A stretch of 64,000 bases of DNA from Fibrobacteria bacterium (lineage in GTDB: Bacteria; Fibrobacterota; Fibrobacteria; UBA11236). Under the pieces are notes generated by a model. The model was given only the letters and a program-made list of their open reading frames with translations, had not been told where the DNA came from and did no database searches. The stretch lies in contig JAYTSD010000045.1 in NCBI GenBank assembly GCA_043745805.1, forward strand, positions 80,505 to 144,504. Reading direction: 5' to 3'. Positions 1-64,000 of this stretch are shown here, piece after piece. Within the stretch, counting starts at the first letter, position 1. The number at the start of each line of letters is the position of its first letter. A program made the translations under genes and the position numbers.

Positions 1-1
1 C

Positions 2-559
2 GATGAAGTTTTTACGGGAAGCCATGGCTTTGCCGAAATTTTGATTGATTATATTTTTTTATCGCATCCACTAAATCAAATTCAAACCTACAGCTATGGC
101 GGAGAAGGTGCAACTTGGCAACAGGTACTTGCGCAAACTCCTCTTCATGTGATTAGTAAGTCACCCGATCAAATTTTATTGTGCTTGGGATATAACGAGA
201 TTCAATCTGGAAAAAATGTGGAATACATTTCTATCGAGGTGCATAATCTTTTGCATTTGATATTGGAAAAAACCAAAGCTGAAATTTTTGTGGGCAATTT
301 ATGCGTGGATTTATTTGCTGAGGATAAGCAAGAGCAGGCTAAACAATTCAACCAAATTTTAGCGAATATAAATTTACCGCGTTTACGACTTGTAGATTTA
401 GATATCCCATTCAAAAATTATTTGCAAAAACATCGTGAAAGTACCGGCGAAAAACGTTCTCTGCATACGCAATGGAATAAGTTAACCACCCTTGGCAAAT
501 TATTATTGGCGCAACATTTTTTTCAACATTTGCTAGAACATTCCAGTTATAAGGCTTAG
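2..559 (+). CDS. SGNH/GDSL-like hydrolase family protein, 5' end probably truncated by the window edge
   Basis: ORF 41..559 starts at a TTG, and the same frame is open back to nt 2 with no stop, so the real start is probably upstream of the window. The weak block-III-like (GYNE) and DxxH-like motifs are consistent with the C-terminal part of an SGNH hydrolase. Confidence 0.35.
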   Translation, partial: DEVFTGSHGFAEILIDYIFLSHPLNQIQTYSYGGEGATWQQVLAQTPLHVISKSPDQILLCLGYNEIQSGKNVEYISIEVHNLLHLILEKTKAEIFVGNLCVDLFAEDKQEQAKQFNQILANINLPRLRLVDLDIPFKNYLQKHRESTGEKRSLHTQWNKLTTLGKLLLAQHFFQHLLEHSSYKA

Positions 560-625
560 AAAACCCCATTTTTATTTTGCTTTAGGGTATATTTTAAACT
601 CGATTGATTAACCGAAGGACAATAC

Positions 626-955
626 ATGGCAGATGATAATCACGACCGGTTTTTACGAAAAAATCAGGCTTTAAGTAAAGCCTATGAAATTCAAAAAAAA
701 GACACTTATAAAGACAAAATGGTTAAAGGTGAAGTGAAGCCAATTGTTGGGGCTTGCTATCGCTGTAAAAAAGAGCGCCCTTGTTTAAAATACAGTGTAA
801 TGGAAACTGGACGTGCAGAAGGCGCTGTATCAGTGTCGAATGAATATGTTCCCTTATGCGAAGAATGTGCTCCCAAGAAAAGAAAAATTGAGAACGAACT
901 CAGTAAAAAGCAAATAACCTCTTTGTTACGTGGGGCAAGGAACGGGCGCATTTAA
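626..955 (+). CDS. small hypothetical protein with two CxxC pairs (zinc-ribbon-like)
   Basis: 109-aa ORF containing the Cys pairs CYRCKK...CEEC. It is lysine-rich and has no recognisable family. Confidence 0.4.
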   Translation: MADDNHDRFLRKNQALSKAYEIQKKDTYKDKMVKGEVKPIVGACYRCKKERPCLKYSVMETGRAEGAVSVSNEYVPLCEECAPKKRKIENELSKKQITSLLRGARNGRI

Positions 956-1021
956 GCCCATCTACTATTAATCTTTGATTATTTTTAGCTAATCCTAGTA
1001 AAAAGATTGGCTAATCTTTAT

Positions 1022-1504
1022 TTATGAATGTAAGGCTTCTTCGGGGCCATTAATACTTTGCTTCATTTCGCTGATCTCCGAAAGAAATTCTTTAATTTCC
1101 TTGAACTTACGATAAACAGAAGCAAAACGAATATAAGCGACTTCATCCACTAAAAACAACGCACGCATGGCAAGCTCACCCACTAGTTTGCTATCCACTT
1201 CATTATCGGGCATGCTATGCAACTGGTTTTCAATTTGATCCACCATTTGATCGATGGCTTGCGAGGAAATCGGCCTTTTTTTGCAAGCGGTATAAAAGCC
1301 AGACAGTATTTTTTGTCTGTCGAAGGGTTCGCGTCTACCATCATTTTTGACCACAGTAAGCGGCGTGGTTTCCACATATTCATAAGTAGTAAAGCGTTGG
1401 GCACAACTTAAACATTCACGTCTACGTCGAATAGCCTTCCCTTCGCGACTGCTTCGGGAATCTACAACTTTATCTTCTTCAAATGAACAGTAAGGACATT
1501 TCAT
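1022..1504 (-). CDS. nrdR: transcriptional repressor NrdR
   Basis: The N-terminus MKCPYCSFEEDKVVDSR...RRRECLSCAQRFTTYE is the NrdR zinc ribbon, followed by the ATP-cone region. The 160-aa length is typical. Confidence 0.9.
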   Translation of the reverse strand: MKCPYCSFEEDKVVDSRSSREGKAIRRRRECLSCAQRFTTYEYVETTPLTVVKNDGRREPFDRQKILSGFYTACKKRPISSQAIDQMVDQIENQLHSMPDNEVDSKLVGELAMRALFLVDEVAYIRFASVYRKFKEIKEFLSEISEMKQSINGPEEALHS

Positions 1505-1526
1505 AGCCGGTATAAATATACCGGCT
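1505..1526. promoter_or_regulatory. perfect 22-nt palindrome (AGCCGGTATAAATATACCGGCT) immediately adjacent to the nrdR start codon
   Basis: The sequence is an exact reverse-complement symmetric hairpin or operator. It lies between the pfp 3' end and the nrdR 5' end. Confidence 0.35.
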
Positions 1527-1587
1527 TTTCAACAACTAATCAACAGATTTAGTCAAAAACCCCAAATAATATGTTGAAAAGTTTTGG

Positions 1588-3243
1588 CTATGTGTTTTCT
1601 AATAACAAAGTTTGATTGGTTACATCGCAAACTTCACTAGGTCCAAAATATTGAATAGGGCCAGGATATAAAAAGGAATCCTCCACAGCCCAAACTTCAC
1701 GATACTTAGCGAAATATAAGAAAGCCGGTCCAGTAAGCTCTACAAGGGCTTTTTGAATTACGGGTTTCATTTTGCCATGTCTTTGTTCCATATTGAATAA
1801 CATGCTAATGGGAATACCACCTGCGGTCCAAGCATCAACCCCTTTAGAGAGGTCTCGAATGGAAGCCATATAACCTGTTAATCCATTGGCTAATAAAACG
1901 GCCGCGGTACAGCCTAGGCTATAGCAATAATCGGCATCAAAATTAGAAGGAGCTGCTGCGCGGCCTTCATAGCCAAAGAAATGATGTTGTGCTGAAAATT
2001 TGCCTTTATAATCATTGCTCGCTTTTAATTTTTGGCCAACCAATTCGCTAAGTAATTTTTCCGTATCGATTTGTGAAACCTGTACGTTACCATGGGGATC
2101 GCGGTCGAGCAGCAATTGGATTTGTATGCCCGGAGGTAAACTCAAAAAAGTCTTTAACGTTTCGCCACCTAACCATTGCAATACCTTAGTGACTTTTTCG
2201 GTCGATGTGGTAAGAGCTGTAAACTCAATTTCATGATGGGCTAATAAATCATTGAGTTGCGAAATTAAGGTATTAAAGGAGGGAATAAATTCAATCAAAC
2301 CTTCGGGTACCAAAACTACGCCATAATTTTTGCCTTTATCTGCACGTACTTTAACCGCATCAGCAATTTGCGTGACCACATCGTCTAAGCTTTGTTTTTT
2401 AGCTAAGACTTCTTCGGAAATGAGGGTAACATTCGCATGGGTTTGCAAAGCGGCCTCTAAAGCAATGTGTGAAGCAGAGCGACCCATAAGTTTAATAAAA
2501 TGCCAATATTTTTTTGCAGAACTGGCATCGCGCGCAATATTGCCAATTAATTCTGCATAGGTTTTTACTGCCGTATCAAAGCCAAAAGAAACAGGGATAT
2601 AAGCATTTTTTAAATCCCCATCGATGGTTTTGGGTACACCGGTTACCGTAGCGGCTACGTTCTTTTCTTGAAAATACTCGGCTAAAACGGCTGCATTGGT
2701 ATTTGAGTCATCGCCGCCAATAATCACAATTGCATGAATGTTTAATTTTTTAATGACGTCTATACAACAATCGAATTGTTCCGTGGTTTCGAGTTTGGTG
2801 CGTCCCGATCCAATAATATCAAAGCCACCGGTATTGCGGAAGGCATTCATTTTTGCTTGATCGATGATTTCGTATTTACCTTTTTCTAATCCGCTTGGTC
2901 CGCCTAAAAAACCAAATAATTGACTATCGGGATGTAAAACTTTAATGCTATCAAAAATACCGGCAATCACATTATGACCACCAGGCGCTTGTCCACCGGA
3001 TAAAACCACACCTACATTTAAAGGTTTAATTTCGGCTGATGAAGGCTTGGCTTCAAATTGTATTAAAGGCAATCCAAAACTATGGGGAAAATTACTTTTG
3101 ATGGCGACTTTATCTTTGGGAGGTTCAGCACTTATTCCTTTTACCGCTGAAACTTGGCGAATACCCTGGCGTAAACTTTGTGGTAATTTAGGATGATATT
3201 GTTGACGATGTTTTTCTAGTACAGAAATAAGACTCACAAGCAC
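1588..3243 (-). CDS. pfp: pyrophosphate-dependent 6-phosphofructokinase (long, about 550-aa PFP type)
   Basis: PFK fold with GGDDS (Asp where ATP-PFKs have Gly) and PKTIDGD (Lys where ATP-PFKs have Gly). These are the two classic PPi-specificity substitutions. At 551 aa it resembles the long spirochaete/chlamydial/plant-type PFPs. Confidence 0.85.
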   Translation of the reverse strand: MLVSLISVLEKHRQQYHPKLPQSLRQGIRQVSAVKGISAEPPKDKVAIKSNFPHSFGLPLIQFEAKPSSAEIKPLNVGVVLSGGQAPGGHNVIAGIFDSIKVLHPDSQLFGFLGGPSGLEKGKYEIIDQAKMNAFRNTGGFDIIGSGRTKLETTEQFDCCIDVIKKLNIHAIVIIGGDDSNTNAAVLAEYFQEKNVAATVTGVPKTIDGDLKNAYIPVSFGFDTAVKTYAELIGNIARDASSAKKYWHFIKLMGRSASHIALEAALQTHANVTLISEEVLAKKQSLDDVVTQIADAVKVRADKGKNYGVVLVPEGLIEFIPSFNTLISQLNDLLAHHEIEFTALTTSTEKVTKVLQWLGGETLKTFLSLPPGIQIQLLLDRDPHGNVQVSQIDTEKLLSELVGQKLKASNDYKGKFSAQHHFFGYEGRAAAPSNFDADYCYSLGCTAAVLLANGLTGYMASIRDLSKGVDAWTAGGIPISMLFNMEQRHGKMKPVIQKALVELTGPAFLYFAKYREVWAVEDSFLYPGPIQYFGPSEVCDVTNQTLLLENT

Positions 3244-3408
3244 TCCAAAGCAAAATTGTTTATGAGTTAAAAATAATTTGCAGTACGATTAATTCCGAGA
3301 TTAATTTGTTATTGCCGAACACCTTCGCAATTAAAACAGCTTTCTTATTGGCTTTAGGTAAAGAGATTGACGAAATCTGGGACTATTACGTAAATTAACC
3401 CACCTCAT

Positions 3409-3485
3409 CGGGATGTGGCTCAGTCTGGTAGAGTACTTGAATGGGGTTCAAGTGGTCGTGGGTTCGAATCCCGCCATCCCGACCA
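3409..3485 (+). tRNA. tRNA-Pro (anticodon GGG)
   Basis: Manually folded cloverleaf. Acceptor stem CGGGATG/CATCCCG, D-stem GCTC/GAGT, anticodon stem CTTGA/TCAAG with loop ATGGGGT (U33, G37), T-loop TTCGAAT and an encoded CCA. Confidence 0.85.
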
Positions 3486-3490
3486 GAATT

Positions 3491-3526
3491 AAAAAAACGG
3501 CAGTTTTTAACAACTGCCGTTTTTTC
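3491..3526 (+). terminator. rho-independent terminator after tRNA-Pro
   Basis: Stem ACGGCAGTT / AACTGCCGT followed by TTTTT. Confidence 0.7.
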
Positions 3527-3554
3527 CGCAGCAAATTAATTTAAGAGAGACCTA

Positions 3555-4049
3555 ATGGAAAATAACCTTTGTTCTTGTGATACCAAAAAACCTTATTCAC
3601 AATGTTGCGAACCCGTACTAAAGGGCGTGAAAATTGCGGAATCCCCCATGGAATTAATGCGTGCGCGTTATTCAGCTTTTGTCCATCAAGAAATTGATTT
3701 TATTGTGAACTCGATTGCGCCTAGTAAAAAGAAAGAATTTGATCGCAAGGATATTGAAGATTGGTCGAAAAATACCGAGTGGATGGGACTTGAAATCGTA
3801 TCTACGGAAAACGGTGGTCCTAATGATGACAAGGGGCAGGTAGAATTTATTGCCACCTCACGCGATAAAGAGGAAATCAATAAGCATCATGAATTAGCTT
3901 CCTTCGTGAAAATAAAGGGTTCATGGTTTTTTGAAACTGGACGCACACCTCCTGCTAAGCCCATAAAATTAGAGGGTCCCAAAATTGGTCGTAATGATCC
4001 TTGTCATTGTGGTAGCGGACAGAAGTTTAAGAAATGCCATGGGAAATAG
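3555..4049 (+). CDS. YchJ-family protein (UPF0225) with C-terminal SEC-C zinc-binding motif
   Basis: The N-terminal CSC...CC and the C-terminal [18 protein letters not shown] motif match this family. The 164-aa length is typical of YchJ. Confidence 0.75.
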
Positions 4050-4081
4050 CTAATTGCTAACTCCTAGGTTTACGTGTAGGT

Positions 4082-4630
4082 TTATTTCAAGGCATGTAAA
4101 CTATTTGCTGCTCGTATTTTTTGCGCTTTAGCCCAAAGGGCCTTGTCCTTCTTTAAAAACCGAATTAAAGCCGAAGAGGTGCATGCTAAGGCTTGACCAG
4201 CAGGGGAAACCTGGCCCAGAAACTTTCCTAAATAGTAAATCGAACGCATGGCAAAAATGGGGAAGTCATCATGGGATGCGCTGCACTCTATCCGAAAAAT
4301 AGGCGCGCTAAAGATGGTTAATTTTTCAGTATCATTGTCGTCCTCGTTAAAATTTATAGGCCATAAAAGCGCAAGTTGCATTCGTAATTTATGCAAGGAA
4401 TCTTGCAGGTTACGTTGAGATTCTCGAAAGGCCTCAGCTTCAGCTGAAATTTGTGAAGGGTTATGAATTAAGCGTATACCACTATACACACGATTCCGTT
4501 TTTGACCGCCAGGTCCCGAACCTTGATAACGTTCCTGTTTACAAGTCCGGAGAAATTCTTCAGGGGAAAGGGCCAAATACTGGCAGATTAAATTTGCGGC
4601 AAGCATATTGATTTTTTCGTTTAACCTCAA
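4082..4630 (-). CDS. GGQ-motif peptidyl-tRNA hydrolase domain protein (ArfB/PrfH-like release-factor domain) with a C-terminal extension
   Basis: GSGPGGQKRNRVYSGIRL matches the class-I release factor GGQ catalytic loop. The protein has no codon-recognition domains and is 182 aa. Confidence 0.55.
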   Translation of the reverse strand: MRLNEKINMLAANLICQYLALSPEEFLRTCKQERYQGSGPGGQKRNRVYSGIRLIHNPSQISAEAEAFRESQRNLQDSLHKLRMQLALLWPINFNEDDNDTEKLTIFSAPIFRIECSASHDDFPIFAMRSIYYLGKFLGQVSPAGQALACTSSALIRFLKKDKALWAKAQKIRAANSLHALK

Positions 4631-4647
4631 TAAAAGGTTAGTTTATT

Positions 4648-5052
4648 ATGGGAGGTTTTATGGCTACAGATAAAAAATTTGCTGAATTTATAATGGATCA
4701 AGCACGAGCAGCAGGACATGTTTTGGCTAAGCCTATGTTTGGGGATTACGGCCTATACTGCGATGGGAAAATTGTGGGTCTAATCTGTGACGATCAATTA
4801 TTTATCAAACCCACGGAAGCCGGTAAAAAATTTATCGATGATATTGTCGAAGCTCCGCCATATCTAGGGGCTAAGAATTATTTTCTCATTGAAGATAAAT
4901 TCGAAGAACGAGATTGGATTTCAGAATTAATTAAAATCACCGCAGAGGCTTTGCCACAAAAAGTTTTTAAAGGAAAACATGCTGTCAAAAAAATAGTCAA
5001 AAAGAAGTCGTTAAAAAAAGCTTCTGTAAAACAGAAATCTAAACCCTCATGA
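4648..5052 (+). CDS. TfoX N-terminal domain-like protein
   Basis: The MFGDYGLYCDGKIVGLICDDQLFIKP block resembles the TfoX/Sxy N-terminal domain. There is a lysine-rich C-terminal tail. The stop overlaps the next start (ATGA). Confidence 0.5.
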   Translation: MGGFMATDKKFAEFIMDQARAAGHVLAKPMFGDYGLYCDGKIVGLICDDQLFIKPTEAGKKFIDDIVEAPPYLGAKNYFLIEDKFEERDWISELIKITAEALPQKVFKGKHAVKKIVKKKSLKKASVKQKSKPS

Positions 5053-5621
5053 CCCTTAAAGAATTTTATTATCGAGGTTTGCCCGTTGGTGTTTTCGAAA
5101 CGGAAAATTATCCAACCGAAAAGGGTATGTACAAATACTCACCCTATCTTGGCGTAGCCCATCAGGAAATGTTAGACGCATTAAGTAAAATAAAAATTGC
5201 TCGATGCTACTATGACACTAGTCATGGCCGCCTATTTTTTGATGTTCATGAATGTAAAGAAAATACATGGTTTGAAATAGACAATTTCGAATGGGTTAAG
5301 CTTACGGATAAAAATTTACTGAAATGGCTTGCGCCTTGGATTCCCGCTGTTGCAGGGCTTGAAAAGGAATTAACCAAAGAAGTAGGCTCTGGGCATGTGC
5401 TTTATCAATTACAATGTTTGTCCATTGGAAGGCGAATTGATAATGATGAAGTCCTTTTTCAAATTTATAATTCTTCGATTAATTATGCCGTGGTGCATTT
5501 AACATGGTTGGGAAAAATGGAAATGGATGATTCATTACCCAAGGTGGAATTGTTCACAACTATCGAAGAATGGGCTGAATTAAAAATGAAGACGGACCAT
5601 TTGGCTTATATGGATTTTTAA
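5049..5621 (+). CDS. hypothetical protein (translationally coupled to the upstream TfoX-N-like gene)
   Basis: 190-aa ORF with a 4-nt start/stop overlap with the upstream gene. No family was recognised. Confidence 0.45.
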   Translation: MTLKEFYYRGLPVGVFETENYPTEKGMYKYSPYLGVAHQEMLDALSKIKIARCYYDTSHGRLFFDVHECKENTWFEIDNFEWVKLTDKNLLKWLAPWIPAVAGLEKELTKEVGSGHVLYQLQCLSIGRRIDNDEVLFQIYNSSINYAVVHLTWLGKMEMDDSLPKVELFTTIEEWAELKMKTDHLAYMDF

Positions 5622-5717
5622 TTTCTCTTTCTATAAATCTTTGCTTTATTAAAGCAAAGAGGACATTTTTAAAAAGTTATTAGAGATCAGGGCTTAAGCA
5701 AATATTGATATAAGGCA

Positions 5718-5942
5718 TCATTTTAAATGAAAGCGTTTCAGTTTTAACGCTTCCATTTCAGCATCGCCGATGAGCAAATCCGTTTTTTCGAAATCATAAG
5801 CCAAATCATTATTCGCTTTTTTATTGGGCTTGGATCCCAAATTAGTTCGGTTTACGTGCTTTCCATTGGCCGCATATGCAATATTGGCAGAATCTATGAC
5901 ATTATTGCAGATTTTATTGCCCTCATTTATCGAAAAATGCAA
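5718..5942 (-). CDS. small hypothetical protein
   Basis: 74-aa ORF in an otherwise empty 360-bp gap. No family was recognised and it is weakly supported. Confidence 0.25.
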   Translation of the reverse strand: MHFSINEGNKICNNVIDSANIAYAANGKHVNRTNLGSKPNKKANNDLAYDFEKTDLLIGDAEMEALKLKRFHLK

Positions 5943-5980
5943 TGCCTAGTGCTACAATAAGTCCAAACTAGGCGGACTTA

Positions 5981-7357
5981 TTGATTGACAAAATATCGTA
6001 TCAACCTATTGATACTTTAAAGCTCTCCGAACTCATCGCTTCGCTTAGCCATGCTTTGGATATGACTGAGGGGCAACCTGCTGGGCATTGTATTCGTAGT
6101 TGTTGGATAGGCATACACATTGGGAGAACGATCCAACTCGAAGAAAAAATATTACGTGATTTATATTACACTTTACTCTTGAAGGATTTAGGCTGTAGTA
6201 GTAATGCGGCGCGCATTTGTGAATTGTACTTGTCTGATGATTTACAATTCAAACGCAATTTTAAATTGATCAATAGTGGAAGTATTGCGCAAGTTTTGGA
6301 TTTCGTTTTCAAAAATACCGCTTCTGGTTCGCGTCTTCCTCAGCGTTTAACTTCGCTGATTAATGTTATGCGCAATGGGTCGGAAATTACGCAGGAAATG
6401 ACGCAAACTCGCTGCACGCGCGGTGCGGATATTGCTCGGCAATTACGTTTTAGCGAAGCTGTTGCGGAGGGAATTTATAATCTCGATGAACATTGGGATG
6501 GGGGAGGTCATCCGGGCCATTTGAAAAAGGAACAGATCCCATTATTCTCACGCATTGCCTTATTGTCACAAGTGATAGACGTGTTTCATTTTTCAGGCGG
6601 AAAAGAAACAGCCTTAAAAGAAATTGCCGAACGCAGTGGTAAATGGTTTGATCCGCAATTAGTGAAAGCTTTTCAACAAGTCGCAGATAAGAAAGAATTT
6701 TGGGAAGGGTTGATTGCAACTGATTTGCAAAAAACTTTGCTTTCCTTAGAACCTGGTTTACAAACGGTTTCTTTGGACGATGATTTTTTGGATGAAATTG
6801 CGGCTGCATTTGGACAGGTCGTGGATTCAAAAAGTCCTTATACAGCAGGCCATAGTGAACGTGTGGCGGTATATGCCGAATTGATTGGGCAAGAACTGGG
6901 TTTAGATAATAATTATCGGCGATGGCTAAAACGCGGCGCCTTATTGCATGACTTGGGAAAGCTAGGCGTAAGCAATACCATACTGGATAAACCTGGTAAA
7001 TTAGATGAGGAAGAATGGAAACAAATTCGTTTACATCCAGGGTTAACCGAACAAATTTTAGTGCAAATGCCAGCTTTTCGAGAATTGGCTTTAGTGGCAG
7101 GGGCACATCATGAAAAATTGGATGGTACAGGTTACCCTAAAAAAATGTGTGGTGAAGAAATCACTTTGGGTACACGCGTAATTACCACGGCGGATATATT
7201 CGATGCCATTACCGCAAATCGGCCCTATCGAGGCCCAATTCCCGTGGCTAAGGCTTTGGATATGATGGAGGCGGAAATAGGAGTTGCCATTGATGCGCAA
7301 TGCTTTGCCGCCTTAAAAACATCTTTGAATCGGCTGCCTGAAAACGCACCCAAATAA
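5981..7357 (+). CDS. HD-GYP domain protein (putative c-di-GMP phosphodiesterase) with about 270-aa N-terminal domain of unknown function
   Basis: HDLGK and HHEKLDGTGYP motifs are present. The ORF-track start is a TTG, and the true start may be a downstream ATG. Confidence 0.8.
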   Translation: MIDKISYQPIDTLKLSELIASLSHALDMTEGQPAGHCIRSCWIGIHIGRTIQLEEKILRDLYYTLLLKDLGCSSNAARICELYLSDDLQFKRNFKLINSGSIAQVLDFVFKNTASGSRLPQRLTSLINVMRNGSEITQEMTQTRCTRGADIARQLRFSEAVAEGIYNLDEHWDGGGHPGHLKKEQIPLFSRIALLSQVIDVFHFSGGKETALKEIAERSGKWFDPQLVKAFQQVADKKEFWEGLIATDLQKTLLSLEPGLQTVSLDDDFLDEIAAAFGQVVDSKSPYTAGHSERVAVYAELIGQELGLDNNYRRWLKRGALLHDLGKLGVSNTILDKPGKLDEEEWKQIRLHPGLTEQILVQMPAFRELALVAGAHHEKLDGTGYPKKMCGEEITLGTRVITTADIFDAITANRPYRGPIPVAKALDMMEAEIGVAIDAQCFAALKTSLNRLPENAPK

Positions 7358-7552
7358 TTCTTAACCTAAGAAGCTAAATAAATTTAATCCGTCAATTTTG
7401 CAAAACAAAGTTTTAATTTAGTTGTATAAAATTTGACCTGCAATTCTTGACCAGCGACTTCATCTGTAATATGGATTGATAAGGTCAAAAAAATCAAACA
7501 TTTAGAAATAAAATTTTCTATTACGCACTAGAATTGGTAGTTTAAAATAAGT

Positions 7553-8335
7553 ATGCCAATGACGATTAAGCCCAAGCAGATAAAAAACATTTTTTTACTG
7601 CTAACAAGTTTTTTGTCGACAGGCTGTTTGTATTCCGTACACCATTTTAATACGGGTACTATTTTACCGGCAGGTAAAAGCCAGGTTACTCTCGGCGCAG
7701 GACAGGAGACTTTATGGAAATGCCAACATAGTCAGCCAGACAGCATTTCGCATGTATGCAGAGAAAACGAAAGTAAATATGGAAATGAAACTATTTCGAA
7801 TTCAGAAATTTTTACTGGAAGTTTAAATTATCGCTTAGGGATTCGTGATTCATGGGGCCCTTTTCCGGGAGCTGAATTGGAGTGGCATTTGGAATTACCG
7901 ACCAATCCTGCTACCATGGAATTTGCATTGAATTTAGCCTTGCCAGGCGGGCATACCTTTCATCATAAAATCGGAGCAGGTTGGGGTATCGGAGCTTGGG
8001 CGGACAATTCCTTTTTTATGGAATATGCTTTGTCACAAAGTTGGGGGAGTACTTTGGGTTTTGGTAACTTACGTGCTACCTATTTAGCCACGCAAATAGG
8101 CGAGGTAACTTCGGGAAATTTTTCGGATCCACTGCCTAGTAATCAGCATTTGCTTTTACAAGCAGGAATGGGAGTATTTTATCGATTACCTGATTGGATA
8201 ATTATTCCTGATTTTATTATCCCGCAAGTAAATTTAACCCTTCCGCAAATCCCCTCAGGTAATCAGCAATTTAGTGCAAAGGATATTCCACTTGCACAAT
8301 GGAACATTAATTTGGGTCTAGGATGGAATTTTTAA
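7553..8335 (+). CDS. putative outer-membrane lipoprotein / small beta-barrel protein
   Basis: Signal peptide with LSTGC lipobox. There is an aromatic-rich alternating pattern and a C-terminal ...LGLGWNF ending in Phe, which is an outer-membrane beta-barrel signature. The stop overlaps the receptor gene start (TAATG). Confidence 0.45.
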   Translation: MPMTIKPKQIKNIFLLLTSFLSTGCLYSVHHFNTGTILPAGKSQVTLGAGQETLWKCQHSQPDSISHVCRENESKYGNETISNSEIFTGSLNYRLGIRDSWGPFPGAELEWHLELPTNPATMEFALNLALPGGHTFHHKIGAGWGIGAWADNSFFMEYALSQSWGSTLGFGNLRATYLATQIGEVTSGNFSDPLPSNQHLLLQAGMGVFYRLPDWIIIPDFIIPQVNLTLPQIPSGNQQFSAKDIPLAQWNINLGLGWNF

Positions 8336-10788
8336 TGCCTAAGGTTTCGGGATTCCTGAAGCAAAATCAATGTAGGTATCGATACCTGTCCCTAATTTTT
8401 TTGCTGGGAATATTATTAGGGAATGATCTTTATGCAGAAGAAGTTAATAGTAACCTCAATATTACCTTCAAAGCTAATTCAGATTCTTTAACGTTGGAGT
8501 TACCGGACGCGCGCGTAATAGCTAAAAAGAAAAACCAAACAGCGGAAAGTATTAAAAGCGATTTCGTGCGTAAAATCCCCAGCACCTTAAATGATCCTTT
8601 GCGAGTAATTGCTTTCACTCCTGGCGTTACGGTGCAAAATGATTTGAATGTGCGGCCATTTATTCGTGGCGGTGACGCGGAACAAACGGAAGTGGTGATG
8701 AATGGAATCGCTTTATTACAACCTTATCATGTAGGAGGCGTATTCTCAATTTTTAATTTAAGCACATTGGAGTCTGTTGAGTTATATCGTGACGATTTTC
8801 CTGTAGAATATCCCGGGGTATTATCCGGAGTTGTGAATTTGAAAAACAAAAATCCTTTCGAAAGTGAATCGCATGTTAATGCGAATATCTCCTTAGTTCG
8901 TGGCGATGCTTTTGCTGAATTACCCATTATTAAAAATCAATTGAGTGTGTATGGTGCGGCCCAAGCTTTTTTATTCAACCGTTCTTTGCGCGGCTTACTA
9001 AATGCAAGCTCAGCTGCTTCTAGCGATAGTACTTTTCAAGAAGATATACAGGGTTATCGCGAACATATTAATTTACCAGAATTTCAAGATTATCATTGGG
9101 GTGCCGCTTATGCAGTAAATGATAACTTGCATTTCCATTATAATGGAAACTTTTCTTTAGATGATTATGCTGTACTAATTCCTCGGCAGGCGAATATTTT
9201 ACATGGCTTATCACCCGGGCCTTCCAGCCCACCGTTGGTGCCAGAAAAGGAAATTAAACGTACACAAAAGCTTTCGGTAGACAGTGTGTCGGCGGTTAAT
9301 ATCAATAATCAAATGCATTTATGGAATATGAGTTGGGATATTAATTCCCAGCATTTTTTAGAAAATAATTTTGGCTTTCAATCGCAAAACTGGGATGTGG
9401 GTTTTAAAAAAGGTGCTGGTGTAACTGCCTACTCCAATAAGCCTTTGGCACTTTCTGAAGCTACGCGCATTTTTAATTATCAGCTCGTGGATCATTATAC
9501 ACTATCGGAAAGTAATCAATTAAAATGGGGACTAAGTTATGATTATAAACAACAAAAGTATAATGCTGAATTGCCTTATGTTCTTTATGATGTTGTAGTT
9601 AATAGTAATATCGATATGTTAGCGGATTTGGGAAGTTTTTCGCCTTCTGGTTTTACTATTGAAAAGGACGATAGCAGTAAATCTAATTTAGACTATTTGG
9701 GAGATTATCCGGCACGTATACGTTTTTCCCATTCCGGTGAATTAACCGATCATTTCGCTAGTTTGTTTTTTTCTCAAACCTTAAAAACCTCTTCGGGCTC
9801 TTTGTCTTATGGACTGCGAGGAGAATATCAAAATAGAACACAAGAGTTTTTCCCTGCGCCGCGCTTGTCTTATCGATGGAATGTAGATCCCAAAAATGAA
9901 TTGGTTTTTAATTCGGGACTTTATTCCCAAAATAATTTGCCTTATTATCAAAGAGATGAAAATAATAATTTGCAATCTGAAAAATCAGCCCAAGTGGGTT
10001 TACAATGGTCGCATGAATTTTCCAAAGGGTATCGCTTAGTAGTTGATAATTATTATAAATACTACTATGACTTGGTTTCCTCTAATTTAGTTCCCAATAA
10101 TACTATTGATTTGCAAAGCTTATTATTGCCGATGCCACGATCAAAGCTGTCCGCTAGCGAATTGCAGAATTTAAAAAGTGTCTTAGATACCACGAAAAAC
10201 TTTTCGGGACTTTCCGATTCAATTCAACAATTAGCGTATGCAAATTTTGGTGGGTTAAATTTTGCTTATAATAACAGTGGCAAAGGTAATAGTGTAGGGA
10301 CGGAGCTGGCTTTTTATTATGATCCCACAAATGTATGGAGTGGATGGGCTTCCGTTGATTTAAGTTTTTCTAATCGCCAAGATGTATCAGATCAACCTTA
10401 TTATGCGTTTGCCAATCATCGCCCTTTGATTTTGAATTGGGTCAATACTTTTACTATGCCTAGTAATTATAGTCTCAGCTTTACTTATCGGTGGGCTATG
10501 GGTCAATCATATACGCCTTATTCAGGCACTTCGGAAGATAAAAACTTACAGCCGATTATTGTGGGTGCGCGTAATGCCGGACGCTTGTCGCCGTATAGTC
10601 GCTTGGATATGCGCTTGGCGCATAATACGCATTGGCGCAATAGTAATTTTAAAGCTTATATTGAAATTTGGAATGCGATGAATAATCCAAATTATTTTGC
10701 ACGCGATAAGGAAACCGGCCAATTAAAATCTGCTCAACTTAATTGGCCTTTCCCTTTATTGTTTTTGGGCTTGAACTGGGAAATATGA
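8335..10788 (+). CDS. TonB-dependent outer-membrane receptor
   Basis: Plug-domain motifs (DPLRVIAFTPGVTV...IRGG...VVMNGIALLQPYHVGG) are followed by a long beta-barrel region. The start was chosen at the ATG overlapping the upstream stop; the ORF-track start at 8323 is in the same frame. Confidence 0.7.
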   Translation: MPKVSGFLKQNQCRYRYLSLIFLLGILLGNDLYAEEVNSNLNITFKANSDSLTLELPDARVIAKKKNQTAESIKSDFVRKIPSTLNDPLRVIAFTPGVTVQNDLNVRPFIRGGDAEQTEVVMNGIALLQPYHVGGVFSIFNLSTLESVELYRDDFPVEYPGVLSGVVNLKNKNPFESESHVNANISLVRGDAFAELPIIKNQLSVYGAAQAFLFNRSLRGLLNASSAASSDSTFQEDIQGYREHINLPEFQDYHWGAAYAVNDNLHFHYNGNFSLDDYAVLIPRQANILHGLSPGPSSPPLVPEKEIKRTQKLSVDSVSAVNINNQMHLWNMSWDINSQHFLENNFGFQSQNWDVGFKKGAGVTAYSNKPLALSEATRIFNYQLVDHYTLSESNQLKWGLSYDYKQQKYNAELPYVLYDVVVNSNIDMLADLGSFSPSGFTIEKDDSSKSNLDYLGDYPARIRFSHSGELTDHFASLFFSQTLKTSSGSLSYGLRGEYQNRTQEFFPAPRLSYRWNVDPKNELVFNSGLYSQNNLPYYQRDENNNLQSEKSAQVGLQWSHEFSKGYRLVVDNYYKYYYDLVSSNLVPNNTIDLQSLLLPMPRSKLSASELQNLKSVLDTTKNFSGLSDSIQQLAYANFGGLNFAYNNSGKGNSVGTELAFYYDPTNVWSGWASVDLSFSNRQDVSDQPYYAFANHRPLILNWVNTFTMPSNYSLSFTYRWAMGQSYTPYSGTSEDKNLQPIIVGARNAGRLSPYSRLDMRLAHNTHWRNSNFKAYIEIWNAMNNPNYFARDKETGQLKSAQLNWPFPLLFLGLNWEI

Positions 10789-11640
10789 CTCAAGATATTG
10801 TCCCGCTAGGGAATAGTGAATGCTCGGGGAATTAGCAGAGACATTAGATTTTTTTTCTACCGTCAATATATTTCCATGGCGTGCAATTTTATTTTGCGAC
10901 ACGGCAGCTTTGGTTGCGGCTTCGGGATGCGGATTCACGGAAGTAGTAAAATTATAATCCGTAGAGTAATACATATAATCCACATACATAAACATATCCT
11001 GTGTCGGCGCGACGCCACCCCAACCGGAAATATTACCACTCCAATGATTTAACATGATTTGACTATTCAAATTGGGAACATCTTTTTTTAAGGTGGCATA
11101 GGGCTTAGAGTCTACAAAATATTCTACTCTATCGGCATACCAATCAAAACGATATTCATGAAAGGCCAAGCTGGGATCGAAGTCCAAAGTTTTCTTTTGA
11201 TAATCCACATTTTCCACAATATGATGCAATGTAAAATGAATGTCTTTATTGTCCTTGGTTAAAAATTCAATATCAATTTCATTCAGTGGATTATCATTAT
11301 AAATAAACCATCCTACGACTGCGCCAACGGTGTGGGACGTTTTAATGGAGGCCCGATAAGAACCGTATTTAAAGTTATTACGCTTGGAAGCGATTTCTGC
11401 ACAAATAGGTTTTTGTCCGGGTTGTGAACCACTGAGTTTCAGTATTAAAATGCCATTTTCTACCGTAACATTTTGTGTTGCATGGGTACGATTAGTTCCT
11501 GTCCATGCGGATTTATCCCAAAAGGCATCGAGGTCTGCCATAGAATTAAAATCTTGTTTAATGGTTTCGCTTTGTCCCATGCCATAGAGTAGTAAAAAAA
11601 CTAATAGTATAGATAAATTTGAACCCTTATATGTTTTCAT
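10756..11640 (-). CDS. glycoside hydrolase family 16 (laminarinase/beta-glucanase-like), secreted
   Basis: Signal peptide plus the GH16 catalytic motif EIDIEF (E-x-D-x-x-E) in a beta-jelly-roll-sized protein of 294 aa. Confidence 0.75.
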   Translation of the reverse strand: MKTYKGSNLSILLVFLLLYGMGQSETIKQDFNSMADLDAFWDKSAWTGTNRTHATQNVTVENGILILKLSGSQPGQKPICAEIASKRNNFKYGSYRASIKTSHTVGAVVGWFIYNDNPLNEIDIEFLTKDNKDIHFTLHHIVENVDYQKKTLDFDPSLAFHEYRFDWYADRVEYFVDSKPYATLKKDVPNLNSQIMLNHWSGNISGWGGVAPTQDMFMYVDYMYYSTDYNFTTSVNPHPEAATKAAVSQNKIARHGNILTVEKKSNVSANSPSIHYSLAGQYLESYFPVQAQKQ

Positions 11641-11677
11641 GATAACCCCTTATTTTGTTTGAATGATTAATTGATTT

Positions 11678-12943
11678 TTACTTGATAAAGTTTTTTAGAG
11701 AAAGTCCTTCGAAATAAATATTGTCCAACCACAAAACTACAGTATCGCCAGCCTTGGATTCAGGTTTTTCTGCGGTAAAGTCAAGTGTTTGCATTTCAGA
11801 AGCAACTTGCTTCCATGTATAATTTTTCAATTCTGGCAGGGCATTTTTAGGAAGGCGTAGAGAGTCCACGGGGATGGTGAAATGAGTCCATTGTGTAGGC
11901 AAGGAGAGAGGATAATAAAATTGTGTGGAATCTTGAAAGAGACGACTAATAGTTTTACTCAAAAACTTCACATTAATGATACCTTTGCCTTTGGCCCAAA
12001 AGGAGAGGGCTCGCACATCAGTAAAATCATAAACATCGCCTTGTAACGCATTACCAATATTGAAACCCATGATAGACCAAGGGCTAGCAATTTTGTTACC
12101 TAAAATATATTCCGCACGCAAGCTAGATCCACTATACGCTTCACTATCCGAAATGTTTTCGATGCGAATAGAAGAATTACCATTTTCTTTAATATCGGTG
12201 ACGCTATACCATAATCCATTACCGATAATACGCCCGAAAGTGGTTTGTTTCCAACCTTGTTCAAAATCATCAATAGGGATATTGCTTATGGAAGCATGTA
12301 GGTTTACGCTATCATTTTTATTTCCCGCAGCAATGTTCAAGGATTGAGTGAGCGAAGGAATTACGATATTATGTAAGTTAACTTGAGCGATTAGTGAAAA
12401 TGTGCCAGCAGCTATATGAGAAAAGGCATAGGCTCCGTTTGAATTTACTTTGGTTTTGTAAGTAGTCCCCGCGATTTGTAATTCTTGTGCTACGCCTGAG
12501 TCCAAGGTGATAGATCCTGCGAGAGAGGCGAATGCAGCAAGTTTAAATTTTCGATTGGACATGATTTGATGGATATCTATTAAAGTATTTGCTTCGCGAA
12601 GCAACAAGCCCTCGGCCTGGCCGTCAATTTGCAGATTGCACCGTTTTGCGAATGGAATATTTATTGAAAAATGTCCGCTATCATCCGTGACTGCACTATC
12701 TAGAGTTACAGGTTTGCCGTCGGCGATATTAACAAGCCATTTAGTATCATCTATGAGTAATACTTTTACGCGTGCAGCTGGAGTACCATTGGAATGTGTG
12801 AGGCTAGCTTGTAAATCGCCGTTAGTGGTTTCGGAAGTCCCTCCCGCGATTGGTGAAATTTTGGAACAATCTATAAAATTTAATGTTACGGTAACCAAAA
12901 AAATGAAAACTAATCGTCTGGACTTTAAGTAAAATATTTTCAT
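11678..12943 (-). CDS. secreted lipoprotein with Ig-like/carboxypeptidase-regulatory-like repeats and a C-terminal carbohydrate-binding-module-like domain
   Basis: Signal peptide with FIDCS lipobox, a DSGHFSINIPF-type beta-sandwich segment and an aromatic-rich C-terminal domain ending ...VVLWLDNIYFE, which is CBM-like. There is a 4-nt overlap with the upstream regulator gene. Confidence 0.45.
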   Translation of the reverse strand: MKIFYLKSRRLVFIFLVTVTLNFIDCSKISPIAGGTSETTNGDLQASLTHSNGTPAARVKVLLIDDTKWLVNIADGKPVTLDSAVTDDSGHFSINIPFAKRCNLQIDGQAEGLLLREANTLIDIHQIMSNRKFKLAAFASLAGSITLDSGVAQELQIAGTTYKTKVNSNGAYAFSHIAAGTFSLIAQVNLHNIVIPSLTQSLNIAAGNKNDSVNLHASISNIPIDDFEQGWKQTTFGRIIGNGLWYSVTDIKENGNSSIRIENISDSEAYSGSSLRAEYILGNKIASPWSIMGFNIGNALQGDVYDFTDVRALSFWAKGKGIINVKFLSKTISRLFQDSTQFYYPLSLPTQWTHFTIPVDSLRLPKNALPELKNYTWKQVASEMQTLDFTAEKPESKAGDTVVLWLDNIYFEGLSLKNFIK

Positions 12944-13767
12944 TTTCCTTTTCCTCCAATTTTGGAAAGAGGAAAAAACTGAACATTGAGCTGATACGTT
13001 CTATCGGGATGGGTTGCGGCATTTACATAATTAATTAAAGTACCGCGAAACTCCTTTACCCTTTCGCGAATCTCAGTAAAATCATGCGCATTAATATTTA
13101 ATGTTACGGTAGAAACATCTCTTTGATTTTTAGGATGCCTTTGTATGGCTTCTTGGGAGAGGCGAATAGTTTCTTCTTGAAAGGCCTCGATAGCTAAGGA
13201 TTGCCATTGGGATCCCGAAGTAATAGCGGTATCGGTCATTTTATAAATACCAGCTTCATTTACCCTAACCAATCCCAGCTTACTGAGTAAAGCGATACCT
13301 GCTTTCGCTTCCTTTGGTGTAATGGGTGGATTAAGCACGGCAGCAAGCAATTTATAATCTCCTGTAAATTCATAATATTCTAAAACCGAACGTAGGGCAG
13401 AGTAATACCACTTTTGATAATAGGCGTATTGTTGAGCTACTAATTTTTGGGTATTGATATTTTTAATTGAAAGTAATTTTTCGAAATAGAGTTTGCTTTT
13501 TTTATGAGATTTTGATTTGCTAAAATGCACTAAGGTTTCAAAGTATTCCGCTTCTTTTTCTTTGAGCCCACAAAATACAGCAAATGCGGTAATGGATTCA
13601 TCGGCAATATGACGACTATGTAAAAATACCTTCGCTAAATAACTGGAATCTATTCCCACCTTATTCCCAAATAAACGATACGAAAAAAAGCTCTGGGCAT
13701 TTTTTTTCTCTTCGTAGAAATCTTTGAGATAAACTCGATAATCGAGGTATTCGAAAATGGATTTCAT
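12940..13767 (-). CDS. TIGR02147/DUF4423-like family protein (putative HTH regulator)
   Basis: The N-terminus MKSIFEYLDYRVYLKDFYEEKK...FSYR..., the approximately 275-aa length and the overall pattern match this conserved hypothetical family as I recall it. Confidence 0.5.
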   Translation of the reverse strand: MKSIFEYLDYRVYLKDFYEEKKNAQSFFSYRLFGNKVGIDSSYLAKVFLHSRHIADESITAFAVFCGLKEKEAEYFETLVHFSKSKSHKKSKLYFEKLLSIKNINTQKLVAQQYAYYQKWYYSALRSVLEYYEFTGDYKLLAAVLNPPITPKEAKAGIALLSKLGLVRVNEAGIYKMTDTAITSGSQWQSLAIEAFQEETIRLSQEAIQRHPKNQRDVSTVTLNINAHDFTEIRERVKEFRGTLINYVNAATHPDRTYQLNVQFFPLSKIGGKGK

Positions 13768-13980
13768 AAACCTATCCGTTTTAGTTATAGGCTAATATAC
13801 TTGCAGGACCCTAATGTGGCTGTGAATGTGAAATAAAAGTGGAAAAAAATTAGGATATAAATGTCCACAAAAATGTCAAAAAAACTTTAAAAAAAAGGTT
13901 TTAGTCCATTTTTTGGGAATATCTTATTGTTTAATATCCTGAGACACCGTGACTTTAGTCCAATAATATTTGCTTACGGC

Positions 13981-14016
13981 TAAAAAAATAAGGTAACCTA
14001 TTGGCTACCTTATTTT
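13981..14016 (-). terminator. rho-independent terminator downstream of the RCC1-repeat gene
   Basis: Hairpin AATAAGGTAACC/GGCTACCTTATT, followed on the minus strand by a U-run. Confidence 0.5.
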
Positions 14017-14084
14017 ATATTTTTTAAAATAGAAAAGGCTTATGGTAACTTATATGTTACGATACTAAAATTAGGTATTTGTAC

Positions 14085-16244
14085 TTACCAAATTTTCCCA
14101 GGCATAACTCCGGTGTTTCCGGCAGGTGCTGGATTTGACCCTTGACCTTCGGCAAAATATTCGCCATTGCCTGAAGAGTAACGTACACCATTATTTTTTA
14201 AAACCATGGATGTAAACGCGCATCCAGCCATACTACGTACAGGAGGATATTGAGTGAAAAGTGGGAAGTCCGATCCAAACGAATCGCCAGTGGGTATGTC
14301 TCCGCCACCGGATCCCCAACCCAAAATTACTCCTCCAGGTGTTGAAACCAAGTTGGAAAAACTGGTTGTTGTCACTAGATTGGCTTGACTTAAAAAGTAG
14401 GTCAAAAAATTTCCATACTGATAAAGATCACCATTGGCTTTTACCACAATACTGGTAGTTGCGCTACCTTCGATAGTCACCCAATCAGATTCTGTTCCAA
14501 CCTGCGTTGGAGTGGTTAGATCAACACCGCCACCACGACCCCAAGCCCAAAGTTTTCCATCTGAAGTAATGCCTAAACTTTGTTGTTGTCCTGTGGCAAT
14601 CGCGACCCATTTTTTGCCAAAGCCAATTAATATAGGAGTGGTGTGAGTATTAGTGGTTCCGTCTCCTAATTGATAGTTTCCATTTTCACCCCAGCCCCAC
14701 AATTCACCATTCGCTTTTAGGGCTAAAGTATGTCCGTAATTTGCATAAACCTTGCGCCAATTTAGATCATTATTCACTTTTACCGGAGTATAACTGAATG
14801 GAGCGGCAATACCCATTTCTCCAGCTGAATTAGTGCCCCAGGCCCATAAAGAGCCATCACTTTGAATTGCTAAACTCTGGCGTTCTCCGCCAGTTCCTTG
14901 CATCCAAGTATTTCCAGCCACATGTACAGCAGGCACATTATGGGTTTTCAAGGCATCGGTTGAACCCGTTCCTAATTGACCCGAAGTATTTGCGCCCCAC
15001 GATTCCAATTGTCCATTGCTACGGATGTCCATTGCTTGATAATCGGCACCGATAAGTACGCCGGGTTTCAAATTAGTAGCCCAAAGATCATTAGTAGATG
15101 TTTTCCAAGGGGTAACCTTGGTGTATTGTGGCGATGTAGTATTACCAATGCCTAATTGCCCAGAAGAATTGTTACCCCATGCCGATAAATTGCCATTGGA
15201 TTTAATGGCCAAGGTAAATCCTTTACCGGCTGAAATATATTGCCAATCATTATCCGTACCCAATTTATTAGGGGTTTTTTTCAAGATGGAACTATTTCCA
15301 AAACCTAAGGCACCGGAAAGATTACTGCCCCAAGCATACAAAGTTCCATTGGCTTTGATGCCCAAACTATGTTTGTCACCTGCACTAATAGCGCGCCAAA
15401 TTTCAGTGGAGATTTTAAAAGGTTTAGTTTGATTAACGGGTTGTTTATTGTCACCGACTTGTCCCGAATCATTAAGTCCCCAGCCCCACAAAGTGCCATC
15501 GTCTTTGATGGCAAGTACATGACTTCCACCGGCGGCAATGTCTATCCAATGATCTGTGCTGGGCCCGATAAGTGTTGGAATATTATAGGTACTATTGGTG
15601 TTACCTTGTCCAAGTTGAGAAAAATTGTTTTTACCCCAACTCCAAAGCGAACCATCCGCTTTCAAGGCAATAGTAAAGCCTTTACCCGCCGCAGCTTTTA
15701 TCCAGTTATTTTCAATTCCAACACGCGCAGGGAAGGATTTTGTTGCACCTGCATTGGCACCAAGTCCTAATTCTCCGTCGGCATTATTTCCCCACGCATA
15801 AAGGGCTCCATCGTATTGTATGGCTAAGGCATGATCAAATCCCGCAGTAACAAATCGCCACCAGTCACCATCCCCAATAGTTCCAGGAAAATTATGATCA
15901 AGATAACTTTGCCCTAATTGTCCTTTATTATTTTTCCCCCAACTCATTAAACCACCATAATCGGCTATGCCCACAGAAAAGGAGTCGCCCGCAGCCACTT
16001 GCACGAAAAAATTATAACCGGTATTTACAGGATTTAATCGTCGTGAATACGTGCCGTCACTGAGTTCTCCCGAAGCATTGCTGCCCCAAGAGTATAGGGA
16101 CCCATCGGGTTTAATAAGTAAAGTATGTGAAGAGCCTGCCGCCATAATGGGAAAGGGGCCGGGAAGCCTTGTATCGGCGGAAAGATTATGAATTAAAATA
16201 AGGGATAAAAATATATACCCAATTTTTCCAGCTTTTTTTTGCAT
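14085..16244 (-). CDS. RCC1/BLIP-II repeat (beta-propeller) secreted protein
   Basis: Signal peptide followed by more than 12 repeats of the ...W(G/A)xNxxGQLG... type (WGSNASGELSDG, WGKNNKGQLGQ, WGNNADGELGLG and others). Confidence 0.8.
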   Translation of the reverse strand: MQKKAGKIGYIFLSLILIHNLSADTRLPGPFPIMAAGSSHTLLIKPDGSLYSWGSNASGELSDGTYSRRLNPVNTGYNFFVQVAAGDSFSVGIADYGGLMSWGKNNKGQLGQSYLDHNFPGTIGDGDWWRFVTAGFDHALAIQYDGALYAWGNNADGELGLGANAGATKSFPARVGIENNWIKAAAGKGFTIALKADGSLWSWGKNNFSQLGQGNTNSTYNIPTLIGPSTDHWIDIAAGGSHVLAIKDDGTLWGWGLNDSGQVGDNKQPVNQTKPFKISTEIWRAISAGDKHSLGIKANGTLYAWGSNLSGALGFGNSSILKKTPNKLGTDNDWQYISAGKGFTLAIKSNGNLSAWGNNSSGQLGIGNTTSPQYTKVTPWKTSTNDLWATNLKPGVLIGADYQAMDIRSNGQLESWGANTSGQLGTGSTDALKTHNVPAVHVAGNTWMQGTGGERQSLAIQSDGSLWAWGTNSAGEMGIAAPFSYTPVKVNNDLNWRKVYANYGHTLALKANGELWGWGENGNYQLGDGTTNTHTTPILIGFGKKWVAIATGQQQSLGITSDGKLWAWGRGGGVDLTTPTQVGTESDWVTIEGSATTSIVVKANGDLYQYGNFLTYFLSQANLVTTTSFSNLVSTPGGVILGWGSGGGDIPTGDSFGSDFPLFTQYPPVRSMAGCAFTSMVLKNNGVRYSSGNGEYFAEGQGSNPAPAGNTGVMPGKIW

Positions 16245-16452
16245 GAAGGCTTTTCCTTTGTGAAGTGTTAAATCTTGTTTTGAAATGGATTTAGAACAAA
16301 TTCACAAGTTAGATGCATGCTTAATTCCTTTTGTCTCATTAAAAAAATAAGACTTATTTAATTTCGGTCGAATCAATTGTTCCCATGATTTTGTTTAGCT
16401 GAGGAAAAACGATAAGTATTTAGTAAGGGGGCTATTTTTTGGGGTTTTAACT

Positions 16453-17106
16453 CTACTTTGCAGTAGAATTTGCACTTAAATGTTGCAAAATTTGGGCGAG
16501 GTTAAATTGCCAGGAAATCCCTAGGAAGCTATCGCGAGTCCATTCATGGACTGGATAATCGTATAGTTGTAAATAATTAATTTCATAACGCGCATACAAA
16601 GCAAAAGCTTGCCATTGATAAAATATTTGGGGTCGCAGCGAGAAGGAAATTCCATTTTCATAAAAACGCGTCCATAGTGAAATATTACCACTATATTTTT
16701 TATATTCTGTAGTATAGGCCAAACTCCATAAGGGCTCGGCACTATTATCAATATGACCACGCACATCCCTGAGTAGGCGTATACGAATATCTAATCCAAG
16801 CCCTGAAGAAAAATAACCTTGAGCAATTTTTTCCGGATAGAAATATTCTGCAATAGGGGTAATATCATAGGCTGTTTTATTGATAAGAAAAAAAGTCCCA
16901 TAGGCGCGAAGTTGAGCATTTAACCTGATTGGGAGGTGCTTAAGACTAGGTGAATGGTAGATTAAATTACTCATTGCATAAGCGTATCGAGTTCTATAAC
17001 TTCCAATATCATAAAGGATTTCATGATGGGAAAGGTCTAATGCTTTGCTTTGTTGGGGACAGAAAAAAAACAAATTCACTAACACTATTTTCCACCAGGA
17101 ACTCAT
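16453..17106 (-). CDS. putative outer-membrane beta-barrel protein
   Basis: Signal-peptide-like N-terminus and an alternating aromatic/hydrophobic pattern. There is a 4-nt overlap with the upstream lipoprotein gene. Confidence 0.4.
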   Translation of the reverse strand: MSSWWKIVLVNLFFFCPQQSKALDLSHHEILYDIGSYRTRYAYAMSNLIYHSPSLKHLPIRLNAQLRAYGTFFLINKTAYDITPIAEYFYPEKIAQGYFSSGLGLDIRIRLLRDVRGHIDNSAEPLWSLAYTTEYKKYSGNISLWTRFYENGISFSLRPQIFYQWQAFALYARYEINYLQLYDYPVHEWTRDSFLGISWQFNLAQILQHLSANSTAK

Positions 17107-17951
17107 GGTGCAACTTCCAGATAGGATGACCCAATGCGTAATTCATCTAAATAAATAATATTAGTTTTTAGGGGATTGTTTTTCCCACGGTATTGACCGA
17201 ATTTGAAATAGTTGCCGCTACGATTATAAAGATTTCTTTGAAAATACTTATAATCTGTTCCGTTAAAAGTGGTAAAAAAACTCCCATTCAACCATGCTTC
17301 AATGTAGCCCGTTGCGTCGTCCACCCAGTAAATATGGCAAATAATATCCTGCCATTTTCCTTTTTCAATACGAACTTTATTACTAACGGTAAAAGTTGAA
17401 TTTGGAATTGGATTTGGAGTATCATTCATATTAATAACAATTTGACTATCCTCGTAGATTAATGCAATAGGAGGAGGCGAGCCATGTAAAGCTATTATAG
17501 GATCCCAGTTTTCACCTTGGCTATAATTGGGTAAGTCTTGCCACTGCGCGATAACATTATAGCCTCCCTCAGTATAACCGGTATCGATCATAAAGCTCCA
17601 AGCATAGTACACTTCGGTTTTGAAAAAGGCGCAATCGTAAACGGCTAATTCGGCACGATACCCATTGTTTATATAATCGTCGGGACGCAAAGTATTTTTT
17701 AAGGCAAATTTGCCATGGCGCACAGGCATATTCACTAAAATGGTATTTACCGATTGGTTGGGTATAAGGTAATGCCACCCGAGTAAATTTCCCGATTCGA
17801 AATCACCTCTGAAATGATTAAACGATTGGTTGGGTTCAGCGGTTGGTAATTTTCCACAGCCGTTTAAAAAGGCGCTAAAAATTAATATGAGAGTTATTTT
17901 TTTGAATACTAATATAGTCGATAGACGCAATAAATTAATTTTTGAAGTCAT
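17103..17951 (-). CDS. lipoprotein with polysaccharide-lyase-family-7 / alginate-lyase-2-like motifs
   Basis: Lipobox FLNGC. GYRAELAV, VIAQWQ and NYFKFGQYRG resemble the PL7 R-x-E-L-R, Q-I-H and YFKAGxY blocks. This is a fold-level guess. Confidence 0.4.
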   Translation of the reverse strand: MTSKINLLRLSTILVFKKITLILIFSAFLNGCGKLPTAEPNQSFNHFRGDFESGNLLGWHYLIPNQSVNTILVNMPVRHGKFALKNTLRPDDYINNGYRAELAVYDCAFFKTEVYYAWSFMIDTGYTEGGYNVIAQWQDLPNYSQGENWDPIIALHGSPPPIALIYEDSQIVINMNDTPNPIPNSTFTVSNKVRIEKGKWQDIICHIYWVDDATGYIEAWLNGSFFTTFNGTDYKYFQRNLYNRSGNYFKFGQYRGKNNPLKTNIIYLDELRIGSSYLEVAP

Positions 17952-18160
17952 ATTTTTTTAATTGAAAACTGCTTGATTCCCACAATAAATTACATTCCGC
18001 CTAAGTCTGGCTATTTGCCACTTAAACCTCTAAGTCAGCTTTTCGAAATATAACTGTTTTGAAGGTAAAATCGACTGTGTTTTTTTGCTTCATATTGGAA
18101 GCTTATTGAAGGTATAATCGATCGGATATTGTATTTGGGAGTAATAATGGAAAAAGCTTT

Positions 18161-19693
18161 TTGGCCAATTTAAATACGCCTAAAAATTTTGTTTACATCT
18201 TACTAGGTATTTTACTTTTAAGTGGGCTAATCAGAATCAATTATGCCTATAAAGAAGCTGTACCAACTGGAGATGAAGGGCCTTGGATGCGTTTGGCGGT
18301 TTCCTTTCCTGAAAAAAACTTTATGGTCAGCAAGGTTATTGAACATGATTTGTATTTCCAAAGAAGCCTTCCGCATCCAGAAGATAATCGTTCGCCGCTT
18401 TTCCCAATTTTACTTTCGCCAGCAAGATTTTTTTCGAATCCTTATTTCGCTGCAAAGTTACTCAATCTTGCTTTAATTTTAACCTTAACCTTTGCCCTTT
18501 GTTTTTTATTAAAAAAGTATGTGGGTGTTGCCACAACATTAAGTTTCGCATGCCTATTAGGCATAAGTCCAGTCGTGATAACGTACTCTTCCTTGGTATA
18601 TCCGGATATTTTATTTGCTTTAGGAGTGCTCTTATTTGTTTTAACCATACCTAAATTTCCAAGCTCAATCAAATCTTCTTTTGGGAGTGGTTTACTAATT
18701 GGATTATTTTTTTTATTAAAAAGTACCGCTATATTTTTACTTCCTGGGATATTGATCGCTTTTTATTTGGAGAAAGAGGAAAAGCAAATCCTGATAAAGT
18801 TTATGGCTTTTAGCGTAACGTTTATGTTATGTGCCTTACCTTTAATGATTTACAATATTCATCATTTTAACTCGCCTCTTTATCAATTTTCGGGTTACAA
18901 TTTATGGGTCGATAATGGCAATCAAATGTTCCATGTTCATGAACCACGTCCTTCCTTTAGTATGTATCATCAAACCCATAGTTTTTTCTTTATTTTTTGT
19001 GAACGTCCTGTTTTGGGGTTGATGCAATTGATTAAAAACTTTTTCAAATTCGATTTGTATTTATCGCTTTGGTTATTGCCTTTGACACTAGTGGGCTTGT
19101 ATAAGTTATTTAAACTTTTGCCAGTCAAAAATTTACGTAACTATTTTTTACTTTTTTCCTTAGCATATTTTCCCATGATGGCTTATTTGTCTTATTCCAT
19201 TTGGGTCACACGGTATATTTTAGTTTACTATTTTATCTTTTATTTATTGGCGGCATTGGGAATGGTATGCTTGACTGAAAAAATTGCTAAACCTAATTTT
19301 CGGTTAGCATTAAATTCGGTTTTACTTTGCATTGCATTTTACAGTGTCGCTTACCCCCTAGAATATTACACTTCAAGGCGTGGTAGTAAGGTACTGCAAG
19401 ATCATGACATTCGTGCGCTTATACATAGAATTGATAAAGTGGTTCCTACTAATGCGGCTGTGTTAAGTACCGAAGTAGGAATGTATAGCTTTATGCATTC
19501 TATGCAATCCGTAAATATATTCGATGAGATTGAAAATATGCAACTGTTAATGGATAATTACCCTATTCAATATGTGTTGGTTCCTGATGTAGATAAGGAA
19601 AAATTGAGCAAAACTTTCATTCAAAAAAAAGGTTGGAAATTAATTTCCCTAGATCATGAAGGTTCGTTCACCTTTTATCAGCTTGGACATTAA
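18161..19693 (+). CDS. polytopic membrane glycosyltransferase, GT39/GT83-like (ArnT/PMT-type lipid-linked sugar transferase)
   Basis: 510 aa with about 11 predicted TM helices and a short periplasmic C-terminal domain, an architecture typical of ArnT/PMT. Confidence 0.6.
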   Translation: MANLNTPKNFVYILLGILLLSGLIRINYAYKEAVPTGDEGPWMRLAVSFPEKNFMVSKVIEHDLYFQRSLPHPEDNRSPLFPILLSPARFFSNPYFAAKLLNLALILTLTFALCFLLKKYVGVATTLSFACLLGISPVVITYSSLVYPDILFALGVLLFVLTIPKFPSSIKSSFGSGLLIGLFFLLKSTAIFLLPGILIAFYLEKEEKQILIKFMAFSVTFMLCALPLMIYNIHHFNSPLYQFSGYNLWVDNGNQMFHVHEPRPSFSMYHQTHSFFFIFCERPVLGLMQLIKNFFKFDLYLSLWLLPLTLVGLYKLFKLLPVKNLRNYFLLFSLAYFPMMAYLSYSIWVTRYILVYYFIFYLLAALGMVCLTEKIAKPNFRLALNSVLLCIAFYSVAYPLEYYTSRRGSKVLQDHDIRALIHRIDKVVPTNAAVLSTEVGMYSFMHSMQSVNIFDEIENMQLLMDNYPIQYVLVPDVDKEKLSKTFIQKKGWKLISLDHEGSFTFYQLGH

Positions 19694-19694
19694 C

Positions 19695-20393
19695 GTGGGT
19701 GTTACCGTATTAAAACCCCCCATATCAGTAATCATTTGTACTAAAAATGAAGCCGGTGGAATCGCTAATTTAATTCACGAAGCCAGCAAGTTTTCTCAAG
19801 AAGTAATTGTCATTGATGGTCATTCAAGCGATGGGACCGCAGACCTGGCCAAACAAGCTGGAGCTAAGGTATGGCAGGACAATGGCAAGGGTAAAGGCGC
19901 AGCCTATAAATTAGCTATACAAAAGGCGAGCGGAGATATCCTGGTTTTCATCGATGGAGATGGTTCGCATGAAACGAAAGATATTCCCGTATTAGCCGAA
20001 CCCATATTAAATAATAAAGCGGATTTGGTTATAGCTTCACGGCATAAGGGCGGGAGCGATGAATGGCGTGGAGATCTAAATACTTATGTGCGTCATTTAG
20101 GTAATGGCATTTTATCCATTAGTATGAATTATCGATGGAAGGCTAATTTAACCGATGTGTTGAATGGTTACCGTGCCTTGCGAAAAGACATTGCCCTCAA
20201 AATCCCTTTACGGCCCGATGGATTTGATATTGAGCAACATATGATAGCCCAATTTTTAAAATATGGTTTTCGCGTAGTAGAGGTGCCTAGTCATGAGTAT
20301 TGTCGCGCTTGGGGCGAATCTAAATTACCTACTTATCAAAAAGCCTATTTATTTTTTTGGAGATTGTTCTTGGATTTGATCACCCATAAGTAA
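19695..20393 (+). CDS. GT2 glycosyltransferase (polyprenyl-phosphate sugar synthase, DPM/ArnC-like)
   Basis: VIICTKNEAGGI...VIVIDGHSSDGT...FIDGDGS are GT2 DXD-type motifs. The start was placed at the GTG immediately after the upstream stop; the ORF-track start at 19656 overlaps the upstream gene. Confidence 0.7.
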   Translation: MGVTVLKPPISVIICTKNEAGGIANLIHEASKFSQEVIVIDGHSSDGTADLAKQAGAKVWQDNGKGKGAAYKLAIQKASGDILVFIDGDGSHETKDIPVLAEPILNNKADLVIASRHKGGSDEWRGDLNTYVRHLGNGILSISMNYRWKANLTDVLNGYRALRKDIALKIPLRPDGFDIEQHMIAQFLKYGFRVVEVPSHEYCRAWGESKLPTYQKAYLFFWRLFLDLITHK

Positions 20394-21425
20394 TTCGCGC
20401 TGTGATTTAGAATGACGCTTAAAATATTTTTTGGGAATGGTATGTCCCTTACGTAATTCTTTTTGATCTTCTATGGGTAAAGTGGCAATCCCTTTACATT
20501 CTTCTGAACAACAACCTTGCATTTTTTCATGACAGGTTGGGCACTGAATGAACAATAAATTGCAAGCCTTATTTTTACAATTATGATGTGTGTCGCAAGG
20601 TAATTCACATTGATGGCAATTGGCAACAATGTCGTTGGAAATACGTTCAGACATGCGAAAATCGAAAACAAAATTTTTACCTTTAAATTTATTTTCTAAT
20701 CCTTCGGCTTTGACTTGCCGTAAATATTCAATAATACCACCCTCCAGCTGATACACATGGGGGTAACCTTTATGTTTAAAATAGGCGCTGGCTTTTTCGC
20801 AACGAATACCGCCGGTGCAATACATCACCAAATTTTTATCATCGGTTTTGCCTTTTAAATCGGCATCAATGATATCTAAGGATTCTCGGAACGTATCCAC
20901 ATCGGGTTTTAAGGCACTTTGAAAATGTCCGATTTCACTTTCATAATGATTACGCATATCAACTAATATGGTATCCGGTTTATCGATTATGGCATTAAAG
21001 TCACGTGCCTTTAAATGCATGCCAATTTGAGTGGCATCGAAAGTGGGATCGTCAATACCATCCGCTACAATTTTAGGACGAACTTTTATTTTAAGTTTCA
21101 AAAAAGATTTATTGTCATGCTCAATAGCCACATTCAAACGATTTCCTTTTAAAAAGGGAATACTATCTAAATGTTCTTTAAAGGCTTTGAAATTATCGGC
21201 AGGTAATGAGAGTTGCGCATTAATGCCTTCGGTAGCCACATAGATGCGACCTAATACATCTAGCTTTTCCCAAACTTGATATAAATCATCGCGGAAAACT
21301 AGAGGGTCAGAGAGATTATGATACTTATAAAAAGAAATGGTAATGCGATCTTTGCCCGCAGCATCAATTAACTTTTCGCGTTCGCTGGCGCTAAGATTAT
21401 TATACTGCATCATAATGGGGAGCAA
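20349..21425 (-). CDS. trhO: rhodanese-domain tRNA uridine(34) hydroxylase TrhO (YceA/UPF0176)
   Basis: ISFYKYHNL...VATEGINAQLS N-terminal domain, a rhodanese domain with the active Cys (MYCTGGIRCE) and a Cys-rich C-terminal tail. Confidence 0.8.
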   Translation of the reverse strand: MLPIMMQYNNLSASEREKLIDAAGKDRITISFYKYHNLSDPLVFRDDLYQVWEKLDVLGRIYVATEGINAQLSLPADNFKAFKEHLDSIPFLKGNRLNVAIEHDNKSFLKLKIKVRPKIVADGIDDPTFDATQIGMHLKARDFNAIIDKPDTILVDMRNHYESEIGHFQSALKPDVDTFRESLDIIDADLKGKTDDKNLVMYCTGGIRCEKASAYFKHKGYPHVYQLEGGIIEYLRQVKAEGLENKFKGKNFVFDFRMSERISNDIVANCHQCELPCDTHHNCKNKACNLLFIQCPTCHEKMQGCCSEECKGIATLPIEDQKELRKGHTIPKKYFKRHSKSQRELLMGDQIQEQSPKK

Positions 21426-21475
21426 AGTTAAAAATTAATAAGCAAAATAAAACCCTAGATCATGCCCTGAAAACG

Positions 21476-21976
21476 CTAACCTACTACGGTAATTTGGGTT
21501 TTTGCTTGACTATTAAATCTATCAATCACTTGTACCAAAATTCTAAAATTTTCTTTTAGTTGAGAAGGCATTTTCTCTTTATTAATCAGCAAAATTATTT
21601 GATCCTTATCGCAAAATTCGTTTAAAGCCTTTTCAAGTTCGGGCCATTCAAATTCAGCATAGGTGGGGAAATTTATTTGATCGGATAAAGAGCGGAATAG
21701 GCCATCTTTATTTAGGATACGACGAAAATCTAATTTTACTAAATTAGCATCCGACTTACTATTTAAAGACTCGTCAATTTTACTTTGATAATCTTTTTCA
21801 TAACGTAAATCGGAAGCATTTTCTAGCACGGCCTCTAATTCTACTATGGCTTTTAATTCTCCCGCATGACTAATTAAGTTTAGGCCGCGGCTTTGAATTT
21901 TACCCAATAGATCCAACAATATGCAGATATTTTCATCCGATAAGGTTATTTCTTTTTGCAAAATATTTTCTGACAA
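21476..21976 (-). CDS. hypothetical protein
   Basis: 166-aa ORF between the trhO and aqpZ genes with no recognisable family. Confidence 0.4.
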   Translation of the reverse strand: MSENILQKEITLSDENICILLDLLGKIQSRGLNLISHAGELKAIVELEAVLENASDLRYEKDYQSKIDESLNSKSDANLVKLDFRRILNKDGLFRSLSDQINFPTYAEFEWPELEKALNEFCDKDQIILLINKEKMPSQLKENFRILVQVIDRFNSQAKTQITVVG

Positions 21977-22020
21977 ATTAATTCCTCAAAGAAATAATTG
22001 TGGGGGAGTGTGAATTTAAT

Positions 22021-22722
22021 TTAAGCCGATTTATCGTTTTCAAAAAAACGATAAACGATACCCGCCACCGCTGCACCCATTATAGGAGCAACCCAGAATA
22101 ACCAAAGTTGTTGCAAAGCCCAACCGCCTACAAAAACAGCTGGACCAGTGCTGCGAGCAGGGTTAACGGAAGTATTGGTTACGGGTATACTGATTAAATG
22201 AATCAAGGTAAGCCCTAGGCCAATAGCAATAGGGGCTAGGCCTTTTGGGGCACGGACATCAGTTGCGCCTAAAATGATAATGAGAAACATAAAGGTCATA
22301 ACTAATTCTGTGACTAGTCCCGAAGCAAGGTTGTAGCCTCCAGGTGAATGTTCGCCATAACCATTGGACGCAAGGCCTGCGCTCAAATCAAAACCGGCTT
22401 TGCCCGAGGCAATGAAGTATAAAGTTCCTGCTGCTGCAATGGCACCCAATACTTGGGCAATAATATAAGGCAATAAGTCAGCAGCTTTAAAGCGACCCGC
22501 AACTGTTAATCCTACAGAAACAGCGGGATTTAAATGACATCCAGAAATATGCCCAATGGCAAATGCCATGGTTAAAACTGTGAGACCAAATGCCAGCGAA
22601 ACTCCTAGCAGACCTATTCCCACACCAGGAAATGCGGCGGAGAGTACAGCGCTTCCGCAGCCGCCTAAAACTAGCCAATAGGTTCCAATAAATTCTGCTA
22701 AGCTGCGTTTAAATAAGGACAT
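22021..22722 (-). CDS. aqpZ: aquaporin Z (MIP family water channel)
   Basis: Two NPA boxes (HLNPAVS and NPARS), six TM segments and a length of 233 aa. Confidence 0.85.
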
Positions 22723-22914
22723 TGAGGCTCCTAAGTTTTAGTGTGATAAAATGTTGAGTGGAAGTAAACTTAATTTAAAGACTCACAAAACTAAAAAAGC
22801 GTGGCGAATAACCAAGTAGAAGACAAGAATTAGCTCCATTAAACTCCCGATAATTTATGCAGAGTGCAAATAAATGAATTAATTTTCCCCGATGAATTTT
22901 AGTGAGTATCGACA

Positions 22915-23949
22915 ATGATTCCCCAAGTAAAGTCTACAACCCAATTGGATGCTAATAAACACATTGGCGATATTTTAAATTTGGCCATAGAGTATACGCC
23001 TTCCCATCTGGCTTTAATTATTTACGACACACAATGTGAACTCACAAAAATGATTGCCGAAGCTTATCGCTATTGCCTGCCGAATGCAAAATTTATCCAT
23101 TTCGATTCCATTGAACAGTCCATGATCATGGCCGAATTTAAAATGCTGAAGCCCTTGGATTTAGTTGTGCTTATTCAATCCACAAGTTTTCGTTTAGATG
23201 CTTTTCGTATTCGGGTAGAATTATTTCGACTCAAAATTAAAGTGATAGAACATCCGCATCTCGCGCGAATGTTGGGTATAGAGGCCGATTGGTATATTGA
23301 TTCACTTGCTTATGACGCCCAATATTATCGTGGCATTGGCCATGCACTTAAAAAAAGAATTGACGGCGCAAATAGGGCGGTCATTGATAGTGGAGGAGAG
23401 CATTTAGTTTATGCCTCTGCATTTGAGTCGGCAAAGCTCAATATAGGTGATTTTACGGGAATGGCTAATATCGGTAGTCAATTTCCCATTGGCGAAGTAT
23501 TCACCGAAACCAAAAACTTTAATGCGGTAAATGGACGGGTGCGAATTTTTGCTTTTGCGGATAGTAACTTTCGCGTTAACAAACCTGAAAAACCTATTAC
23601 GCTTGTAATAGAACAGAGTAAAGTGGTCGAGGTTATTGATTCAATTGAAGAACTGGATATAGTAATAGATAAAATTCGTGCGGATGAGGATGAGGTGTGG
23701 GTGCGTGAGTTAGGTTTTGGAATGAATCGAACCTTTACTCCCGAAAAAATTGTGAGCGACATTGGAACTTATGAACGCATGTGTGGCATTCATCTTTCCC
23801 TTGGGGCCAAGCATGCTATTTATGCTAAACCTCTTTTCAATCGGAAAACGAGTAAGCATCATGTCGATGTATTTGCGGTTACCAAATCGGTTTACCTTGA
23901 TGAAGAAAATGTTTTTCGCAATGGGGCTTGGGTTTTAGAAAAGGATTAA
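22915..23949 (+). CDS. hypothetical protein (possibly aminopeptidase-like)
   Basis: 344-aa ORF with weak resemblance to M29-type aminopeptidases that I could not confirm. Confidence 0.45.
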   Translation: MIPQVKSTTQLDANKHIGDILNLAIEYTPSHLALIIYDTQCELTKMIAEAYRYCLPNAKFIHFDSIEQSMIMAEFKMLKPLDLVVLIQSTSFRLDAFRIRVELFRLKIKVIEHPHLARMLGIEADWYIDSLAYDAQYYRGIGHALKKRIDGANRAVIDSGGEHLVYASAFESAKLNIGDFTGMANIGSQFPIGEVFTETKNFNAVNGRVRIFAFADSNFRVNKPEKPITLVIEQSKVVEVIDSIEELDIVIDKIRADEDEVWVRELGFGMNRTFTPEKIVSDIGTYERMCGIHLSLGAKHAIYAKPLFNRKTSKHHVDVFAVTKSVYLDEENVFRNGAWVLEKD

Positions 23950-23961
23950 GTCCCTAAGGTT

Positions 23962-24372
23962 TTAGGTTACTTTATGCGGGCGAGCACGTAAGGCACTCCA
24001 GGTTACGTCAATTTCGATTTGGGTAACCGGTCTAATACCGATTTTTAATAGCGCTTCACCGACTCTATCTCTTTTTAAATCACTTTTAATTTGACCCGTC
24101 ATTTTAGGATAGCAAGCCCAAAATAAACAATCGAATTTTCCGGCAGTTTTCACATCGGCCAATAGACTATCTAATTCCACTAATTGGCTGGCAAAAATTT
24201 GTATAAAATCATAGCGCCCATTTTTTTCACTATTAATTTTGGTGTCAAAATCAAAATCTGTGAGAATATCTAAAAACTCTTTTGGAGCATTGACGATCAA
24301 CACATTCTCTTTGCCGATAACTTTTAATTTTTTAAGTACATACTCGGAATCAATATTGACTTTGTGTTCCAT
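23962..24372 (-). CDS. hypothetical protein
   Basis: 136-aa ORF, tightly spaced with the downstream lipoprotein gene. Confidence 0.4.
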   Translation of the reverse strand: MEHKVNIDSEYVLKKLKVIGKENVLIVNAPKEFLDILTDFDFDTKINSEKNGRYDFIQIFASQLVELDSLLADVKTAGKFDCLFWACYPKMTGQIKSDLKRDRVGEALLKIGIRPVTQIEIDVTWSALRARPHKVT

Positions 24373-24375
24373 GCT

Positions 24376-25389
24376 TTATTTTGTTCCCATTTTCATTATT
24401 TCTCCAAATACTTCTTTAAGTATACCAGAGATATCTGAAGCAATGTTTTTGATATAACCGAAAGGGTCGCGACGAATATCTTTTTCTTCTTCGCCCACTA
24501 AATAAAAGAGCCCGCCTAATGCTTTATCCGTAGTCCAAGTTCCTAGACTTTCGGTGACTATGGGATTATAATTTATTTGTTTCAAGGCGGTTAATTTTAG
24601 TACCGGAGCATTGATGACCAAAGTATTTGTATTCCAAGAATTTTGAAAGCCAAGCAATTCATTGTATTTGCTTAAGGCGGAATTGTAGGTTGTTCTAAAG
24701 TTACTCCAATATTTAGTCAATGGCACCAAGCGTAAAGTGGAATCAACAAGAGGTGTATAGGCATTTATTAATGGATTAAAAGTTTTACCATTCAAATAAG
24801 CTGTAGCTGCCGTGCTGTCTGAGCTATTTAATAATGTGAGGCCATCGGTAATGGACATACCAGTAATGGCACTTTTAAAAATGGGCACTGACCGAGGTGC
24901 AGCATATTCCGCTGCGCGATTCATATACTTAATCAACGAGTCACTAATAGAGCTGAGTCCTGCGAGGTCAGTTAATAAAGTGTTGGAGCTATTCAGATTA
25001 CTTTGCAAAGAGTTTTTATCCGAGGTCCCCAAAGTAAGATTCGCAACGGTCTGCACGGTAGTTAATTGTGAGGCAAAGGGCTTGAGCATATTTCCGACTT
25101 CTTCTGCCGCAGCTAAAGCCTGCTTCGCCTCTTCGGGAAGTAATATTTTTATTACTTTACTTGCTAAATAGCCATTGGCTTTTCCTGCAATATTTGCGCT
25201 AGAATCGATACCCACCTTTAAGGCCGTTCTTAAACCTAAAACTACTTTTTGATCCAAGGTTAAACTAGAATCCGTTCTCATACCTTTTGAGGCGGTGACG
25301 AAATCTTCCAAGGTGCATGATTCCAAAAATAAAAGGCTGCTCAAGAGGCCACCGATGATAATAAAACTGGAAAGAAATTTTTTGAACAT
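24376..25389 (-). CDS. hypothetical lipoprotein
   Basis: Signal peptide with Cys (FLESC), followed by a Ser/Thr/Asn/Leu-rich polypeptide predicted to be helical. Confidence 0.45.
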   Translation of the reverse strand: MFKKFLSSFIIIGGLLSSLLFLESCTLEDFVTASKGMRTDSSLTLDQKVVLGLRTALKVGIDSSANIAGKANGYLASKVIKILLPEEAKQALAAAEEVGNMLKPFASQLTTVQTVANLTLGTSDKNSLQSNLNSSNTLLTDLAGLSSISDSLIKYMNRAAEYAAPRSVPIFKSAITGMSITDGLTLLNSSDSTAATAYLNGKTFNPLINAYTPLVDSTLRLVPLTKYWSNFRTTYNSALSKYNELLGFQNSWNTNTLVINAPVLKLTALKQINYNPIVTESLGTWTTDKALGGLFYLVGEEEKDIRRDPFGYIKNIASDISGILKEVFGEIMKMGTK

Positions 25390-25595
25390 AAAACTCCAAA
25401 TCTAAATACTCGATAAGAATCACTTAAAAATACCTTATTTATGCACTAAAAGCCGGAGTTTTTAGTGCGGATTCAATTTGTATAGTGCTAAATTGATGGC
25501 TTCCATAACTCTTTTTAATTTACCAAAAGGTTAATTAGCCAAATAGTTTATTAGAAAACTTTATATAGATGTTTTAAGCAAAGGTTTTGTAAAGC

Positions 25596-27068
25596 ATGTC
25601 TCTTCCCATCAATGAAAATAGTTCTCCACAAAATATTCCATTTACTTCTTTGCAATGGATGATCTTGACTTTATTATGCAGCGCGGTTTGCATGGTGGTA
25701 TTGGATTTTTCCATTGTGAATGTCGCGGTCCCCTCTATTCAAACCGCTTTGGGATTTGCTCCCGAAAAAGTACAATGGCTGTTTACTGGATATGGTTTGG
25801 TGTATGGAGGTTTTCTTTTATTAGGGGGAAAACTTTCGGATTTATGGGGCCGCAAACGGATTTTTCTTTTAGGCATAGCCCTTTTTACTTCCGCTTCTTT
25901 TTTAGGTGGCTTTGCTTTTAGCCCAACTTCCTTAATCGCCATGCGTTGTATGCAAGGCTTGGGTGCGGCACTTTTATCTCCAGCTGCTTTGGCCTTATTA
26001 ATGGGAGCTTTTCCTGAAGGCTCATTACGCAATCGTGCCTTAGGGATTTGGGGAACCGTCGCTGCAGCAGGATATTCTATTGGAGTGTTATTGGGCGGCA
26101 TATTAACTGCGTATTTAGGTTGGCGTTGGATATTTTTTGTGAATGTTCCCTTAGGCATTATGCTTTCGATATTTGCTTTTCGTTTGGTGAAAGACAATTT
26201 TAAACCGCAGGAAAAAGTAAAACTAGATTTAGCCGGTAGCTTTCTCGTTACCTCCGGTTTAATGCTTTTAGTTTATGCTTTGGTGCAAGCGCCTATGGCA
26301 GGATGGGGTTCTTGGGCCACTTGGCGGCTTTTTGCTCTTGTATTCTTGCTTTTAGGGGGATTCCTTATTGTAGAAATGCGTGCGGAACAACCCCTTATGC
26401 CATTACGCATTTTTTTGTTACCTAGTATTGCCATAGCTAATTTGATTATAACCTTCATGAGCGCGGCAATGGTGGCCATGAATTTAGTGCTTACTTTATA
26501 TTTTCAGCAAATATTACACTACTCGCCTTTATATACTGGATTAGCTTTTTTACCGCATGGCATTATGGCTAGCTATGCAGGGCCTTGGGGTGGGAGATTG
26601 GCCAATCGTATCGGCGCGAAGGCCGTATTATTGCTCGGGTCTTTATTAGGTTTAATTAGTCTGAGTTTATTAGCCTTTATTACCACCCATAATACATATT
26701 GGTTTCATGTGCTTCCCGCCACTTTATTATTATCCTGTGGCATGATGCCAGCCTTCGTAACCTTGATGATACTGGCTACTTCAGGTATAAAAGAGGAAGA
26801 TCATGGCTTAGTTTCTGGTATTCTAAATACCACCGGCCAATTGGGTGGGGCTTTGGGTCTAGCTGTTTTAGTGGCGGTTGCCGCTGGACGAACGGCACAA
26901 ATGCGAGTAACGGGAATAGTCACCGAGGCGGAAGCATTAATCTCTGGTTATCGCATGGCATTAGGAACGGGTGCGACTTTGATAGCCATTGCTTTTATTA
27001 TTGGATGGTTGGGCTTGGGTGGAAGAGCACCTAAAGAAAAAAAAACTGTCCAAAAGAGCAACAAATAA
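25596..27068 (+). CDS. MFS transporter, DHA2 (14-TMS drug:H+ antiporter, EmrB/QacA-like)
   Basis: 14 predicted TM segments. The motifs VNVAVPSIQ..., GKLSDLWGRKR and LGGALG are typical of DHA2. Confidence 0.8.
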   Translation: MSLPINENSSPQNIPFTSLQWMILTLLCSAVCMVVLDFSIVNVAVPSIQTALGFAPEKVQWLFTGYGLVYGGFLLLGGKLSDLWGRKRIFLLGIALFTSASFLGGFAFSPTSLIAMRCMQGLGAALLSPAALALLMGAFPEGSLRNRALGIWGTVAAAGYSIGVLLGGILTAYLGWRWIFFVNVPLGIMLSIFAFRLVKDNFKPQEKVKLDLAGSFLVTSGLMLLVYALVQAPMAGWGSWATWRLFALVFLLLGGFLIVEMRAEQPLMPLRIFLLPSIAIANLIITFMSAAMVAMNLVLTLYFQQILHYSPLYTGLAFLPHGIMASYAGPWGGRLANRIGAKAVLLLGSLLGLISLSLLAFITTHNTYWFHVLPATLLLSCGMMPAFVTLMILATSGIKEEDHGLVSGILNTTGQLGGALGLAVLVAVAAGRTAQMRVTGIVTEAEALISGYRMALGTGATLIAIAFIIGWLGLGGRAPKEKKTVQKSNK

Positions 27069-27180
27069 CAGTAATACCGATGTTTCTACAGTGGATCGTG
27101 AAATGGGAGATCTCGAAGAACTTGTGGCTACGCGCAGTTAATAATTAATATTTAAAGTAAACCTCAAAAGGGAAATCACC

Positions 27181-27714
27181 ATGATACTAAAAATCCTTAT
27201 CGTTCTTGTAGGTTTAATTAGCGTATTTTTTATTATCGCGTCATTTCAATCCGAAGAATTTAAAATCTCTAGATCGATTACTATTTCTACTACTCCAGAC
27301 AAAGTTTTTGCCCAAGTAAATAATTTGCATTTAATGCAAAATTGGAATCCTTGGAACAAATTAGATCCCAATTTAAAATTGACATATGAAGGACCGGACT
27401 CTGGAGTCGGTGCAGCATGCAGTTGGGTAGGGAATAGTAAGGCAGGCGCAGGCAAAATGACCATTGTTAAAAGTCAGTCTTCGGAAGTTTTGGAAATGCA
27501 ATTGGATTTCTTAAAACCCATGAAGGCCACAAATGCGGCGAATTATACATTTAAAGTGGAAGGCCAAGGAACGGCCGTGACTTGGAGCATGAGTGGCAAG
27601 AAAAATCTCATGATGAAAGCTTTTCATATGGTTGTAAATATGGAAAAAATGCTAGGCCCTGATTTTGAAAAAGGCTTGGCGCAATTAAAAGCCAATACTG
27701 AAAGTGCGAAATAA
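27181..27714 (+). CDS. SRPBCC-superfamily protein (polyketide cyclase/AHSA1-like) with N-terminal TM anchor
   Basis: N-terminal hydrophobic helix followed by a START/Bet v1-like sized domain. Confidence 0.5.
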   Translation: MILKILIVLVGLISVFFIIASFQSEEFKISRSITISTTPDKVFAQVNNLHLMQNWNPWNKLDPNLKLTYEGPDSGVGAACSWVGNSKAGAGKMTIVKSQSSEVLEMQLDFLKPMKATNAANYTFKVEGQGTAVTWSMSGKKNLMMKAFHMVVNMEKMLGPDFEKGLAQLKANTESAK

Positions 27715-27765
27715 TTTTGCAACATAAAAGAAACATTTAAATCATAAACAAAAACCGAGGATAAT

Positions 27766-28188
27766 ATGAATACAGAAAAAAAATCATTCACCCGTTTCTT
27801 GCCAGCGATAGGTCGCATTTTATTGGGTTTGCCCATGACTGTTTTTGGAGCAAATCTCTTTTTAAATTTCATACCACAACCTAAAGAGGGAATGCCGGAA
27901 GCCGTTGTGGCATTTACTAAAGCGCTAATGGATTCTGGGTATATAATGCCTATGATTGGGGTAACTTTAGCGGTAACTGGTCTTTTATTATTAATCAACC
28001 GTTTCGTGCCTTTAGCCTTAGCTTTGCTCGCGCCCTTTTTAGTGAATAGCTTTCTCTTTCATGCTATTTTGGCGCGTGCTGGATTGCCAATGATTATTGT
28101 GTTTTGCGTTTTAGAAGTTTTATTGGCTTGGGCATATCGCGGTGCTTTTTGTCCCATGTTAGCCGCCAAAGTTCAAACGGGAAAATAA
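27766..28188 (+). CDS. DoxX-like small membrane protein
   Basis: 140 aa, four TM helices and an ...RILLGL...FG... start typical of DoxX. Confidence 0.45.
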   Translation: MNTEKKSFTRFLPAIGRILLGLPMTVFGANLFLNFIPQPKEGMPEAVVAFTKALMDSGYIMPMIGVTLAVTGLLLLINRFVPLALALLAPFLVNSFLFHAILARAGLPMIIVFCVLEVLLAWAYRGAFCPMLAAKVQTGK

Positions 28189-28200
28189 AATGACAATCAT

Positions 28201-28233
28201 AAAAAAAGCCTTCCTTACCGGAAGGCTTTTTTT
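28201..28233. terminator. bidirectional rho-independent terminator between convergent genes
   Basis: AAAAAAAGCCTTCC ttac CGGAAGGCTTTTTTT. Confidence 0.65.
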
Positions 28234-28252
28234 ATGTCTCATATCTAAAATT

Positions 28253-28903
28253 TTATTGCGGGTTCGGTTTTCTCCAAGTAGGAACAAGCGCTTTTTTAAT
28301 AGCATTATTTTGCACTTGCCCATTGGGAAGATAATGGTTTTCCATTTTGCCAGTAAAGGATGGATTAGAGAGTTTATCGGCCATCAATGTTGTCGCCACT
28401 TCGTTAGTTGCATAAACTTCAAATTGGAATATAGAGTAACCATAAGTCGTTATTCTATGTATTCCTCGCATGCGCACAAATTGTGCCGGTGCGGCGGTAA
28501 ATTTCAATTCATTTATGGAGGCTTGTGCAGTGTCCATAATATGCGCGACATTGACCCATCCAGAATCATTATCACGGGCGGTATCCGAAACTTGAATATA
28601 AAATTCAGAAGCGGTAGCATTTTCCCATGTAATTTTAACCGAATCTACAGCATGTTTTTGACCTAGGTCTACGTAGATCCAAGCCGAGTCTCTACTCAGA
28701 GAATCCGCTACCCAATCACTACCCCAACGTGTTCCTATATCACTATCAAAAGCCATACTGGCAGGTAAATTTCCTTCAGAACTATTGGCTTTGGCGGTTT
28801 TGTCTAAGGCTAAATTAGTACTGGTATCCGCAAAAGTGGACAAGACTAAATGCAGAAGGATTAAAATGATAATTGGGCTTTTATTTCGTAAAGATTTTTG
28901 CAT
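28253..28903 (-). CDS. secreted discoidin-domain (F5/8 type C, CBM32-like) protein
   Basis: Signal peptide, then NLALDKTAKANSSEG...ASMAFDSDIGTRWGS, which matches the discoidin/CBM32 signature. Confidence 0.6.
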   Translation of the reverse strand: MQKSLRNKSPIIILILLHLVLSTFADTSTNLALDKTAKANSSEGNLPASMAFDSDIGTRWGSDWVADSLSRDSAWIYVDLGQKHAVDSVKITWENATASEFYIQVSDTARDNDSGWVNVAHIMDTAQASINELKFTAAPAQFVRMRGIHRITTYGYSIFQFEVYATNEVATTLMADKLSNPSFTGKMENHYLPNGQVQNNAIKKALVPTWRKPNPQ

Positions 28904-29200
28904 CGATGCCTTTCAATTTTTTTTTGGTTAGGAAATAAATCTCATGAAAAGATTTATTATCGCCAAAATTTTACACATGAATTAAAGTATCGTCAAGGAA
29001 ATAAAACATACTTTTTCGTAACTCGTAACTCGTGACGGAGCCGAAACGATTGTGGCAGTTAAAGGATTTTCGGAGGGCAGAATTACAAAAGCTACTTTGG
29101 CGCATTATCATGCTTATTGAAAGCGTACCGGTTTGGTAGCTAGGATTTCCGAAGCGCAAAAAAATCCCTGGTGCTTAGAGCTATTAAATCAATATGATTT

Positions 29201-30211
29201 TCAATTGAAATTAATGTGAATGCCGAGAGAAATAAGCCAATGATTTACCGTGGTACTAATACCGCCAAAACTGGTTCCTGTTTCATCTTCTGGCGTGTCC
29301 GTGCTATTCGCATAATAAGTTTGGGTTTGTTTACCCCAGGTTTTACTGAATTCGCCACGTATAAAAGGAATAAAGCAGGCTACTGGGCTATTGGTTTTTG
29401 GTCCTAATTTTAAAGGCAAACTTGCTTCCAAAGAATTGCCTAAGCCCCAAGTATTCATTTCAATATGTTTACTGCGTAAAATATGATCATCTAAGGAGCT
29501 AGCAAAAATTAAAGGATGGAATTGATTTTCCCAAAACAATCCGAAAATGCGTTCTTGCGATCGAAAGTTAATCGAAGTTTGAATATCATAAGTGCGATAA
29601 GTTCCCACCTTAATATTATCTGGAATGGTAAAATGTCTCCATTCAGTAACATCTGTAATACTGTCGGTGTACAATTGTTTGCCGCTGAGTCCAAATATAT
29701 CGCAAGAAAAAAAACTTCCTTCGATTCCAAAACCAAGAATAAATGGTTTGCGCAAGAAATGAATTTGTTTGAATTCGCGATTTAATTCCCCGCCAAATAG
29801 GAACGATTCGATTTCAGAATAAGTGTCGCTGAATTTAAGTAAAGCGGTGGATTTGGAAGTGCCACTAGAAGTATTAATTCCCACCCAATCTTCATCGCGC
29901 ATTTTTGTCCAAGCAGGACCAATACCGCTCCACAATTTTAGCTTTGTGTACAAATAAACCAAACTATCCTGTTCCATCTGTCGCCAAGAAATAAGCCCTA
30001 AATTGATACGGACATGATCCTGAGGAAAGGTTAAAGCGCTGCGAATCATGGGTTTGACGGTACCATCGATTGTTGTGGTATCTTTTCCTGTGTATTCTAA
30101 ATCATACCAAGTGCTGCCAAAAGGCTTTTCCATGGTAAAAGAGAACAATGTAGATTTAGTGGCTCCATAAATAGAGTTAACCATTAAGAGAAGTAATAGA
30201 ATTTTAAACAT
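29201..30211 (-). CDS. hypothetical secreted/outer-membrane protein
   Basis: Signal peptide and a beta-rich, aromatic-rich composition. Confidence 0.45.
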   Translation of the reverse strand: MFKILLLLLMVNSIYGATKSTLFSFTMEKPFGSTWYDLEYTGKDTTTIDGTVKPMIRSALTFPQDHVRINLGLISWRQMEQDSLVYLYTKLKLWSGIGPAWTKMRDEDWVGINTSSGTSKSTALLKFSDTYSEIESFLFGGELNREFKQIHFLRKPFILGFGIEGSFFSCDIFGLSGKQLYTDSITDVTEWRHFTIPDNIKVGTYRTYDIQTSINFRSQERIFGLFWENQFHPLIFASSLDDHILRSKHIEMNTWGLGNSLEASLPLKLGPKTNSPVACFIPFIRGEFSKTWGKQTQTYYANSTDTPEDETGTSFGGISTTVNHWLISLGIHINFN

Positions 30212-30316
30212 GGTATTACCGGATTTAGTCTTGAATTTATGGTTTCAAAAATTAGCTTTATCAAGCCGCATAGATATTAATTAACAGGCGCTTTGTAAAT
30301 AGGTAAAGGAGTTGGA

Positions 30317-30979
30317 ATGGTATTTTTATTTCGTGTTTATGCTTTAGTTTTGATGATTATGGCTGGAATTACAGCCCAGGAAAAATTATCAGCAAATCCT
30401 CCTCTTGGAGGAAAAAAAGATTCCAGTTTAAGCGATACTTCCGTAAATAAATCGGTTTCTACTTTTCCTTTGGCAACCGAAAAAAAAGACGCAATATTTT
30501 TTCATCCGATTATTTCAGGTCTTTCCGTAGCAATTGATGCAATTCCTTTTGTTTTCGTGCTAACTTATGAGCATCAATTGCCCGATAGTAAATCATTTAT
30601 TTTACAAAACCAATTGTTGTTAGGCAGTTTCAAACCAGATTCAGGATATTCCGCATCGACCTATGGACTATATACCTATTTCGGATTGCGTAATTATTTT
30701 AATCCTCACTATCACCGTGGATTTTATTTGCAAGGCACCGCGGCTGTGGGCTTGCAGCATATTGATATTGAACGTGAAGGTTATACAGGCGAAGCCAGTG
30801 CTTTTGCAACAACCTTAGCCGGATTAGCTTATTTAGGGTATCGATGGAGCCATGTGTTTTGGGATATAGGTGGTGGCTATCAATATTCAAATGGTAGTGT
30901 AGACGCTCCTGGTGGTGCAACTGTTGATATCAGTGCTTCCGGGCCTGCTCTCGATCTTAATCTAGGATTCTGTTTTTAA
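30317..30979 (+). CDS. putative outer-membrane beta-barrel protein
   Basis: Signal peptide and a C-terminal ...LNLGFCF ending in Phe. Confidence 0.45.
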   Translation: MVFLFRVYALVLMIMAGITAQEKLSANPPLGGKKDSSLSDTSVNKSVSTFPLATEKKDAIFFHPIISGLSVAIDAIPFVFVLTYEHQLPDSKSFILQNQLLLGSFKPDSGYSASTYGLYTYFGLRNYFNPHYHRGFYLQGTAAVGLQHIDIEREGYTGEASAFATTLAGLAYLGYRWSHVFWDIGGGYQYSNGSVDAPGGATVDISASGPALDLNLGFCF

Positions 30980-30988
30980 TTATAATAA

Positions 30989-31026
30989 GCTTAGGTTTAA
31001 TGAAAGTAAATTCATTAAACCTAAGC
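30989..31026. terminator. bidirectional terminator (16-bp perfect stem) between convergent genes
   Basis: GCTTAGGTTTAATGAA agtaaa TTCATTAAACCTAAGC. Confidence 0.65.
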
Positions 31027-31034
31027 CATTCTTT

Positions 31035-32966
31035 TTAAACCTTGCCCGGCCCCTTATTCTCCTTCACAGGCATTGGTGTTTTGGGGTCAATCATTTCCAT
31101 CAATTTTAATCCCAATAATCCATCCATTGCATTGCCGCCATTATTTCCACCGATCAGTACATCCGGAATCAATTTAATATGACCTTTTGAAAGCTCTTCG
31201 GTAATTTTATAACGAGTAAAGTTTTCGCCACCTAAAGCTTTAACAGCAAGTTCATAAGCTTCCGCAGTGGATTTACCAATGGCTAAAATTTTACCGGCTT
31301 CGGCACTACCGGTTAAGGAAATGAGTTCAGCCTGAGCGGAGGCTTTTAATTTAATTGCCTCGGATTCCGCTTGGGCACGGGCTTTGGTGGCTTCGGCTTC
31401 GGCATAGGCCCGTAATTTTGTAGCTTCGGATTCGGCACTTACCGAAAGTTTTACGCTAGCGGCATCGCCTTCGGATTTTTTCACCGTAGCACTGGCGGTA
31501 CGTTCGGCAATTTCCACACTTTGTTGGGCTTTCACTATATCTTTTTGCATATCCGCAATGGCGGTTTCTTTTTCCATACCTTGACGCGTTTCTTGCGCCT
31601 TCTTTTGAGTGTCGTAAGTTACCTTTTGTTCTTCAGCAATTTTTCGATCGGTTAGAGTTTTCATCAAGGATTCTGGGGGCACAATATCCCCAATTAAAGT
31701 GTCCACCGCATTTACATTATACTCGTCTAATACTTTTTTGATATGCTCTTTTGCGGATTCTTGTCTTTCTTTACGTGTGCTTAAAAAGGCAATGACATCG
31801 CTATCCTGTGCGGAATTACGAAAGTAATTACCAATAGTTGGTTCTAATACTTGCGACACTAAATTAACCATATTACCAAAACGCGCTATCACTTTTGGGG
31901 CTTCCGTAGTGGGGACATGAATGATTTGTGCCACATCAAGATTAAAAGGGAAACCATCTTTAGAGCGCACGGTAATGGTCGATAAATTCTTATCTAAATT
32001 ATGCGCTTCGCTACGTGCAGAAGCCCAATTCAAAACTAAATTGGTGGTCGGAACAAGTTCCACTTTCATAATATATTTATTAATAGGATATTTACCTGGA
32101 CCCAATGGCTCTAGCCATACGCCTTTATATCCCTTCTCAACAATATTCCCATGTTTAAATTCCACGCCAGTTAAATCACTACCTTCTTGACCGATATACG
32201 AGATTACTACTCCTACAAAACCAATGGAAATTTCCATCATAGGAATTTCTTCAATTTGTACGGCCCAAGGATTTAAATTATAAGAACCAGCCAAGATCAC
32301 CTGCGGCTGTAAGCCTCGATTGCCACCCTTTTTTAAAAAGACATCAAAGTTTTGAAAATTATTATGTCCGTCCACCAGTTTACCTGCGATTTGGCCCGCT
32401 TCAATAGGCATGCCATCGAGAGTAGTAACAATGCCTACCATACTTTCTTGTATGCGTATCATATTGCTAATCGACACTTGAAAAATCAAAGTATTAATAC
32501 GATAAGAACCCGACGTGATATAAACCGTTTGGCGACCACGTTGTCCGCCATTATTCAAAAACTTTTCCGCATCCTGATAGCTATCGCATTCCGCACGCGA
32601 AGCTAAAATGTTACCGGTGGGAATAGCTGCACCATCTCTTGCGAGGATTAATCCAATTTTACCTTCGGGTATAACCGTGAATTGTTCAAAATTCACCGTG
32701 TATTGCCAAAACCATTTGCCAAAGTACAAACCTGGTGCTAAGGCCTTTGCTTGAAAGCCCGCTTCGCCTTTGGTGGCGATAATACGGCCATCGGGTAATT
32801 CTTTATTCTCACCGAAGAGCACAAATTTTTTAGTAACCAAACCAATTCTGTCTTCTGGCACTATGACCATGCCGAATAAAAAACGCAGTATATATTTGTA
32901 AAGAATAATGCAAAGTATGATAGGCAATATCCACCACAGTTGAAAATAAGTGCTGTCAATGTTCAT
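31035..32966 (-). CDS. flotillin-like SPFH/Band-7 domain protein
   Basis: N-terminal TM segment, an SPFH domain and a C-terminal Ala/Glu-rich flotillin-type repeat region (AEAEATKARAQAESEAIKLKASAQAE). Confidence 0.75.
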   Translation of the reverse strand: MNIDSTYFQLWWILPIILCIILYKYILRFLFGMVIVPEDRIGLVTKKFVLFGENKELPDGRIIATKGEAGFQAKALAPGLYFGKWFWQYTVNFEQFTVIPEGKIGLILARDGAAIPTGNILASRAECDSYQDAEKFLNNGGQRGRQTVYITSGSYRINTLIFQVSISNMIRIQESMVGIVTTLDGMPIEAGQIAGKLVDGHNNFQNFDVFLKKGGNRGLQPQVILAGSYNLNPWAVQIEEIPMMEISIGFVGVVISYIGQEGSDLTGVEFKHGNIVEKGYKGVWLEPLGPGKYPINKYIMKVELVPTTNLVLNWASARSEAHNLDKNLSTITVRSKDGFPFNLDVAQIIHVPTTEAPKVIARFGNMVNLVSQVLEPTIGNYFRNSAQDSDVIAFLSTRKERQESAKEHIKKVLDEYNVNAVDTLIGDIVPPESLMKTLTDRKIAEEQKVTYDTQKKAQETRQGMEKETAIADMQKDIVKAQQSVEIAERTASATVKKSEGDAASVKLSVSAESEATKLRAYAEAEATKARAQAESEAIKLKASAQAELISLTGSAEAGKILAIGKSTAEAYELAVKALGGENFTRYKITEELSKGHIKLIPDVLIGGNNGGNAMDGLLGLKLMEMIDPKTPMPVKENKGPGKV

Positions 32967-33036
32967 AGTTTTTTGCTTGGGTTAGGGTGTAAAGGATAGG
33001 TAAAAATTAGAATAAAAATTTATATAAAACCACTTA

Positions 33037-33432
33037 TTAGGTGATGAGTCCTGCATGTCCCGCGACAATCTGCCAATTGCCATTTGTTGTTTGAGTCCAA
33101 ACTCGAGTAAAACGAAAATTTCCATTTGCTGGATTATTATTATAAGTTCCTGATATACTCATACGTACGGATACCACCGCGACATCACCATTTAATTGTA
33201 TTTGTAATTCTGAAGCTATTAATTCTGTTATTTTAACTAAGCCTGATTGATGCGCCGCCAGATCATCTTCTTTTTTTAAAACTTGCCCTAAATGATTTGT
33301 AAATAGAAGCAAAGGAGAGAGAAGTTCATCCAAAATTTTTACATCCGAGGCAATCATAGCTTGTCTAAGTTTTTCTTCGACACTAAAGATTTCAGATTCA
33401 ATATTTTGATTTTGAGACATATTAATTTTCAC
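33037..33432 (-). CDS. SnoaL-like / NTF2-like (DUF4440-type) protein
   Basis: 131 aa with an NTF2-fold pattern (W..T..NG.W.IV). Confidence 0.5.
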   Translation of the reverse strand: MKINMSQNQNIESEIFSVEEKLRQAMIASDVKILDELLSPLLLFTNHLGQVLKKEDDLAAHQSGLVKITELIASELQIQLNGDVAVVSVRMSISGTYNNNPANGNFRFTRVWTQTTNGNWQIVAGHAGLIT

Positions 33433-33495
33433 GTTTTAATAAAATGGAAAATGATTTTAACTAGTAAAGTCCTTAGAGTCTGTATTTAATGGCGG

Positions 33496-34224
33496 CTAAG
33501 TAATTTGATTCAGTCGTGCAAAAATAGGTTGAAATACTTCTTGTCCCGCTTTGCTCAAGCCTTCGCTAAATCCAAAAGTCAATTCAGTTTTACCTTCTTT
33601 AAGTTGTGCAAATATAGCTGCTATAAACTCGCTCACTGGCGGCGCAAAATCATGCAAGCCTTTGCCGCCTAAATCAGTATTTAAAGCTGGAGGTATGATT
33701 TCTATTACTTCAATATTTTTAGCTTTTACTAAAGCACGCAGTGACAAGGTGAAAGAATGAAAGAACGCTTTGGTAGCTGAATACACCGGCGTTTTAATCA
33801 TGGGAACAAAGGATAAACCTGAAGTCACATTCATAATTGCATTGAGTGAAGGTAATTTTAAAAAGAGAGAAGTCAGATGCAGTGGTGCTTCTACATTGAT
33901 GGCTAATTCTTCTTTAGCACGGGTAAAAAAATCAGCATCTGAAACTGACATCCATTGTTGTATGCCGGCATTATTGATCAAAACATTTAAGTCACAGTGT
34001 TCTTTCGCTATCCATTGAAATAATTCTTCTCTTCCGGCACTAGTAGATATATCACATTGTTTAATAATTAAAGAAGGAGTTTTTGCTAGCACTTCTTTTA
34101 AAGTGGAGTCACGTCTTCCGCAAATAATCACGGTATTATTTTCTTTGACAAATTTCTCGGCTAAGCCAAGGCCAATGCCGCTGGCTCCGCCGGTAATTAG
34201 AATTTTGTTATTTGTAAGTTTCAT
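33496..34224 (-). CDS. SDR-family short-chain dehydrogenase/reductase
   Basis: TGGASGIG Rossmann motif, NNAG and a YxxxK catalytic motif. Confidence 0.85.
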   Translation of the reverse strand: MKLTNNKILITGGASGIGLGLAEKFVKENNTVIICGRRDSTLKEVLAKTPSLIIKQCDISTSAGREELFQWIAKEHCDLNVLINNAGIQQWMSVSDADFFTRAKEELAINVEAPLHLTSLFLKLPSLNAIMNVTSGLSFVPMIKTPVYSATKAFFHSFTLSLRALVKAKNIEVIEIIPPALNTDLGGKGLHDFAPPVSEFIAAIFAQLKEGKTELTFGFSEGLSKAGQEVFQPIFARLNQIT

Positions 34225-34254
34225 TTTAGTTTCCCTAATTTGTAGAATAAATTT

Positions 34255-34908
34255 TTAACTCACAATTTTAATATTGAAAGCCCCAACCTTGGTTGCCCCC
34301 CAAATTCGCAACCACAAGGGTAAATACATTTCCGTTCCTCGTGCGGTGCTGATATCACCTAAGTCCATTATGTTTTTTTCGGCCCAACCAAAGGATTGTA
34401 AAATAATTTTGACTTGCGCTTTAGCATCCGCATCATTGCCGCTAATGAAAGTTTCATGATCGCCACCATTAATTATAACCGGATTAACCATCAGCCCGCA
34501 CCACATGGTATTTAAAGCTTTCACCACTTTTAATTGTGGAAAAGTTTTTTGAATTTCTTCCCCTAAGGAAGTAGTGTTGACCATAGATAGGGTAGGAGGC
34601 ATGCCTTTGCTGAAATCTAAAGGATTAGCAATATCTATTAATATCTTTCCATGCAAATTATTTTCGCCGGCTAACTTTAATACTTCGAGCGAGGCGGCGC
34701 CTGCAGTGCAATTAAAAATCATTTCCCCAAAGGTGGCGGCATCAGCAAAAGTGCCAGCGCTGGCTTTGCCATTATGTTTCGTCACAAAAGTTTGCACCTT
34801 TTCATTGCTCGTCGTGCGCGAACCCATCATGACCGTGTGACCTAATTCTACGAGCTTTGATCCTACGGTATCACCGACTGTACCTGTTCCTAAAACGGCT
34901 ATTTTCAT
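34255..34908 (-). CDS. NADP-binding oxidoreductase of the F420-dependent NADP reductase (Npd)-like family
   Basis: MKIAVLGTGTVG Rossmann start, a length of about 217 aa and an overall pattern matching this family. Confidence 0.65.
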   Translation of the reverse strand: MKIAVLGTGTVGDTVGSKLVELGHTVMMGSRTTSNEKVQTFVTKHNGKASAGTFADAATFGEMIFNCTAGAASLEVLKLAGENNLHGKILIDIANPLDFSKGMPPTLSMVNTTSLGEEIQKTFPQLKVVKALNTMWCGLMVNPVIINGGDHETFISGNDADAKAQVKIILQSFGWAEKNIMDLGDISTARGTEMYLPLWLRIWGATKVGAFNIKIVS

Positions 34909-35313
34909 AAAGACCCCTTTTACACTGATTAAATTTCAGCATAAAATATAGATAGGATGGGCCTTTAAGGCTCTCTTGCGAATTGCGAGACTACATTTTT
35001 TTTCTATCGCAAATAAAATTCAAAATTTTACTTTTTAGTCGTGCCAGATAATAAATTTGTATTATTGAACACCAATTGTTTACAAAAAGATTTAATGTAT
35101 TACCGACAAACCAAGCAAAAATGAACCTATTTTATCCAACGAAACGTATACAGCATCCAAACACACTTCAACAGCTTAGTCTCGGCCATATTATACTATT
35201 GATTGTGCAATAGATTCCTTTTTCCAATCCATACCATTCCAATTATTAGCGGTTCCAATTTCCGCACCATTCATTTTAGCGTATAAGAATCGTTGCATGC
35301 GATAAGCCGATTA

Positions 35314-35583
35314 ATATTTTAGCGTATCATTAATCAAGGCCTGTCCCAAATTCCCTTTGCGTCCTAAGATCAAACCTGTTTCACGATCTAAATCGTCTTC
35401 ACTTAAAGCATTGATGAGTTTGGATATTTTTTGTTTTTGTGCTTGGATTTTTTCTATAAAATTTTCGGGATTTACCGTGAGAGATTCTTTCGCATCGGCT
35501 CGATATTTTTCTGAATTTTCTTTAATGGCCCAGCCGCCGTTGATTAGTAATTCAGTAATAGATGCGCCGATATAGGATAAAAT
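35314..35583 (-). pseudogene. orphan gene fragment (open frame of about 90 codons with no start codon)
   Basis: A minus-strand frame reads LSYIGASITELLINGGWAIKENSEKYRADAKES...LSEDDLDRETGLILGRKGNLGQALINDTLKY and is bounded by stops. It has no ATG, GTG or TTG at its 5' end. Confidence 0.2.
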
Positions 35584-35803
35584 TCATTCGTGGAGTATGG
35601 AGTCTAGGATGGTTTTTTTTTGTGTTTTGCATGGGGCCTCGAGTTTGTTTTCTGTTGAAATTTAGTAATGGATTTGATATTAATGGAAGTATGTACATGT
35701 CCAATTATTCGCATCAAATTTTATATTTTTACCGCGATATGGATGCTACTTTAGATATCTTCAATTAAATTGAATCATTTTTTTCATCATATTTATAAAT
35801 AGG

Positions 35804-35840
35804 AAAACCATGAAAGTGCAGTTACCTTTTTCATGGTTTT
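35804..35840. repeat. perfect 12-bp inverted repeat hairpin (AAAACCATGAAA ... TTTCATGGTTTT) in a non-coding stretch
   Basis: The repeat was read directly from the sequence. It forms a terminator-like bidirectional hairpin inside the decayed region. Confidence 0.45.
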
Positions 35841-35900
35841 TATAACCCGCGGAAAAAGGTCTGGATGGATACCTTAATGCAAAAAATCACCTTTGGAATC

Positions 35901-36945
35901 ATGCATAATCGTCAGTTTCAATTCATAGACAAAGCCGGTAAAATGGTAGATGATGTGCTTTCATTGAACAAAACTGTACATTTTCAGGGAAATGAACTCT
36001 TCGCTGAAGTTGGATGGGCTAATGACAGATTGTAATAAGACAGTTACTAGAATTGGAATTGTTAATGAATTTTTATTTAATACAATAGGAGATGCTTCCG
36101 AGTTTATTGGCGACAATTTTTTAAATATCAAATCGATTGGTGATCCTACAGAAGTTGTACGCAGATTCACTGTGAAAAACCCACTCCCAATTTGAAAAGA
36201 TGAAGTAAAATACTTTGATTATACTGCTGCTATTTTCCAGATTTCAAATATACCGTATAAAGAAGATGAGGAGAAGCCAGCATTTAAGTTGAGTATTGAT
36301 TTTCAAATTTACTTTTCGCCAGAAAGAGAATACGAAATTCAACTTTTAGAAGATCATTTTAAACGCCTGAATAATTATGTTGAAAATTTAAAAACAGGGG
36401 GGGTATCCAAAACATTCCTGACGGGAAAAATAATGGCTAATCCAAGAAAGAAAAAGTCTGGAGAAATACTTATTCCAAGGAATTGTGTCGCCGATGAAAG
36501 GCTGGCTTTTAAAAAAGCTGTCAAAAAGACTAGAACCTCCAGTACAGCAACTGATTCTCGGGACGACATGTTGTTTGATGATTCATCAACTACTGCATCT
36601 ACTTCTAAGAAGCCAAATAAAATGGCATTAGGTGCTTCACCTGCAGCACCTGAGCGTCTGGAACAAGTTAATCCTCTTGAAGATTCCATTAAAAATGATA
36701 GAGCCTTTCCTTTTGCTTTTAAAGTTATGATGGCTATACTCGGGCTAATTGTACCTGTAATGGCTACCGTTTATTTTTTTAACGAATTCAGTTCAAAAAC
36801 TACCGCGAATACAACAAACATATCGAATCTTGAAAAAAATGTTGAATCGTTAAAGAACGACTTAAATTCAAGCATAAATAAGATCGAAAATAGGCTCGAC
36901 CCCAAAATTAATCGACTTGACTCAAGGTTGGATCAAAAAAAATAA
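35901..36945 (+). pseudogene. disrupted gene: a frameshift near 35990 plus an in-frame TGA at 36193..36195. The 3' part (36289..36945) survives as an ORF encoding a TM/coiled-coil protein.
   Basis: Three ORFs abut one another. The first (35901..36035, frame 3) and the second (35992..36195, frame 1) overlap, which is the signature of a +1 frameshift. The second and third (36289..36945) share a frame and are interrupted by a single TGA. Confidence 0.35.
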
Positions 36946-37097
36946 ATTCTATAGCATTGTGACTACATTTTAAAGTTCAGCCCTACATTTGAAACTATGG
37001 AAAAAGCCGCAACTGTTTTGGGGAAAAAACTGAAAATCAGTTTAGTTTAAAAATCAATCATTTCGGAAATTCGTACTAACGGTGCAGCCAAACAAAA

Positions 37098-37173
37098 TGG
37101 CTGCCTGAGCAGGACTCGAACCTGCGACCGAGCGATTAACAGTCGCTTGCTCTACCAACTGAGCTATCAGGCA
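37098..37173 (-). tRNA. tRNA-Asn (anticodon GUU)
   Basis: The reverse complement folds as a cloverleaf: acceptor TGCCTGA/TCAGGCA, anticodon stem AGCGA/TCGCT with loop CTGTTAA, and an encoded CCA. Confidence 0.85.
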
Positions 37174-37279
37174 ATAAAAACTATACCACTGAACCCAAAA
37201 GGGTCAGTCGGGGCGTAAATGTAAGCTGCTTGCTTTATTTCTTCAAGGGAGTAAATGCATTTTTGTTGATTTTTTAGAT

Positions 37280-37768
37280 TTATTCTAAGGCCTTCAATAG
37301 CCGCATTAACATGGGATGATGCTCGCCCTCATGAAATACCAATAAATAAAGGTCATCGGCCACGGTGGCGAAATGTCCATTGAGATAATCAAAGGGTATA
37401 GTCATGGGGAGTTCAAGAATAGATCCATAATGTTCAACCAAGGCAAAGCTATACGATTTATATACCTCTAGCAATTGAGCAAAAGACGGGGTTTGTTGAT
37501 CATAATCGAGGGGGGATTTCCCGTCGGCAAAATATTTTTTAAAACCTAAATCAATGGGTAAGGGTTTTCCCCGTCGCACATACCAATGGGCTAACTGAAC
37601 ATGTAAAATATGACCTACATGCCAATGAATATTATTTTTGGATCCGGAGGGAATAAAAAAGGCTTGTTCTTCGGAAAGATTTTCCACTTTAGTTAAGGTG
37701 GCGCTGCGAATATTTTGCAGTACAGAAATGATTTTTTCGGTAGCGAGAGAAACAGTATTATCAAGCAT
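37280..37768 (-). CDS. DinB/YfiT-like metal-dependent hydrolase or transferase superfamily protein
   Basis: 162 aa with HWHVGHILHVQLAHW and a C-terminal EGEHHPML His-rich motif typical of the DinB_2 family. Confidence 0.6.
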   Translation of the reverse strand: MLDNTVSLATEKIISVLQNIRSATLTKVENLSEEQAFFIPSGSKNNIHWHVGHILHVQLAHWYVRRGKPLPIDLGFKKYFADGKSPLDYDQQTPSFAQLLEVYKSYSFALVEHYGSILELPMTIPFDYLNGHFATVADDLYLLVFHEGEHHPMLMRLLKALE

Positions 37769-38027
37769 AATTTTCCTTGGTTTATTTGAATGTAACTATT
37801 CTCAAGCCCCAGTTTACTGTAAAGAATTATTTCACTTTGTCCAAGAAGTGGACGATTTGTTTTTTTTAAACGCGGTAATTTGATATTTCAAAATAAAAAC
37901 CAAGTAAAAACCCGTCTAAACCGATGTATGGCTTATTACATTGCAATTACGCATAAAAAAATATTCGGCATTCGAATTGCTTAAACTCACGTTAAGGTCT
38001 CATGGCCACAACAACAAGGAGTACACC

Positions 38028-38444
38028 ATGAAAAAATCATTAATTACCAAAACCTTTCTCGTTGCCGCTTTAGCATTTAGCATTGGCGCCGCAAATGATT
38101 CTACTAAAACCACTTCAGCCGCTCCTGCTATGAAATCAGCTCCAGCAGCGGTGAAAAGCAAAATTAAAACCCATAGCTTTTCTGGAACAGTAACAGCTGT
38201 TGATTCCGTAGCTAGCTCGATTTCGGGAACCAATAAAAATGGTGCTCAAACTTTTGCGGTTGCGGCCGATGCTAAAATTCAAGAAGGCAAAACTGTGCTT
38301 ACCTTGGGTTCCATTGCTGTGAATAGCAAAATCGTAGTGACCTTTACCGAAGACGCTGGAATAAAAAACGCTTCCATGATTAAGGTTCAAGCCGAAAGCA
38401 AAAAGCCTGCAAAGGCAGTTAAAGACACCAAAGCCGTTAAATAG
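38028..38444 (+). CDS. secreted hypothetical protein (Ala/Lys/Ser-rich)
   Basis: The start was chosen at the ATG preceded by AAGGAG. The signal peptide is MKKSLITKTFLVAALAFSIGA; the upstream ORF-track start at 37941 lacks an RBS. Confidence 0.55.
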   Translation: MKKSLITKTFLVAALAFSIGAANDSTKTTSAAPAMKSAPAAVKSKIKTHSFSGTVTAVDSVASSISGTNKNGAQTFAVAADAKIQEGKTVLTLGSIAVNSKIVVTFTEDAGIKNASMIKVQAESKKPAKAVKDTKAVK

Positions 38445-38471
38445 TATTTCGATTTAATTTCATTGATTAAA

Positions 38472-38502
38472 AGCATGGAGATAATTTCTCTATGCTTTTT
38501 TG
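38472..38502 (+). terminator. rho-independent terminator
   Basis: AGCATGGAGA taatt TCTCTATGCT followed by TTTTTT. Confidence 0.55.
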
Positions 38503-38702
38503 TTTCCCCCAAACAAGTCATAAAATAACTTTCATTGTTTCTTATGATAAAAAATGAGGGTGGGGCTTTTTTGGCCTTAGGTAAATCGATGCTCAAAAAC
38601 TGCGTTTTTAACTTTGGAGGTATTGTTAACCTAGAATTTTAAATAATCAGTTCTAGCCTGTGGGGACAGTGCTTTTTCTTCAAATATTTCGAGAGGGAAA
38701 TA

Positions 38703-40181
38703 ATGAAAAAAAATAGATCCTATTGGCTAAATAAATGGTTTTTCGCATTATCAATAGTTTTCACAAGCCAAGGTTTAAATTTTGCCGATTTACCACCGGA
38801 TTTTAAAGTGGAAACCATTGCCACTGGCATTAAACAACCCACATGCTTGGTGCATTTACCCGATGGTCGAATTTTCGTCAATGAACGCGGCGGTAACATA
38901 TTCGCAGTCGATCCGCTAACGAAAAAGCCCCCGTCCTTAGTTTATGGTTTTCCAGTTTCAGGGGGTGCGGAACAAGGTTTATTGAAAATGGTAATTGATC
39001 CACATTTTGCGGAAAATGGTTGGCTTTACGTTTACTATGCCACTCCCGATAATGACCATCATAACATTGATCGCTTAACCATAGGCAAAGATAATTCTGT
39101 TTCAGGTGTGATTAATATCACAAAACTACCGCAAATCACGGGCGGTCGTTTGCATAATGGATCGGCTATGGCTTTTGGTAAGGACGGAAATTTATATGTA
39201 GGTCGCGGCGAAGATCAAACCAACACTTGGGCTCCACTTTGGACTAGTCAACGTGGAAAGATTTTACGATTTACACCCGATGGCAAGCCCGCTCCAGGGA
39301 ATCCGCATTATAATGTGGTGGGTGCAAGTGATGAAGAGAAAAGTATTTGGGCGCGTGGCTTTCGCAATCCTTGGACTTTAACTTATGATCCGGCCAGTGG
39401 GCGTTTATTTGAAGGCGATGTCGGTAATTTGCATGAAGAAATTAATGATTTAACCGCTCCCGATTCCAGCAAAGATTTTTGGTATGGCTACGGTCCTAAT
39501 TATCCACCAGGCGATGGATCCGACCCAACTAAATTAGGGAATACTATTGATCCACTATACTATTACAATACGGGTTCAATTGGTTGCGCCGTTTTGGGCG
39601 AATTGCCCTTAACCTCGGCGGCTACGAAATGGCCTGAAGAGTATAAAAATCGCATTTATTTTGCCGATTTTTGCAGTGGTTGGATTCGGTCTCTGCCCAT
39701 GAAGCCCGCAGGTAAAGGGGTGGATGTCAACGATACCGTGACTAGTAAAATGAAAATTTTTGGTGACAAAGCTTTTTTTAACCCACTGGGATTATCGCAA
39801 GGGGTGGATGGAAATATGTACCTTGTAGGTTACGGTAGTGGGCAAGTTCTTAAAATATCGTATACCGGTGTGGTGGGCATTGAAAAACCTTTTGCCTCCT
39901 TAAAAGCCAATGGCCAAAGTACTTTTCTTAAAATCGCTATTGCTGCTGATTTAACATTTAATGTGACTGGGTTAACTAACAATGACAATTTGCTAGCGAG
40001 TTTTGTGATTCATGATATGCAAGGGAAAGAAATATTTCAACAAAGCGCGACTTTGCAACATGGAGAATTAGCTCTGAAAAATGTGCAAATCAATCATGGC
40101 GGTTTGGTTTTCTATCAAATCAGCTGGAATGAAGCGGGACAAATTCACCATACCCAAGGCCATTTAATGGTTTTGCCGTAA
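38703..40181 (+). CDS. PQQ-dependent sugar dehydrogenase (soluble glucose/sorbosone dehydrogenase-like beta-propeller) with a C-terminal T9SS-type sorting-domain-like tail
   Basis: Signal peptide. The sGDH-family blocks GLLKMVIDPHFAENGWLYVYY, RFTPDGKPAPGNP and GFRNPW are present. The last roughly 80 aa (FVIHDMQGKEIFQQ...GGLVFYQIS...GHLMVLP) resemble a Por-secretion C-terminal domain. Confidence 0.7.
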   Translation: MKKNRSYWLNKWFFALSIVFTSQGLNFADLPPDFKVETIATGIKQPTCLVHLPDGRIFVNERGGNIFAVDPLTKKPPSLVYGFPVSGGAEQGLLKMVIDPHFAENGWLYVYYATPDNDHHNIDRLTIGKDNSVSGVINITKLPQITGGRLHNGSAMAFGKDGNLYVGRGEDQTNTWAPLWTSQRGKILRFTPDGKPAPGNPHYNVVGASDEEKSIWARGFRNPWTLTYDPASGRLFEGDVGNLHEEINDLTAPDSSKDFWYGYGPNYPPGDGSDPTKLGNTIDPLYYYNTGSIGCAVLGELPLTSAATKWPEEYKNRIYFADFCSGWIRSLPMKPAGKGVDVNDTVTSKMKIFGDKAFFNPLGLSQGVDGNMYLVGYGSGQVLKISYTGVVGIEKPFASLKANGQSTFLKIAIAADLTFNVTGLTNNDNLLASFVIHDMQGKEIFQQSATLQHGELALKNVQINHGGLVFYQISWNEAGQIHHTQGHLMVLP

Positions 40182-40324
40182 ATTATTACTCAGAATCCTC
40201 TCCTGTCAAAAAAAGGTAAAGTTTTTTTCGACCTTTCCATGTGGGAATCTTGTCATCTTGGCTATATTAGCTCAGTCTTTTTTAGGACTTAACTCAAACC
40301 TGGAGGAAAGCCGTTAGGCTAAAT

Positions 40325-41689
40325 ATGGAAAAGAAAATCCGTACTCAATTATCAGTTATGATGTTTTTACAATTTTTTATATGGGGTGCTTGGTTCGTTA
40401 CTCTGGGACAATGTCTTGGCACAAATGGTTTGGCTGGAATTATCGGTGGTGCCTATGGAACCGCTCCTATCGCAGCAATCTTTGCTCCGCTTTTCTTAGG
40501 AATCGTTGCGGACCGCCTTTTCGCCTCCGAGAAAATAATGGGCGTTTTGCTATTGATTGGCGGTGCCTTAATGTGCATCGCTCCAAGTTTTGCAGCAGCT
40601 GGAAATGGTAATGCATTGGTTTGGATTTTTACTGGCCATATGCTTTGTTTCATGCCTACGCTTGCTCTTGGTAATAACATTGTTTTTGCCAATGTAGCCG
40701 ATCAAAATTCTTTCCCAAAAATAAGAGTATGGGGTACCATTGGTTGGATTGTAGCCGGCCTTGTGATTGGCTTTTTAGGATGGGGTTCGAGTTTTAACAT
40801 TTTCTGGATGGCGGGAATTTGCTCTATAGTTCTTGGCGCATATTGCTTTATGCTTCCTAATACACCAGCACCTGCCAAAGGCAAGCCAGTAAATCTTCGC
40901 GCACTTTTCATGGTAGATGCCTTTTCCTTAATGAAAAAGCCAGCTTTCTTGGTTTTCATTGTTTGCTCTACGCTTATCTGTATTCCTCTTGCTTACTATT
41001 ATGCACTTACCTCTAATTATCTCAGTAATGCTGGCTTTCTTGCTCCTGCTTCCAGTATGTCCATTGGACAAATGTCGGAAATTGGTTTCATGCTTTTGGT
41101 ACCTTTCTTCATGAGAAGAATGGGCGTTAAATACATGATTCTTTTTGGTATGCTCGCTTGGGTTGCCCGCTATGCATTGTTTGCTATGGGTGCACCTCAT
41201 CAAATTGCTTGGATGTTATTCGCTGGTATCGCGATGCATGGTATCTGCTATGACTTTTTCTTTGTAACAGGGTTTATGTACACCGATCGTATTTCCTCGA
41301 AGGATATTAAAGGCCAGTCCCAAAGTATGTTGGTTTTCTTCACTCAAGGAATCGGAATGTATTTTGGCTATATGGTCGCATTTGGTAAATTTGGATCCAT
41401 TGCAGATAAATACACTGCTTTAGATACTGCTATCAAAGCGGTACGTCCTGCTGAAACACTTTCATTTGTTCAGTCCTTTGCAAATATGTTTTCAGTAGAA
41501 AAACTCACAGTGGATGCAGAACTTGTGACTACCACTATGAATAGCTGGAAGGGCTTTTGGATTACTCCTGCCATAATGGCTGCAGTGATTGCAGTTATAT
41601 TCTTCCTTGGCTTTTGGGATAAAGAAAAAGTAGAAGTAGTGGAAAAAGCTAAGGCCGCAAAACCTGAAGCAGTAAGTTCCCGCGCTTAA
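40325..41689 (+). CDS. nucleoside:H+ symporter, NupG/XapB (NHS) family MFS permease
   Basis: Close pattern match to NupG: LSVMMFLQFFIWGAWFVTLG, LGIVADRLF and PKIRVWGTIGW. There are 12 TM segments. Confidence 0.8.
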   Translation: MEKKIRTQLSVMMFLQFFIWGAWFVTLGQCLGTNGLAGIIGGAYGTAPIAAIFAPLFLGIVADRLFASEKIMGVLLLIGGALMCIAPSFAAAGNGNALVWIFTGHMLCFMPTLALGNNIVFANVADQNSFPKIRVWGTIGWIVAGLVIGFLGWGSSFNIFWMAGICSIVLGAYCFMLPNTPAPAKGKPVNLRALFMVDAFSLMKKPAFLVFIVCSTLICIPLAYYYALTSNYLSNAGFLAPASSMSIGQMSEIGFMLLVPFFMRRMGVKYMILFGMLAWVARYALFAMGAPHQIAWMLFAGIAMHGICYDFFFVTGFMYTDRISSKDIKGQSQSMLVFFTQGIGMYFGYMVAFGKFGSIADKYTALDTAIKAVRPAETLSFVQSFANMFSVEKLTVDAELVTTTMNSWKGFWITPAIMAAVIAVIFFLGFWDKEKVEVVEKAKAAKPEAVSSRA

Positions 41690-41706
41690 TTCATTTTAAG
41701 CATGAA

Positions 41707-41741
41707 TAAAAAAAGGCCGCTGAAATCAGCGGCCTTTTTTT
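41707..41741. terminator. bidirectional terminator between convergent genes
   Basis: AAAAAAAGGCCGCTGA aa TCAGCGGCCTTTTTTT. Confidence 0.7.
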
Positions 41742-41756
41742 AGGATGATGATTTTT

Positions 41757-42383
41757 TTATTTAATGCCGAAGCGTTTCATCTCTTCAATAGAGGATACGC
41801 AAACATTTAAATCCTGTAATAAACCATTGGAAACACCGTATATCCAGCCATGCACGGCAATCTCCTGACCGCGTCGCCAAGCTTCTTGCACAACAGTAGT
41901 GTGACAAACATTATAAACTTGTTGGGTCACATTGAGTTCGCATAAACGATCAATGCGTTTATCTTCATTTTCAATATTACGCAATTCAGTTTCATTTTGT
42001 AAAAATACTTCACGAATATTGCGTAACCAATTATCAATGAGTCCATGCGGTTCATCGGTTATTGAAGCTTTCACGCCCCCACAACCATAATGTCCACAAA
42101 CAATTATATGCTTTACTTTTAAAATATCAATAGCGTATTGCATCACCGATAAACAGTTCATGTCCGTATGTATCACGAGATTAGAAACATTGCGATGCAC
42201 AAATAATTCACCAGGCAATAAACCCACAATTTCATTGGCGGGCACGCGGCTGTCGGAACAGCCTATCCACAGGTATTCTGGGGATTGCTGGGTTTTAAGT
42301 TTTTCAAAAAAGGTTTTATCCAATTCCAATATGGATTTGGCCCAATCTTTATTTTTATCGAAAAGATGTGAAAGTGTGTCCAA
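41757..42383 (-). CDS. beta-class carbonic anhydrase
   Basis: CSDSRV and HYGCGG zinc-ligand motifs. The protein is 208 aa. Confidence 0.85.
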   Translation of the reverse strand: MDTLSHLFDKNKDWAKSILELDKTFFEKLKTQQSPEYLWIGCSDSRVPANEIVGLLPGELFVHRNVSNLVIHTDMNCLSVMQYAIDILKVKHIIVCGHYGCGGVKASITDEPHGLIDNWLRNIREVFLQNETELRNIENEDKRIDRLCELNVTQQVYNVCHTTVVQEAWRRGQEIAVHGWIYGVSNGLLQDLNVCVSSIEEMKRFGIK

Positions 42384-42476
42384 TTTTACCTATGCTGAAT
42401 TTGAATTATATAAGTTTATTTTCAAGCTTAAAAATTAAGCCTGAAAATCATTAAGCGAAATATTTTGATAAGGCTT

Positions 42477-42893
42477 TTAACAAAATTTGTCGAAAGCTTG
42501 AATGACTTCCGCACCAATTTCTTCCGCGCTGCGACCGGTAATTTGATGACGTTCCAACATGAAAACCACATCGCCATCTTTGATCAAGGCAATTTGTGGG
42601 GAAGAGGGTTGATAGCCCACAAAGTAGGAGCGGGCTTTGGCGGTGGCTTGCGCATCATTTCCAGCAAAAACTGTGATGGATTTCTCAGGTAATTTGGAAT
42701 GGCCCATGGCCACCGAAATTCCTGGGCGGGCATTAGCAGCGGCACAACCACAAACTGAATTAACTACCACTAAAACTGGTCCTGTACTTTCGTTTAAAAC
42801 TTTTTCCACTTCATCAGGCGTACGAGTTTCTAAAATGCCCAAATCTGTTAGCTCGCGACGCATAGGCCCAATCATCATTTCATCGTACATCAT
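42477..42893 (-). CDS. bacilliredoxin-family protein (YphP/YqiW, DUF1094; BrxA/BrxB-like)
   Basis: Near-colinear match to B. subtilis YphP, including PMRRELT, VVVNSVCGCAA (the CGC redox motif), TVFAGNDAQATAKAR, PSSPQIAL and a C-terminal ...DKFC. Confidence 0.75.
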   Translation of the reverse strand: MMYDEMMIGPMRRELTDLGILETRTPDEVEKVLNESTGPVLVVVNSVCGCAAANARPGISVAMGHSKLPEKSITVFAGNDAQATAKARSYFVGYQPSSPQIALIKDGDVVFMLERHQITGRSAEEIGAEVIQAFDKFC

Positions 42894-43051
42894 AAATTTT
42901 TCCTCAGTTTTATTTCGATTTCTTTGATTTTATTTATACCGCAATTTAAAAAAAACTAACGGTCTCAAACACCCAAGCTATTTGCGGAAAGGAAAAACTT
43001 GGGTTAATTTCAGCTCGTATGGCATCCCATTGGAACTCGTTTAATTTTGAT

Positions 43052-44347
43052 TTATCGTGGAAAGGGCGAAAAGGAGGCTGTAGCTGCAAGGCAAGCCTCA
43101 ACTTGTCGTTCTTTGCGTTCATTTTTGCGCGCGACGACTGGGGGCAAAAGCCCAAAATTAAAATTCATAGGTTGAAAGTCGGGATTAGGGAAGGTTAAAT
43201 GTCTAGCTAAAGAGGCTAAACAACTGCCTTCTGGCCAAATAAATGGGGAATCATCCCGTAAGGTTGCCGCCATTTGCGAGGCGGCATAAAGGCCGGTTCC
43301 CAAAGCTTCGGTATAGCCTTCCGCTCCGGTGATTTGTCCGGCACAAAAAACCTTGGTATTAGGTATTTGCAATTTCTCATTCAAAGCTTGTGGTGAATTA
43401 ATAAAGGTATTGCGGTGCATTGCACCAAAGCGCACAAAGGATGCTTCGCGTAAAGCCGGTACTTTAGAAAAGATTTCTTTTTGGGTGCCCCAACGCAAAC
43501 GCGTTTGAAAACCTACCAAATTGTATAAAGTTTTTTCACGATTTTCAGCGCGCAATTGAATGACCGCATAGGGTAACTCGTTGGTTATAGGATGCATTAA
43601 CCCAATAGGACGCATGGGTCCAAAGCGCAAAGTTTCCACGCCGCGACGAGCCATTTCTTCCACCGGTAAACAGCCTTCAAAGAGTTCCCCTTTTTCAAAA
43701 GGCTTGGGCTCTACAGTGTCGGCAGCGCGTAAGGCTTCCACAAAATCGAAGTATTCGGCTTTATTCAAGGGACAATTAATAAAATCGAGGCTATCGCCTT
43801 TTTCCCACCGATTTTTAGCATAGGCTAATTCCATGTTCACGCTATCGATTTCGACCACGGGTGCAATGGAATCAAAAAAATACATGCGTTCGGCACCAAT
43901 TAATTTAAACAGCGATTGCGCTAAGGCATCGGAGCATAAAGGGCCTGGAGCCACTAGGGTATATTGATCGGGATCAATATCCATGGCTTCTTGACGAATA
44001 ACCTGTATGTTACTTCGTTCGCTTAAGGCTTTTTCCACCAAGTTGGAAAAAATATTTCGGTCGATCGCTAAGCTTTCACCCGCGGGCACACGCGCTGCAA
44101 AAGCAAGAGGTAACATTTTCGATCCTAAACGTGAAAGCTCTTCTTTCCATAAACCATGCGCCGAAGTCAATGCCAATCCTTTGAAAGAATTGGAGCAAAC
44201 TAATTCTGCCAGTTGGGATGTTTTATGCGCTGGCGTTTGCACTTCAGGACGCATTTCCCAAATCTCAATGGGATAGCCACAATCGGCCAATTGCAAAGCT
44301 GCTTCGCAGCCAGCAAGGCCGCCTCCAATGATACGAATGGGTTTCAT
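43052..44347 (-). CDS. trmFO: methylenetetrahydrofolate--tRNA-(uracil54-C5)-methyltransferase TrmFO
   Basis: MKPIRIIGGGLAGCEAALQLA FAD-binding start, a TrmFO/Gid-family body and a length of 431 aa. Confidence 0.85.
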   Translation of the reverse strand: MKPIRIIGGGLAGCEAALQLADCGYPIEIWEMRPEVQTPAHKTSQLAELVCSNSFKGLALTSAHGLWKEELSRLGSKMLPLAFAARVPAGESLAIDRNIFSNLVEKALSERSNIQVIRQEAMDIDPDQYTLVAPGPLCSDALAQSLFKLIGAERMYFFDSIAPVVEIDSVNMELAYAKNRWEKGDSLDFINCPLNKAEYFDFVEALRAADTVEPKPFEKGELFEGCLPVEEMARRGVETLRFGPMRPIGLMHPITNELPYAVIQLRAENREKTLYNLVGFQTRLRWGTQKEIFSKVPALREASFVRFGAMHRNTFINSPQALNEKLQIPNTKVFCAGQITGAEGYTEALGTGLYAASQMAATLRDDSPFIWPEGSCLASLARHLTFPNPDFQPMNFNFGLLPPVVARKNERKERQVEACLAATASFSPFPR

Positions 44348-44409
44348 GTTAGCCTAAAAAAAGAGGAATGAATAGCAAGAATGTTTAGGAATGTATAACG
44401 ATAATGTTT

Positions 44410-44862
44410 TTAATGAGACGATTGTAATCCTTGAGATTGCAAATGTTCGGAGAATAAACGCAAAATAATTTTTTTCAAATCTATTAACGTTACCGGTAAA
44501 GCAGGATGAAAAGCGCAATGCTCAATCACCTGTTCCATTTGCATCATGGAGAGAAGACCCATGGCATAAAGTTCTAATAAATAATTATAAGCTGGTAAGG
44601 AAATAAATTCCCGCTCCATGGGATGCAATACCCGCATGCGTAAGGGAAGTTTTTGATTTTGAACAGACTGTATATTCGCCCAAGAAATTAAAGCATCGGC
44701 ACTTTTTTTTCCTAAACCTTGCTGCGTTAAAGCTTGGGATAAATCTGCCCAACCCTTATTGCCTTTAGTGGAATAAGTATGACCATATTGTTCGGGTTGC
44801 ATCGCTTTCATATGAAAGACTAAAGCATCCAAAGCTTGCGAATTTAAGGAAGTTAATTCCAT
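44410..44862 (-). CDS. hypothetical protein
   Basis: 150-aa ORF with no recognisable family. Confidence 0.4.
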   Translation of the reverse strand: MELTSLNSQALDALVFHMKAMQPEQYGHTYSTKGNKGWADLSQALTQQGLGKKSADALISWANIQSVQNQKLPLRMRVLHPMEREFISLPAYNYLLELYAMGLLSMMQMEQVIEHCAFHPALPVTLIDLKKIILRLFSEHLQSQGLQSSH

Positions 44863-44866
44863 TCTA

Positions 44867-46513
44867 TTAATGCCTGAAATGTCTTGTACCTGTGAATATC
44901 ATGGACATACCAAATTTGTCCGCAGTGGCTATAACCTCGGCATCACGCAAAGAACCACCTGGTTGTACAATATAACGAATTCCGGCCTCATGCGCAGCTA
45001 TTACATTATCATCGAAAGGAAAAAAGGCATCGGAGGCCATCACACATTTGCTGAAAACTTCGGCGATGTATTTTTCCACGTCCAATCCATGCGTTTCGGC
45101 ATAGCGTTTGGCATTTTCGCGTACTCGAGGTTGGCAAAGGCGTAAATTGGAGTCAATGCGATTAGGCTGTCCGGGACCCATACCAATCAATTGAAATTGT
45201 CCTGGAGCATATTCAAATCCCATGGCAATAGCATTGGATTTAATGTGCTTACACGCTTTCCAAGTAAACAAGGCCAGCTTTTCCAAGGCTTCAGGCATTT
45301 TGGTTTGCGTGGCGGTTTCCCATTTTTCATTGAGCAATATATCGCGGTCTTGCACGAGCATGCCGCCCAAAATATGCTTATATACTTTACGGGGTAACGC
45401 GGCGGTTAAAGTGCCAATATCCAAGATGCGCAAGTCTTTACTTTTTTTCTGCAAATAATCAAGCGCATCGGCATCAAAGCCTGGCGCTAAAAGTAATTCC
45501 ACAAAGCGACCTTTAAGTTTTTCAGCAGTAGCCAAATCGACCTTACGTGTTACGGCTATAACAGAACCAAAAGCAGAAACCGGATCGCCTTCCCAAGCGG
45601 CTTCAAAAGCTTCGGCTAAAGTTTTACCGGTGGCATAACCACAAGGATTACAATGTTTAATAATCGCTACCGCAGGGACCTCATAAAGTTCGCGAACCAC
45701 TTCCAAAGCGGCATCCGCGTCCACCAAATTATTAAAGCTTAATTCTTTACCATGCAATTGTTTGGCGTTGCCTACATTGCTTTCTATGGAGTTATTGCCC
45801 AGATTTTTTTCTAAATAAAACACCGCTTTTTGATGATTATTTTCGCCATAGCGAAGTGTTTTTCCTTGATCAAAACTTAAACGTAAAGTGGGCTCACCAG
45901 AAAATTTAGGCGCGAGATATTCATCAATAGCGGAATCATAATCTGCCGTATGTTGAAAAACTTTCAAAGCCAATTTTTGGCGAAACTCCAAGCCAGAAAA
46001 GTTATCTGAATCATTATCCGAGGATTCATCCAAGGTGTTTAAAGACGCAATGATTTGAGGATAGTCGAGAGGATCACAAACCACGGCGACAAAGCGATAA
46101 TTTTTTGCAGCGGCACGTAACATGGTAGGGCCGCCAATATCAATGTTTTCAATCGCTTCGGCCAAAGGCACATTCGGCTTGGCCACAGTGGCCGAAAAAG
46201 GATATAGGTTTACTACTACTATATCAATAGTGTCAATTTGTTGTTCACGCAATGCGTCTTGATGGGATTTTTCATCACGAATGGCGAGAATTCCACCATG
46301 GATTTTTGGATGCAAAGTTTTTACTCGTCCATCCATAATTTCAGGAGCGCCTGTATACTCGGAAACGGCAATCGCGGGAATATTATTATCGCGTAAAAAC
46401 TTAAGTGTCCCACCGGTACTTAGGATGCGAATGTTTTTTTGTGCCAAAGCTTGGGCAAAGGGAAGTAATCCGGTTTTATCGGATACGCTGAGTAAGGCGG
46501 TTTTAAGGCTCAC
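44867..46513 (-). CDS. purH: bifunctional AICAR transformylase / IMP cyclohydrolase PurH
   Basis: The MGS-like N-terminus (ALLSVSDKTGL...ILSTGGT) and the AICARFT domain are both present. Confidence 0.9.
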   Translation of the reverse strand: MSLKTALLSVSDKTGLLPFAQALAQKNIRILSTGGTLKFLRDNNIPAIAVSEYTGAPEIMDGRVKTLHPKIHGGILAIRDEKSHQDALREQQIDTIDIVVVNLYPFSATVAKPNVPLAEAIENIDIGGPTMLRAAAKNYRFVAVVCDPLDYPQIIASLNTLDESSDNDSDNFSGLEFRQKLALKVFQHTADYDSAIDEYLAPKFSGEPTLRLSFDQGKTLRYGENNHQKAVFYLEKNLGNNSIESNVGNAKQLHGKELSFNNLVDADAALEVVRELYEVPAVAIIKHCNPCGYATGKTLAEAFEAAWEGDPVSAFGSVIAVTRKVDLATAEKLKGRFVELLLAPGFDADALDYLQKKSKDLRILDIGTLTAALPRKVYKHILGGMLVQDRDILLNEKWETATQTKMPEALEKLALFTWKACKHIKSNAIAMGFEYAPGQFQLIGMGPGQPNRIDSNLRLCQPRVRENAKRYAETHGLDVEKYIAEVFSKCVMASDAFFPFDDNVIAAHEAGIRYIVQPGGSLRDAEVIATADKFGMSMIFTGTRHFRH

Positions 46514-47399
46514 TGAAATCCTTTCCAGTTAAAAGTTTATAGGCTTCTAAATATTTAAGTCTTGTATTGTGAATCACCATTTCGGGTAATTTGGGACCGG
46601 GATAAGTTTTATCCCAAGTTAAAGTTTGCAAATAATCGCGTACATATTGTTTATCAAAACTTTTAGGCTCTTCGCCTTCACGATAATCCGTAGCCGGCCA
46701 AAAGCGTGAAGAGTCGGGCGTTAACACTTCATCGATTAAAATAATTTCGCCATCGACTTCTCCAAACTCAAATTTGGTGTCGGCTATTATTACACCTTTT
46801 GCGGCTGCGATATCGCGAGCCTTAGCATAGATTTCCAAAGTATATCGTTTTAGTTTTTCCGCATTAGTTTCGCCAATCATTTTTACCATGGTTGCGAAAT
46901 CAATATTTTCATCATGGCCAATATCATTCTTAGCTGCCGGCGTAAAAATGGGCGTTTCCAATTTTGCACTTTGCTTAAGATGAGCTGGTAATTTAATGCC
47001 ACATACAGAACCCGTTTGTAAATAATCTTTCCAACCAGAACCTGCGAGATACCCTCGTACTACGCATTCCACATCAAAGCGCCTAGCTTTTTTGACCAGC
47101 ATGGAACGACCTCGTAAATAGGCTTTATGTTTATGTAGGTCCGCAGGAAATTTGGAAACCTCGCTGGCGATGAAATGATTGGGGAAGCCTAATTGTTGAA
47201 ACCAATAAAGCGAAAGTTGCGTTAGTATGGCGCCTTTGTCGGGAATACGAGTCGGTAAAACCACATCAAAAGCGGAAAGTCTATCAGAGGCAACCATTAG
47301 GAGCTGATTTCCTAAGTCATACATATCACGGACTTTACCGCGAGAGAATAAAGGAAATTCAGTAATGGGAGTGGGGTCGGGTTCAAAACGCTTAATCAT
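46503..47399 (-). CDS. purC: phosphoribosylaminoimidazole-succinocarboxamide synthase PurC (long form)
   Basis: GKVRDMYD...LMVASDRLSAFD motifs. The start of purH overlaps this gene's 3' end, giving a purC-purH operon. Confidence 0.9.
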   Translation of the reverse strand: MIKRFEPDPTPITEFPLFSRGKVRDMYDLGNQLLMVASDRLSAFDVVLPTRIPDKGAILTQLSLYWFQQLGFPNHFIASEVSKFPADLHKHKAYLRGRSMLVKKARRFDVECVVRGYLAGSGWKDYLQTGSVCGIKLPAHLKQSAKLETPIFTPAAKNDIGHDENIDFATMVKMIGETNAEKLKRYTLEIYAKARDIAAAKGVIIADTKFEFGEVDGEIILIDEVLTPDSSRFWPATDYREGEEPKSFDKQYVRDYLQTLTWDKTYPGPKLPEMVIHNTRLKYLEAYKLLTGKDFSEP

Positions 47400-47576
47400 G
47401 CGACAAAGATAGTGTGAGACTAACCCACCGTCAATTTCACAAATGTGTAAAATAATGGCGACTAGATTCGGATTTCTTTACAGATTAGAGAAAATAGCGG
47501 CCAAATTTTGATAATTTTTAGGCATTTAATTTGCTCAATGTGGATTTAGGATAAAACATCTTAATAGGGAGAATTA

Positions 47577-48428
47577 ATGAAAACAAGTATTCTTGCTGGT
47601 ATTGTGCTGGCTGCAGGTATTTCTTTGGCATCAGCAACCGTGGTTACAAGTGGCGCAACTGCCGTCGACTTGGCAAATACCATTGTCGGAACAGGTATTT
47701 CCATCTCGGGAGCAGCTTATTCTGGTTCAGCTGCACAAAACGGAACATATACTGGTTCCACGGTTGAATCTCAAGGTCAATCTCTTTTAAGCACTGGAAT
47801 TGTTCTTTCCTCTGGAAGTGCAGCTACTTTAAATGGTACGTCAAATACGGTAACCAATAGCACTTTAGCAGTTAACGGAGCAGGCGATGCAAATTTAAAT
47901 AGCCTTATCCCAGGTTTTAGCACTTTTGATGCCGCTACCTTAGAATTTGATTTCATCGCTGCAGGTACCGGTACGGTTACCGCTTCTTTTTGGTATGTAT
48001 TTGGTTCAGAAGAATATAATGAATATGTAAACACAAGTTTTAATGATGTATTCGGCTTCTTCTTGGACGGATCGAATGTCGCTTTAATTCCGTCCACAAC
48101 GACTCCAGTATCCATTAATAATGTGAACGCAGGTTCGAATGCTACTTATTACAATAACAATAGCCCTGGTCCATTCGCAACTGAAATGGATGGTTTCACA
48201 AAGCCATTATTTGTTACCTTTACTGTTGCCGGTGGCTCAACTCATCATATGAAATTGGCTATTGCTGATGCAGGTGATACAGTTTTGGATTCATGGGTTA
48301 TGATTGGTGGCAATAGCTTTACCAATCAACCTCCAGTTGAAGCTGTACCAGAACCTACAACTCTAGCACTTTTTGCTGTAGGCTTAATCGGCTTTGCAGG
48401 AATCGCTCGTCGTCGCGGCTTAGTTTAG
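47577..48428 (+). CDS. PEP-CTERM sorting-domain secreted protein
   Basis: Signal peptide, a Thr/Ser/Gly-rich body and a C-terminal VPEPTTLALFAVGLIGFAGIARRRGLV, which is the canonical PEP motif plus TM helix plus Arg cluster. Confidence 0.8.
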   Translation: MKTSILAGIVLAAGISLASATVVTSGATAVDLANTIVGTGISISGAAYSGSAAQNGTYTGSTVESQGQSLLSTGIVLSSGSAATLNGTSNTVTNSTLAVNGAGDANLNSLIPGFSTFDAATLEFDFIAAGTGTVTASFWYVFGSEEYNEYVNTSFNDVFGFFLDGSNVALIPSTTTPVSINNVNAGSNATYYNNNSPGPFATEMDGFTKPLFVTFTVAGGSTHHMKLAIADAGDTVLDSWVMIGGNSFTNQPPVEAVPEPTTLALFAVGLIGFAGIARRRGLV

Positions 48429-48451
48429 TTCATTAATTAAAATTTGCTCTT

Positions 48452-48481
48452 AAAAAAGGGTCGCGCAAGCGGCCCTTTTTT
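48452..48481. terminator. terminator hairpin after the PEP-CTERM gene
   Basis: AAAAAAGGGTCGCGC aa GCGGCCCTTTTTT, with one G-U pair in the stem. Confidence 0.5.
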
Positions 48482-48593
48482 AATGGTCTTTTTTAAACTT
48501 TATTTTTTTAGGTAATGATACACGAGGATAAATAAATATAAGCAAATGAAACCATTGCAATTCCAGGCGCTTTAATTATATTGTCTTGCACGA

Positions 48594-48670
48594 TGCGGGG
48601 TGGAGCAACCCGGTAGCTCGTTGGGCTCATAACCCAAAGGTTTCAGGTTCAAATCCTGACCCCGCTACCA
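48594..48670 (+). tRNA. tRNA-Met (CAU), initiator-type (tRNA-fMet)
   Basis: Cloverleaf folded by hand. The anticodon loop is CTCATAA, and the three consecutive G:C pairs closing the anticodon stem (GGG/CCC) are present. A11:U24 is present and position 1:72 is unpaired (U-U). These are bacterial initiator hallmarks. CCA is encoded. Confidence 0.8.
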
Positions 48671-48760
48671 ACATTAAAGCTTGAGTTCGTAAGAACAAAA
48701 GCTTTAAAAAAAATAAAGCAAAACCATTGTCACCATTCCAAGACAATGGACTAGCCTTGA

Positions 48761-48790
48761 AAAAGCCTGCGGTAACGCAGGCTTTTTTTA
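48761..48790 (+). terminator. rho-independent terminator downstream of tRNA-fMet
   Basis: AGCCTGCG gtaa CGCAGGCT followed by TTTTTTT. Confidence 0.65.
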
Positions 48791-48923
48791 TTTAATCAAT
48801 TGAAAGCCAGTAGCAATACAGGCATTTTTTTATGGTTCCGTAGCAATACTAATCTTATTTATGTAGCAATAAAATTATTGCTTTATTTTATGCTTTTCAA
48901 GCTAACCTTTTTATTTTTAATCT

Positions 48924-49481
48924 ATGCAAATTGAAAACACCAAAATCAATGACTTAAAAATTATTCATCCCAAAGTTATTCGCGATGATCGCGGATGGTT
49001 TTGCGAAAGCTATAATCAAGAAAAATATTCTCAACTCGGTATTGATACGGTTTTTGTGCAAGATAATCATAGCCAGTCGGCACGCTTAACTTTGCGTGGT
49101 TTGCATTTTCAAACGACGCCTGGACAAGCCAAATTAATCCGTTGTACGCAAGGTGAGATTTGGGATGTGGCTGTGGATATAAGAGCTGAATCGCCTACGC
49201 TAGGTCAATGGCATGGCCTTGTGCTTAGTGCCGAAAATCAGCAACAATTATTTATTCCCGTGGGATTTGCGCATGGATTCTTGGTACTCAGTGAATATGC
49301 GGAAGTACAGTATAAATGTTCAAATGTGTATGTGGCGGCTACGGAATCCGGAATAGCTTGGGATGATGCTGAAATAGGGGTAGCTTGGCCAATACCGAAA
49401 GGCGAAGTGCCTTTACTCTCTAAACGCGATCAAGGTAATCAAAGCTTTAAGGAGCTAATACAAGGTCGACGCGGAAATTAA
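48924..49481 (+). CDS. rfbC: dTDP-4-dehydrorhamnose 3,5-epimerase
   Basis: RmlC cupin motifs are present: RDDRGWF, QDNHSQS...LRGLHFQ and the His/Tyr catalytic residues. Confidence 0.9.
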   Translation: MQIENTKINDLKIIHPKVIRDDRGWFCESYNQEKYSQLGIDTVFVQDNHSQSARLTLRGLHFQTTPGQAKLIRCTQGEIWDVAVDIRAESPTLGQWHGLVLSAENQQQLFIPVGFAHGFLVLSEYAEVQYKCSNVYVAATESGIAWDDAEIGVAWPIPKGEVPLLSKRDQGNQSFKELIQGRRGN

Positions 49482-49505
49482 CTATTAAGCCCGTTTAATT
49501 TATTG

Positions 49506-49521
49506 GGTGAAAGCTTTCACC
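49506..49521. terminator. perfect 16-nt palindrome (GGTGAAAGCTTTCACC) between convergent rfbC and the REC-protein gene
   Basis: The sequence is exact reverse-complement symmetry. Confidence 0.5.
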
Positions 49522-49527
49522 AGTAAA

Positions 49528-50229
49528 TTAATAGTATTCGCTTAAAATCACTCGCTGGAAAATTTCGAAATATTCTTCTCCGCGCTTTTCCATATCGAGC
49601 GGTTTATTTAAAAATTCATAAAAGCGTCCTTGGCGTAAAGTTTTATGCATAAGATTATCATCACCCGCAGGATTACCCGTGATCAGCACAAATTTTAAAA
49701 AGGGTTTACTTTTGTGGATTAAATCGCAAAGTTCATTGCCGCTCATTTGTGGCATTACTTCATCAGTAATCACTAATACTACTTCGCTATTTTGCAAAAT
49801 AAATTGTGCCGCTTCTTGTGGGTTTTGAAAGGTTTTTAAATTCAGGCGCTTGCCATATTTGCGTTTGAAAAGAAATAGATTATCCTCTTCATCATCTACA
49901 TAAACGACCAAGGGATTATTTAAACCATGATGTATACAAGAAAAAATATGATCGGCCATTTGCCCTAAGGTTTTATAATGCCCCATATCCATGGGTGTAC
50001 CGCGGTACATCTCCTGCATGGCAAACATCATGGCAATATTAATAGTGATGCCCCCAAAGCGATGTTTTAATTCCTGGTCTAAAAGGGCTATGGTTTCTTT
50101 TTGTATATGGCAATCAAGCAATGCGCATTCGCTATTGCGTAGGACTGGCTGTGGAACAAAGGCGGGATTTTCTCCAGCTAATTTGTCGAGTACGCTTAGT
50201 AAAATCTCAAAAATTCGCGGTGAACGCAT
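49528..50229 (-). CDS. single-domain response regulator: N-terminal ACP-like (serine-less) domain fused to a CheY-type receiver (paralog 2)
   Basis: The C-terminal half has all the REC hallmarks: DD pair (VDDEEDN), phospho-Asp (ITDEVMP), Thr (ITGN) and Lys (NKPLD). There is no output domain. The N-terminal roughly 100 aa align to the paralog at 57672..58349. Confidence 0.6.
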   Translation of the reverse strand: MRSPRIFEILLSVLDKLAGENPAFVPQPVLRNSECALLDCHIQKETIALLDQELKHRFGGITINIAMMFAMQEMYRGTPMDMGHYKTLGQMADHIFSCIHHGLNNPLVVYVDDEEDNLFLFKRKYGKRLNLKTFQNPQEAAQFILQNSEVVLVITDEVMPQMSGNELCDLIHKSKPFLKFVLITGNPAGDDNLMHKTLRQGRFYEFLNKPLDMEKRGEEYFEIFQRVILSEYY

Positions 50230-50327
50230 GTTTTATTATAAAGCTTGGATGACAAATACTCTAGATATTTTTGCTGCGATTTATATCGAAAGGTTTAAAT
50301 TCGTTGCAGTTTTCCATTTTTTCGGGA

Positions 50328-51299
50328 TTAAACTTGATTGCGAGGATGAAAAGACTTATGCGTTTCTCGCAAATAATCCTGATCCAAATGGGTATAAATT
50401 TGTGTGGTGCTAATATCGGTATGGCCCAGCATTTCTTGCACGGAACGTAAATCGGCACCGGCTTCAATTAAATGAGTGGCAAAAGTATGCCGAAAAGTAT
50501 GGGGTGAAACGGCAGTTTTAATATCGCTAGCCAGGCAAATTTGTTGTACGATTTTCCAAGCTCCCATACGGCTTAAAGGTTTGCCGCGCCAATTAAGCAG
50601 TAAAGTATTATCGCGAGCATTAAGGCTTTGTCTTTCGCTGGCTAAATATTGTTTTAAGCTTGCCGATACTTTTTGGCCTAAAGGCACAAGTCTTTGCTTA
50701 TTTCCTTTGCCTTGCACCATTACCACATCTTCATCGAAATGTAATTGATCAATTTGCAAAGTAATTGCTTCGGAAATGCGTAATCCTAATCCATACAATA
50801 ATTCAATTAAGCAAAGATTACGTGCCGGTCCAATTTTGTTTTCGCCATTATTTTGCAAGGCTTCCGGAAGTTCTGAAAGATGTGTATAAATACTTTGCAT
50901 TTCCACATGGCTCAAAGAGGAGGGCTTATAACGCTGTTGCCGTGGCGCGCGCAGGCCCATAGTGGGATCTTCAGTCAATAAATTTTCTTCGATTAAATAC
51001 TGGCAATAGCTTTTAATGCTGGAAACATAACGTGCTAGGCTTGCCGCAGCAATGCCTAAATCGGTAAGACCTTGGATGAATCCTCGTAAGGTTAAAGCGG
51101 TTAAATCTTTCACTGTGGGTTTATTATTGTTTTGCGCGAGATGGCGAAATAGTAAGAGTAAGTCGCGAGTATAGGAATCCACCGTTTCGGGGCTAAGCCT
51201 TTTTTCTAATTGCAATAAGGCTTGGTAACCGCTAAGTGACGGTATTTCGGGATCCGCAGGGGAATCTTTTTCCGTTAATCCTAATCCTTGTTTCTCCAC
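50328..51299 (-). CDS. tyrosine site-specific recombinase, XerC/XerD-like
   Basis: LLELLYGLGLRISEA box, R...HxxR...Y catalytic residues (HTFRHTFATHL...TTQIYTHL) and a length of 323 aa. Confidence 0.8.
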   Translation of the reverse strand: MEKQGLGLTEKDSPADPEIPSLSGYQALLQLEKRLSPETVDSYTRDLLLLFRHLAQNNNKPTVKDLTALTLRGFIQGLTDLGIAAASLARYVSSIKSYCQYLIEENLLTEDPTMGLRAPRQQRYKPSSLSHVEMQSIYTHLSELPEALQNNGENKIGPARNLCLIELLYGLGLRISEAITLQIDQLHFDEDVVMVQGKGNKQRLVPLGQKVSASLKQYLASERQSLNARDNTLLLNWRGKPLSRMGAWKIVQQICLASDIKTAVSPHTFRHTFATHLIEAGADLRSVQEMLGHTDISTTQIYTHLDQDYLRETHKSFHPRNQV

Positions 51300-51302
51300 G
51301 CT

Positions 51303-52298
51303 TTAAGGAATCCCTTTATCAATCACCGCTTTGGCCAAACGATGAAAAAGTGTTGGATTTGCGATGGCCTTACTTAAATTTTCGCGGGTTAAGCTCGCGG
51401 CTAAATCTTTATGATTGCTTGAGCACCAATGTAAGGTATAAGTATTTTCTGGCAAGATTTTTCCTGGGCCATAAAAAAAACGGAAAGTTTGGCTGGGGGG
51501 TATGGTGTAAAAATAATCGCTGCCAAGCCTTGTCATTTCAGAGTCCATGTGATCTCCGGCAATGCCCGTAGGGTCAGTAGGCTTGGACCCAAATAAAGCA
51601 AAAGCACGATTCATTAATATAGGACCGAGATTAAAACGAATAGTAGGATCGGTTTCGGGAATAAGTTTTAATACTTGCATAAAAAAAGCACTACCGGCTT
51701 CGCAAGCCAATACCGCATTGTTTAATTTTTTTGCACTCCATAAGCGCATAAGTATTTTATTAATCACATTAATAGCGCGACTGTCTTTTAAAAATTTTGC
51801 ATTCCATAAAGAGAGATAATAACTAAGTCCAAAAGCCGCGCCGAAAGGAATGATTTCGGGAGTGAACTTGCCTGCTACTCTATCATCATCGCATCGAAAT
51901 ACAGCTTCTTCACCAATGAAGGCGCGATGTTTTAATAAAGGTGTATAATCTTTAACCGTAAGGGTATCGAAATCTAAATAAATACCGCCTTCGCGCACTA
52001 AAATCAGATAACGCAAAATATTGCTTTTGCCAGCTAAATAAGTATTAGAAATGGAGGCAATGATTTGTTTCATGCTTTGCCATTCTTCGGGCAAGCCTTG
52101 CAATAAAGCCGCTAAATCAATAGGTCGAAATTCCACGCGGCCTTGCAGATTTTTCCAAAATTCATTGTGAGGTGGATTTTCAAAATGAATAGTCACTTTA
52201 GCATTTGGATTAGTTTGTAAAATAGATTCAATGGCAAGTTGATTAACAAATGGGAAATGTTGACCTATCCAAATGAGATGAAAATGATGAGGAATCAT
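51303..52298 (-). CDS. GT32-like glycosyltransferase (sugar-binding region with DXD motif)
   Basis: The start was chosen at MIPHHFHLIWIG, the canonical N-terminus of OCH1/GT32-type transferases, followed by a YLDFDTL DXD motif. The longer ORF-track start at 52406 adds a hydrophobic leader and overlaps the divergent gene. Confidence 0.5.
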   Translation of the reverse strand: MIPHHFHLIWIGQHFPFVNQLAIESILQTNPNAKVTIHFENPPHNEFWKNLQGRVEFRPIDLAALLQGLPEEWQSMKQIIASISNTYLAGKSNILRYLILVREGGIYLDFDTLTVKDYTPLLKHRAFIGEEAVFRCDDDRVAGKFTPEIIPFGAAFGLSYYLSLWNAKFLKDSRAINVINKILMRLWSAKKLNNAVLACEAGSAFFMQVLKLIPETDPTIRFNLGPILMNRAFALFGSKPTDPTGIAGDHMDSEMTRLGSDYFYTIPPSQTFRFFYGPGKILPENTYTLHWCSSNHKDLAASLTRENLSKAIANPTLFHRLAKAVIDKGIP

Positions 52299-52395
52299 AA
52301 TTTGCTTTTGGGGATAAACGGTGAGAATGGGTTGCGTGGCGAAAGTGTTTTTGTGGTATTGTCGGTGATCAATCGCATATAATAAGACGAATATA

Positions 52396-54498
52396 ATGAA
52401 AACCACGCCGAATGCAAAGTATTGCCGAACCTTGAGTAAACAATATTGTTCCTTAAGTCTGTGGATTTTTTGCTTCAGCTTATTTTTGCATACGGTTGCC
52501 GCGAATTCTTTCGCTCAAGATTCACTGAATAAAGCGGATTATTATCAGCCCACCATTCTAAAAGTTTGGGAGAAAACCATTGCAACCAATAGGGGCGTGC
52601 ATGCTTGGAATAGCGATAATGATGGCCTATTAGTTTTTCAGGAATGGATAGCCTCAATGATTTTAGCACGTCATAGTTCCGAAGTCGCACAAATTAAACT
52701 GGGACGTAAATTGGAAAATTATGTGGTGGGTGGAAATATTAAACCCTTAGGATATGTGGGTACCACCTTGCCAGTTCCAGGTTTTGGCGAGGGAGATTTT
52801 GATATGACTTTATTGAGTTGTATGACCTTGCTCGGCACCTTTGAACGCGACACTTTAATGTTAACGCATAAAACCTATGTGCATTTATTACGTCAGGTAA
52901 TTTGTCTTTGGGGACAAACTCCCAAAGAAAATTTCGATATTTTTTTTCTGAGTTTCCCAGAAACAGAAAATCATTTATTCATGTCGGAAAGTATTCGCTA
53001 TCTTACCAATCAAATATTGTATGAAAATCCTCGGCATTTAATTGCCATTAAACATTTGCGTGACTCCTTAACTCATGCCGGCATTGAGTTAAATAATAAT
53101 AATGGGGTAGTGCGGCGGTTACTATTAAAAAATATGCAATTGGTGCTTTCACGCGGGCTTTTTGAATTTAATGCAAAGGTTTATCAACGCTTTACTTTAC
53201 ATGCTTTGGATAATCTCTATAGCTTTGCTTCGGATTCAACCCTAGTGGCGGCTTCGCAAAGTGTTTTGCATTATTTAGCCACCAAATTTGCTTTCCAAAG
53301 TTTTAATGGTATTCGCTTTGGGCCTTATCGACGTAACTCGGAAAAATTTGCGGATTCCTCCTTAATTGACAGTGATGCGGCATGCAGTTTTTTTGCTATT
53401 CAAAGTGGCAAGTTTAATTGGGATAATAATTATTGGTTTGCGCATCGTTCCCATGCCGCTATGGCACTTTATTCCACGGTATTAAAATATAGAGTACCCG
53501 ATATATTATTGGATTTTATGCAAAATCGTGAAAACCCTTATTGGGCTTTATTTAGCAATGGTATTAATGTGGAGGCTAATGGTGGGCAAGCTTTGGAAAG
53601 TTACTATGGTGCGCCACATTTTTTGATGAGCGCTGGAGGTCAGTACACGGCATATGCGGGACGGAATTTTCCTACGCAGGGTTTTTGGTTAAAAAAAGCG
53701 CCTTGGGTTTATGATGTGGTAAGTCGTTCGAGTTCGGTCATTTTAGATCCGGCTATTAAGCAACCTTATGCTTTAACGGATATTCTGCATTTTAAAGGCG
53801 CACAATGGAAAGCCAATAATTTAGCTCTGCATCAAAATTTTCTGTATGGTTATGCCGAGGCTAGCCATCGTAAGGATTGGCCACAAGCTATTCCGAGTGA
53901 TTGGCAACAAGATGGGGAAATTATGGATGGCGGAGGATTTGAATTTCGCTTTTATGATCAAAGCCGGCAAGGCGTATTTATAGTGCTAACGCGCTTGAAA
54001 AACCTGCCTTCATGGCGGTTTTGGGAGCGAACTTCTACGGTAAGAGGCACTATCGAAGTGGTGGATACGGCGGAAGCTCATTCCCTAGTTCTTTTTAAGG
54101 CAAAAATGCGCCAACAAAACATGCAAACATTAGGTAATCTATTTACTGCAAAACGGTTATATACCACCTACAAGGGTGTTAAATTAACGCTTAATCCAAG
54201 CTATGATAATACCCATACGGGCATTGTAAAAATACAAAGCCCACAAGATAAGGCGATTTGGAAACAAGGGTTATCTCCAGTATTCAAAAAAAGTAATAGC
54301 TTATTGCAGGTGAATTGGATACAAGCCGATGGCTTATTAGGGCAGGAAATTGCCTCTGGAGATGGTCAAGGTAACTTACAGGTGATTAATCCGCATTTGC
54401 AGCAAGAATTAAATATTTGCTTTAAAGAATGGTGGAATCCATGGATAGTTATGCAGGCTTGGCCGGTCCTTGAAAACAATATCAATAATGTGAAATGA
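52396..54498 (+). CDS. large secreted hypothetical protein (700 aa), possibly polysaccharide-lyase/heparinase-II/III-like
   Basis: Signal peptide and a long Trp/Tyr-rich polypeptide. The family guess is speculative. Confidence 0.45.
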   Translation: MKTTPNAKYCRTLSKQYCSLSLWIFCFSLFLHTVAANSFAQDSLNKADYYQPTILKVWEKTIATNRGVHAWNSDNDGLLVFQEWIASMILARHSSEVAQIKLGRKLENYVVGGNIKPLGYVGTTLPVPGFGEGDFDMTLLSCMTLLGTFERDTLMLTHKTYVHLLRQVICLWGQTPKENFDIFFLSFPETENHLFMSESIRYLTNQILYENPRHLIAIKHLRDSLTHAGIELNNNNGVVRRLLLKNMQLVLSRGLFEFNAKVYQRFTLHALDNLYSFASDSTLVAASQSVLHYLATKFAFQSFNGIRFGPYRRNSEKFADSSLIDSDAACSFFAIQSGKFNWDNNYWFAHRSHAAMALYSTVLKYRVPDILLDFMQNRENPYWALFSNGINVEANGGQALESYYGAPHFLMSAGGQYTAYAGRNFPTQGFWLKKAPWVYDVVSRSSSVILDPAIKQPYALTDILHFKGAQWKANNLALHQNFLYGYAEASHRKDWPQAIPSDWQQDGEIMDGGGFEFRFYDQSRQGVFIVLTRLKNLPSWRFWERTSTVRGTIEVVDTAEAHSLVLFKAKMRQQNMQTLGNLFTAKRLYTTYKGVKLTLNPSYDNTHTGIVKIQSPQDKAIWKQGLSPVFKKSNSLLQVNWIQADGLLGQEIASGDGQGNLQVINPHLQQELNICFKEWWNPWIVMQAWPVLENNINNVK

Positions 54499-54801
54499 AT
54501 AAATTTTAATACTTAAAAGTAAAATACCAGTTAAAATGGTGAATTCAGAGGAAAATCCAAAGGTTTTGTGTTTCCGATTGGCGTCGGCTTCAAATGGCTA
54601 CCTTAAAAAATCGTATTTGTAATCAAAATGTATGAAGACAGATTTTTTTATTTAGGTGATCTTTATAATAGGGTCATCGCAGAAAATGTGGGGACCCGAA
54701 AAAATCAATGAATGCTGCTGGGGTACATTTGGAAGGACCCTGGTCACTCGAGGAAAAAGCCCGCGCAACGCTTTTAAACCCGGCAGCATTCGGATTTACT
54801 T

Positions 54802-56178
54802 TTAACTCTCTTCGTGAAAATCAATTTTTGCATCCGCATGCACACTGAAACTTCCCTGTCCATTGATTACGATATGTAAACCAATTTTTTGTGTTTCTAA
54901 TTTTGCTTTTAAACGATATAAGCGAATTTCAAAATTTGGTTTCTTTTGTCCGGCTAAAAGATTTTGATCTTTTTTGAAACTGCGATATTCAAATTCCTTT
55001 TTGCCTTTGTGAATCAATTCAATTAAAATATTGCGTAGTATTTTTGCAGAAACCGTTTTTAAAAAAATTTTTCCATTTAAAATGAGTTGTACTTCTTGAG
55101 GTCGATAAATAAAAACAATATTCGCTTCAAGCTGACTAATTAAATTTTGATGCTTGCGCATTAATGCTCCAGCAAAAATCTTTTCATGTTGTGCCGCATC
55201 TTCGACTAAGTGCTTGAGAAATAGGCCATTTTTTAACTGGACTTTTTGATGCTTAACACAAGTCATGTATATAGGAGCGCTGTATACACACTGGGCGTGG
55301 AGCAATATGCGCTGGCGTAAGGGGCAGAAAAAATCCTTTTCCATAAGGATTACTTGCGCTGCGGGAATTTTATATTTCGCTAAGCTTAACTCATGGCTTT
55401 TTAAAAAATCAGTGAAGGCTATTTTGTGACCGTAACATTCACCGTTTATCCATAATTGTTGACCTTTAACGCGTACGGAATGATCGGGTAAAATATTATT
55501 TATAGAACGAATATCAGATAAATATTGCAACTGTGCAAAAGGCGCCAAGCCTAAAATTTTGGGAGCTTTTAAAATTTGGGGGCCGACTACAAAATCAAAA
55601 TTAAAATTAAAGGCATGGGTAAAGGTTTTGTCGGGAATATAAACTAAATAGGATTGTACTGATTTTTTTCCCTCCACCTTTTTTACGCGGCGATGAATAT
55701 GCCCTGGCAAATATTTTTCCGTACACACCGAAATCAAATCAAAAACCATATCATGTGTATCCGTGGCATTGAAGGCCTTTTGCATCAAGGGATAAAACCA
55801 AGCTAAAATTTCTTTACCAGGAAAATAGGTAGCGGCATTATTTCGATAAAGCAGTTTTTCTATGAATTTATTTGGAGAAACCCCCTTGCTGATTAAAAAA
55901 GGTTCCAAATCATTGACCACATAATAATTCCATCGCAATGGAATTTTTCCTTCACAGTGCCAAAGAAAATGCAGCAGCTCGGCGCCAATCAATATTTTAT
56001 CGGGATAAACAATAGGGTGTGCTTCCCAAAACTCTAAAATCCATTCCCGTGGAAATAATTGCAACATAGTCACATACGAGGCGCGGTGAAAATCGTGAAT
56101 GGTTAAGGGATCCTGCATGAGATAGCGGGTTTGTTCAAGGGGCGCTTCGTTATCTATCAGCAGTGCTTCTTTGATCAT
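54802..56178 (-). CDS. regulator with novel roughly 350-aa N-terminal domain fused to a C-terminal OmpR/PhoB-type winged-helix DNA-binding domain (tandem paralog B)
   Basis: The C-terminal roughly 90 aa (...LKTVSAKILRNILIELIHKGKKEFEYRSF...NFEIRLYRLKAKLE...IGLHIVINGQGSFSV) follow the Trans_reg_C pattern (L-P-E, LL, G, the RLRKKLE-like helix and the TVRGxGYxL-like wing). The N-terminal part has conserved Cys/His (CPLRQRILLHAQCVYSAPIYMTCVKHQ). Confidence 0.55.
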   Translation of the reverse strand: MIKEALLIDNEAPLEQTRYLMQDPLTIHDFHRASYVTMLQLFPREWILEFWEAHPIVYPDKILIGAELLHFLWHCEGKIPLRWNYYVVNDLEPFLISKGVSPNKFIEKLLYRNNAATYFPGKEILAWFYPLMQKAFNATDTHDMVFDLISVCTEKYLPGHIHRRVKKVEGKKSVQSYLVYIPDKTFTHAFNFNFDFVVGPQILKAPKILGLAPFAQLQYLSDIRSINNILPDHSVRVKGQQLWINGECYGHKIAFTDFLKSHELSLAKYKIPAAQVILMEKDFFCPLRQRILLHAQCVYSAPIYMTCVKHQKVQLKNGLFLKHLVEDAAQHEKIFAGALMRKHQNLISQLEANIVFIYRPQEVQLILNGKIFLKTVSAKILRNILIELIHKGKKEFEYRSFKKDQNLLAGQKKPNFEIRLYRLKAKLETQKIGLHIVINGQGSFSVHADAKIDFHEES

Positions 56179-56192
56179 AGGAGTTGCTTTCC

Positions 56193-57545
56193 TTAACCTA
56201 TTTCGCGGAAATCGATTTTCCGATCACAGATTAAAGTAAAAGTTCCGCGTCCATTTTTCACTATACTTAGGCCTAATTTTTCTTGGTCGAGTTTTTCCAT
56301 TAGGCGATAAAAACGGATTTCAAAATTGGAATTTTTTTGGTGGTTGGATATTTCAAAATCGGCTTTGAACTCTTTATACTCAAATTCAGTTTTACCCTCG
56401 CGAGTATAGGCGAGAAGAATATCCTTTAAAATTTTGGCGGGGGTATTTTTTACAAAATGTTTTCCATTGAGGGATAAACTTTGATCTTGAGCATGATAGA
56501 ACGCACGTATTTTATTTTCTAATTGCTTTACTAATTCCCCATGTTTTTTTTCCAATTCACTTTTGGAAAAGGATTTTTCTAAATCGGCATCTTCAACCAA
56601 ATGTTGTAAGAAACTGATTTTTTTCTTTTGCAACTTATGATGTTGCATGCAAATCATGTATAGCGGCGCACCATAAGCGCAATTGGCATAGAGGACAATG
56701 CGTTTGCGGAGTGGACAATAATAATCTTTGTGCAAATGAAATACTTCGGCATCGGGCGCATCAATTTTGCCTAAATCAATATCCAATTTTTTCAATAAAG
56801 CATAAAAAGTGGTTTTTTTGCCAATCCAATCCCCTTCGACATAGCAATCCGAGCCTTTATATTCGGCCTTTCCGGTCCATAGTACATCGTCTACGGTGCG
56901 TGTATCGCAAATATATTCAACGTTATTAAAAGCAGGCAAAGAAAGAATCTTGGAACTGGATTTGAATTGTTCTCCGGCCACAAAATCGAAATTAAATTTT
57001 ACCATATTGCTAAAATTTTTATCGCTACAATAAACCAAATAAGAATGTACCACATTTTCTTTTTCAACTTTTTTGACACGGCGACTTATATGTTGCGGTA
57101 ATAATTTCGAGGTAAAAATATCAATCAGTTTATAAGCCATATCCCAAATATCATAGGCATTAAATACTTTGCCCATAAGCGGATAAAACCAAGACAGTAT
57201 AGTTATACCTGGGATATACGTAGCTTGATTGTTACGGAAGAGAATTTTTTTAATGAAGCTATTTCCGTAAATACCTTTGGAAATTAAAAAGGGTTCAATA
57301 GCGTCACCCGTGGTATAATCCCAAGTGACAGGGACTTTATTATTCGCTTGCCATAAATGCTTAACTAATTCATCATCCGCAATGAGGTGTGTGCCCTCTT
57401 GAATAGGATATGCAGACCAAAACTCTTCCAGCCAATCCAATGGAAACTCAGCCAGCATGGTAAGATAAACGGAGCGTTGAAAATCATTAGTGGTTTTTAG
57501 CTTTTTATAAGCATTAGTCCATTTATTAATGAGCTGTTGTCCCAA
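56193..57545 (-). CDS. regulator with novel N-terminal domain fused to a C-terminal OmpR/PhoB-type winged-helix domain (tandem paralog A)
   Basis: This is a full-length paralog of 54802..56178 (shared blocks PFLISKG, SYLVY, FNFDFV, DYYCPLRKRIVLYANCAYGAPLYMICMQHH). The C-terminal ...NFEIRFYRLMEKLD...LGLSIVKNGRGTFTL matches the OmpR-type wHTH. Confidence 0.55.
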   Translation of the reverse strand: MGQQLINKWTNAYKKLKTTNDFQRSVYLTMLAEFPLDWLEEFWSAYPIQEGTHLIADDELVKHLWQANNKVPVTWDYTTGDAIEPFLISKGIYGNSFIKKILFRNNQATYIPGITILSWFYPLMGKVFNAYDIWDMAYKLIDIFTSKLLPQHISRRVKKVEKENVVHSYLVYCSDKNFSNMVKFNFDFVAGEQFKSSSKILSLPAFNNVEYICDTRTVDDVLWTGKAEYKGSDCYVEGDWIGKKTTFYALLKKLDIDLGKIDAPDAEVFHLHKDYYCPLRKRIVLYANCAYGAPLYMICMQHHKLQKKKISFLQHLVEDADLEKSFSKSELEKKHGELVKQLENKIRAFYHAQDQSLSLNGKHFVKNTPAKILKDILLAYTREGKTEFEYKEFKADFEISNHQKNSNFEIRFYRLMEKLDQEKLGLSIVKNGRGTFTLICDRKIDFREIG

Positions 57546-57671
57546 TGTAGCCTCTTTAAACGATTCAAATGCCTTGTCAAATCTGCATTTTTTTAAAGCG
57601 GCTTAAACCCTAAATTCGGAGAAAAATAGGGTAAGAGAAAGTAAAATTAAGGTTTTTTAAGTTTTGTAAAT

Positions 57672-58349
57672 TTAAAACTTGGCGAAGTAAATTAAGCCTA
57701 AAACCAAATTCAAATACTCTTCACTTTTGTTTTCTAAGTCCAATGGCTTATTAATGAATTCATAAAAACGGTTGTGACGCAAGCTTTTATACAATAAATT
57801 GCTATCGTCATCGGGATTGCCGGTGATTAAAATGAATTTCAAATAAGGTTTGGTTTTATGCACTTCATCGCAAAGTTCATTACCTCCCATAAGAGGCATA
57901 ACTTCATCGGTTATGACTAAAGCGACATCGGAATTAGTTCTTATAAATTCCAAGGCTTCCAATGGTTTAGTAAAAGTTTTGAGAGTTATTTTTTTGCCTA
58001 ATTTGCGATTGAAAACAAAAAGATTGTCTTCTTCATCGTCGACATAAACTACGAGAGGGTTTTTATTAGTGGTAACAAAAAGTTTTTCCAAGTGCTCCAA
58101 TAGTTTTGCAACGGTAAGATAGGGAAACTCGGTTGGGTTTAAATAATTTTCCAGGTTTAAACGTTTTCCCTCATATCGTTTTTCCAATTCATCTTTAATT
58201 TCAGAAAAGGCAACTTGATCCACACCAATATCTTCTAGAAAAACTTTATTCGTTTCGCATTCCAACAATGCGGGTAGTGTTGCGCCATTGTTTTTAAAAA
58301 CATCATTTAATATTTCATATACTTCTTGTTTTGCCATGAGAACCCTCAA
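57672..58349 (-). CDS. single-domain response regulator: N-terminal ACP-like (serine-less) domain fused to a CheY-type receiver (paralog 1)
   Basis: The N-terminal roughly 95 aa read like an acyl carrier protein (EVYEILNDVF...TNKVFLEDIGVDQVAFSEIKDELEKRYEG...LTVAKLLEHLEK), with the phosphopantetheinyl Ser of the DSL motif replaced by Gln (DQV). The C-terminus is a complete REC domain. Confidence 0.6.
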   Translation of the reverse strand: MRVLMAKQEVYEILNDVFKNNGATLPALLECETNKVFLEDIGVDQVAFSEIKDELEKRYEGKRLNLENYLNPTEFPYLTVAKLLEHLEKLFVTTNKNPLVVYVDDEEDNLFVFNRKLGKKITLKTFTKPLEALEFIRTNSDVALVITDEVMPLMGGNELCDEVHKTKPYLKFILITGNPDDDSNLLYKSLRHNRFYEFINKPLDLENKSEEYLNLVLGLIYFAKF

Positions 58350-58380
58350 TTATTGTATGCCATCAAAATTAAACCACAAT

Positions 58381-59556
58381 TTAAATCATTAAACTTTCAA
58401 TTTTTAATTCCTTAATAGCTTCTGCGGTAACGATAGCCGTTTTTATAATAGCTTCACGAGTAATTTCGGCGTGAACTGAAAAACGAGCAAAACTTTTATC
58501 ACGCGCTGAAGCTGGAGGAGCAAATACTGAAAATAAAATTCCTTTTTCTTTCATTTTTCCATAAAGGGCGCTAGCTGTATAGGGGCCTTTAAAAAATACG
58601 GATACGATTTGACAATTACTTGGACCAGTGGGAATACCACGTTGATTCAACTCATCCCTTAAAAGTTGAGCCATATCCATGCAATGCTGCGCTCTTTGCG
58701 GTTCCCGTAAAATAACATTCAAAGCGGCTCTGTGACCCGCAGAGTTTGGTTCAGAAGGTGAAGAACTAAAAATAATAGAGTGACAACGAAATCTTAAAAA
58801 ACGAATGGCTTGTAGGCTTGCTGCGATAAAGCCTCCATTGCCGCCAATAGCTTTGGACAAGCTAACCGTTCGAAAAGGTACTCTATCTTGTAACCCTAAT
58901 GAAACGGCTAAACCACCGCCATTTTCTCCAATCATTCCAAAGCTATGGGCTTCATCTAGTACCAAGGCGCAGTTATACTTTTCACATAAAGCAATGTAGG
59001 TGGGAAGATCAGCAACTGATCCATCAGTGCTATAATAAGCATCGATGCAAACAATTCCCGTTCCATCTTTTTTGATTCTTTTTTCCAAATATTCCGGATC
59101 ATTATGTTTGATTAAAACAGGTCTTCCTGAAGAAAGTTTCGCACCGGACCATAATGACGCATGCGCTTGATGATCAATGTAAATAGGCAAATCAGGTGTA
59201 GCTATTGCTTCTAATAAACCGACATTAGCGCACCAACCAGCAGTAGTTACGATTACGTCTTCGCTTTTGAGGCTTTTTTTTAATACTTCCCCAAATTTTC
59301 CATGTTCACCGGTGTCGGCTCCAAAAACCAATGAGGCTACGCTACCTGTGCCAATATTGTTATTCGCTTCATCCTTGGCTGCTATTACCTCGGGATGGCG
59401 AGACAAGCGCAAATAATCATTTTGATGTAATTCAATATAGGCTTTTGAATCTCCAGGTTGATCGAATGGATTCGGTTGATGGCCATCCATAAAATTCAAC
59501 CAGTCCTCATAATGTTTGGTTAACCATGGCGTTGTATCTAAATCATCGGAAAGCAT
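58381..59556 (-). CDS. CqsA/LqsA-family alpha-hydroxyketone autoinducer synthase (PLP-dependent alpha-oxoamine synthase)
   Basis: Block-by-block similarity to Vibrio CqsA as I recall it: LHQNDYLRLSRHP vs LQSNDYLALANHP; GWCANVGLL...IYIDHQAHASLWSGA vs GWNANVGLL...VYIDFFAHMSLWEGA; IVCIDAYYSTDG...CALVLDEAHSFG...NGGGL vs IIVVDSIYSTLG...CALLVDESHSLG...NGAGL; and the PLP lysine in SLSKA. The 391-aa length matches CqsA at about 389 aa. Confidence 0.8.
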   Translation of the reverse strand: MLSDDLDTTPWLTKHYEDWLNFMDGHQPNPFDQPGDSKAYIELHQNDYLRLSRHPEVIAAKDEANNNIGTGSVASLVFGADTGEHGKFGEVLKKSLKSEDVIVTTAGWCANVGLLEAIATPDLPIYIDHQAHASLWSGAKLSSGRPVLIKHNDPEYLEKRIKKDGTGIVCIDAYYSTDGSVADLPTYIALCEKYNCALVLDEAHSFGMIGENGGGLAVSLGLQDRVPFRTVSLSKAIGGNGGFIAASLQAIRFLRFRCHSIIFSSSPSEPNSAGHRAALNVILREPQRAQHCMDMAQLLRDELNQRGIPTGPSNCQIVSVFFKGPYTASALYGKMKEKGILFSVFAPPASARDKSFARFSVHAEITREAIIKTAIVTAEAIKELKIESLMI

Positions 59557-59698
59557 GGAACGGTCCTTTTATTATCTGTATAAATGGTTTGGATTTTGTG
59601 GTTTTTTGTGTATGTGAATGAATGTCTTGCTCAAATATGCTTCCGGGCCTTAATATTGCATTTGAAGCTAGAATTTTTGGCTTTTGAGGAAAAGGTTG

Positions 59699-61258
59699 AT
59701 GCTGAGAAAATTCTTTTCGAAGGATTTTTGGAATGGCCGTTCGGAATACCACCGAATGCTTTTTAATACTGACTATTCCTTTCAAAAACGTTTTATGATG
59801 GTACTGGTATATATAGGCGCACCAGCCAATATATTTTTTCATTACTATGAACAAGATCAAGGTTATCAAGATTCTACCATTGGACGTTATGCTATTTCTC
59901 TGCTATTAGTTACACTAGTTTTCCTACCGAAGATTATCAAGCAAAATAAATGGCAAATATCGTACTGGGAACTCACACTTTTCATTTTTTTCCCATGTAT
60001 GAACACCGCCTTCATGCTGATGAATCATGTTAATCAGTATTGGTTTTCCACCTTTATTCTGGATATGGTATTTTTGGGCATTTTTACCAAATGGTATATG
60101 ATCCCTTTCCATTACATTTTTGGTAGTGCGGCAATAACATGGTGGTACTTTCACAATACAGGATATGATGCGAAATTATTTCAGGCCAATTTAAATGCGC
60201 ATGTGGCAGCCTTTCTAGGAACATGCGTTGCATCGGGAGTCGTTTTAACTATTGAATATGTTAATAAAAAATCTACTGAAGCTAAATTAGCGCTATCTAA
60301 AGCGGAACATGATAGGCTCAGAACCTTAGAGCTACAAAAATCAAATGAAGAATTAAAAAAACGTGAGGAAATCATTAAGGTGTATGTGCGCCCATCCTTG
60401 TATGAAGAGTTAGCGGCGGGACATGACCCTCTCAAATTTCAACCTATTATGCTGCCTAAGGCGATTATGTTTTGCGACATTCGCGACTTCACTTATTTGA
60501 CGGAAATTCTTACCCCTTACGAAAAACAAACTTTTCTCAATCAATATTTCACTTTGATGAATCATGCCATTGTCAATAATGAAGGCGAAGTAGATAAAAT
60601 TGTGGGCGATTGTATTATGGGTCTTTTTCCTAATGGCCGCGCAGCCGTACATGCCGCATTGGCCATGCGTAAGGCCTTGCACACATTTAATAATATGATG
60701 TACAACAGTGGTCGTCGAAAAATCCCTAATGGTATTGGCATAGCCAAGGGCGAAGTGATGTTAGGCAATTTCGGATCTAATGAAAAACTAGATCGCACGG
60801 TGATTGGTGAAGCGGTGAATATAGCTTCACGCTTGGAATCTAAAACCAAAATGTATGGTGTGGAAATTGTGGTGACTCAGGATGTGGTCGATGAAATGCA
60901 GGGCTATCCCTATATGCGTTGGATTGACAATGCTAAGGTAAAAGGTTCGAGCCGACCTTTGCAGCTTTATGAAATTTATGGACATCAACCAGATGAAGTG
61001 ATTGCCTATAAAGAAAAGACTAAAGTCATATTCGAAAAGGCTTTGACTATTTATTTCAATAAAGGTTTTAAAGATGCTTTACGCATGTTTCAATCTATGT
61101 TATCCGAGGTTCCACCGCATAAATACAAAGCGAATGCACCCATGGATAATATTCTCAGCTATTATATTGAGCATTGCCGAACTTGGGTGAATGACTCCGC
61201 AGGGGCTTGGGACTTGCGGAATAAATGGGATGGCATTCATGAGTTTAAAGAAAAGTGA
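59699..61258 (+). CDS. membrane-anchored class III nucleotidyl (adenylate-type) cyclase: 6-TM N-terminal domain, coiled-coil linker and catalytic domain
   Basis: Six hydrophobic helices lie in the first roughly 190 aa, then KLALSKAEHDRLRTLELQKSNEELKKRE, then the CHD motifs FCDIRDFT, KIVGDCIMG and GEAVNIASRLES. The start was placed at the first ATG, which has an AGGAAAAGG RBS; the ORF-track TTG start at 59684 is in the same frame. The substrate-position residues look Lys/Thr, which is adenylate-cyclase-like. Confidence 0.8.
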   Translation: MLRKFFSKDFWNGRSEYHRMLFNTDYSFQKRFMMVLVYIGAPANIFFHYYEQDQGYQDSTIGRYAISLLLVTLVFLPKIIKQNKWQISYWELTLFIFFPCMNTAFMLMNHVNQYWFSTFILDMVFLGIFTKWYMIPFHYIFGSAAITWWYFHNTGYDAKLFQANLNAHVAAFLGTCVASGVVLTIEYVNKKSTEAKLALSKAEHDRLRTLELQKSNEELKKREEIIKVYVRPSLYEELAAGHDPLKFQPIMLPKAIMFCDIRDFTYLTEILTPYEKQTFLNQYFTLMNHAIVNNEGEVDKIVGDCIMGLFPNGRAAVHAALAMRKALHTFNNMMYNSGRRKIPNGIGIAKGEVMLGNFGSNEKLDRTVIGEAVNIASRLESKTKMYGVEIVVTQDVVDEMQGYPYMRWIDNAKVKGSSRPLQLYEIYGHQPDEVIAYKEKTKVIFEKALTIYFNKGFKDALRMFQSMLSEVPPHKYKANAPMDNILSYYIEHCRTWVNDSAGAWDLRNKWDGIHEFKEK

Positions 61259-61387
61259 AAGACAATTGAAAGCCAAGCGTAATAAATTGTCAAAACCCAT
61301 AAAATAAATTCCGCGCTTAACTTCCTTGCGGCAAATTTTTAAACATGCTACAATGAATTATTCTGGTTTTGTATTCAGGGGATTTGA

Positions 61388-62833
61388 ATGAGTTATAAAG
61401 CAGCTCCAAAGCATTATGATTTTGTAATAATCGGTAGCGGCCCTGCAGGCCATGCGGCAGCTATTTGCGCAGCGAAGGCGGGAGTGAAAACGGCCATTAT
61501 TGATAGACGCGAGCAGCGTGGTGGCGTGTGTTTACATGCAGGTACCATACCGAGTAAAACTTTACGTGAAGCGGTGATGCATTTGCGTGGCGTGCGTTTG
61601 CGATCTTTTTATAAAGAAAAAATGAGTGGGCAAGGTCAAATTACTTTGGAAGATTTGCATGTGCGTATTGATAAGGTTTTAGCGCAACAAATGGATGTGC
61701 TGGATCATCAATTGCGTCGCAATGGCGTAGATATTTATTATGGTCAGGCTGAGTTTGAAGATGGCCATACATTGCGTTTAACCACCTTGGAAGACGGCGA
61801 AGTAGGACGCTTACAAGCCGGTAAAATTTTGGTTTGTACTGGCACGGTGCCGCGTCGCCCACCGGAAATCCCTTTTGATCAAGAAGTTATTTTCGATAGT
61901 AATTTTCTTTTTTCTTCCAAAAATAAACGCCTCAATTTGCCTGAGTCCTTAATTATTGTGGGTGCCGGAGTAATAGGGACCGAGTATGCCAGCATTTTTG
62001 GATCGCTCGGTTGCAAAGTTTGGTTGGTGGATCAACGCGATGAATTATTTCGTTTTGTGGATGATGAAATCGCTTTGCATCTCAGTAAGGATTTGCAAAA
62101 TGAAGGCGTAGAATTACGCATGGGACATAAAATTGGAAAAATTTCTCGCAGTCCCTCCGGCCAAGCGCGCTTGGAATTAGACGGTGGGGAAGTGATTGAA
62201 GCCGATGTGCTCGCTTATACCATGGGCCGCACGGCTTGTGTGGAACCCTTACATTTGGAACGCGTAGGCGTTGTGCTTACTAAACATGGCACGGTGGAAG
62301 TGAATGAAACTTTGCAAACAGGACATCCCGATATTTATGCCGCAGGCGATGTGATTGGCTTCCCCGCTTTGGCTTCCACGAGTTCTAGTCAAGGGATTAT
62401 TGCCGCGCAAGATGCTTTAGGCTTGCCTGCGCCTACCAAAGCCACGATTTTTCCTTTTGCGATTTATTCCATACCGGAAATTGCCATGGTTGGTAAAATG
62501 GAACGTGAATTGGTCGCAGATAAAATTCCTTTTGCTAAAGGCGTTACGCTTTATCGAGAAAACCCCAAAGCAGCAATTATTGGCGATGAAACCGGCGCGG
62601 TGAAAATTCTTTTTTGTCCAGACACACATAAAATTTTTGGTATTCATATTATTGGAGACTTGGCTTCGGAATTAATTCATATCGGTTTAATGGTAATGAG
62701 TTTGGATGGCACGGTGGATACTTTTGTGAATAATGTATTCAATTATCCCACTTTAGCTTCCGCATATAAAATGGCTGCACGCAATGGCTTAAATAGTTTG
62801 GAAGGAAAGAATACCACAAGGGATATTAGCTAA
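61388..62833 (+). CDS. sthA: soluble pyridine nucleotide transhydrogenase (SthA/UdhA-like flavoprotein disulfide reductase family)
   Basis: FAD motif DFVIIGSGPAG, GTIPSKTLREAV and a C-terminal FNYPTLASAYKMAARNGLN, which closely follows E. coli SthA. There is no redox-active CxxxxC pair, as expected for SthA rather than Lpd. Confidence 0.75.
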   Translation: MSYKAAPKHYDFVIIGSGPAGHAAAICAAKAGVKTAIIDRREQRGGVCLHAGTIPSKTLREAVMHLRGVRLRSFYKEKMSGQGQITLEDLHVRIDKVLAQQMDVLDHQLRRNGVDIYYGQAEFEDGHTLRLTTLEDGEVGRLQAGKILVCTGTVPRRPPEIPFDQEVIFDSNFLFSSKNKRLNLPESLIIVGAGVIGTEYASIFGSLGCKVWLVDQRDELFRFVDDEIALHLSKDLQNEGVELRMGHKIGKISRSPSGQARLELDGGEVIEADVLAYTMGRTACVEPLHLERVGVVLTKHGTVEVNETLQTGHPDIYAAGDVIGFPALASTSSSQGIIAAQDALGLPAPTKATIFPFAIYSIPEIAMVGKMERELVADKIPFAKGVTLYRENPKAAIIGDETGAVKILFCPDTHKIFGIHIIGDLASELIHIGLMVMSLDGTVDTFVNNVFNYPTLASAYKMAARNGLNSLEGKNTTRDIS

Positions 62834-62894
62834 GGATAATGATTTCGCTTTTAAATAGTTGTTCCTAATTTGGCCTAAAGTATTTATATTAAGC

Positions 62895-62995
62895 AAGCTC
62901 ATCCTGTGAGGTTTAGGCCTCACGCAATGAATGCGAGCAGAATTCCGCCAGGACGAAAGTAGCAACGGTACGCATCAATTTCATGTGCCGTGTCA
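62895..62995 (+). ncRNA. candidate small structured RNA (possible SRP/4.5S-like helix with GAAA tetraloop and AGCA loop)
   Basis: CCAGGAC-GAAA-GUAGCAACGG (62948..62968) loosely resembles SRP RNA domain IV (CAGGUCC-GGAA-GGAAGCAGCCAAGG). The flanks can partially pair. It lies in a 190-bp gap between convergent genes. Confidence 0.15.
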
Positions 62996-63021
62996 AAGCT
63001 TAAAAGTAGCAGGGTGAGTTT

Positions 63022-63570
63022 TTATTTACTGAGCGAGATGCCAGTTAAAGCCGCGAATTCTTCCAAAGACAATAAAGTATCTTCTGCATCCATTCTTTCG
63101 GAATATAAAATGCCTTCTAAATGATCGTATTCATGTTGGAATATGCGGGCAATAAAATCATGATAAGTGGTATGAATTTCTTCGCCATGGCGTGTGGTAA
63201 AAGTCACTTCAATTTCCGTATGCCGAGGCACTAAGCCGCGATAACCCGGAATGCTTAAGCAACCTTCCCAGTCTTTATGAATTTCCCCTGCTTGGCGAAT
63301 AATATGCGGATTAATAATAGCCATAGGTTCCATAGTGGGACTATCGGGATAACGTGAACTGGGTTTGGGCGCAAGAATAAAAACTCTTAATGAATTTCCT
63401 ACTTGCGGTGCGGCAATGCCGACACCCATATTTTCATCACCACTACGAATAAGTTCGTCAATAAAATTTTGGAATTCGGGATCGGTATAAACTTCTACAG
63501 CCTTAGCCTTTTGTTTTAAAACTTCGGCGCCACGGGTGTATATGGGGAGTGATGGTTTTGCTGATTCCAT
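63022..63570 (-). CDS. def: peptide deformylase
   Basis: The three Def motifs are present: GIAAPQVG, EGCLSIPG and HEYDHLEG. Confidence 0.9.
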   Translation of the reverse strand: MESAKPSLPIYTRGAEVLKQKAKAVEVYTDPEFQNFIDELIRSGDENMGVGIAAPQVGNSLRVFILAPKPSSRYPDSPTMEPMAIINPHIIRQAGEIHKDWEGCLSIPGYRGLVPRHTEIEVTFTTRHGEEIHTTYHDFIARIFQHEYDHLEGILYSERMDAEDTLLSLEEFAALTGISLSK

Positions 63571-63751
63571 GAAATAATGATAATTGATTTTTTTTGCGTG
63601 GGCTAGTAGGAATATGCATTGAACAAGGTAACAATTCCCCGGTTACCACCCGAACTCTGGGGAACGTCCAAATATTATTATGCTCATTAAAGCCCCTAAA
63701 TACTATACTCTAGGGGGCTTTAAAAACCGAGTGATGTGGAGAACTTAAAGC

Positions 63752-64000
63752 ATGTTTAAACTTTTAATTCAAAAACGATTCGGACCTTTTTTTGGTGTGC
63801 AATTCTTAGGCGCATTAAATGACAACCTGTTTAAAAACACCATGGTTATTCTGATAGCCTTCCGAGCGGCCACCGAGGCGGAATCGGGCATGTTGATTAA
63901 TTTAGCGGCGGGATTATTTATTCTCCCATTTTTTCTTTTTTCAGCGGTTGCAGGTCAAATTTCCGATAAGTTTGAGAAGTCTGCTATTATGCGCATGATT
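63752..64000 (+). CDS. MFS lysophospholipid transporter LplT-like protein, 3' end truncated by the window edge
   Basis: An ATG at 63752 opens a frame that runs to the end of the window. GPFFGVQFLGALNDNLFKN matches the LplT N-terminus, and the region is hydrophobic with TM helices. Confidence 0.5.
   Translation, partial: MFKLLIQKRFGPFFGVQFLGALNDNLFKNTMVILIAFRAATEAESGMLINLAAGLFILPFFLFSAVAGQISDKFEKSAIMRMI

Follow-up and report, generated by a model that had tools for sequence, protein, structure and literature searches.

A candidate lipid-signalling locus pairing a CqsA-related synthase with an adenylate cyclase that carries a CqsS-like membrane domain

It has been debated for decades whether adenylate cyclases use their six-helix membrane domains as receptors, and the best evidence for such a role so far is an artificial chimera of the sensor CqsS and a cyclase. 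In this engineered CqsS-Rv1625c protein, CAI-1 directly regulates cAMP formation; the same study found that CqsS resembles the anchors of natural cyclases only weakly and locally (Beltz et al. 2016, PMC4821796). A 2025 review still calls such CqsS-type cyclases synthetic (PMC12414865).

Here we describe a locus within a 64,000-nucleotide stretch of DNA from a Fibrobacteria bacterium (the window) in which a synthase related to CqsA is encoded divergently from a cyclase with a CqsS-like membrane domain (Table 1). We assign a probability of roughly 55% to the reading that this locus serves both to make and to perceive a lipid signal, as a variant of the alpha-hydroxyketone signalling known from CqsA/CqsS and LqsA/LqsS. 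The locus suggests that a lipid-signal-to-cAMP pathway, so far built only artificially, occurs in natural form. A more specific proposal, which we hold more tentatively, is that the cyclase belongs to a native family of membrane adenylate cyclases gated by a ligand, the first of its kind. A CqsS-type receptor for a lipid autoinducer would directly control cAMP synthesis, its gene lying beside that of the enzyme that makes the ligand, and cytoplasmic regulators of a hitherto unrecognised family, with an H-NOX-like domain and a winged helix, would read the same signal.

Table 1. Features of the synthase/cyclase locus, in positions of the window
Feature	Position	Strand	Description
Second REC paralog	49528..50229	-	233 aa; 44% identical to the REC protein at 57672..58337
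regB	54802-56178	-	458 aa; paralog of regA
regA	56193-57545	-	450 aa; predicted one-component regulator
REC protein	57672-58349	-	225 aa with TTG start; ATG at 58337 gives 221 aa (57672..58337)
Synthase	58381-59556	-	391 aa; PLP-dependent alpha-oxoamine synthase
Divergent intergenic region, synthase/cyclase	59557..59698		142 bp, read directly
Cyclase	59684-61258	+	TTG start; ATG alternative 59699-61258, 519 aa
Cyclase parts	59699..61258	+	CqsS-like six-helix sensor ~59756-60283; coiled-coil linker; class IIIb catalytic domain ~60461-60946; C-terminal extension

The five genes of the module lie where an earlier note on this DNA had placed them, and the gaps given there (32, 127 and 15 nt on the synthase strand and about 140 bp between the divergent genes) agree with the measured values of 31-43, 126 and 14 nt and 142 nt. 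For the REC protein the ATG is the more likely start and the one used in the gene call on its twin contig, L001, and for the cyclase the ATG, preceded by an RBS-like GAGGA, is likewise the more likely one. Pfam searches of the five genes gave matches to Aminotran_1_2 for the synthase (E 1e-32), Response_reg for the REC protein (39.9 bits, cutoff 30.2) and Guanylate_cyc (PF00211) for the cyclase (56 bits, cutoff 21.9). The genes around the module in the window are housekeeping genes (purH, purC, a GidA-family (trmFO-type) gene and def). A promoter/terminator scan of the locus returned fewer matches than shuffled sequence and no clear operator, and in the divergent intergenic region neither sigma-70 sites nor operators were convincing. 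For every component, the best relatives come from Fibrobacterota-type metagenome-assembled genomes (MAGs).

The synthase had been described as an enzyme of the CqsA/LqsA type, to be placed by a phylogeny against BioF and Kbl. Among NCBIfam models it scores highest with NF005526 (alpha-hydroxyketone autoinducer synthase; 289.8 bits, compared with 229 for bioF), and among solved structures with V. cholerae CqsA (175 bits, compared with 145 for SPT). In a neighbor-joining tree with 200 bootstrap replicates that included E. coli BioF, Kbl and ~50 other family members, the synthase fell in a clade of its own (199/200), and this clade together with the CqsA clade was separated from all others in 200/200 replicates. 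The grouping with CqsA and away from BioF and Kbl thus held, but the score lies under the NF005526 equivalog cutoff of 428 bits, whereas genuine CqsA proteins (from Vibrio, Ralstonia and L036) score 546-695. Identity to genuine CqsA is 29-32%, and alpha-oxoamine synthases generally share ~25-30% with one another. The PLP lysine and a DEAHS motif are invariant. By sequence, the synthase is a catalytically intact member of a sister clade of CqsA, outside the CqsA clade, and is not a CqsA equivalog. Genes of this kind had also been called very rare, a view that does not stand, as 727 homologs were found at E<=1e-30 in many phyla.

Members of the synthase clade occur in more than one setting. Gammaproteobacterial homologs that are 47-50% identical to the synthase lie within a cluster that also encodes a FAAL, a desaturase, an aldehyde dehydrogenase, a sulfotransferase, an SDR and an APS-kinase, and that looks like lipid biosynthesis rather than signalling. 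Because of this context, the clade is not uniformly dedicated to signalling. The tree places the Fibrobacterota-type synthases in a subclade of their own (177/200), separate from the members in biosynthetic clusters. Across loci the module employs three synthase subfamilies, of which the type-2 synthases score best as SPT/BioF.

The cyclase has D260, K300, D304, T367, N374 and R378 at canonical spacing, all invariant in 12 orthologs, and by this full set of catalytic residues it is an adenylate cyclase of class IIIb. Its closest solved structures are photoactivated adenylyl cyclases, with the match starting at residue 224, within the linker helix, and a C-terminal extension of ~90 aa is conserved. 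In Pfam searches the HisKA/HATPase_c output was absent, and the output domain is Guanylate_cyc.

The earlier note had called for a comparison of the cyclase N-terminal domain with CqsS/LqsS sensors, and this comparison bore out a relationship for the family as a whole. Alignment by hhalign of 11 cyclase membrane domains with 6 genuine CqsS/LqsS-type sensors gave a probability of 97.9% (E 3e-13) over 161 columns, spanning the whole domain, while reversed controls reached ~2% (all below 3%) and unrelated membrane families (MFS, MIP, symporter) stayed below 1%. With an HMM built from CqsS only, hmmsearch found cyclase orthologs at 4e-12 to 1e-5 but the window cyclase only at 3e-3; V. campbellii CqsS as a BLAST query matched cyclase orthologs at 2e-5 to 5e-4. 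Relatives of the cyclase N-terminus were missed by a word-index search and recovered by an exhaustive representative search. The head-group determinants of CqsS are W104 and S107 in TM4 (V. cholerae numbering, PMC3376566). Cyclase residues W115 and T118 align with these two positions, which hold W and S/T in 17/17 aligned sequences. These alignments show homology between the membrane domains of the cyclase family and the CqsS/LqsS sensor across six helices. The window protein is a divergent member, since its membrane domain alone gave only 15% (P 0.0017) against CqsS in hhalign, which counts against the main reading. That the domain has six transmembrane helices, as had been claimed, follows from the alignment to CqsS; by crude hydropathy, five segments are strong and a sixth is weak.

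The same membrane module is also found on hybrid kinases of CqsS architecture and on proteins with GGDEF, PP2C and Ser/Thr-kinase outputs, and it therefore behaves as a portable sensor. On these sequence comparisons, the cyclase membrane domain is not a generic anchor. The neighborhoods of two non-cyclase carriers of the module, P0163 and P0160, contain no synthase; P0160 adjoins FabA/KAS/KR genes.

Conservation of the synthase-cyclase adjacency in relatives had been proposed as a test, and the arrangement recurs widely. About 17 independent loci have a synthase followed by a REC gene, with a divergent or nearby cyclase, and most of them come from Fibrobacterota-like MAGs. These loci are the window, the P0002 contig, L002, L100, L010, L008, L014, L043, L053, L094, L096, L097, L103, L106, L107, L108 and L112, and the divergent synthase/cyclase arrangement was found again in at least 15 related loci. 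The adjacency persists in about 17 loci through shuffling of gene order and exchange of synthase subfamilies; in L014 a FAAL and a radical-SAM gene separate the cyclase from the synthase. When the test was reversed, a synthase was found near 5 of the 8 full-length cyclase orthologs with flanking sequence (the exceptions being L104, L109 and L110), compared with 2 of 67 other class III cyclases. A hybrid kinase bearing a CqsS-like sensor domain adjoins a synthase of the window synthase's clade in L022 and L024. Many loci contain a second cyclase that adjoins no synthase.

Divergence of the synthase and that of the cyclase membrane domain are weakly correlated (Mantel r 0.39, p 0.014). On clustering, membrane subtypes did not sort by synthase subtype and pairings were mixed; in L010 and L053, for example, the cyclase membrane domains are 72% identical and the adjoining synthases 23% identical. 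Co-diversification of the two proteins was therefore not used as support, and the mixed pairings argue against a simple one-to-one pairing of ligand and receptor. The proposal of a native synthase/six-helix cyclase pair that converts an alpha-hydroxyketone signal to cAMP is supported in part, by the phylogeny, the sensor homology and the adjacency.

The REC protein is always encoded by the gene directly after the synthase in related loci, and its divergence follows that of the synthase (Mantel r 0.68, p 1e-4). REC proteins of the 233-aa type adjoin the cyclase in L008, L010, L043, L053, L097, L100, L103 and L106-L108. The phospho-acceptor residues DD, D, T and K (in VYVDDEE, ITDEVMP, LITGNP and NKP) are kept in 24 homologs. 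Ahead of the receiver lies a helical domain of ~95 aa, and the protein had been named a pseudo-ACP-REC; the REC part of that description is complete, but the ACP part is not significant (Pfam PP-binding E 0.18, hhalign P 0.004). Assignment of this domain to PP-binding (PF00550) was dropped, the attachment position being Q, L, I, F or E in homologs and Ser in 0/24. The domain is possibly ACP-like; a structure model of the REC protein made from two sequences reached a pLDDT of 55, too poor for a judgement of its fold.

The complete phospho-acceptor site implies that a kinase encoded elsewhere is presumably needed. In agreement with the earlier note, no histidine kinase was found in the window, either by a Pfam search of 38 open reading frames or by tblastn with four kinase cores. 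The further claim that the cyclase stands in place of a kinase applies within the window, but relatives have GAF-kinases or a CqsS-like hybrid kinase beside the module.

The two regulators encoded at the end of the module are paralogs, as had been claimed (47% identity), and the match of regB to the family HMM is full-length. Neither protein has a Pfam or NCBIfam match, and their family of 34 members points to a new regulator family. Based on the AlphaFold model of regA (pLDDT 88), both are predicted to consist of a sensor domain of H-NOX/V4R-like fold, a beta-rich middle domain and an OmpR/PhoB-type winged helix. The family is without a conserved histidine for haem, which does not fit an H-NOX haem sensor. 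Genes of this family adjoin the module in four or more further contigs (L094, L096, L097 and L108), and partly in L007. A weak Arabinose_bd match in the GAF-kinases that adjoin the module, together with the VirS-like fold of regA, had led us to consider a sensor domain common to both; this idea was dropped, as HMM comparison and hhalign show no relation.

From the chemistry of its family, the synthase would convert an acyl thioester and an amino-acid-type substrate to an alpha-aminoketone, which would yield a lipophilic signal resembling an alpha-hydroxyketone. Ligand bound in the membrane domain of the cyclase, a putatively homodimeric class IIIb enzyme, would then alter cAMP synthesis via the coiled-coil linker, much as in the engineered CqsS-Rv1625c chimera. 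Through the REC protein, a kinase from elsewhere in the genome would probably be coupled to production of the signal or to output. The regulators, as presumed cytoplasmic transcription factors, would probably detect that same membrane-permeant signal, or an intermediate, and regulate transcription, a role proposed on the basis that their sensor fold is typical of proteins that bind hydrophobic ligands. No cAMP effector was identified, which counts against the main reading.

The Gammaproteobacterial cluster raises a different explanation, in which the product of the synthase is a structural or specialised lipid (such as a sphingoid-like or sulfated amino-lipid) and the cyclase and regulators monitor membrane lipids in envelope homeostasis. 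The SPT/BioF-like type-2 synthases, the FAAL and radical-SAM genes in L014 and the fatty-acid genes beside P0160 point in the same direction. We consider this unlikely, as no lipid-tailoring genes adjoin the synthase in the window, signalling proteins (two REC proteins, the cyclase and the transcription factors) dominate the module, the sensor domain is homologous to a known autoinducer receptor with its head-group residues kept, and the Fibrobacterota-type synthases stand apart from those in biosynthetic clusters. Equally improbable, in our judgement, is that synthase and cyclase are merely co-regulated, with the membrane domain binding some other ligand and cAMP or the REC proteins controlling the synthase from the shared promoter. 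The mixed subtypes seen in L010 and L053, the second cyclases away from any synthase and the three orthologs with no synthase nearby would fit such an arrangement; against it are the persistence of the adjacency in about 17 loci, the pairing of a CqsS-type sensor with an enzyme from the clade closest to CqsA, and the classical synthase/CqsS-like kinase pairs that the same synthase clade forms in L022 and L024.

Ordinary metabolism is a far weaker contender than either of these. A BioF, Kbl or SPT housekeeping enzyme lying by chance beside an unrelated membrane-anchored cyclase would suit the housekeeping neighbors and the low identity common to all alpha-oxoamine synthases, but it is hard to reconcile with the 200/200 separation from BioF, Kbl and the other family members, with a conserved adjacency that is depleted among control cyclases, or with a membrane domain that is not a generic anchor. 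In addition, no biotin, threonine or sphingolipid genes adjoin the synthase.

If the signalling reading is correct, the window cyclase would be a natural counterpart of the Schultz-lab chimera and would give direct support to six-helix cyclase anchors as receptors, and alpha-hydroxyketone-type signalling would reach both Fibrobacterota-like bacteria and a cAMP output. A natural CqsS-type cyclase with W115 and T118 and an adjoining candidate ligand enzyme makes the receptor question testable in a native system.

The Vibrio CqsA/CqsS and Legionella LqsA/LqsS/LqsR systems share with this locus a gene for a PLP acyltransferase of the same superclade beside a gene of the six-helix sensor family, and the W and S/T head-group positions of CqsS/LqsS TM4 are kept. 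As with lqsA and lqsR, the gene after the synthase encodes a response regulator, although the REC protein, unlike LqsR, has an N-terminal helical domain. Unlike CqsA itself, the synthase belongs to the sister clade, at 29-32% identity and below the equivalog cutoff, and the sensor output is a class IIIb adenylate cyclase rather than the HisKA/HATPase of CqsS and LqsS. The two H-NOX-like/winged-helix regulators have no counterpart in the Cqs and Lqs systems. In VirS and in PoxR/DmpR the N-terminal or sensor domain is also of the H-NOX/V4R type, but it has no sequence similarity to regA and regB, which differ further in their extra middle domain and in a predicted OmpR/PhoB-type winged helix in place of an AraC- or sigma-54-type DNA-binding domain. 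The cyclase shares six canonical residues and a coiled-coil "handle" linker before the catalytic domain with the class IIIb enzymes bPAC/OaPAC and CyaB, and it differs from them in having a CqsS-like membrane domain as input, rather than BLUF or MASE, and a conserved C-terminal extension of ~90 aa. With the CqsS-Rv1625c chimera it has in common a CqsS-type six-helix receptor, a helical linker and a class III catalytic domain. The catalytic domain is nearest to photoactivated cyclases and, with Thr at the substrate position, of class IIIb, in contrast to the class IIIa Rv1625c; the cyclase also differs from the chimera in occurring naturally and in its genetic linkage to a synthase.

The five open reading frames that the earlier note had proposed for the synthase locus are all present in the window as it described them. 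A GAGGA sequence upstream and a 519-aa database twin make the ATG at 59699 the most likely start of the cyclase, so that the gap between the divergent cyclase and synthase genes is 142 bp; cyclase residue numbers are counted from this ATG. For the REC gene as well, the alternative start in the table is the most likely one. Housekeeping genes on the flanks place the locus in a chromosomal context.

Features of the synthase locus and other genes in the window
Feature	Position	Strand	Length	Match or remark
Synthase	58381-59556	-		Pfam Aminotran_1_2
REC protein	57672-58349 (likelier start 58337)	-		Pfam Response_reg
Cyclase	59684-61258 (likelier ATG 59699)	+		Pfam Guanylate_cyc
Cyclase C-terminal extension	60990-61258 (residues ~435-519)		~90 aa	no Pfam match
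regA		-	450 aa	no Pfam or NCBIfam match
regB		-	458 aa	no Pfam or NCBIfam match
Second REC paralog	49528-50229	-	233 aa	44% identity with the synthase-adjacent REC protein
XerD-like recombinase, glycosyltransferase, and 700-aa protein of no named family	50328-54498			between second REC gene and synthase operon
HD-GYP-type (HD_5) protein	5981-7357	+		no evident link to the locus
DUF4423 protein	12940-13767	-		no evident link to the locus
RCC1-repeat protein	14085-16244	-	719 aa	no evident link to the locus

The top NCBIfam model for the synthase is NF005526, alpha-hydroxyketone autoinducer synthase (289.8 bits, compared with 229 bits for bioF), and its closest solved structure is V. cholerae CqsA (175 bits, compared with 145 for SPT). 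The NF005526 score is below the 428-bit cutoff; genuine CqsA proteins (from V. campbellii, Ralstonia, and a CqsS-linked Pseudomonadales locus) score 546-695 bits, and members of the window synthase's own clade, here clade W, score 290-319 bits. In a neighbor-joining tree of 100 alpha-oxoamine synthases (200 bootstraps), clade W (38 sequences) and the genuine CqsA clade (11 sequences) had support of 199/200 and 200/200, respectively, and the split that separates the two from all remaining sequences, including E. coli BioF and Kbl, had support of 200/200. The synthase is 29-32% identical to CqsA and 23-25% identical to BioF and Kbl. Based on these scores, tree, and identities, the synthase belongs with CqsA and apart from BioF and Kbl, as had been proposed, and is a CqsA-like member of a sister family rather than a CqsA equivalog. 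The accompanying view that such synthases are very rare does not hold, as 727 homologs were found at E<=1e-30, and these span Fibrobacterota, Myxococcota, Acidobacteriota, Gammaproteobacteria, and other groups. On a linear plasmid of Streptomyces sp. NBC_01426 (L088, 4857-6047), a gene annotated as cqsA has genes for STAS-domain and EF-hand proteins on either side and lacks a CqsS-type kinase in its vicinity.

When the membrane domains of 11 cyclases were aligned as a profile with 6 CqsS/LqsS-type sensors (reference cqsA-cqsS pairs were taken from Vibrio, Ralstonia, and Cupriavidus chromids), the match had a probability of 97.9% (E 3e-13, 161 columns); reversed controls gave ~2% and unrelated polytopic proteins <1%. 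Run against 8,586 proteins, an HMM built from CqsS sensors only detected cyclase orthologs with E values of 4e-12 to 1e-5 and the window's own cyclase with an E value of only 3e-3, indicating that the latter is a divergent family member. The predicted relationship to CqsS sensors is therefore present at the level of the family. The TM4 residues Trp-104 and Ser-107 (W104, S107) of V. cholerae CqsS, which discriminate the ligand head group (PMC3376566), align with W115 and T118 of the cyclase, and Trp and Ser/Thr occupy these positions in 17/17 aligned sequences.

With the first 231 residues of the cyclase as query, an exhaustive search returned 34 proteins, in which the membrane module is fused to cyclase, hybrid kinase, GGDEF, PP2C, or Ser/Thr-kinase domains; the hybrid kinases have the HisKA-HATPase-REC order of CqsS. 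From this variety of outputs, the module behaves as a portable sensor domain. In P0165, P0166, and P0168, the six-helix CqsS-like module is joined to a GGDEF, Ser/Thr protein kinase, or SpoIIE/PP2C phosphatase domain, which shows it to be a general membrane sensor cassette that is not specific to kinases.

In the catalytic domain of the cyclase, D260, K300, D304, T367, N374, and R378 have canonical spacing and are unchanged in 12 orthologs, and the protein is predicted to be a competent class IIIb adenylate cyclase. Among solved structures, its relatives are photoactivated cyclases, with matches that start inside the linker helix. The C-terminal extension is strongly conserved in orthologs and contains many invariant residues.

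The arrangement of a synthase, then a 221-225-aa REC gene, with a divergent or nearby cyclase (the module) was found at ~17 independent loci, chiefly in Fibrobacterota-type MAGs and metagenomes. In a reverse scan of metagenomes with the cyclase as query, 5/8 full-length orthologs with usable flanks had a divergent synthase and REC gene, whereas any alpha-oxoamine synthase lay within 8 kb of only 2/67 control class III cyclases, and none of the 67 had a gene of the REC type. These data show that the synthase-cyclase adjacency is conserved in relatives. In most of the ~17 loci, the 233-aa second REC gene is directly beside the cyclase; in the window it lies ~9.5 kb away, beyond the distal end of that operon which starts with the synthase, and the stretch between it and this operon may be an insertion. 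On one contig (L053, 4801-7306), a clade W synthase begins after an SPT/BioF-like (type-2) synthase-REC pair and is cut off by the contig end, and another contig of the same MAG, CTOTU41470 (L018, 3-1712), begins within a clade W-type synthase; the two contigs probably adjoin each other, in which case one cyclase would have synthase-REC pairs in tandem behind it.

Neither a Pfam scan of 38 window ORFs nor tblastn of the window with kinase cores detected a histidine kinase. The phospho-acceptor residues of the REC proteins are all conserved, so a kinase is expected for them, and in relatives GAF-kinases adjoin the module. In two Fibrobacteria MAGs (L022, 7636-10659; L024, 2615-5455), a clade W synthase has as its partner a hybrid histidine kinase, the N terminus of which aligns with the profile of the cyclase membrane domains (77%, E 2e-5) and contains the N..YW.MST motif. 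These pairs indicate that one sensor family, with either a kinase or a cyclase output, occurs beside clade W synthases, and they extend the classical CqsA/CqsS gene arrangement to a new phylum. The claim that the cyclase stands instead of a kinase was thus overstated. Of the proposed pseudo-ACP-REC protein, the REC domain was confirmed, but a resemblance of the N-terminal part to ACP was not established. REC protein and synthase diverge in step with each other (Mantel r 0.68, p 1e-4).

The correlation between synthase and cyclase membrane domain is weak (r 0.39, p 0.014). Three synthase subfamilies serve the module (clade W, an SPT/BioF-like type, and a PRK07505-like type), the membrane subtypes of the cyclases are unsorted with respect to synthase subtype, and no synthase lies near several of the orthologous cyclases. 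In Gammaproteobacteria, clade W synthases 47-50% identical to the window's (L015, 7607-16557; L021, 5445-15281; also L016, L017, and L026-L032) belong to a conserved cluster that also encodes a fatty acyl-AMP ligase (FAAL), a desaturase, an aldehyde dehydrogenase, a sulfotransferase, DUF1254/DUF1214 proteins, an SDR, and an APS kinase, which looks like lipid biosynthesis by an undescribed sulfated amino-lipid pathway. Together, these observations leave room for a module that serves lipid homeostasis, or for a synthase and cyclase that are co-regulated with no ligand-receptor relationship.

regA and regB are 47% identical. The regA family has only 34 detectable members, every one annotated as hypothetical, and the AlphaFold model of regA has a pLDDT of 88. 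Heme binding by regA is unlikely because it has no conserved His. Family genes adjoin the module in four related loci (L094, L096, L097, and L108) and a cyclase fragment in L007, and occur without the module in L005 and L095. A small HATPase_c protein (~300-320 aa) repeatedly accompanies them (L007, 147-3593; L096, 1310-7082; L097, 226-1194), as do a FeeM-like N-acyl amino acid synthase and a heme-oxygenase-like (Haem_oxygenas_2) gene in L007 and L096; L007 has five regA paralogs in tandem.

At the level of the family, the core of the earlier interpretation passed each of the computational tests that the note had set; its statements on rarity and on the kinase were wrong or overstated. In literature searches on CqsA and Fibrobacter and for wider surveys of CqsA/LqsA homologs, no native pair of synthase and cyclase was found to have been described. 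Judged from its sequence, we rate the locus as a putative new variant of alpha-hydroxyketone signaling, one of high interest for the adenylate cyclase field, where a CqsS-Rv1625c chimera was built by Beltz et al. in 2016, who found CqsS and natural cyclase anchors to be similar only weakly and locally (PMC4821796), and where such cyclases were still called synthetic in a 2025 review (PMC12414865).

Follow-up and report, generated by a model that had tools for sequence, protein, structure and literature searches.

Tandem paralogs from a Fibrobacteria bacterium as putative ligand-sensing regulators: a predicted H-NOX/V4R-like fold joined to an OmpR/PhoB-type winged helix

Described regulators and the Fibrobacteria locus

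Response regulators of the OmpR/PhoB class, such as BaeR, PhoP and AdeR, combine a receiver (REC) with a DNA-binding Trans_reg_C domain. To our knowledge, H-NOX proteins stand alone or carry an MCP or cyclase domain, and none is fused to a DNA-binding domain. Activators of the XylR/DmpR/PoxR type place V4R sensors in front of sigma-54 AAA+ and Fis-type HTH outputs, and Mycobacterium tuberculosis VirS (PDB 8rcw) joins an N-terminal ligand-binding domain to an AraC-type double HTH. Folds related to V4R hold hydrophobic ligands, namely palmitate in TRAPPC3/Bet3 and phenols in PoxR (PMC10933270), and PoxR and Bet3/TRAPPC3 represent a fold class with an internal ligand cavity (PMC2253512). In the AraC-family protein VirS, the domain equivalent to the N-terminal domain described below binds a hydrophobic drug allosterically (PMC13234193). 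A further comparison is offered by the CqsA/CqsS and LqsA/LqsS/LqsR systems of Vibrio and Legionella, which pair a synthase with signalling proteins (PMC3376566) and in which membrane histidine kinases serve as the known receptors (PMC3285556, PMC3376566).

The window, a 64,000-nucleotide stretch of a Fibrobacteria bacterium contig, contains a tandem gene pair that we designate FAM_A and FAM_B. FAM_A (56193..57545, minus strand), the first of the two, encodes a 450-aa soluble protein identical to a database entry (P0001); its TTG start is preceded by a Shine-Dalgarno-like AAAGAGG. FAM_B (54802..56178, minus strand) encodes a 458-aa paralog of the same architecture, 47% identical to FAM_A over 431 aa without a single gap (E 2e-147) and placed as its sister in a neighbour-joining tree. 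Both must be considered real genes, since their homologs reach E 1e-190. Neither protein has transmembrane segments. The first-pass annotation had described two adjacent, full-length paralogous ORFs located behind a CqsA-like synthase and a receiver gene, sharing the blocks PFLISKG, SYLVY and FNFDFV, and all of this holds: the blocks are present in both proteins, and the four genes lie on one strand with gaps of 31 bp (synthase to RECx), 126 bp (RECx to FAM_A) and 14 bp (FAM_A to FAM_B).

The first gene of this operon (58381..59556, minus strand) encodes a PLP-dependent, CqsA-like alpha-oxoamine synthase. Among NCBIfam models it is matched best by NF005526 (alpha-hydroxyketone autoinducer synthase), whose 289.8 bits fall short of the 428-bit cut-off; the score for BioF is 229 bits. 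Between the synthase and FAM_A, the gene RECx (57672..58349, minus strand) encodes an ACP-like N-terminal domain of about 95 aa followed by a canonical receiver (PF00072, E 5e-10). The ACP-like domain lacks the phosphopantetheine serine and gives weak PP-binding matches; the receiver residues DD, D, T and K are present in an alignment of 16 homologs. A second protein of this type, RECx2 (49528..50229, minus strand), has orthologs that adjoin the cyclase in related loci. Divergently from the synthase, the window encodes a membrane-anchored class III adenylate/guanylate cyclase (59684..61258, plus strand; PF00211, E 4e-15) with TM-like segments, which is syntenic in 8 loci. As in the CqsA and Lqs systems, a CqsA-like synthase is encoded together with a receiver protein; unlike in those systems, no CqsS/LqsS-type kinase is adjacent, and a membrane cyclase lies divergently beside the synthase.

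The divergent intergenic region (59557..59683) is candidate regulatory DNA and carries loose TTTGG/TGTGG repeats. At the equivalent position, two related loci (L006 and L008) show TTGGGTTT as a clearer direct repeat with a spacing of about 19 bp. A comparison of the synthase-cyclase intergenic regions gave no shared operator motif, as the TTGGGTTT repeats occur in some loci and are inseparable from promoter elements; these repeats may be promoter elements rather than operator sites. A sigma-70 promoter scan returned fewer sites than shuffled controls.

Domain architecture of the FAM proteins

The FAM family comprises about 792 clusters at 50% identity (E<=1e-3), 228 of them at E<=1e-30, and nearly all members are 430–470 aa long and match end to end. 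A scan of metagenomes for relatives yielded 3 loci only. No Pfam or NCBIfam model for the family was found in scans of both paralogs, 10 distant members and all 32 aligned members; the family is undescribed, unnamed and without any annotation. Judging from predicted structure and the family alignment, its architecture is fixed: an N-terminal H-NOX/V4R-like fold, a beta-rich segment, a helical linker and a winged helix. A ligand-type fold and a DNA-binding-type domain are thereby predicted within one soluble chain of 450 aa. The literature contained nothing that we could find on H-NOX with a winged helix.

The AlphaFold model of FAM_A (pLDDT 88, pTM 0.82) places a mixed helical and beta-sheet fold of the H-NOX/V4R-like ligand-binding type at residues ~15–250 (56796..57503, minus strand; approximate boundaries taken from secondary structure). 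H-NOX domains are its best or joint-best structural matches and VirS matches as well, with PoxR (5frw) and Bet3 (2cfh) also found at scores below both. The fold matches of this domain and of the C-terminal one share only about 10% identity with the FAM proteins, so both assignments rest on predicted structure. With VirS there is no detectable sequence similarity, and VirS lacks the beta-rich segment with its cysteines. Profiles built from the full-length family alignment and from its C-terminal part, searched against the PDB, named no domain. That the front domain is not a receiver, as stated earlier, is borne out, because neither the paralogs nor any of the 32 aligned members match Response_reg and the fold resembles H-NOX and VirS, not CheY-like proteins. 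The supposed structural novelty of this region is not sustained, its fold belonging to the H-NOX/V4R/VirS ligand-binding class; nor is it a single unknown domain of roughly 350 aa, but a fold of this class plus a beta-rich segment and a linker, together ~340 aa, although it is indeed uncharacterised in sequence databases.

The small beta-rich segment (FAM_A residues ~255–310; 56616..56783, minus strand) carries C277, R280, R282, C289, Y291 and P294, and, specifically in the window pair, C299, H302 and H303. The conserved cluster C-x13-C-x9-C-x2-HH postulated in the first-pass annotation as a metal or ligand site does not survive inspection: the actual arrangement is C277-x11-C289-x9-C299-x2-H302-H303, and conservation across the 153 full-length members is limited, within the cluster, to C277 (80%) and C289 (81%), leaving fewer than four conserved ligands. 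The segment is followed by a two-helix linker (residues ~314–343; 56517..56606, minus strand), delimited by secondary structure and conservation, which contains H335, conserved in 90% of the same 153 members.

The C-terminal domain is a predicted OmpR/PhoB-type winged helix, located at residues 345–450 in FAM_A (56196..56513, minus strand) and at ~54805-55122 (minus strand) in FAM_B. In FAM_A, its elements follow the order of a three-stranded sheet, a1, a short strand, a2, a loop, a3, a beta-hairpin wing and a final strand, and so include the OmpR/PhoB-specific extras, namely a sheet at the N-terminal end and a short strand separating a1 from a2. In a structural search with this domain, OmpR-class matches rank above all generic winged helices. 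No other part of the family is conserved as well: R411, R414, R433 and G434 on a3 and the wing, the residues conserved best of all, are 75–99% conserved among 153 members, and by register-matching of secondary-structure elements, as distinct from a computed alignment, they fall at PhoB H198, R201 and R219-G220.

Sequence profiles tell a different story. Trans_reg_C (PF00486), the very comparison that the first-pass annotation had named as able to refute its claim of novelty, gives no match at E<=1 in either paralog, nor at E<=10 in any of the 32 aligned members; searched against the PDB, the domain profile hits none of the OmpR-family chains at E<=10, and hmmsearch and hhalign against the DNA-binding domains of PhoB and OmpR return nothing. 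An hhalign pairing of PhoB a1-b5-a2 with FAM residues 39–71 (probability 0.7%) was dismissed as chance. The OmpR/PhoB domain previously called recognisable is therefore of that type by predicted fold and topology only, and escapes every sequence profile tried. Compared with classical OmpR/PhoB regulators, the FAM proteins lack a receiver, hence the phosphorylation switch, and have instead a regulatory module of ~340 aa including the H-NOX/V4R-like fold, with no match to Trans_reg_C or to any PDB OmpR-family sequence. Their winged-helix output likewise differs from the AraC-type output of VirS and from the sigma-54 AAA+ and Fis-type outputs of V4R-containing activators.

Genomic setting of relatives

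In 8 loci, mostly from Fibrobacterota MAGs, close FAM relatives are found near an alpha-oxoamine synthase, ACP-like-receiver proteins and a membrane adenylate cyclase. The relatives form arrays with as many as six copies, frequently preceded by a sensor-less histidine kinase. No OmpR-type protein was found in the related loci compared. The synthase has its tightest and steadiest partners in the receiver and the membrane cyclase, whereas linkage to FAM genes is looser; L015 and L017 have an intact synthase core but only FAM fragments beside it. The syntenic synthase is CqsA-like in this window only, its relatives best matching SPT/BioF or PRK07505, and this variation in subtype between loci makes one shared product unlikely. 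Literature searches on CqsA in Fibrobacter returned nothing.

Linkage to the synthase is confined to the close FAM subfamily. Distant members are solitary and lie among unrelated genes, some of them immediately upstream of a gene cluster for polysaccharide or of the gene for a giant surface protein. The association with synthase and receiver genes thus stands for the close relatives and does not extend to the family as a whole.

Proposed function and alternative readings

The occurrence of a ligand-pocket fold joined to an OmpR-type DNA-binding domain suggests that FAM proteins are probably small-molecule-controlled gene switches, in which the receiver of a classical OmpR-type regulator has been replaced by a direct ligand sensor. 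Our preferred reading, held with moderate confidence, is that FAM_A and FAM_B are cytoplasmic one-component transcription regulators composed of an H-NOX/V4R-like ligand sensor and an OmpR/PhoB-type winged helix. The signalling-island setting and the solitary positions of distant members fit such regulators. We hypothesize that a small, probably hydrophobic molecule would sit in the N-terminal pocket, that pocket occupancy would shift the arrangement or dimerisation of the linker and DNA-binding domains, and that the protein would then bind repeated DNA sites via a3 and the wing (R411, R414, R433-G434), activating or repressing transcription.

The nature of the ligand can be suggested with less assurance: in this subfamily it could be an acyl-derived signal made by the adjacent alpha-oxoamine synthase (CqsA-like in the window), and in relatives FeeM-like synthases might be its source. 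In that case the tandem paralogs would sense different signal variants, or would heterodimerise on similar DNA sites. A link between the FAM pair and the synthase product is plausible; we infer such binding rather than observe it, because the link to the synthase is not universal and the synthase is tied more closely to the receiver and the cyclase than to FAM. Of the earlier proposal that the pair forms the transcriptional output and possibly the ligand-binding component of a CqsA-like system, the regulator part agrees with the predicted architecture and the context, and the binding of the synthase product is the conjectural part.

Since no structural match of the N-terminal domain outranks H-NOX, the FAM proteins could be read as heme-based gas or redox sensors in which NO or O2 binding to heme iron controls transcription. 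Haem_oxygenas_2/CADD-like genes, cyclases and histidine kinases near FAM relatives would suit this, such genes being typical partners of bacterial H-NOX proteins. What the FAM proteins share with bacterial H-NOX (Tt 1u4h, So 4u99, Nostoc 6mx5) is the fold, not the heme-ligating histidine, the YxSxR motif or the sequence. In the family alignment combined with secondary structure, used here in place of a residue-level superposition, residues 100–200 contain no conserved histidine, and neither do the helices that precede the sheet's first strand. Position 154 comes closest, with His in 48 of 153 members (31%); FAM_A has Ser there. The propionate-binding Y-x-S-x-R is absent, with HRRVKK in its place in the subfamily, comparing the family profile with Tt H-NOX in hhalign gave nothing (probability 0.15%), and HNOB in Pfam is not matched at E<=10 by any of the 32 aligned members. 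The non-heme protein VirS fits equally well and PoxR and Bet3 are among the matches too, and we regard a heme sensor as very improbable. Sensing of redox state or metal through C277, C289 and nearby histidines, with the H-NOX-like part as a scaffold, draws on the conservation of both cysteines and of H335 and on the additional C299, H302 and H303 of the window pair; the cysteines are lost in about 20% of members, being replaced by Ser or Thr, position 302 is mostly Tyr, and C299 and H303 vary, which leaves this explanation improbable.

Two further readings assign a lesser role, or none, to DNA binding. By analogy with stand-alone H-NOX proteins that control adjacent kinases, the H-NOX-like module might act mainly as the sensory partner of the sensor-less histidine kinase and tune how phosphate passes to the ACP-like-receiver proteins, DNA binding being a secondary or added function. 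A kinase of ~300 aa consisting of DHp and catalytic domains only lies directly upstream of FAM arrays on the same strand in L004, L008, L010, L011 and L018, and the island further includes two orphan receiver proteins that are conserved. We nevertheless hold this to be unlikely, as no such kinase stands beside the pair in the window and no relative of the island's kinases occurs within its 64 kb, distant members have no kinase neighbour, and the DNA-binding domain is the part that the family conserves best. Alternatively, the winged helix could bind protein or RNA, the FAM proteins acting, for example, as scaffolds or lipid-signal enzymes. The OmpR/PhoB-specific extras, the top rank of OmpR-class matches and the conserved arginines on a3 and the wing argue against this, and neither Pfam/NCBIfam nor the structural search matched an enzyme family, so that such a role likewise appears improbable.

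The reading of FAM proteins as ligand-sensing regulators would give a family of ~790 clusters (50% identity) a testable identity, with an OmpR-type domain and no receiver, and would imply that domains of the OmpR/PhoB type can retain their fold after diverging too far for Pfam to recognise them. It also draws attention to a conserved signalling island of uncultured Fibrobacterota-like bacteria, consisting of an alpha-oxoamine synthase, ACP-like-receiver proteins, a membrane cyclase, a sensor-less kinase and regulator arrays. We know of no described cytoplasmic receptor-regulator for alpha-hydroxyketone signals. We speculate, very tentatively, that the FAM proteins could be a new class of such receptor-regulators for lipid-like autoinducers (alpha-hydroxy- or amino-ketones produced by CqsA-like or other alpha-oxoamine synthases, possibly also N-acyl amides of FeeM-like enzymes), a 'LuxR-type' counterpart for CqsA-type signals, whose arrays of up to six paralogs would provide multi-channel communication in Fibrobacterota-like bacteria. 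Should the FAM proteins bind what the synthase makes, CqsA-type signals would gain their first cytoplasmic receptors, and a way would open into the chemical communication of a phylum known almost exclusively through metagenomes.

Tandem paralogs of an unannotated family

The paralogs FAM_A (56193–57545, minus strand; 450 aa) and FAM_B (54802–56178, minus strand; 458 aa) close a four-gene same-strand run, which starts with a CqsA-like synthase (58381–59556, minus strand) and continues with the receiver protein RECx (57672–58349, minus strand). The intergenic gaps are 31, 126 and 14 bp, the last one separating FAM_A, whose TTG start is preceded by a Shine-Dalgarno-like AAAGAGG, from FAM_B. The two proteins are 47% identical over 431 residues with zero gaps (E 2e-147) and share the blocks PFLISKG, SYLVY and FNFDFV; the first-pass annotation had correctly described adjacent full-length paralogs with these blocks, located after a CqsA-like synthase and a receiver. 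Neither contains a membrane segment, indicating soluble proteins.

A word-indexed search returned 34 relatives with 34–50% identity, all lacking both Pfam domains and informative names. When 1.84 billion representatives were scanned exhaustively with a profile, the family (FAM) grew to 792 clusters at E ≤ 1e-3, 228 of them at E ≤ 1e-30. Nearly all members are 430–470 aa long and align end to end, so the two-part architecture is fixed. Pfam and NCBIfam gave no match, even at E ≤ 10, for both paralogs, ten distant members and 32 aligned members; the source name is "hypothetical protein" in every case, and organism labels comprise only Fibrobacteria/Fibrobacterota MAGs and one Bifidobacteriales-labelled MAG. 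Neighbour-joining places FAM_A and FAM_B as sisters, and arrays in other MAGs comprise several older paralog groups common to different genomes.

Convergent to FAM_B lies a gene for a 700-aa protein (52396–54498, plus strand) with an N-terminal hydrophobic segment, which has no family in Pfam/NCBIfam and no counterpart in related loci. The window also encodes a secreted protein (47577–48428, plus strand) with a PEP-CTERM-like sorting signal at its end, VPEPTTLALFAVGLIGFAGIARRR; a tRNA-Met gene (48594–48670, plus strand) comes next. The best database relative of an SthA-like soluble transhydrogenase (61388–62833, plus strand) is only 62% identical, and judging by this similarity the lineage seems poorly sampled.

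Predicted sensor and output domains

AlphaFold modelled the full-length protein with confidence (pLDDT 88, pTM 0.82), and the secondary structure of the model delimits an H-NOX-like module (residues ~15–250), a small beta-rich segment (~255–310) and a two-helix linker (314–343). Foldseek ranked H-NOX first for the N-terminal region (probability 0.90–0.96), with the phenol sensor PoxR also among the matches. This region is indeed not a receiver, as proposed earlier; its fold, being H-NOX-like, is already known. In the AraC-family regulator VirS the equivalent domain binds a hydrophobic drug with an allosteric effect (PMC13234193), and proteins of the same fold class hold palmitate (TRAPPC3) or phenols (PoxR) in internal cavities (PMC10933270, PMC2253512).

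A true heme or gas sensor, as the H-NOX likeness might imply, looks unlikely: the heme-relevant helices contain no conserved His (at position 154, 31% of members have His, whereas FAM_A has Ser), and the YxSxR motif is absent from the family alignment. FAM thus differs from H-NOX in lacking heme ligands, and, judged from the alignment, heme binding itself appears improbable. The first sheet strand opens with an HRRVKK stretch that never varies within the close subfamily but is not kept among 153 full-length members (R155 42%, R156 25%); we speculate that this stretch may therefore be linked to a ligand specific to that subfamily.

The cysteine cluster was previously given as a conserved C-x13-C-x9-C-x2-HH motif and a possible metal or ligand site. 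In the pair it reads C277-x11-C289-x9-C299-x2-H302-H303 (FAM_A numbering), and in the wider family only C277 and C289 persist (each ~80%, with Ser or Thr where lost). Because C299 and H303 are not conserved and position 302 is mostly Tyr (58%; His 22%), a four-ligand metal site is not a family-wide feature, which weighs against FAM being a Cys-based redox or metal sensor; the C277/C289 pair, the point in favour of such a sensor, possibly has a redox or structural role. In the linker, H335 is 90% conserved.

The assignment of the C-terminal domain to the OmpR/PhoB type is upheld by predicted structure and topology but not by sequence. Trans_reg_C matched neither paralog nor any aligned member in the Pfam scan, a profile built from the last 111 residues matched no OmpR-family chain among 177,635 PDB sequences, and comparison with the DNA-binding domains of PhoB and OmpR by hmmsearch and hhalign gave no match. 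In the model, residues 345–450 begin with three short strands; a1 and a2, with a short strand between them, come next, and a low-confidence loop leads on to the long a3, a beta-hairpin and the last strand. In this prediction the element order is that of OmpR/PhoB. The structural matches were AdeR (8.5), PhoP (8.3), PmrA, AfsR, CpxR, CadC, ToxR and TcpP; the generic winged helices ScpB, ORC2 and RPA32 rank below these and cover 59–70 residues. Conservation of the whole protein peaks in this domain (A370 98%, R411 89%, R414 93%, G434 99%; position 433 Arg 75% and Lys 11%; 153 full-length members). Matching the modelled secondary-structure elements by eye, with no computed alignment, we read NFE[VI]RFYRLxEKL as the putative counterpart of PhoB TVDVHIRRLRKAL and GRGxF as that of the PhoB wing RGTGY.

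Signalling island around the family genes

Context was compared by searching proteins of the window and of locus L008 against all ORFs in 20 fetched loci. A tight island core, ordered RECx2, membrane class III cyclase, divergent alpha-oxoamine synthase and RECx, recurs: besides the window, L006, L008, L009, L011, L015, L017 and L018 have it no more than a few kb from FAM genes. The conserved receiver proteins form two orthologous groups, represented in the window by RECx (57672–58349, minus strand) and RECx2 (49528–50229, minus strand), with homologs across the same seven loci; group 1 always follows the synthase, and group 2 flanks the cyclase. Their ~95-aa N-terminal domain is ACP-like (LxDLGLDxxTLPEV...; sub-threshold PF00550, E 0.1–0.2) but lacks the phosphopantetheine Ser; in the receiver part every canonical residue is present. 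Such an ACP-like–receiver fusion beside an acyl-condensing enzyme is unusual.

The PLP-dependent alpha-oxoamine synthase itself is variable. That of the window best matches NF005526 (289.8 bits, under the 428-bit cut-off), and those at the same position in L008 (9236–10519) and L006 (2140–3426) best match SPT/BioF and PRK07505, respectively; a CqsA-like enzyme occupies the syntenic position in the window only. Across loci the synthases are 23–32% identical, compared with about 45–55% for the flanking receiver and cyclase. The synthase–cyclase intergenic region of several loci contains TTGGGTTT-like direct repeats ~19 bp apart (L006 ~3480–3520; L008 ~10590–10625; L011 ~6480–6510), loose in the window (59585–59615), which could be candidate operator sites or promoter elements like the TTTG ... 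TAnnTTTG ones of the FCB group.

Tandem FAM arrays comprise six genes in L018, five in L004, three in L010 and two each in L011 and the window. A FeeM-like/Haem_oxygenas_2 (CADD-like)/FeeM-like gene trio, transcribed away from a GAF histidine kinase gene, often recurs beside the islands (L008 1–3542; L013 5272–9467; L015 11896–15911; L004 147–2473) and may represent a second lipid-amide signal pathway; both kinase and trio are absent from the window. Short FAM-matching fragments, accompanied in L015 by a sensor-less-kinase fragment, lie beside intact synthase–receiver–cyclase cores (L006 7629–8122; L015 7705–8067 and 5915–6166; L017 1828–2046). L015 and L017 have FAM as fragments only, and this proximity to intact cores suggests that the module decayed in some lineages.

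Three points limit the first-pass proposal that the pair, by its position, is the transcriptional output and possibly the ligand-binding part of the synthase–receiver system: the distance of FAM from the synthase, whose constant partners are the receiver and cyclase, varies, the CqsA-like type is peculiar to the window, and other members have no synthase nearby. Among the latter, P0013 adjoins a DUF3105 gene and a BTAD-AAA-TPR regulator, and distant members are found upstream of a polysaccharide gene cluster or of a gene for an 8090-aa protein, flanked by housekeeping genes, or following a nitroreductase gene. This pattern is as expected of a versatile regulator family with one subfamily recruited into the signalling island.

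Proposed ligand-responsive regulation and its alternatives

FAM proteins are soluble, with a fixed architecture joining an H-NOX/V4R/VirS-like sensor fold to an OmpR/PhoB-type winged helix in which basic residues are conserved, and their signalling neighbourhood is conserved too. The output domain is laid out as in OmpR-type response regulators, but without a receiver, so FAM proteins are not response regulators; they share the one-component layout of the VirS and XylR/PoxR types, a ligand domain of the same fold plus a DNA-binding domain. We infer that a hydrophobic small molecule would sit in the N-terminal module and set dimerisation or domain arrangement via the helical linker, which in turn would govern DNA binding and transcription. 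More tentatively, the ligand of the close subfamily might be an acyl-derived product of the adjacent synthase.

H-NOX proteins act as sensory partners of adjacent kinases, and by analogy FAM might serve a sensor-less kinase instead. A ~300-aa histidine kinase with DHp and catalytic domains only directly precedes FAM arrays in five loci (L004 2652–3593; L008 6183–7082; L010 318–1157; L011 178–1191; L018 3372–4397), resembling proteobacterial H-NOX/sensor-less kinase operons; no such kinase precedes FAM in the window. A non-DNA role of the winged helix is a further rival to ligand-controlled DNA binding. In Vibrio CqsS is adjacent to the synthase, a place held in the window by the cyclase; by this analogy the membrane cyclase itself could be the signal receptor, which counts against FAM as the sole one. 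CqsS is a membrane receptor (PMC3285556, PMC3376566).

By sequence FAM falls outside both Trans_reg_C and HNOB, and no description of an H-NOX/V4R-like plus OmpR-type combination was found in Pfam, NCBIfam or targeted literature searches. With a putative ligand, putative DNA targets and a putative link to the synthase, FAM represents an unannotated yet structurally interpretable regulator family within an interesting island.

What the first reader, a model, noticed from the sequence alone, without database searches (positions are those of the whole stretch)
57672..58349. Response-regulator receiver fused to a serine-less acyl-carrier-protein-like domain (pseudo-ACP-REC), duplicated 7.4 kb away
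The N-terminal roughly 95 residues of this protein, and more divergently of its paralog at 49528..50229, read like an ACP four-helix bundle. The DSL phosphopantetheinylation site is replaced by DQV (CHI in the paralog), so the domain cannot carry an acyl group. It is followed by a complete CheY-type receiver and no output domain. It sits between an acyl-transferring PLP enzyme (the CqsA-like synthase) and wHTH proteins that lack a receiver. This looks like a split response regulator whose REC half has acquired an acyl- or ligand-recognition module.
Basis: partly seen in the sequence, partly recalled or inferred. Interest (0 to 1): 0.75.

Follow-up and report, generated by a model that had tools for sequence, protein, structure and literature searches.

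The report
Serine-less carrier-protein domain fused to receiver
This gene encodes a two-component receiver protein whose N-terminal half is a degenerate acyl-carrier-protein domain that cannot carry an acyl group, and which is almost always encoded directly behind an acyl-condensing PLP enzyme, suggesting a phosphorylation-controlled "decoy carrier protein" that has not been described before.

The parts
57672..58337 (-).
   Evidence: ORF. ATG at 58337 with GAGGG 6-7 nt upstream. The 221-aa database copy and all homolog N-termini start here.
58068..58337 (-). N-terminal degenerate carrier-protein (ACP/PCP-fold) domain, residues 1-90
58215..58220 (-). Codons D40-Q41. Q41 occupies the position of the phosphopantetheine-bearing Ser of GxDS.
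   Evidence: HMM alignments to 8all and NodF place family position 41 opposite the Ser. There is no Ser or Thr at this position in 165 relatives. Sequence read.
57693..58052 (-). CheY-type receiver domain, residues 96-215
   Evidence: PF00072 39.9 bits. AF2 (beta-alpha)5 fold, pLDDT mostly above 90. Foldseek hits to receiver domains, E 1e-7.
57906..57908 (-). Codon of the predicted phospho-acceptor Asp144
   Evidence: Invariant in 165 of 165 relatives, together with D100, D101, T172 and K197. Sequence read.
58381..59556 (-). CqsA-like alpha-oxoamine synthase, 43 nt upstream of the ATG at 58337 on the same strand
   Evidence: PF00155. NF005526 289.8 bits is the best hit but is below the cut-off of 428. 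Best PDB match is CqsA, 2e-50. An AOS lies directly upstream in 23 of 50 family genes.
49528..50229 (-). Type-B paralog (233 aa): a more degenerate carrier-like N-domain plus a receiver
   Evidence: 44% identity. PF00072. N-domain HMM E 2e-26. In 10 other loci its orthologs lie 0-53 nt from the cyclase gene, convergent.
59684..61258 (+). Membrane class III adenylate/guanylate cyclase, divergent from the synthase; a conserved member of the cassette
   Evidence: PF00211. Hydrophobic N-terminal segments. Orthologs (E 1e-150 to 1e-184) next to the cassette in at least 13 loci.
56193..57545 (-).
   Evidence: No Pfam or NCBIfam hit. Family of 47 proteins. No minus-strand terminator-like site between the genes.
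54802..56178 (-). 458-aa orphan-family protein (paralog 2), 47% identical to the first

Best explanation
The protein is a response regulator whose effector module is a decoy carrier protein. Shown: the N-terminal domain descends from a PKS/NRPS-type ACP. It keeps the fold, the G-x-D helix-II cap, an acidic surface and the P(T) motif before helix IV. It has lost the phosphopantetheine serine, so it cannot carry an acyl group. The C-terminal receiver is fully competent for Asp phosphorylation.

Inferred: a histidine kinase phosphorylates Asp144. In many relatives a ~720-aa GAF kinase is encoded convergently right behind the gene. Phosphorylation changes how the carrier-like domain is presented. 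That domain then docks, as an ACP would, on the alpha-oxoamine synthase translated from the gene directly upstream. Docking would switch synthesis of an alpha-aminoketone or alpha-hydroxyketone-type lipid signal up or down.

The logic is the same as in PhyR: a degenerate mimic domain N-terminal to a receiver, released by phosphorylation to bind the partner of the protein it mimics. The 233-aa paralog would be the same device, paired with the membrane cyclase.
For: Architecture:
- Carrier fold and homology.
- No Ser or Thr at the attachment position in 165 relatives, and a mean N-domain net charge of -5.8.
- Receiver catalytic residues 100% invariant.

Partner:
- An AOS lies directly upstream on the same strand in 23 of 50 non-redundant family genes. 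Gaps are -4 to +54 nt after setting aside four apparent overlaps of -70 to -85 nt, which I attribute to ORF starts called too far upstream. Three gaps are 4-nt overlaps.
- The AOS partners belong to three different subfamilies: CqsA-like, SPT/BioF-like and PRK07505-like. What is conserved is therefore the pairing with the enzyme class, not one operon.
- N-domain pairwise distances track AOS distances (r 0.82; partial r controlling for the receiver 0.80; 0 of 5000 permutations reach this). Receiver distances do not (r 0.37, partial -0.28). The pattern also holds within AOS classes.

Precedent:
- AOS enzymes that take their acyl group from a dedicated ACP encoded next door are established for bacterial serine palmitoyltransferases (PMC9386255).
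- The order synthase, then regulator, then a convergent kinase mirrors lqsA-lqsR/lqsS (PMC3376566).
- The kinase is conserved beside the gene in L001, L009, L011, L012 and L023, and nearby in L007, L013, L014 and L022.
Against: - There is no direct evidence of binding between the N-domain and the synthase. No complex prediction could be run.
- The distance correlation is confounded by shared operon history and by the receiver's small dynamic range (mean distance 0.31, against 0.68 for the N-domain).
- About 14 of 50 family genes have no AOS or cyclase next to them. Their neighbours include methyltransferases, a porin, GH43 and a desaturase, so AOS docking cannot be the role of every member.
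- CqsA itself uses acyl-CoA, not acyl-ACP (PMC3376566).
- The window contains no histidine kinase.
- The type-B paralog's link to the cyclase is only modestly supported by covariation (partial r 0.49, n = 11).
Confidence: 0.4

Rival explanations
1. Cytoplasmic ligand sensor. The carrier-like bundle binds the acyl chain of the synthase's product or substrate non-covalently, and this modulates receiver phosphorylation or partner choice. This is the 'acyl or ligand recognition module' half of the first reader's idea.
For: - ACP folds can enclose acyl chains (established for type II FAS ACPs; my own knowledge).
- The gene is tightly linked to an acyl-condensing enzyme, and in L003 and L027 to a fatty-acid desaturase.
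- Covariation between the N-domain and the synthase type would also be expected if the ligand differs between synthase classes.
Against: - The nearest sequence relatives are PKS/NRPS-type carrier domains. Those generally do not sequester their cargo (my own knowledge).
- The serine is mostly replaced by Leu, Ile or Val, with no conserved polar ligand-binding residues. The one invariant N-domain residue is R54 on the surface helix.
- No pocket analysis was possible.
Confidence: 0.15
2. Split response regulator. The receiver protein pairs with the receiver-less 450-aa proteins, which act as DNA-binding outputs. The pseudo-ACP domain is the interface.
For: - In the window the two 450-aa genes follow on the same strand with no terminator-like site between them.
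- 450-aa genes lie within 10 kb in L003 (five in tandem), L010, L013 and L024.
- They have no receiver of their own by profile comparison.
- Their C-terminal ~100 residues look by eye like an OmpR-type winged helix (sequence).
Against: - The wHTH could not be verified: there is no Trans_reg_C or solved-structure hit, and hhalign gives 4%.
- The 450-aa family lies within 10 kb of family genes in only 5 of the 33 non-redundant loci. In other loci a kinase occupies the downstream position.
- Members also occur alone, far from any family gene.
- The N-domain covaries with the synthase.
Confidence: 0.1
3. Generic docking or dimerisation module. The helical N-domain is a relic ACP now used to bind the cognate GAF kinase or the cyclase, or to dimerise. 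The protein acts as a single-domain regulator or phosphate sink, and the synthase linkage reflects only co-regulation.
For: - The kinase and the cyclase are also conserved neighbours.
- Type-B paralogs abut the cyclase rather than the synthase.
- Orphan paralogs exist in unrelated contexts.
- The closest solved receivers come from an adenylate cyclase homolog and from HD-domain fusions.
Against: - Kinase orthologs are very similar across loci (E 1e-118 to 1e-190) while the N-domain is the fast-diverging half and tracks the synthase class.
- 4-nt overlaps with the synthase gene suggest stoichiometric co-production.
Confidence: 0.2
4. It is a working carrier protein modified at a non-canonical residue.
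For: Two distant orphan paralogs (L029, L036) carry a D-S-L tripeptide two residues downstream of the canonical position. Nine relatives have Ser at position 40.
Against: - No Ser or Thr is conserved anywhere in the 38-45 segment across the family.
- The window protein has D-Q-V at the site. Its only nearby Ser (S45) is replaced by Pro in 61 relatives.
Confidence: 0.03

Closest known systems
PhyR (alphaproteobacterial general stress response regulator)
   Same: The domain order and the proposed logic match. A degenerate, non-functional copy of another protein class sits N-terminal to a phosphorylatable receiver. It is proposed to act by mimicry and partner binding rather than by catalysis or DNA binding. 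This comparison rests on my own knowledge of PhyR, not on a test here.
   Different: PhyR's mimic domain is sigma-factor-like and binds the anti-sigma factor NepR. Here the mimic is a carrier protein and the presumed target is a PLP-dependent synthase. There is no sequence relationship beyond the receiver. The mechanism here is not shown.
Lqs/Cqs alpha-hydroxyketone quorum-sensing clusters (lqsA-lqsR-hdeD-lqsS; cqsA-cqsS)
   Same: A CqsA-like synthase is followed directly by a receiver protein, and in many relatives by a convergently transcribed histidine kinase (PMC3376566). LqsR is among the better structural matches of the receiver (Foldseek rank 6).
   Different: LqsR carries its own C-terminal output domain and has no carrier-like domain. 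The kinase here has a GAF domain rather than a six-helix CqsS/LqsS sensor. The cassette adds a membrane cyclase and a second receiver paralog. Two of the three partner synthase subfamilies are not CqsA-like.
Dedicated ACPs of alpha-oxoamine synthases (AcpR of bacterial serine palmitoyltransferase)
   Same: A carrier-protein-fold gene is encoded next to an alpha-oxoamine synthase, implying a specific ACP-synthase interface (PMC9386255).
   Different: AcpR is a stand-alone holo-ACP that carries 4'-phosphopantetheine and delivers the acyl group. Here the serine is absent throughout the family and the domain is fused to a receiver. No acyl-ACP synthetase gene was noticed among the annotated neighbours.
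CheV (CheW-receiver fusion)
   Same: It is another regulator with a non-catalytic protein-interaction domain N-terminal to the receiver (my own knowledge).
   Different: The partner domain (CheW) and the pathway (chemotaxis) are different.

Membership tests
CheY-like receiver (Pfam PF00072) | HMM score above the curated threshold | tested here: met
   39.9 bits against a cut-off of 30.2. The paralog scores 41.7 bits.
CheY-like receiver (Pfam PF00072) | Acidic pair, phospho-acceptor Asp, conserved Thr/Ser and Lys | tested here: met
   D100, D101, D144, T172 and K197 are present and invariant in 165 of 165 relatives.
CheY-like receiver (Pfam PF00072) | (beta-alpha)5 fold | tested here: met
   The AF2 model shows five strand-helix units with pLDDT mostly above 90. 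Foldseek hits solved receivers at E 1e-7.
CheY-like receiver (Pfam PF00072) | Phosphorylation on Asp by a kinase or acetyl phosphate | not testable with these tools
   This needs biochemistry. A candidate GAF kinase is adjacent in relatives.
Carrier protein (ACP/PCP, Pfam PF00550 PP-binding) | Four-helix carrier fold | tested here: met
Carrier protein (ACP/PCP, Pfam PF00550 PP-binding) | Sequence homology to PP-binding domains | tested here: inconclusive
   The window protein alone scores 12.6 bits, below the 20.8 cut-off. At family level homology is significant: 11 of 24 members hit, best E 4e-5; PDB carrier proteins at E 0.006-0.011; large multi-ACP proteins at E down to 1e-8 in 1.84 billion sequences.
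Carrier protein (ACP/PCP, Pfam PF00550 PP-binding) | Conserved Ser of the GxDS motif for 4'-phosphopantetheine attachment | tested here: not met
   The position is Q41 in the window protein and K in the paralog. There is no Ser and no Thr at this position in 165 relatives. It is therefore not a functional carrier protein.
LqsR-type response regulator | Receiver followed by the LqsR-specific C-terminal output domain | tested here: not met
   The protein ends about 10 residues after the receiver. The match to LqsR 6sy9 is modest (145 columns, TM-score 0.46 by query length and 0.34 by target length), and the query has no C-terminal domain to match.
CqsA/LqsA autoinducer synthase (NCBIfam NF005526) - the upstream gene | Score above the curated equivalog cut-off | tested here: not met
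   289.8 bits against a cut-off of 428. It is nevertheless the best-scoring family and the best PDB match is CqsA at 2e-50. The gene is CqsA-like, not a confirmed equivalog.
OmpR/PhoB winged helix (Pfam Trans_reg_C) - the 450-aa neighbours | Detectable homology of the C-terminal ~100 residues to the wHTH domain | tested here: not met
   No Trans_reg_C hit at E up to 10 in 20 members. No solved wHTH hit. hhalign against an OmpR-family profile built from sequences I recalled gives 4% probability.
PhyR-like mimic-domain regulators | Sigma-factor-like N-terminal domain that binds an anti-sigma factor | tested here: not met
   The N-domain has a carrier-protein fold, not a sigma-like fold. The resemblance is one of logic only.

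The most novel reading that the evidence does not exclude
A two-component receiver controls a lipid-signal synthase post-translationally by presenting a decoy acyl carrier protein. Phosphorylation would expose or hide a serine-less ACP that occupies the carrier or thioester docking site of the co-translated alpha-oxoamine synthase. This would be the first case of carrier-protein mimicry as a response-regulator output. It would sit within a previously unrecognised Fibrobacterota signalling cassette: membrane cyclase, GAF kinase, two pseudo-ACP receivers and a CqsA-like synthase.
Probability: 0.35. Interest if true: 0.8.

Novelty: new variant of a known kind. Interest (0 to 1): 0.66.

Why it matters
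Response regulators are usually classified by their output domains, and I know of no carrier-protein-derived output among them. Four full-text searches on the subject returned nothing relevant. If the decoy-ACP mechanism is right, it adds a new way for two-component signalling to act directly on an enzyme of signal or lipid synthesis. It would also be a second example, after PhyR, of regulation by a degenerate mimic domain.

The finding also marks out a conserved, uncharacterised signalling cassette in uncultured Fibrobacterota that contains a CqsA-like synthase. That extends alpha-hydroxyketone-type chemistry well beyond the Proteobacteria in which it has been studied. The hypothesis is directly testable with two purified proteins.

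Tried and rejected
- **Cryptic holo-ACP.** Rejected: there is no conserved Ser or Thr, and the shifted DSL occurs in only two orphan paralogs.
- **Cryptic receiver in the 450-aa proteins.** hhalign against the family profile gives 0.3%.
- **wHTH in the 450-aa proteins.**
  - The PDB profile search found nothing for the whole protein and nothing relevant for the C-terminal domain.
  - The Pfam scan of 20 C-terminal domains found nothing relevant.
  - hhalign against an OmpR-family profile gave 4%.
  - A profile search of 5.8 billion proteins returned only the same closed family.
  - A phmmer search for OmpR-type domains in the fetched loci, meant to build a native wHTH profile, found none.
- **AlphaFold database search** for two-domain matches: the library was unavailable.
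- **Source contig of the window protein:** not on record. The cluster look-up gave no name.
- **Literature:** searches for ACP-like receiver proteins, pseudo-ACP, and CqsA in Fibrobacteres returned nothing. A fourth search, on PP-binding with response regulators, returned 69 papers, none of the ten listed containing 'PP-binding'.
- **Type-B paralog and cyclase covariation:** weak (partial r 0.49, n = 11), so I do not rely on it.
- both structure-prediction jobs went to the target protein, so the 450-aa protein, the synthase complex and the cyclase were not modelled.

Full report
**1. The observation**

Calling ORFs gives a 225-aa frame at 57672..58349 on the minus strand, starting at a TTG. 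Reading the DNA shows an ATG at 58337 preceded by GAGGG. The identical database protein is 221 aa, and every homolog starts at the corresponding Met. The CDS is therefore 57672..58337.

- Pfam places a receiver domain at residues 100-206 of the 225-aa ORF, numbered from the TTG (39.9 bits, cut-off 30.2). It finds nothing else above threshold.
- The paralog at 49528..50229 (-) is 233 aa and 44% identical over its whole length.
- The gene upstream (58381..59556, -) is a PLP-dependent alpha-oxoamine synthase (AOS). Its best NCBIfam match is the alpha-hydroxyketone autoinducer synthase (289.8 bits, below the 428 cut-off). Its best solved relative is V. cholerae CqsA (2e-50).
- The two genes downstream (56193..57545 and 54802..56178, -) are 47% identical to each other and have no family assignment.
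- No minus-strand terminator-like site separates the four genes.

**2. Is the N-terminal part really ACP-like?**

On its own, the window protein gives only a sub-threshold PP-binding hit (12.6 bits, E 0.16). The protein does, however, belong to a family of at least 272 proteins of 219-236 aa that align over their full length.

A profile of 24 N-domains gave these results:
- It hits solved carrier proteins: a hybrid NRPS-PKS carrier (8all, E 0.006), NodF (E 0.011), a free-standing PCP, CalE8, RhiE, PigH and other ACPs. Nine of the fifteen hits at E up to 10 are carrier proteins. The alignments put the family's G-x-D-[L/I/V/Q] opposite G-x-D-S.
- Eleven of the 24 members hit Pfam PP-binding individually, best E 4e-5.
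- An exhaustive HMMER search of 1.84 billion representatives found 46 proteins at E up to 1e-3. These were family members or fragments, about 28 large multidomain proteins of 813-7,040 aa, and one 86-aa ACP with GVDSL.
- I scanned four of the large proteins. All carry three to five PP-binding domains, three are PKS-type with ketosynthase domains, and where I compared coordinates the hit lies inside a PP-binding domain.

**3. Loss of the serine**

I aligned 165 unique family members to the family HMM. The position opposite the phosphopantetheine serine is:

| Residue | L | I | V | P | E | D | M | others |
|---|---|---|---|---|---|---|---|---|
| Count | 78 | 32 | 13 | 9 | 9 | 8 | 7 | 9 |

There is no Ser and no Thr. 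In the window protein the position is Q41 (D40-Q41-V42).

- Structural hallmarks are retained: G38 in 147 of 165, D40 in 139 of 165, a Pro before helix IV, and an acidic surface (mean net charge -5.8).
- R54 is invariant.
- The receiver's D100, D101, D144, T172 and K197 are invariant in all 165.
- Foldseek of the full model finds only receivers, led by the receiver of an adenylate cyclase homolog (3kcn) and HD-domain fusions, with LqsR at rank 6. No solved protein has both domains.

**4. Distribution and context**

A scan of one genome per species found full-length relatives almost only in Fibrobacterota, Fibrobacteria and Chitinivibrionales MAGs. There are up to four or more copies per genome. 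I called ORFs in 33 non-redundant loci and searched them with profiles of the window's genes. Of the 50 family genes found:

- **23 have an AOS directly upstream on the same strand.**
  - Gaps run from -4 to +54 nt. Four apparent overlaps of -70 to -85 nt I attribute to ORF starts called too far upstream.
  - Three gaps are 4-nt overlaps (L005, L019, L020).
  - The partner synthases fall into three subfamilies: CqsA-like, SPT/BioF-like and PRK07505-like.
- **About 12 are of the 233-aa "type B".** They lie 0-53 nt from a ~505-528-aa membrane class III cyclase, convergent with it. That cyclase is itself divergent from the synthase.
- **About 14 lie in other contexts.** Their neighbours include methyltransferases, a porin, GH43 and a desaturase.

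The canonical cassette is: type B >, < cyclase, synthase >, type A >, followed by one of three things. These are a convergent ~720-aa kinase, a fatty-acid desaturase, or one to five tandem 450-aa genes.
- The kinase has an N-terminal domain, transmembrane segment(s), then GAF, HisKA and HATPase_c domains.
- The desaturase appears.
- The 450-aa genes appear.

In the window the type-B copy sits 7.4 kb away on the other side. A XerD-like recombinase gene, a glycosyltransferase and a 700-aa ORF lie in between. No histidine kinase is present in the 64 kb.

**5. Which half goes with the synthase?**

I took 21 synthase/regulator gene pairs and compared pairwise sequence distances.

| Comparison with synthase distances | r | partial r | permutations reaching it |
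|---|---|---|---|
| N-domain (controlling for receiver) | 0.82 | 0.80 | 0 of 5000 |
| Receiver (controlling for N-domain) | 0.37 | -0.28 | not relevant |

The same pattern holds inside the CqsA-like class (0.95 against 0.83) and among the remaining pairs (0.80 against 0.26). A simple motif shows it too: F-S-[ED] after the cap goes mostly with CqsA-like synthases, mostly L-P-[ED] with the SPT/BioF-like ones, and G-Q-E with the third class.

There are caveats. All three components are inherited together. The receiver is much more conserved (mean distance 0.31 against 0.68 for the N-domain). The test is not tree-aware. It is consistent with the N-domain being the synthase-specific module and the receiver the common input. 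It does not prove this.

**6. The 450-aa neighbours**

- They form a closed family of 47 proteins, all unnamed or from Fibrobacteria, with no Pfam domain.
- A profile of the whole protein hits nothing in the PDB at E up to 10.
- The C-terminal 106 residues look by eye like an OmpR-type winged helix. They give no Trans_reg_C hit and no solved wHTH hit. hhalign against an OmpR-family profile, which I built from recalled E. coli sequences, gives 4% over 24 columns.
- Profile-profile comparison with the regulator family gives 0.3%, so no hidden receiver is detectable by sequence.
- Family members also occur alone on long contigs with no synthase or regulator nearby.

The split-regulator reading is therefore not refuted, but it rests only on adjacency in a minority of loci.

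**7. Mechanism**

- **Shown:** a carrier-protein-derived domain that cannot be phosphopantetheinylated, fused N-terminally to a catalytically complete receiver; strict and repeated linkage to alpha-oxoamine synthases; and N-domain divergence that follows the synthase.
- **Established background:**
  - Enzymes of this class take acyl groups from CoA or from dedicated ACPs encoded next door. An example is AcpR with bacterial serine palmitoyltransferase (PMC9386255).
  - The order lqsA-lqsR with a convergent lqsS is conserved in alpha-hydroxyketone signalling clusters (PMC3376566).
- **Inferred:** the receiver is phosphorylated, probably by the GAF kinase where one is present. This changes the accessibility of the decoy carrier domain, which docks on the synthase and modulates its activity. 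The logic parallels PhyR, where a degenerate sigma-like domain N-terminal to a receiver acts by mimicry (my own knowledge).

I put this at about 0.4. The rivals and their weights are:
- non-covalent acyl-ligand sensor, 0.15
- docking or dimerisation module for the kinase or cyclase, 0.2
- split regulator with the 450-aa proteins, 0.1
- true carrier protein, 0.03

The cassette invites a further speculation: the cyclase makes a cyclic nucleotide, which is sensed by the GAF kinase, which phosphorylates the receivers. Nothing here tests that.

**8. Comparison and novelty**

- The protein is a bona fide member of the receiver superfamily.
- It is homologous to carrier proteins but fails their defining functional feature.
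- It is not an LqsR, because it has no LqsR output domain.
- Precomputed annotations list only PF00072 for every family member. Three full-text searches on the architecture returned no paper at all; a fourth returned 69, and none of the ten listed holds the term 'PP-binding'.

I rate it a new variant of a known kind: a response regulator with a previously undescribed, non-catalytic, carrier-protein-derived effector domain, set in a conserved but uncharacterised Fibrobacterota cassette around a CqsA-like synthase. Interest is 0.66. The architecture is solidly established and surprising, and the mechanism is testable with two proteins, but it remains inferred.

Noticed in passing
window 59684..61258 (+): A membrane class III adenylate/guanylate cyclase (PF00211, hydrophobic N-terminal half) lies divergent from the synthase. 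Orthologs sit in the same cassette in at least 13 other Fibrobacterota loci, usually with the 233-aa type-B paralog convergent 0-53 nt from the cyclase's 3' end. Its N-terminal membrane domain has no family assignment and could be the sensor of the system.
   Followed up: partly
L001:8698-10869 (-); also L009, L011, L012, L023, L007, L013, L014, L022: A conserved ~720-aa histidine kinase is encoded convergently right behind the pseudo-ACP-receiver gene in many relatives. It has an unassigned N-terminal domain, one or two hydrophobic segments, then GAF, HisKA and HATPase_c domains. The 64-kb window has no histidine kinase. With a cyclase in the same cassette, a route from cyclic nucleotide to GAF kinase is an obvious but untested idea.
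   Followed up: partly
window 54802..57545 (-); L003:10869-16672: The 450-aa proteins form a closed orphan family of 47 proteins, Fibrobacteria only, with no Pfam or PDB relative. They carry strongly conserved motifs (for example C-P-x-R-K-R and N-F-E-[VI]-R-F-Y-R-L). They occur as tandem arrays of up to five copies and also as solitary genes (L080, L081).
   Followed up: partly
window 50328..54498: A XerD-like tyrosine recombinase ORF (50328..51299, -; identified by reading the sequence, not run through a family library), a DXD glycosyltransferase (51303..52406, -) and a 700-aa ORF with an N-terminal hydrophobic segment and no family (52396..54498, +) lie between the type-B paralog and the rest of the cassette. 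In other genomes type B abuts the cyclase, so this stretch may mark a rearrangement or an insertion.
   Followed up: no
L003:8669-9793; L027:8244-9350: A fatty-acid desaturase gene directly follows the synthase/pseudo-ACP-receiver pair in two loci. In L027 it is followed by yet another family paralog. This hints that the synthase product has a modified acyl chain.
   Followed up: no
L005:8813-10002: A truncated synthase fragment (about 135-170 aa) overlaps by 4 nt the start of a second pseudo-ACP-receiver gene, just downstream of an intact pair. This is evidence that the gene pair duplicates as a unit.
   Followed up: no
L029:9578-10255; L036:10001-10693: Two distant orphan paralogs carry G-L-[DN]-x-D-S-L-P, that is, a DSL tripeptide shifted two residues from the canonical carrier-protein position. 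It is not conserved in their clade, so it is probably chance.
   Followed up: partly
window 47577..48428 (+): A 283-aa protein with a signal-peptide-like N-terminus ends in VPEPTTLALFAVGLIGFAGIARRR, a PEP-CTERM sorting-signal pattern. I recognised this by eye only.
   Followed up: no
window 59543..59869 (-) and 59584..59766 (+): Short ORFs of 108 and 60 aa lie in the 127-nt-plus divergent region between the synthase and the cyclase and overlap the cyclase's annotated TTG start. They are probably spurious, and the cyclase's true start may lie further downstream.
   Followed up: no
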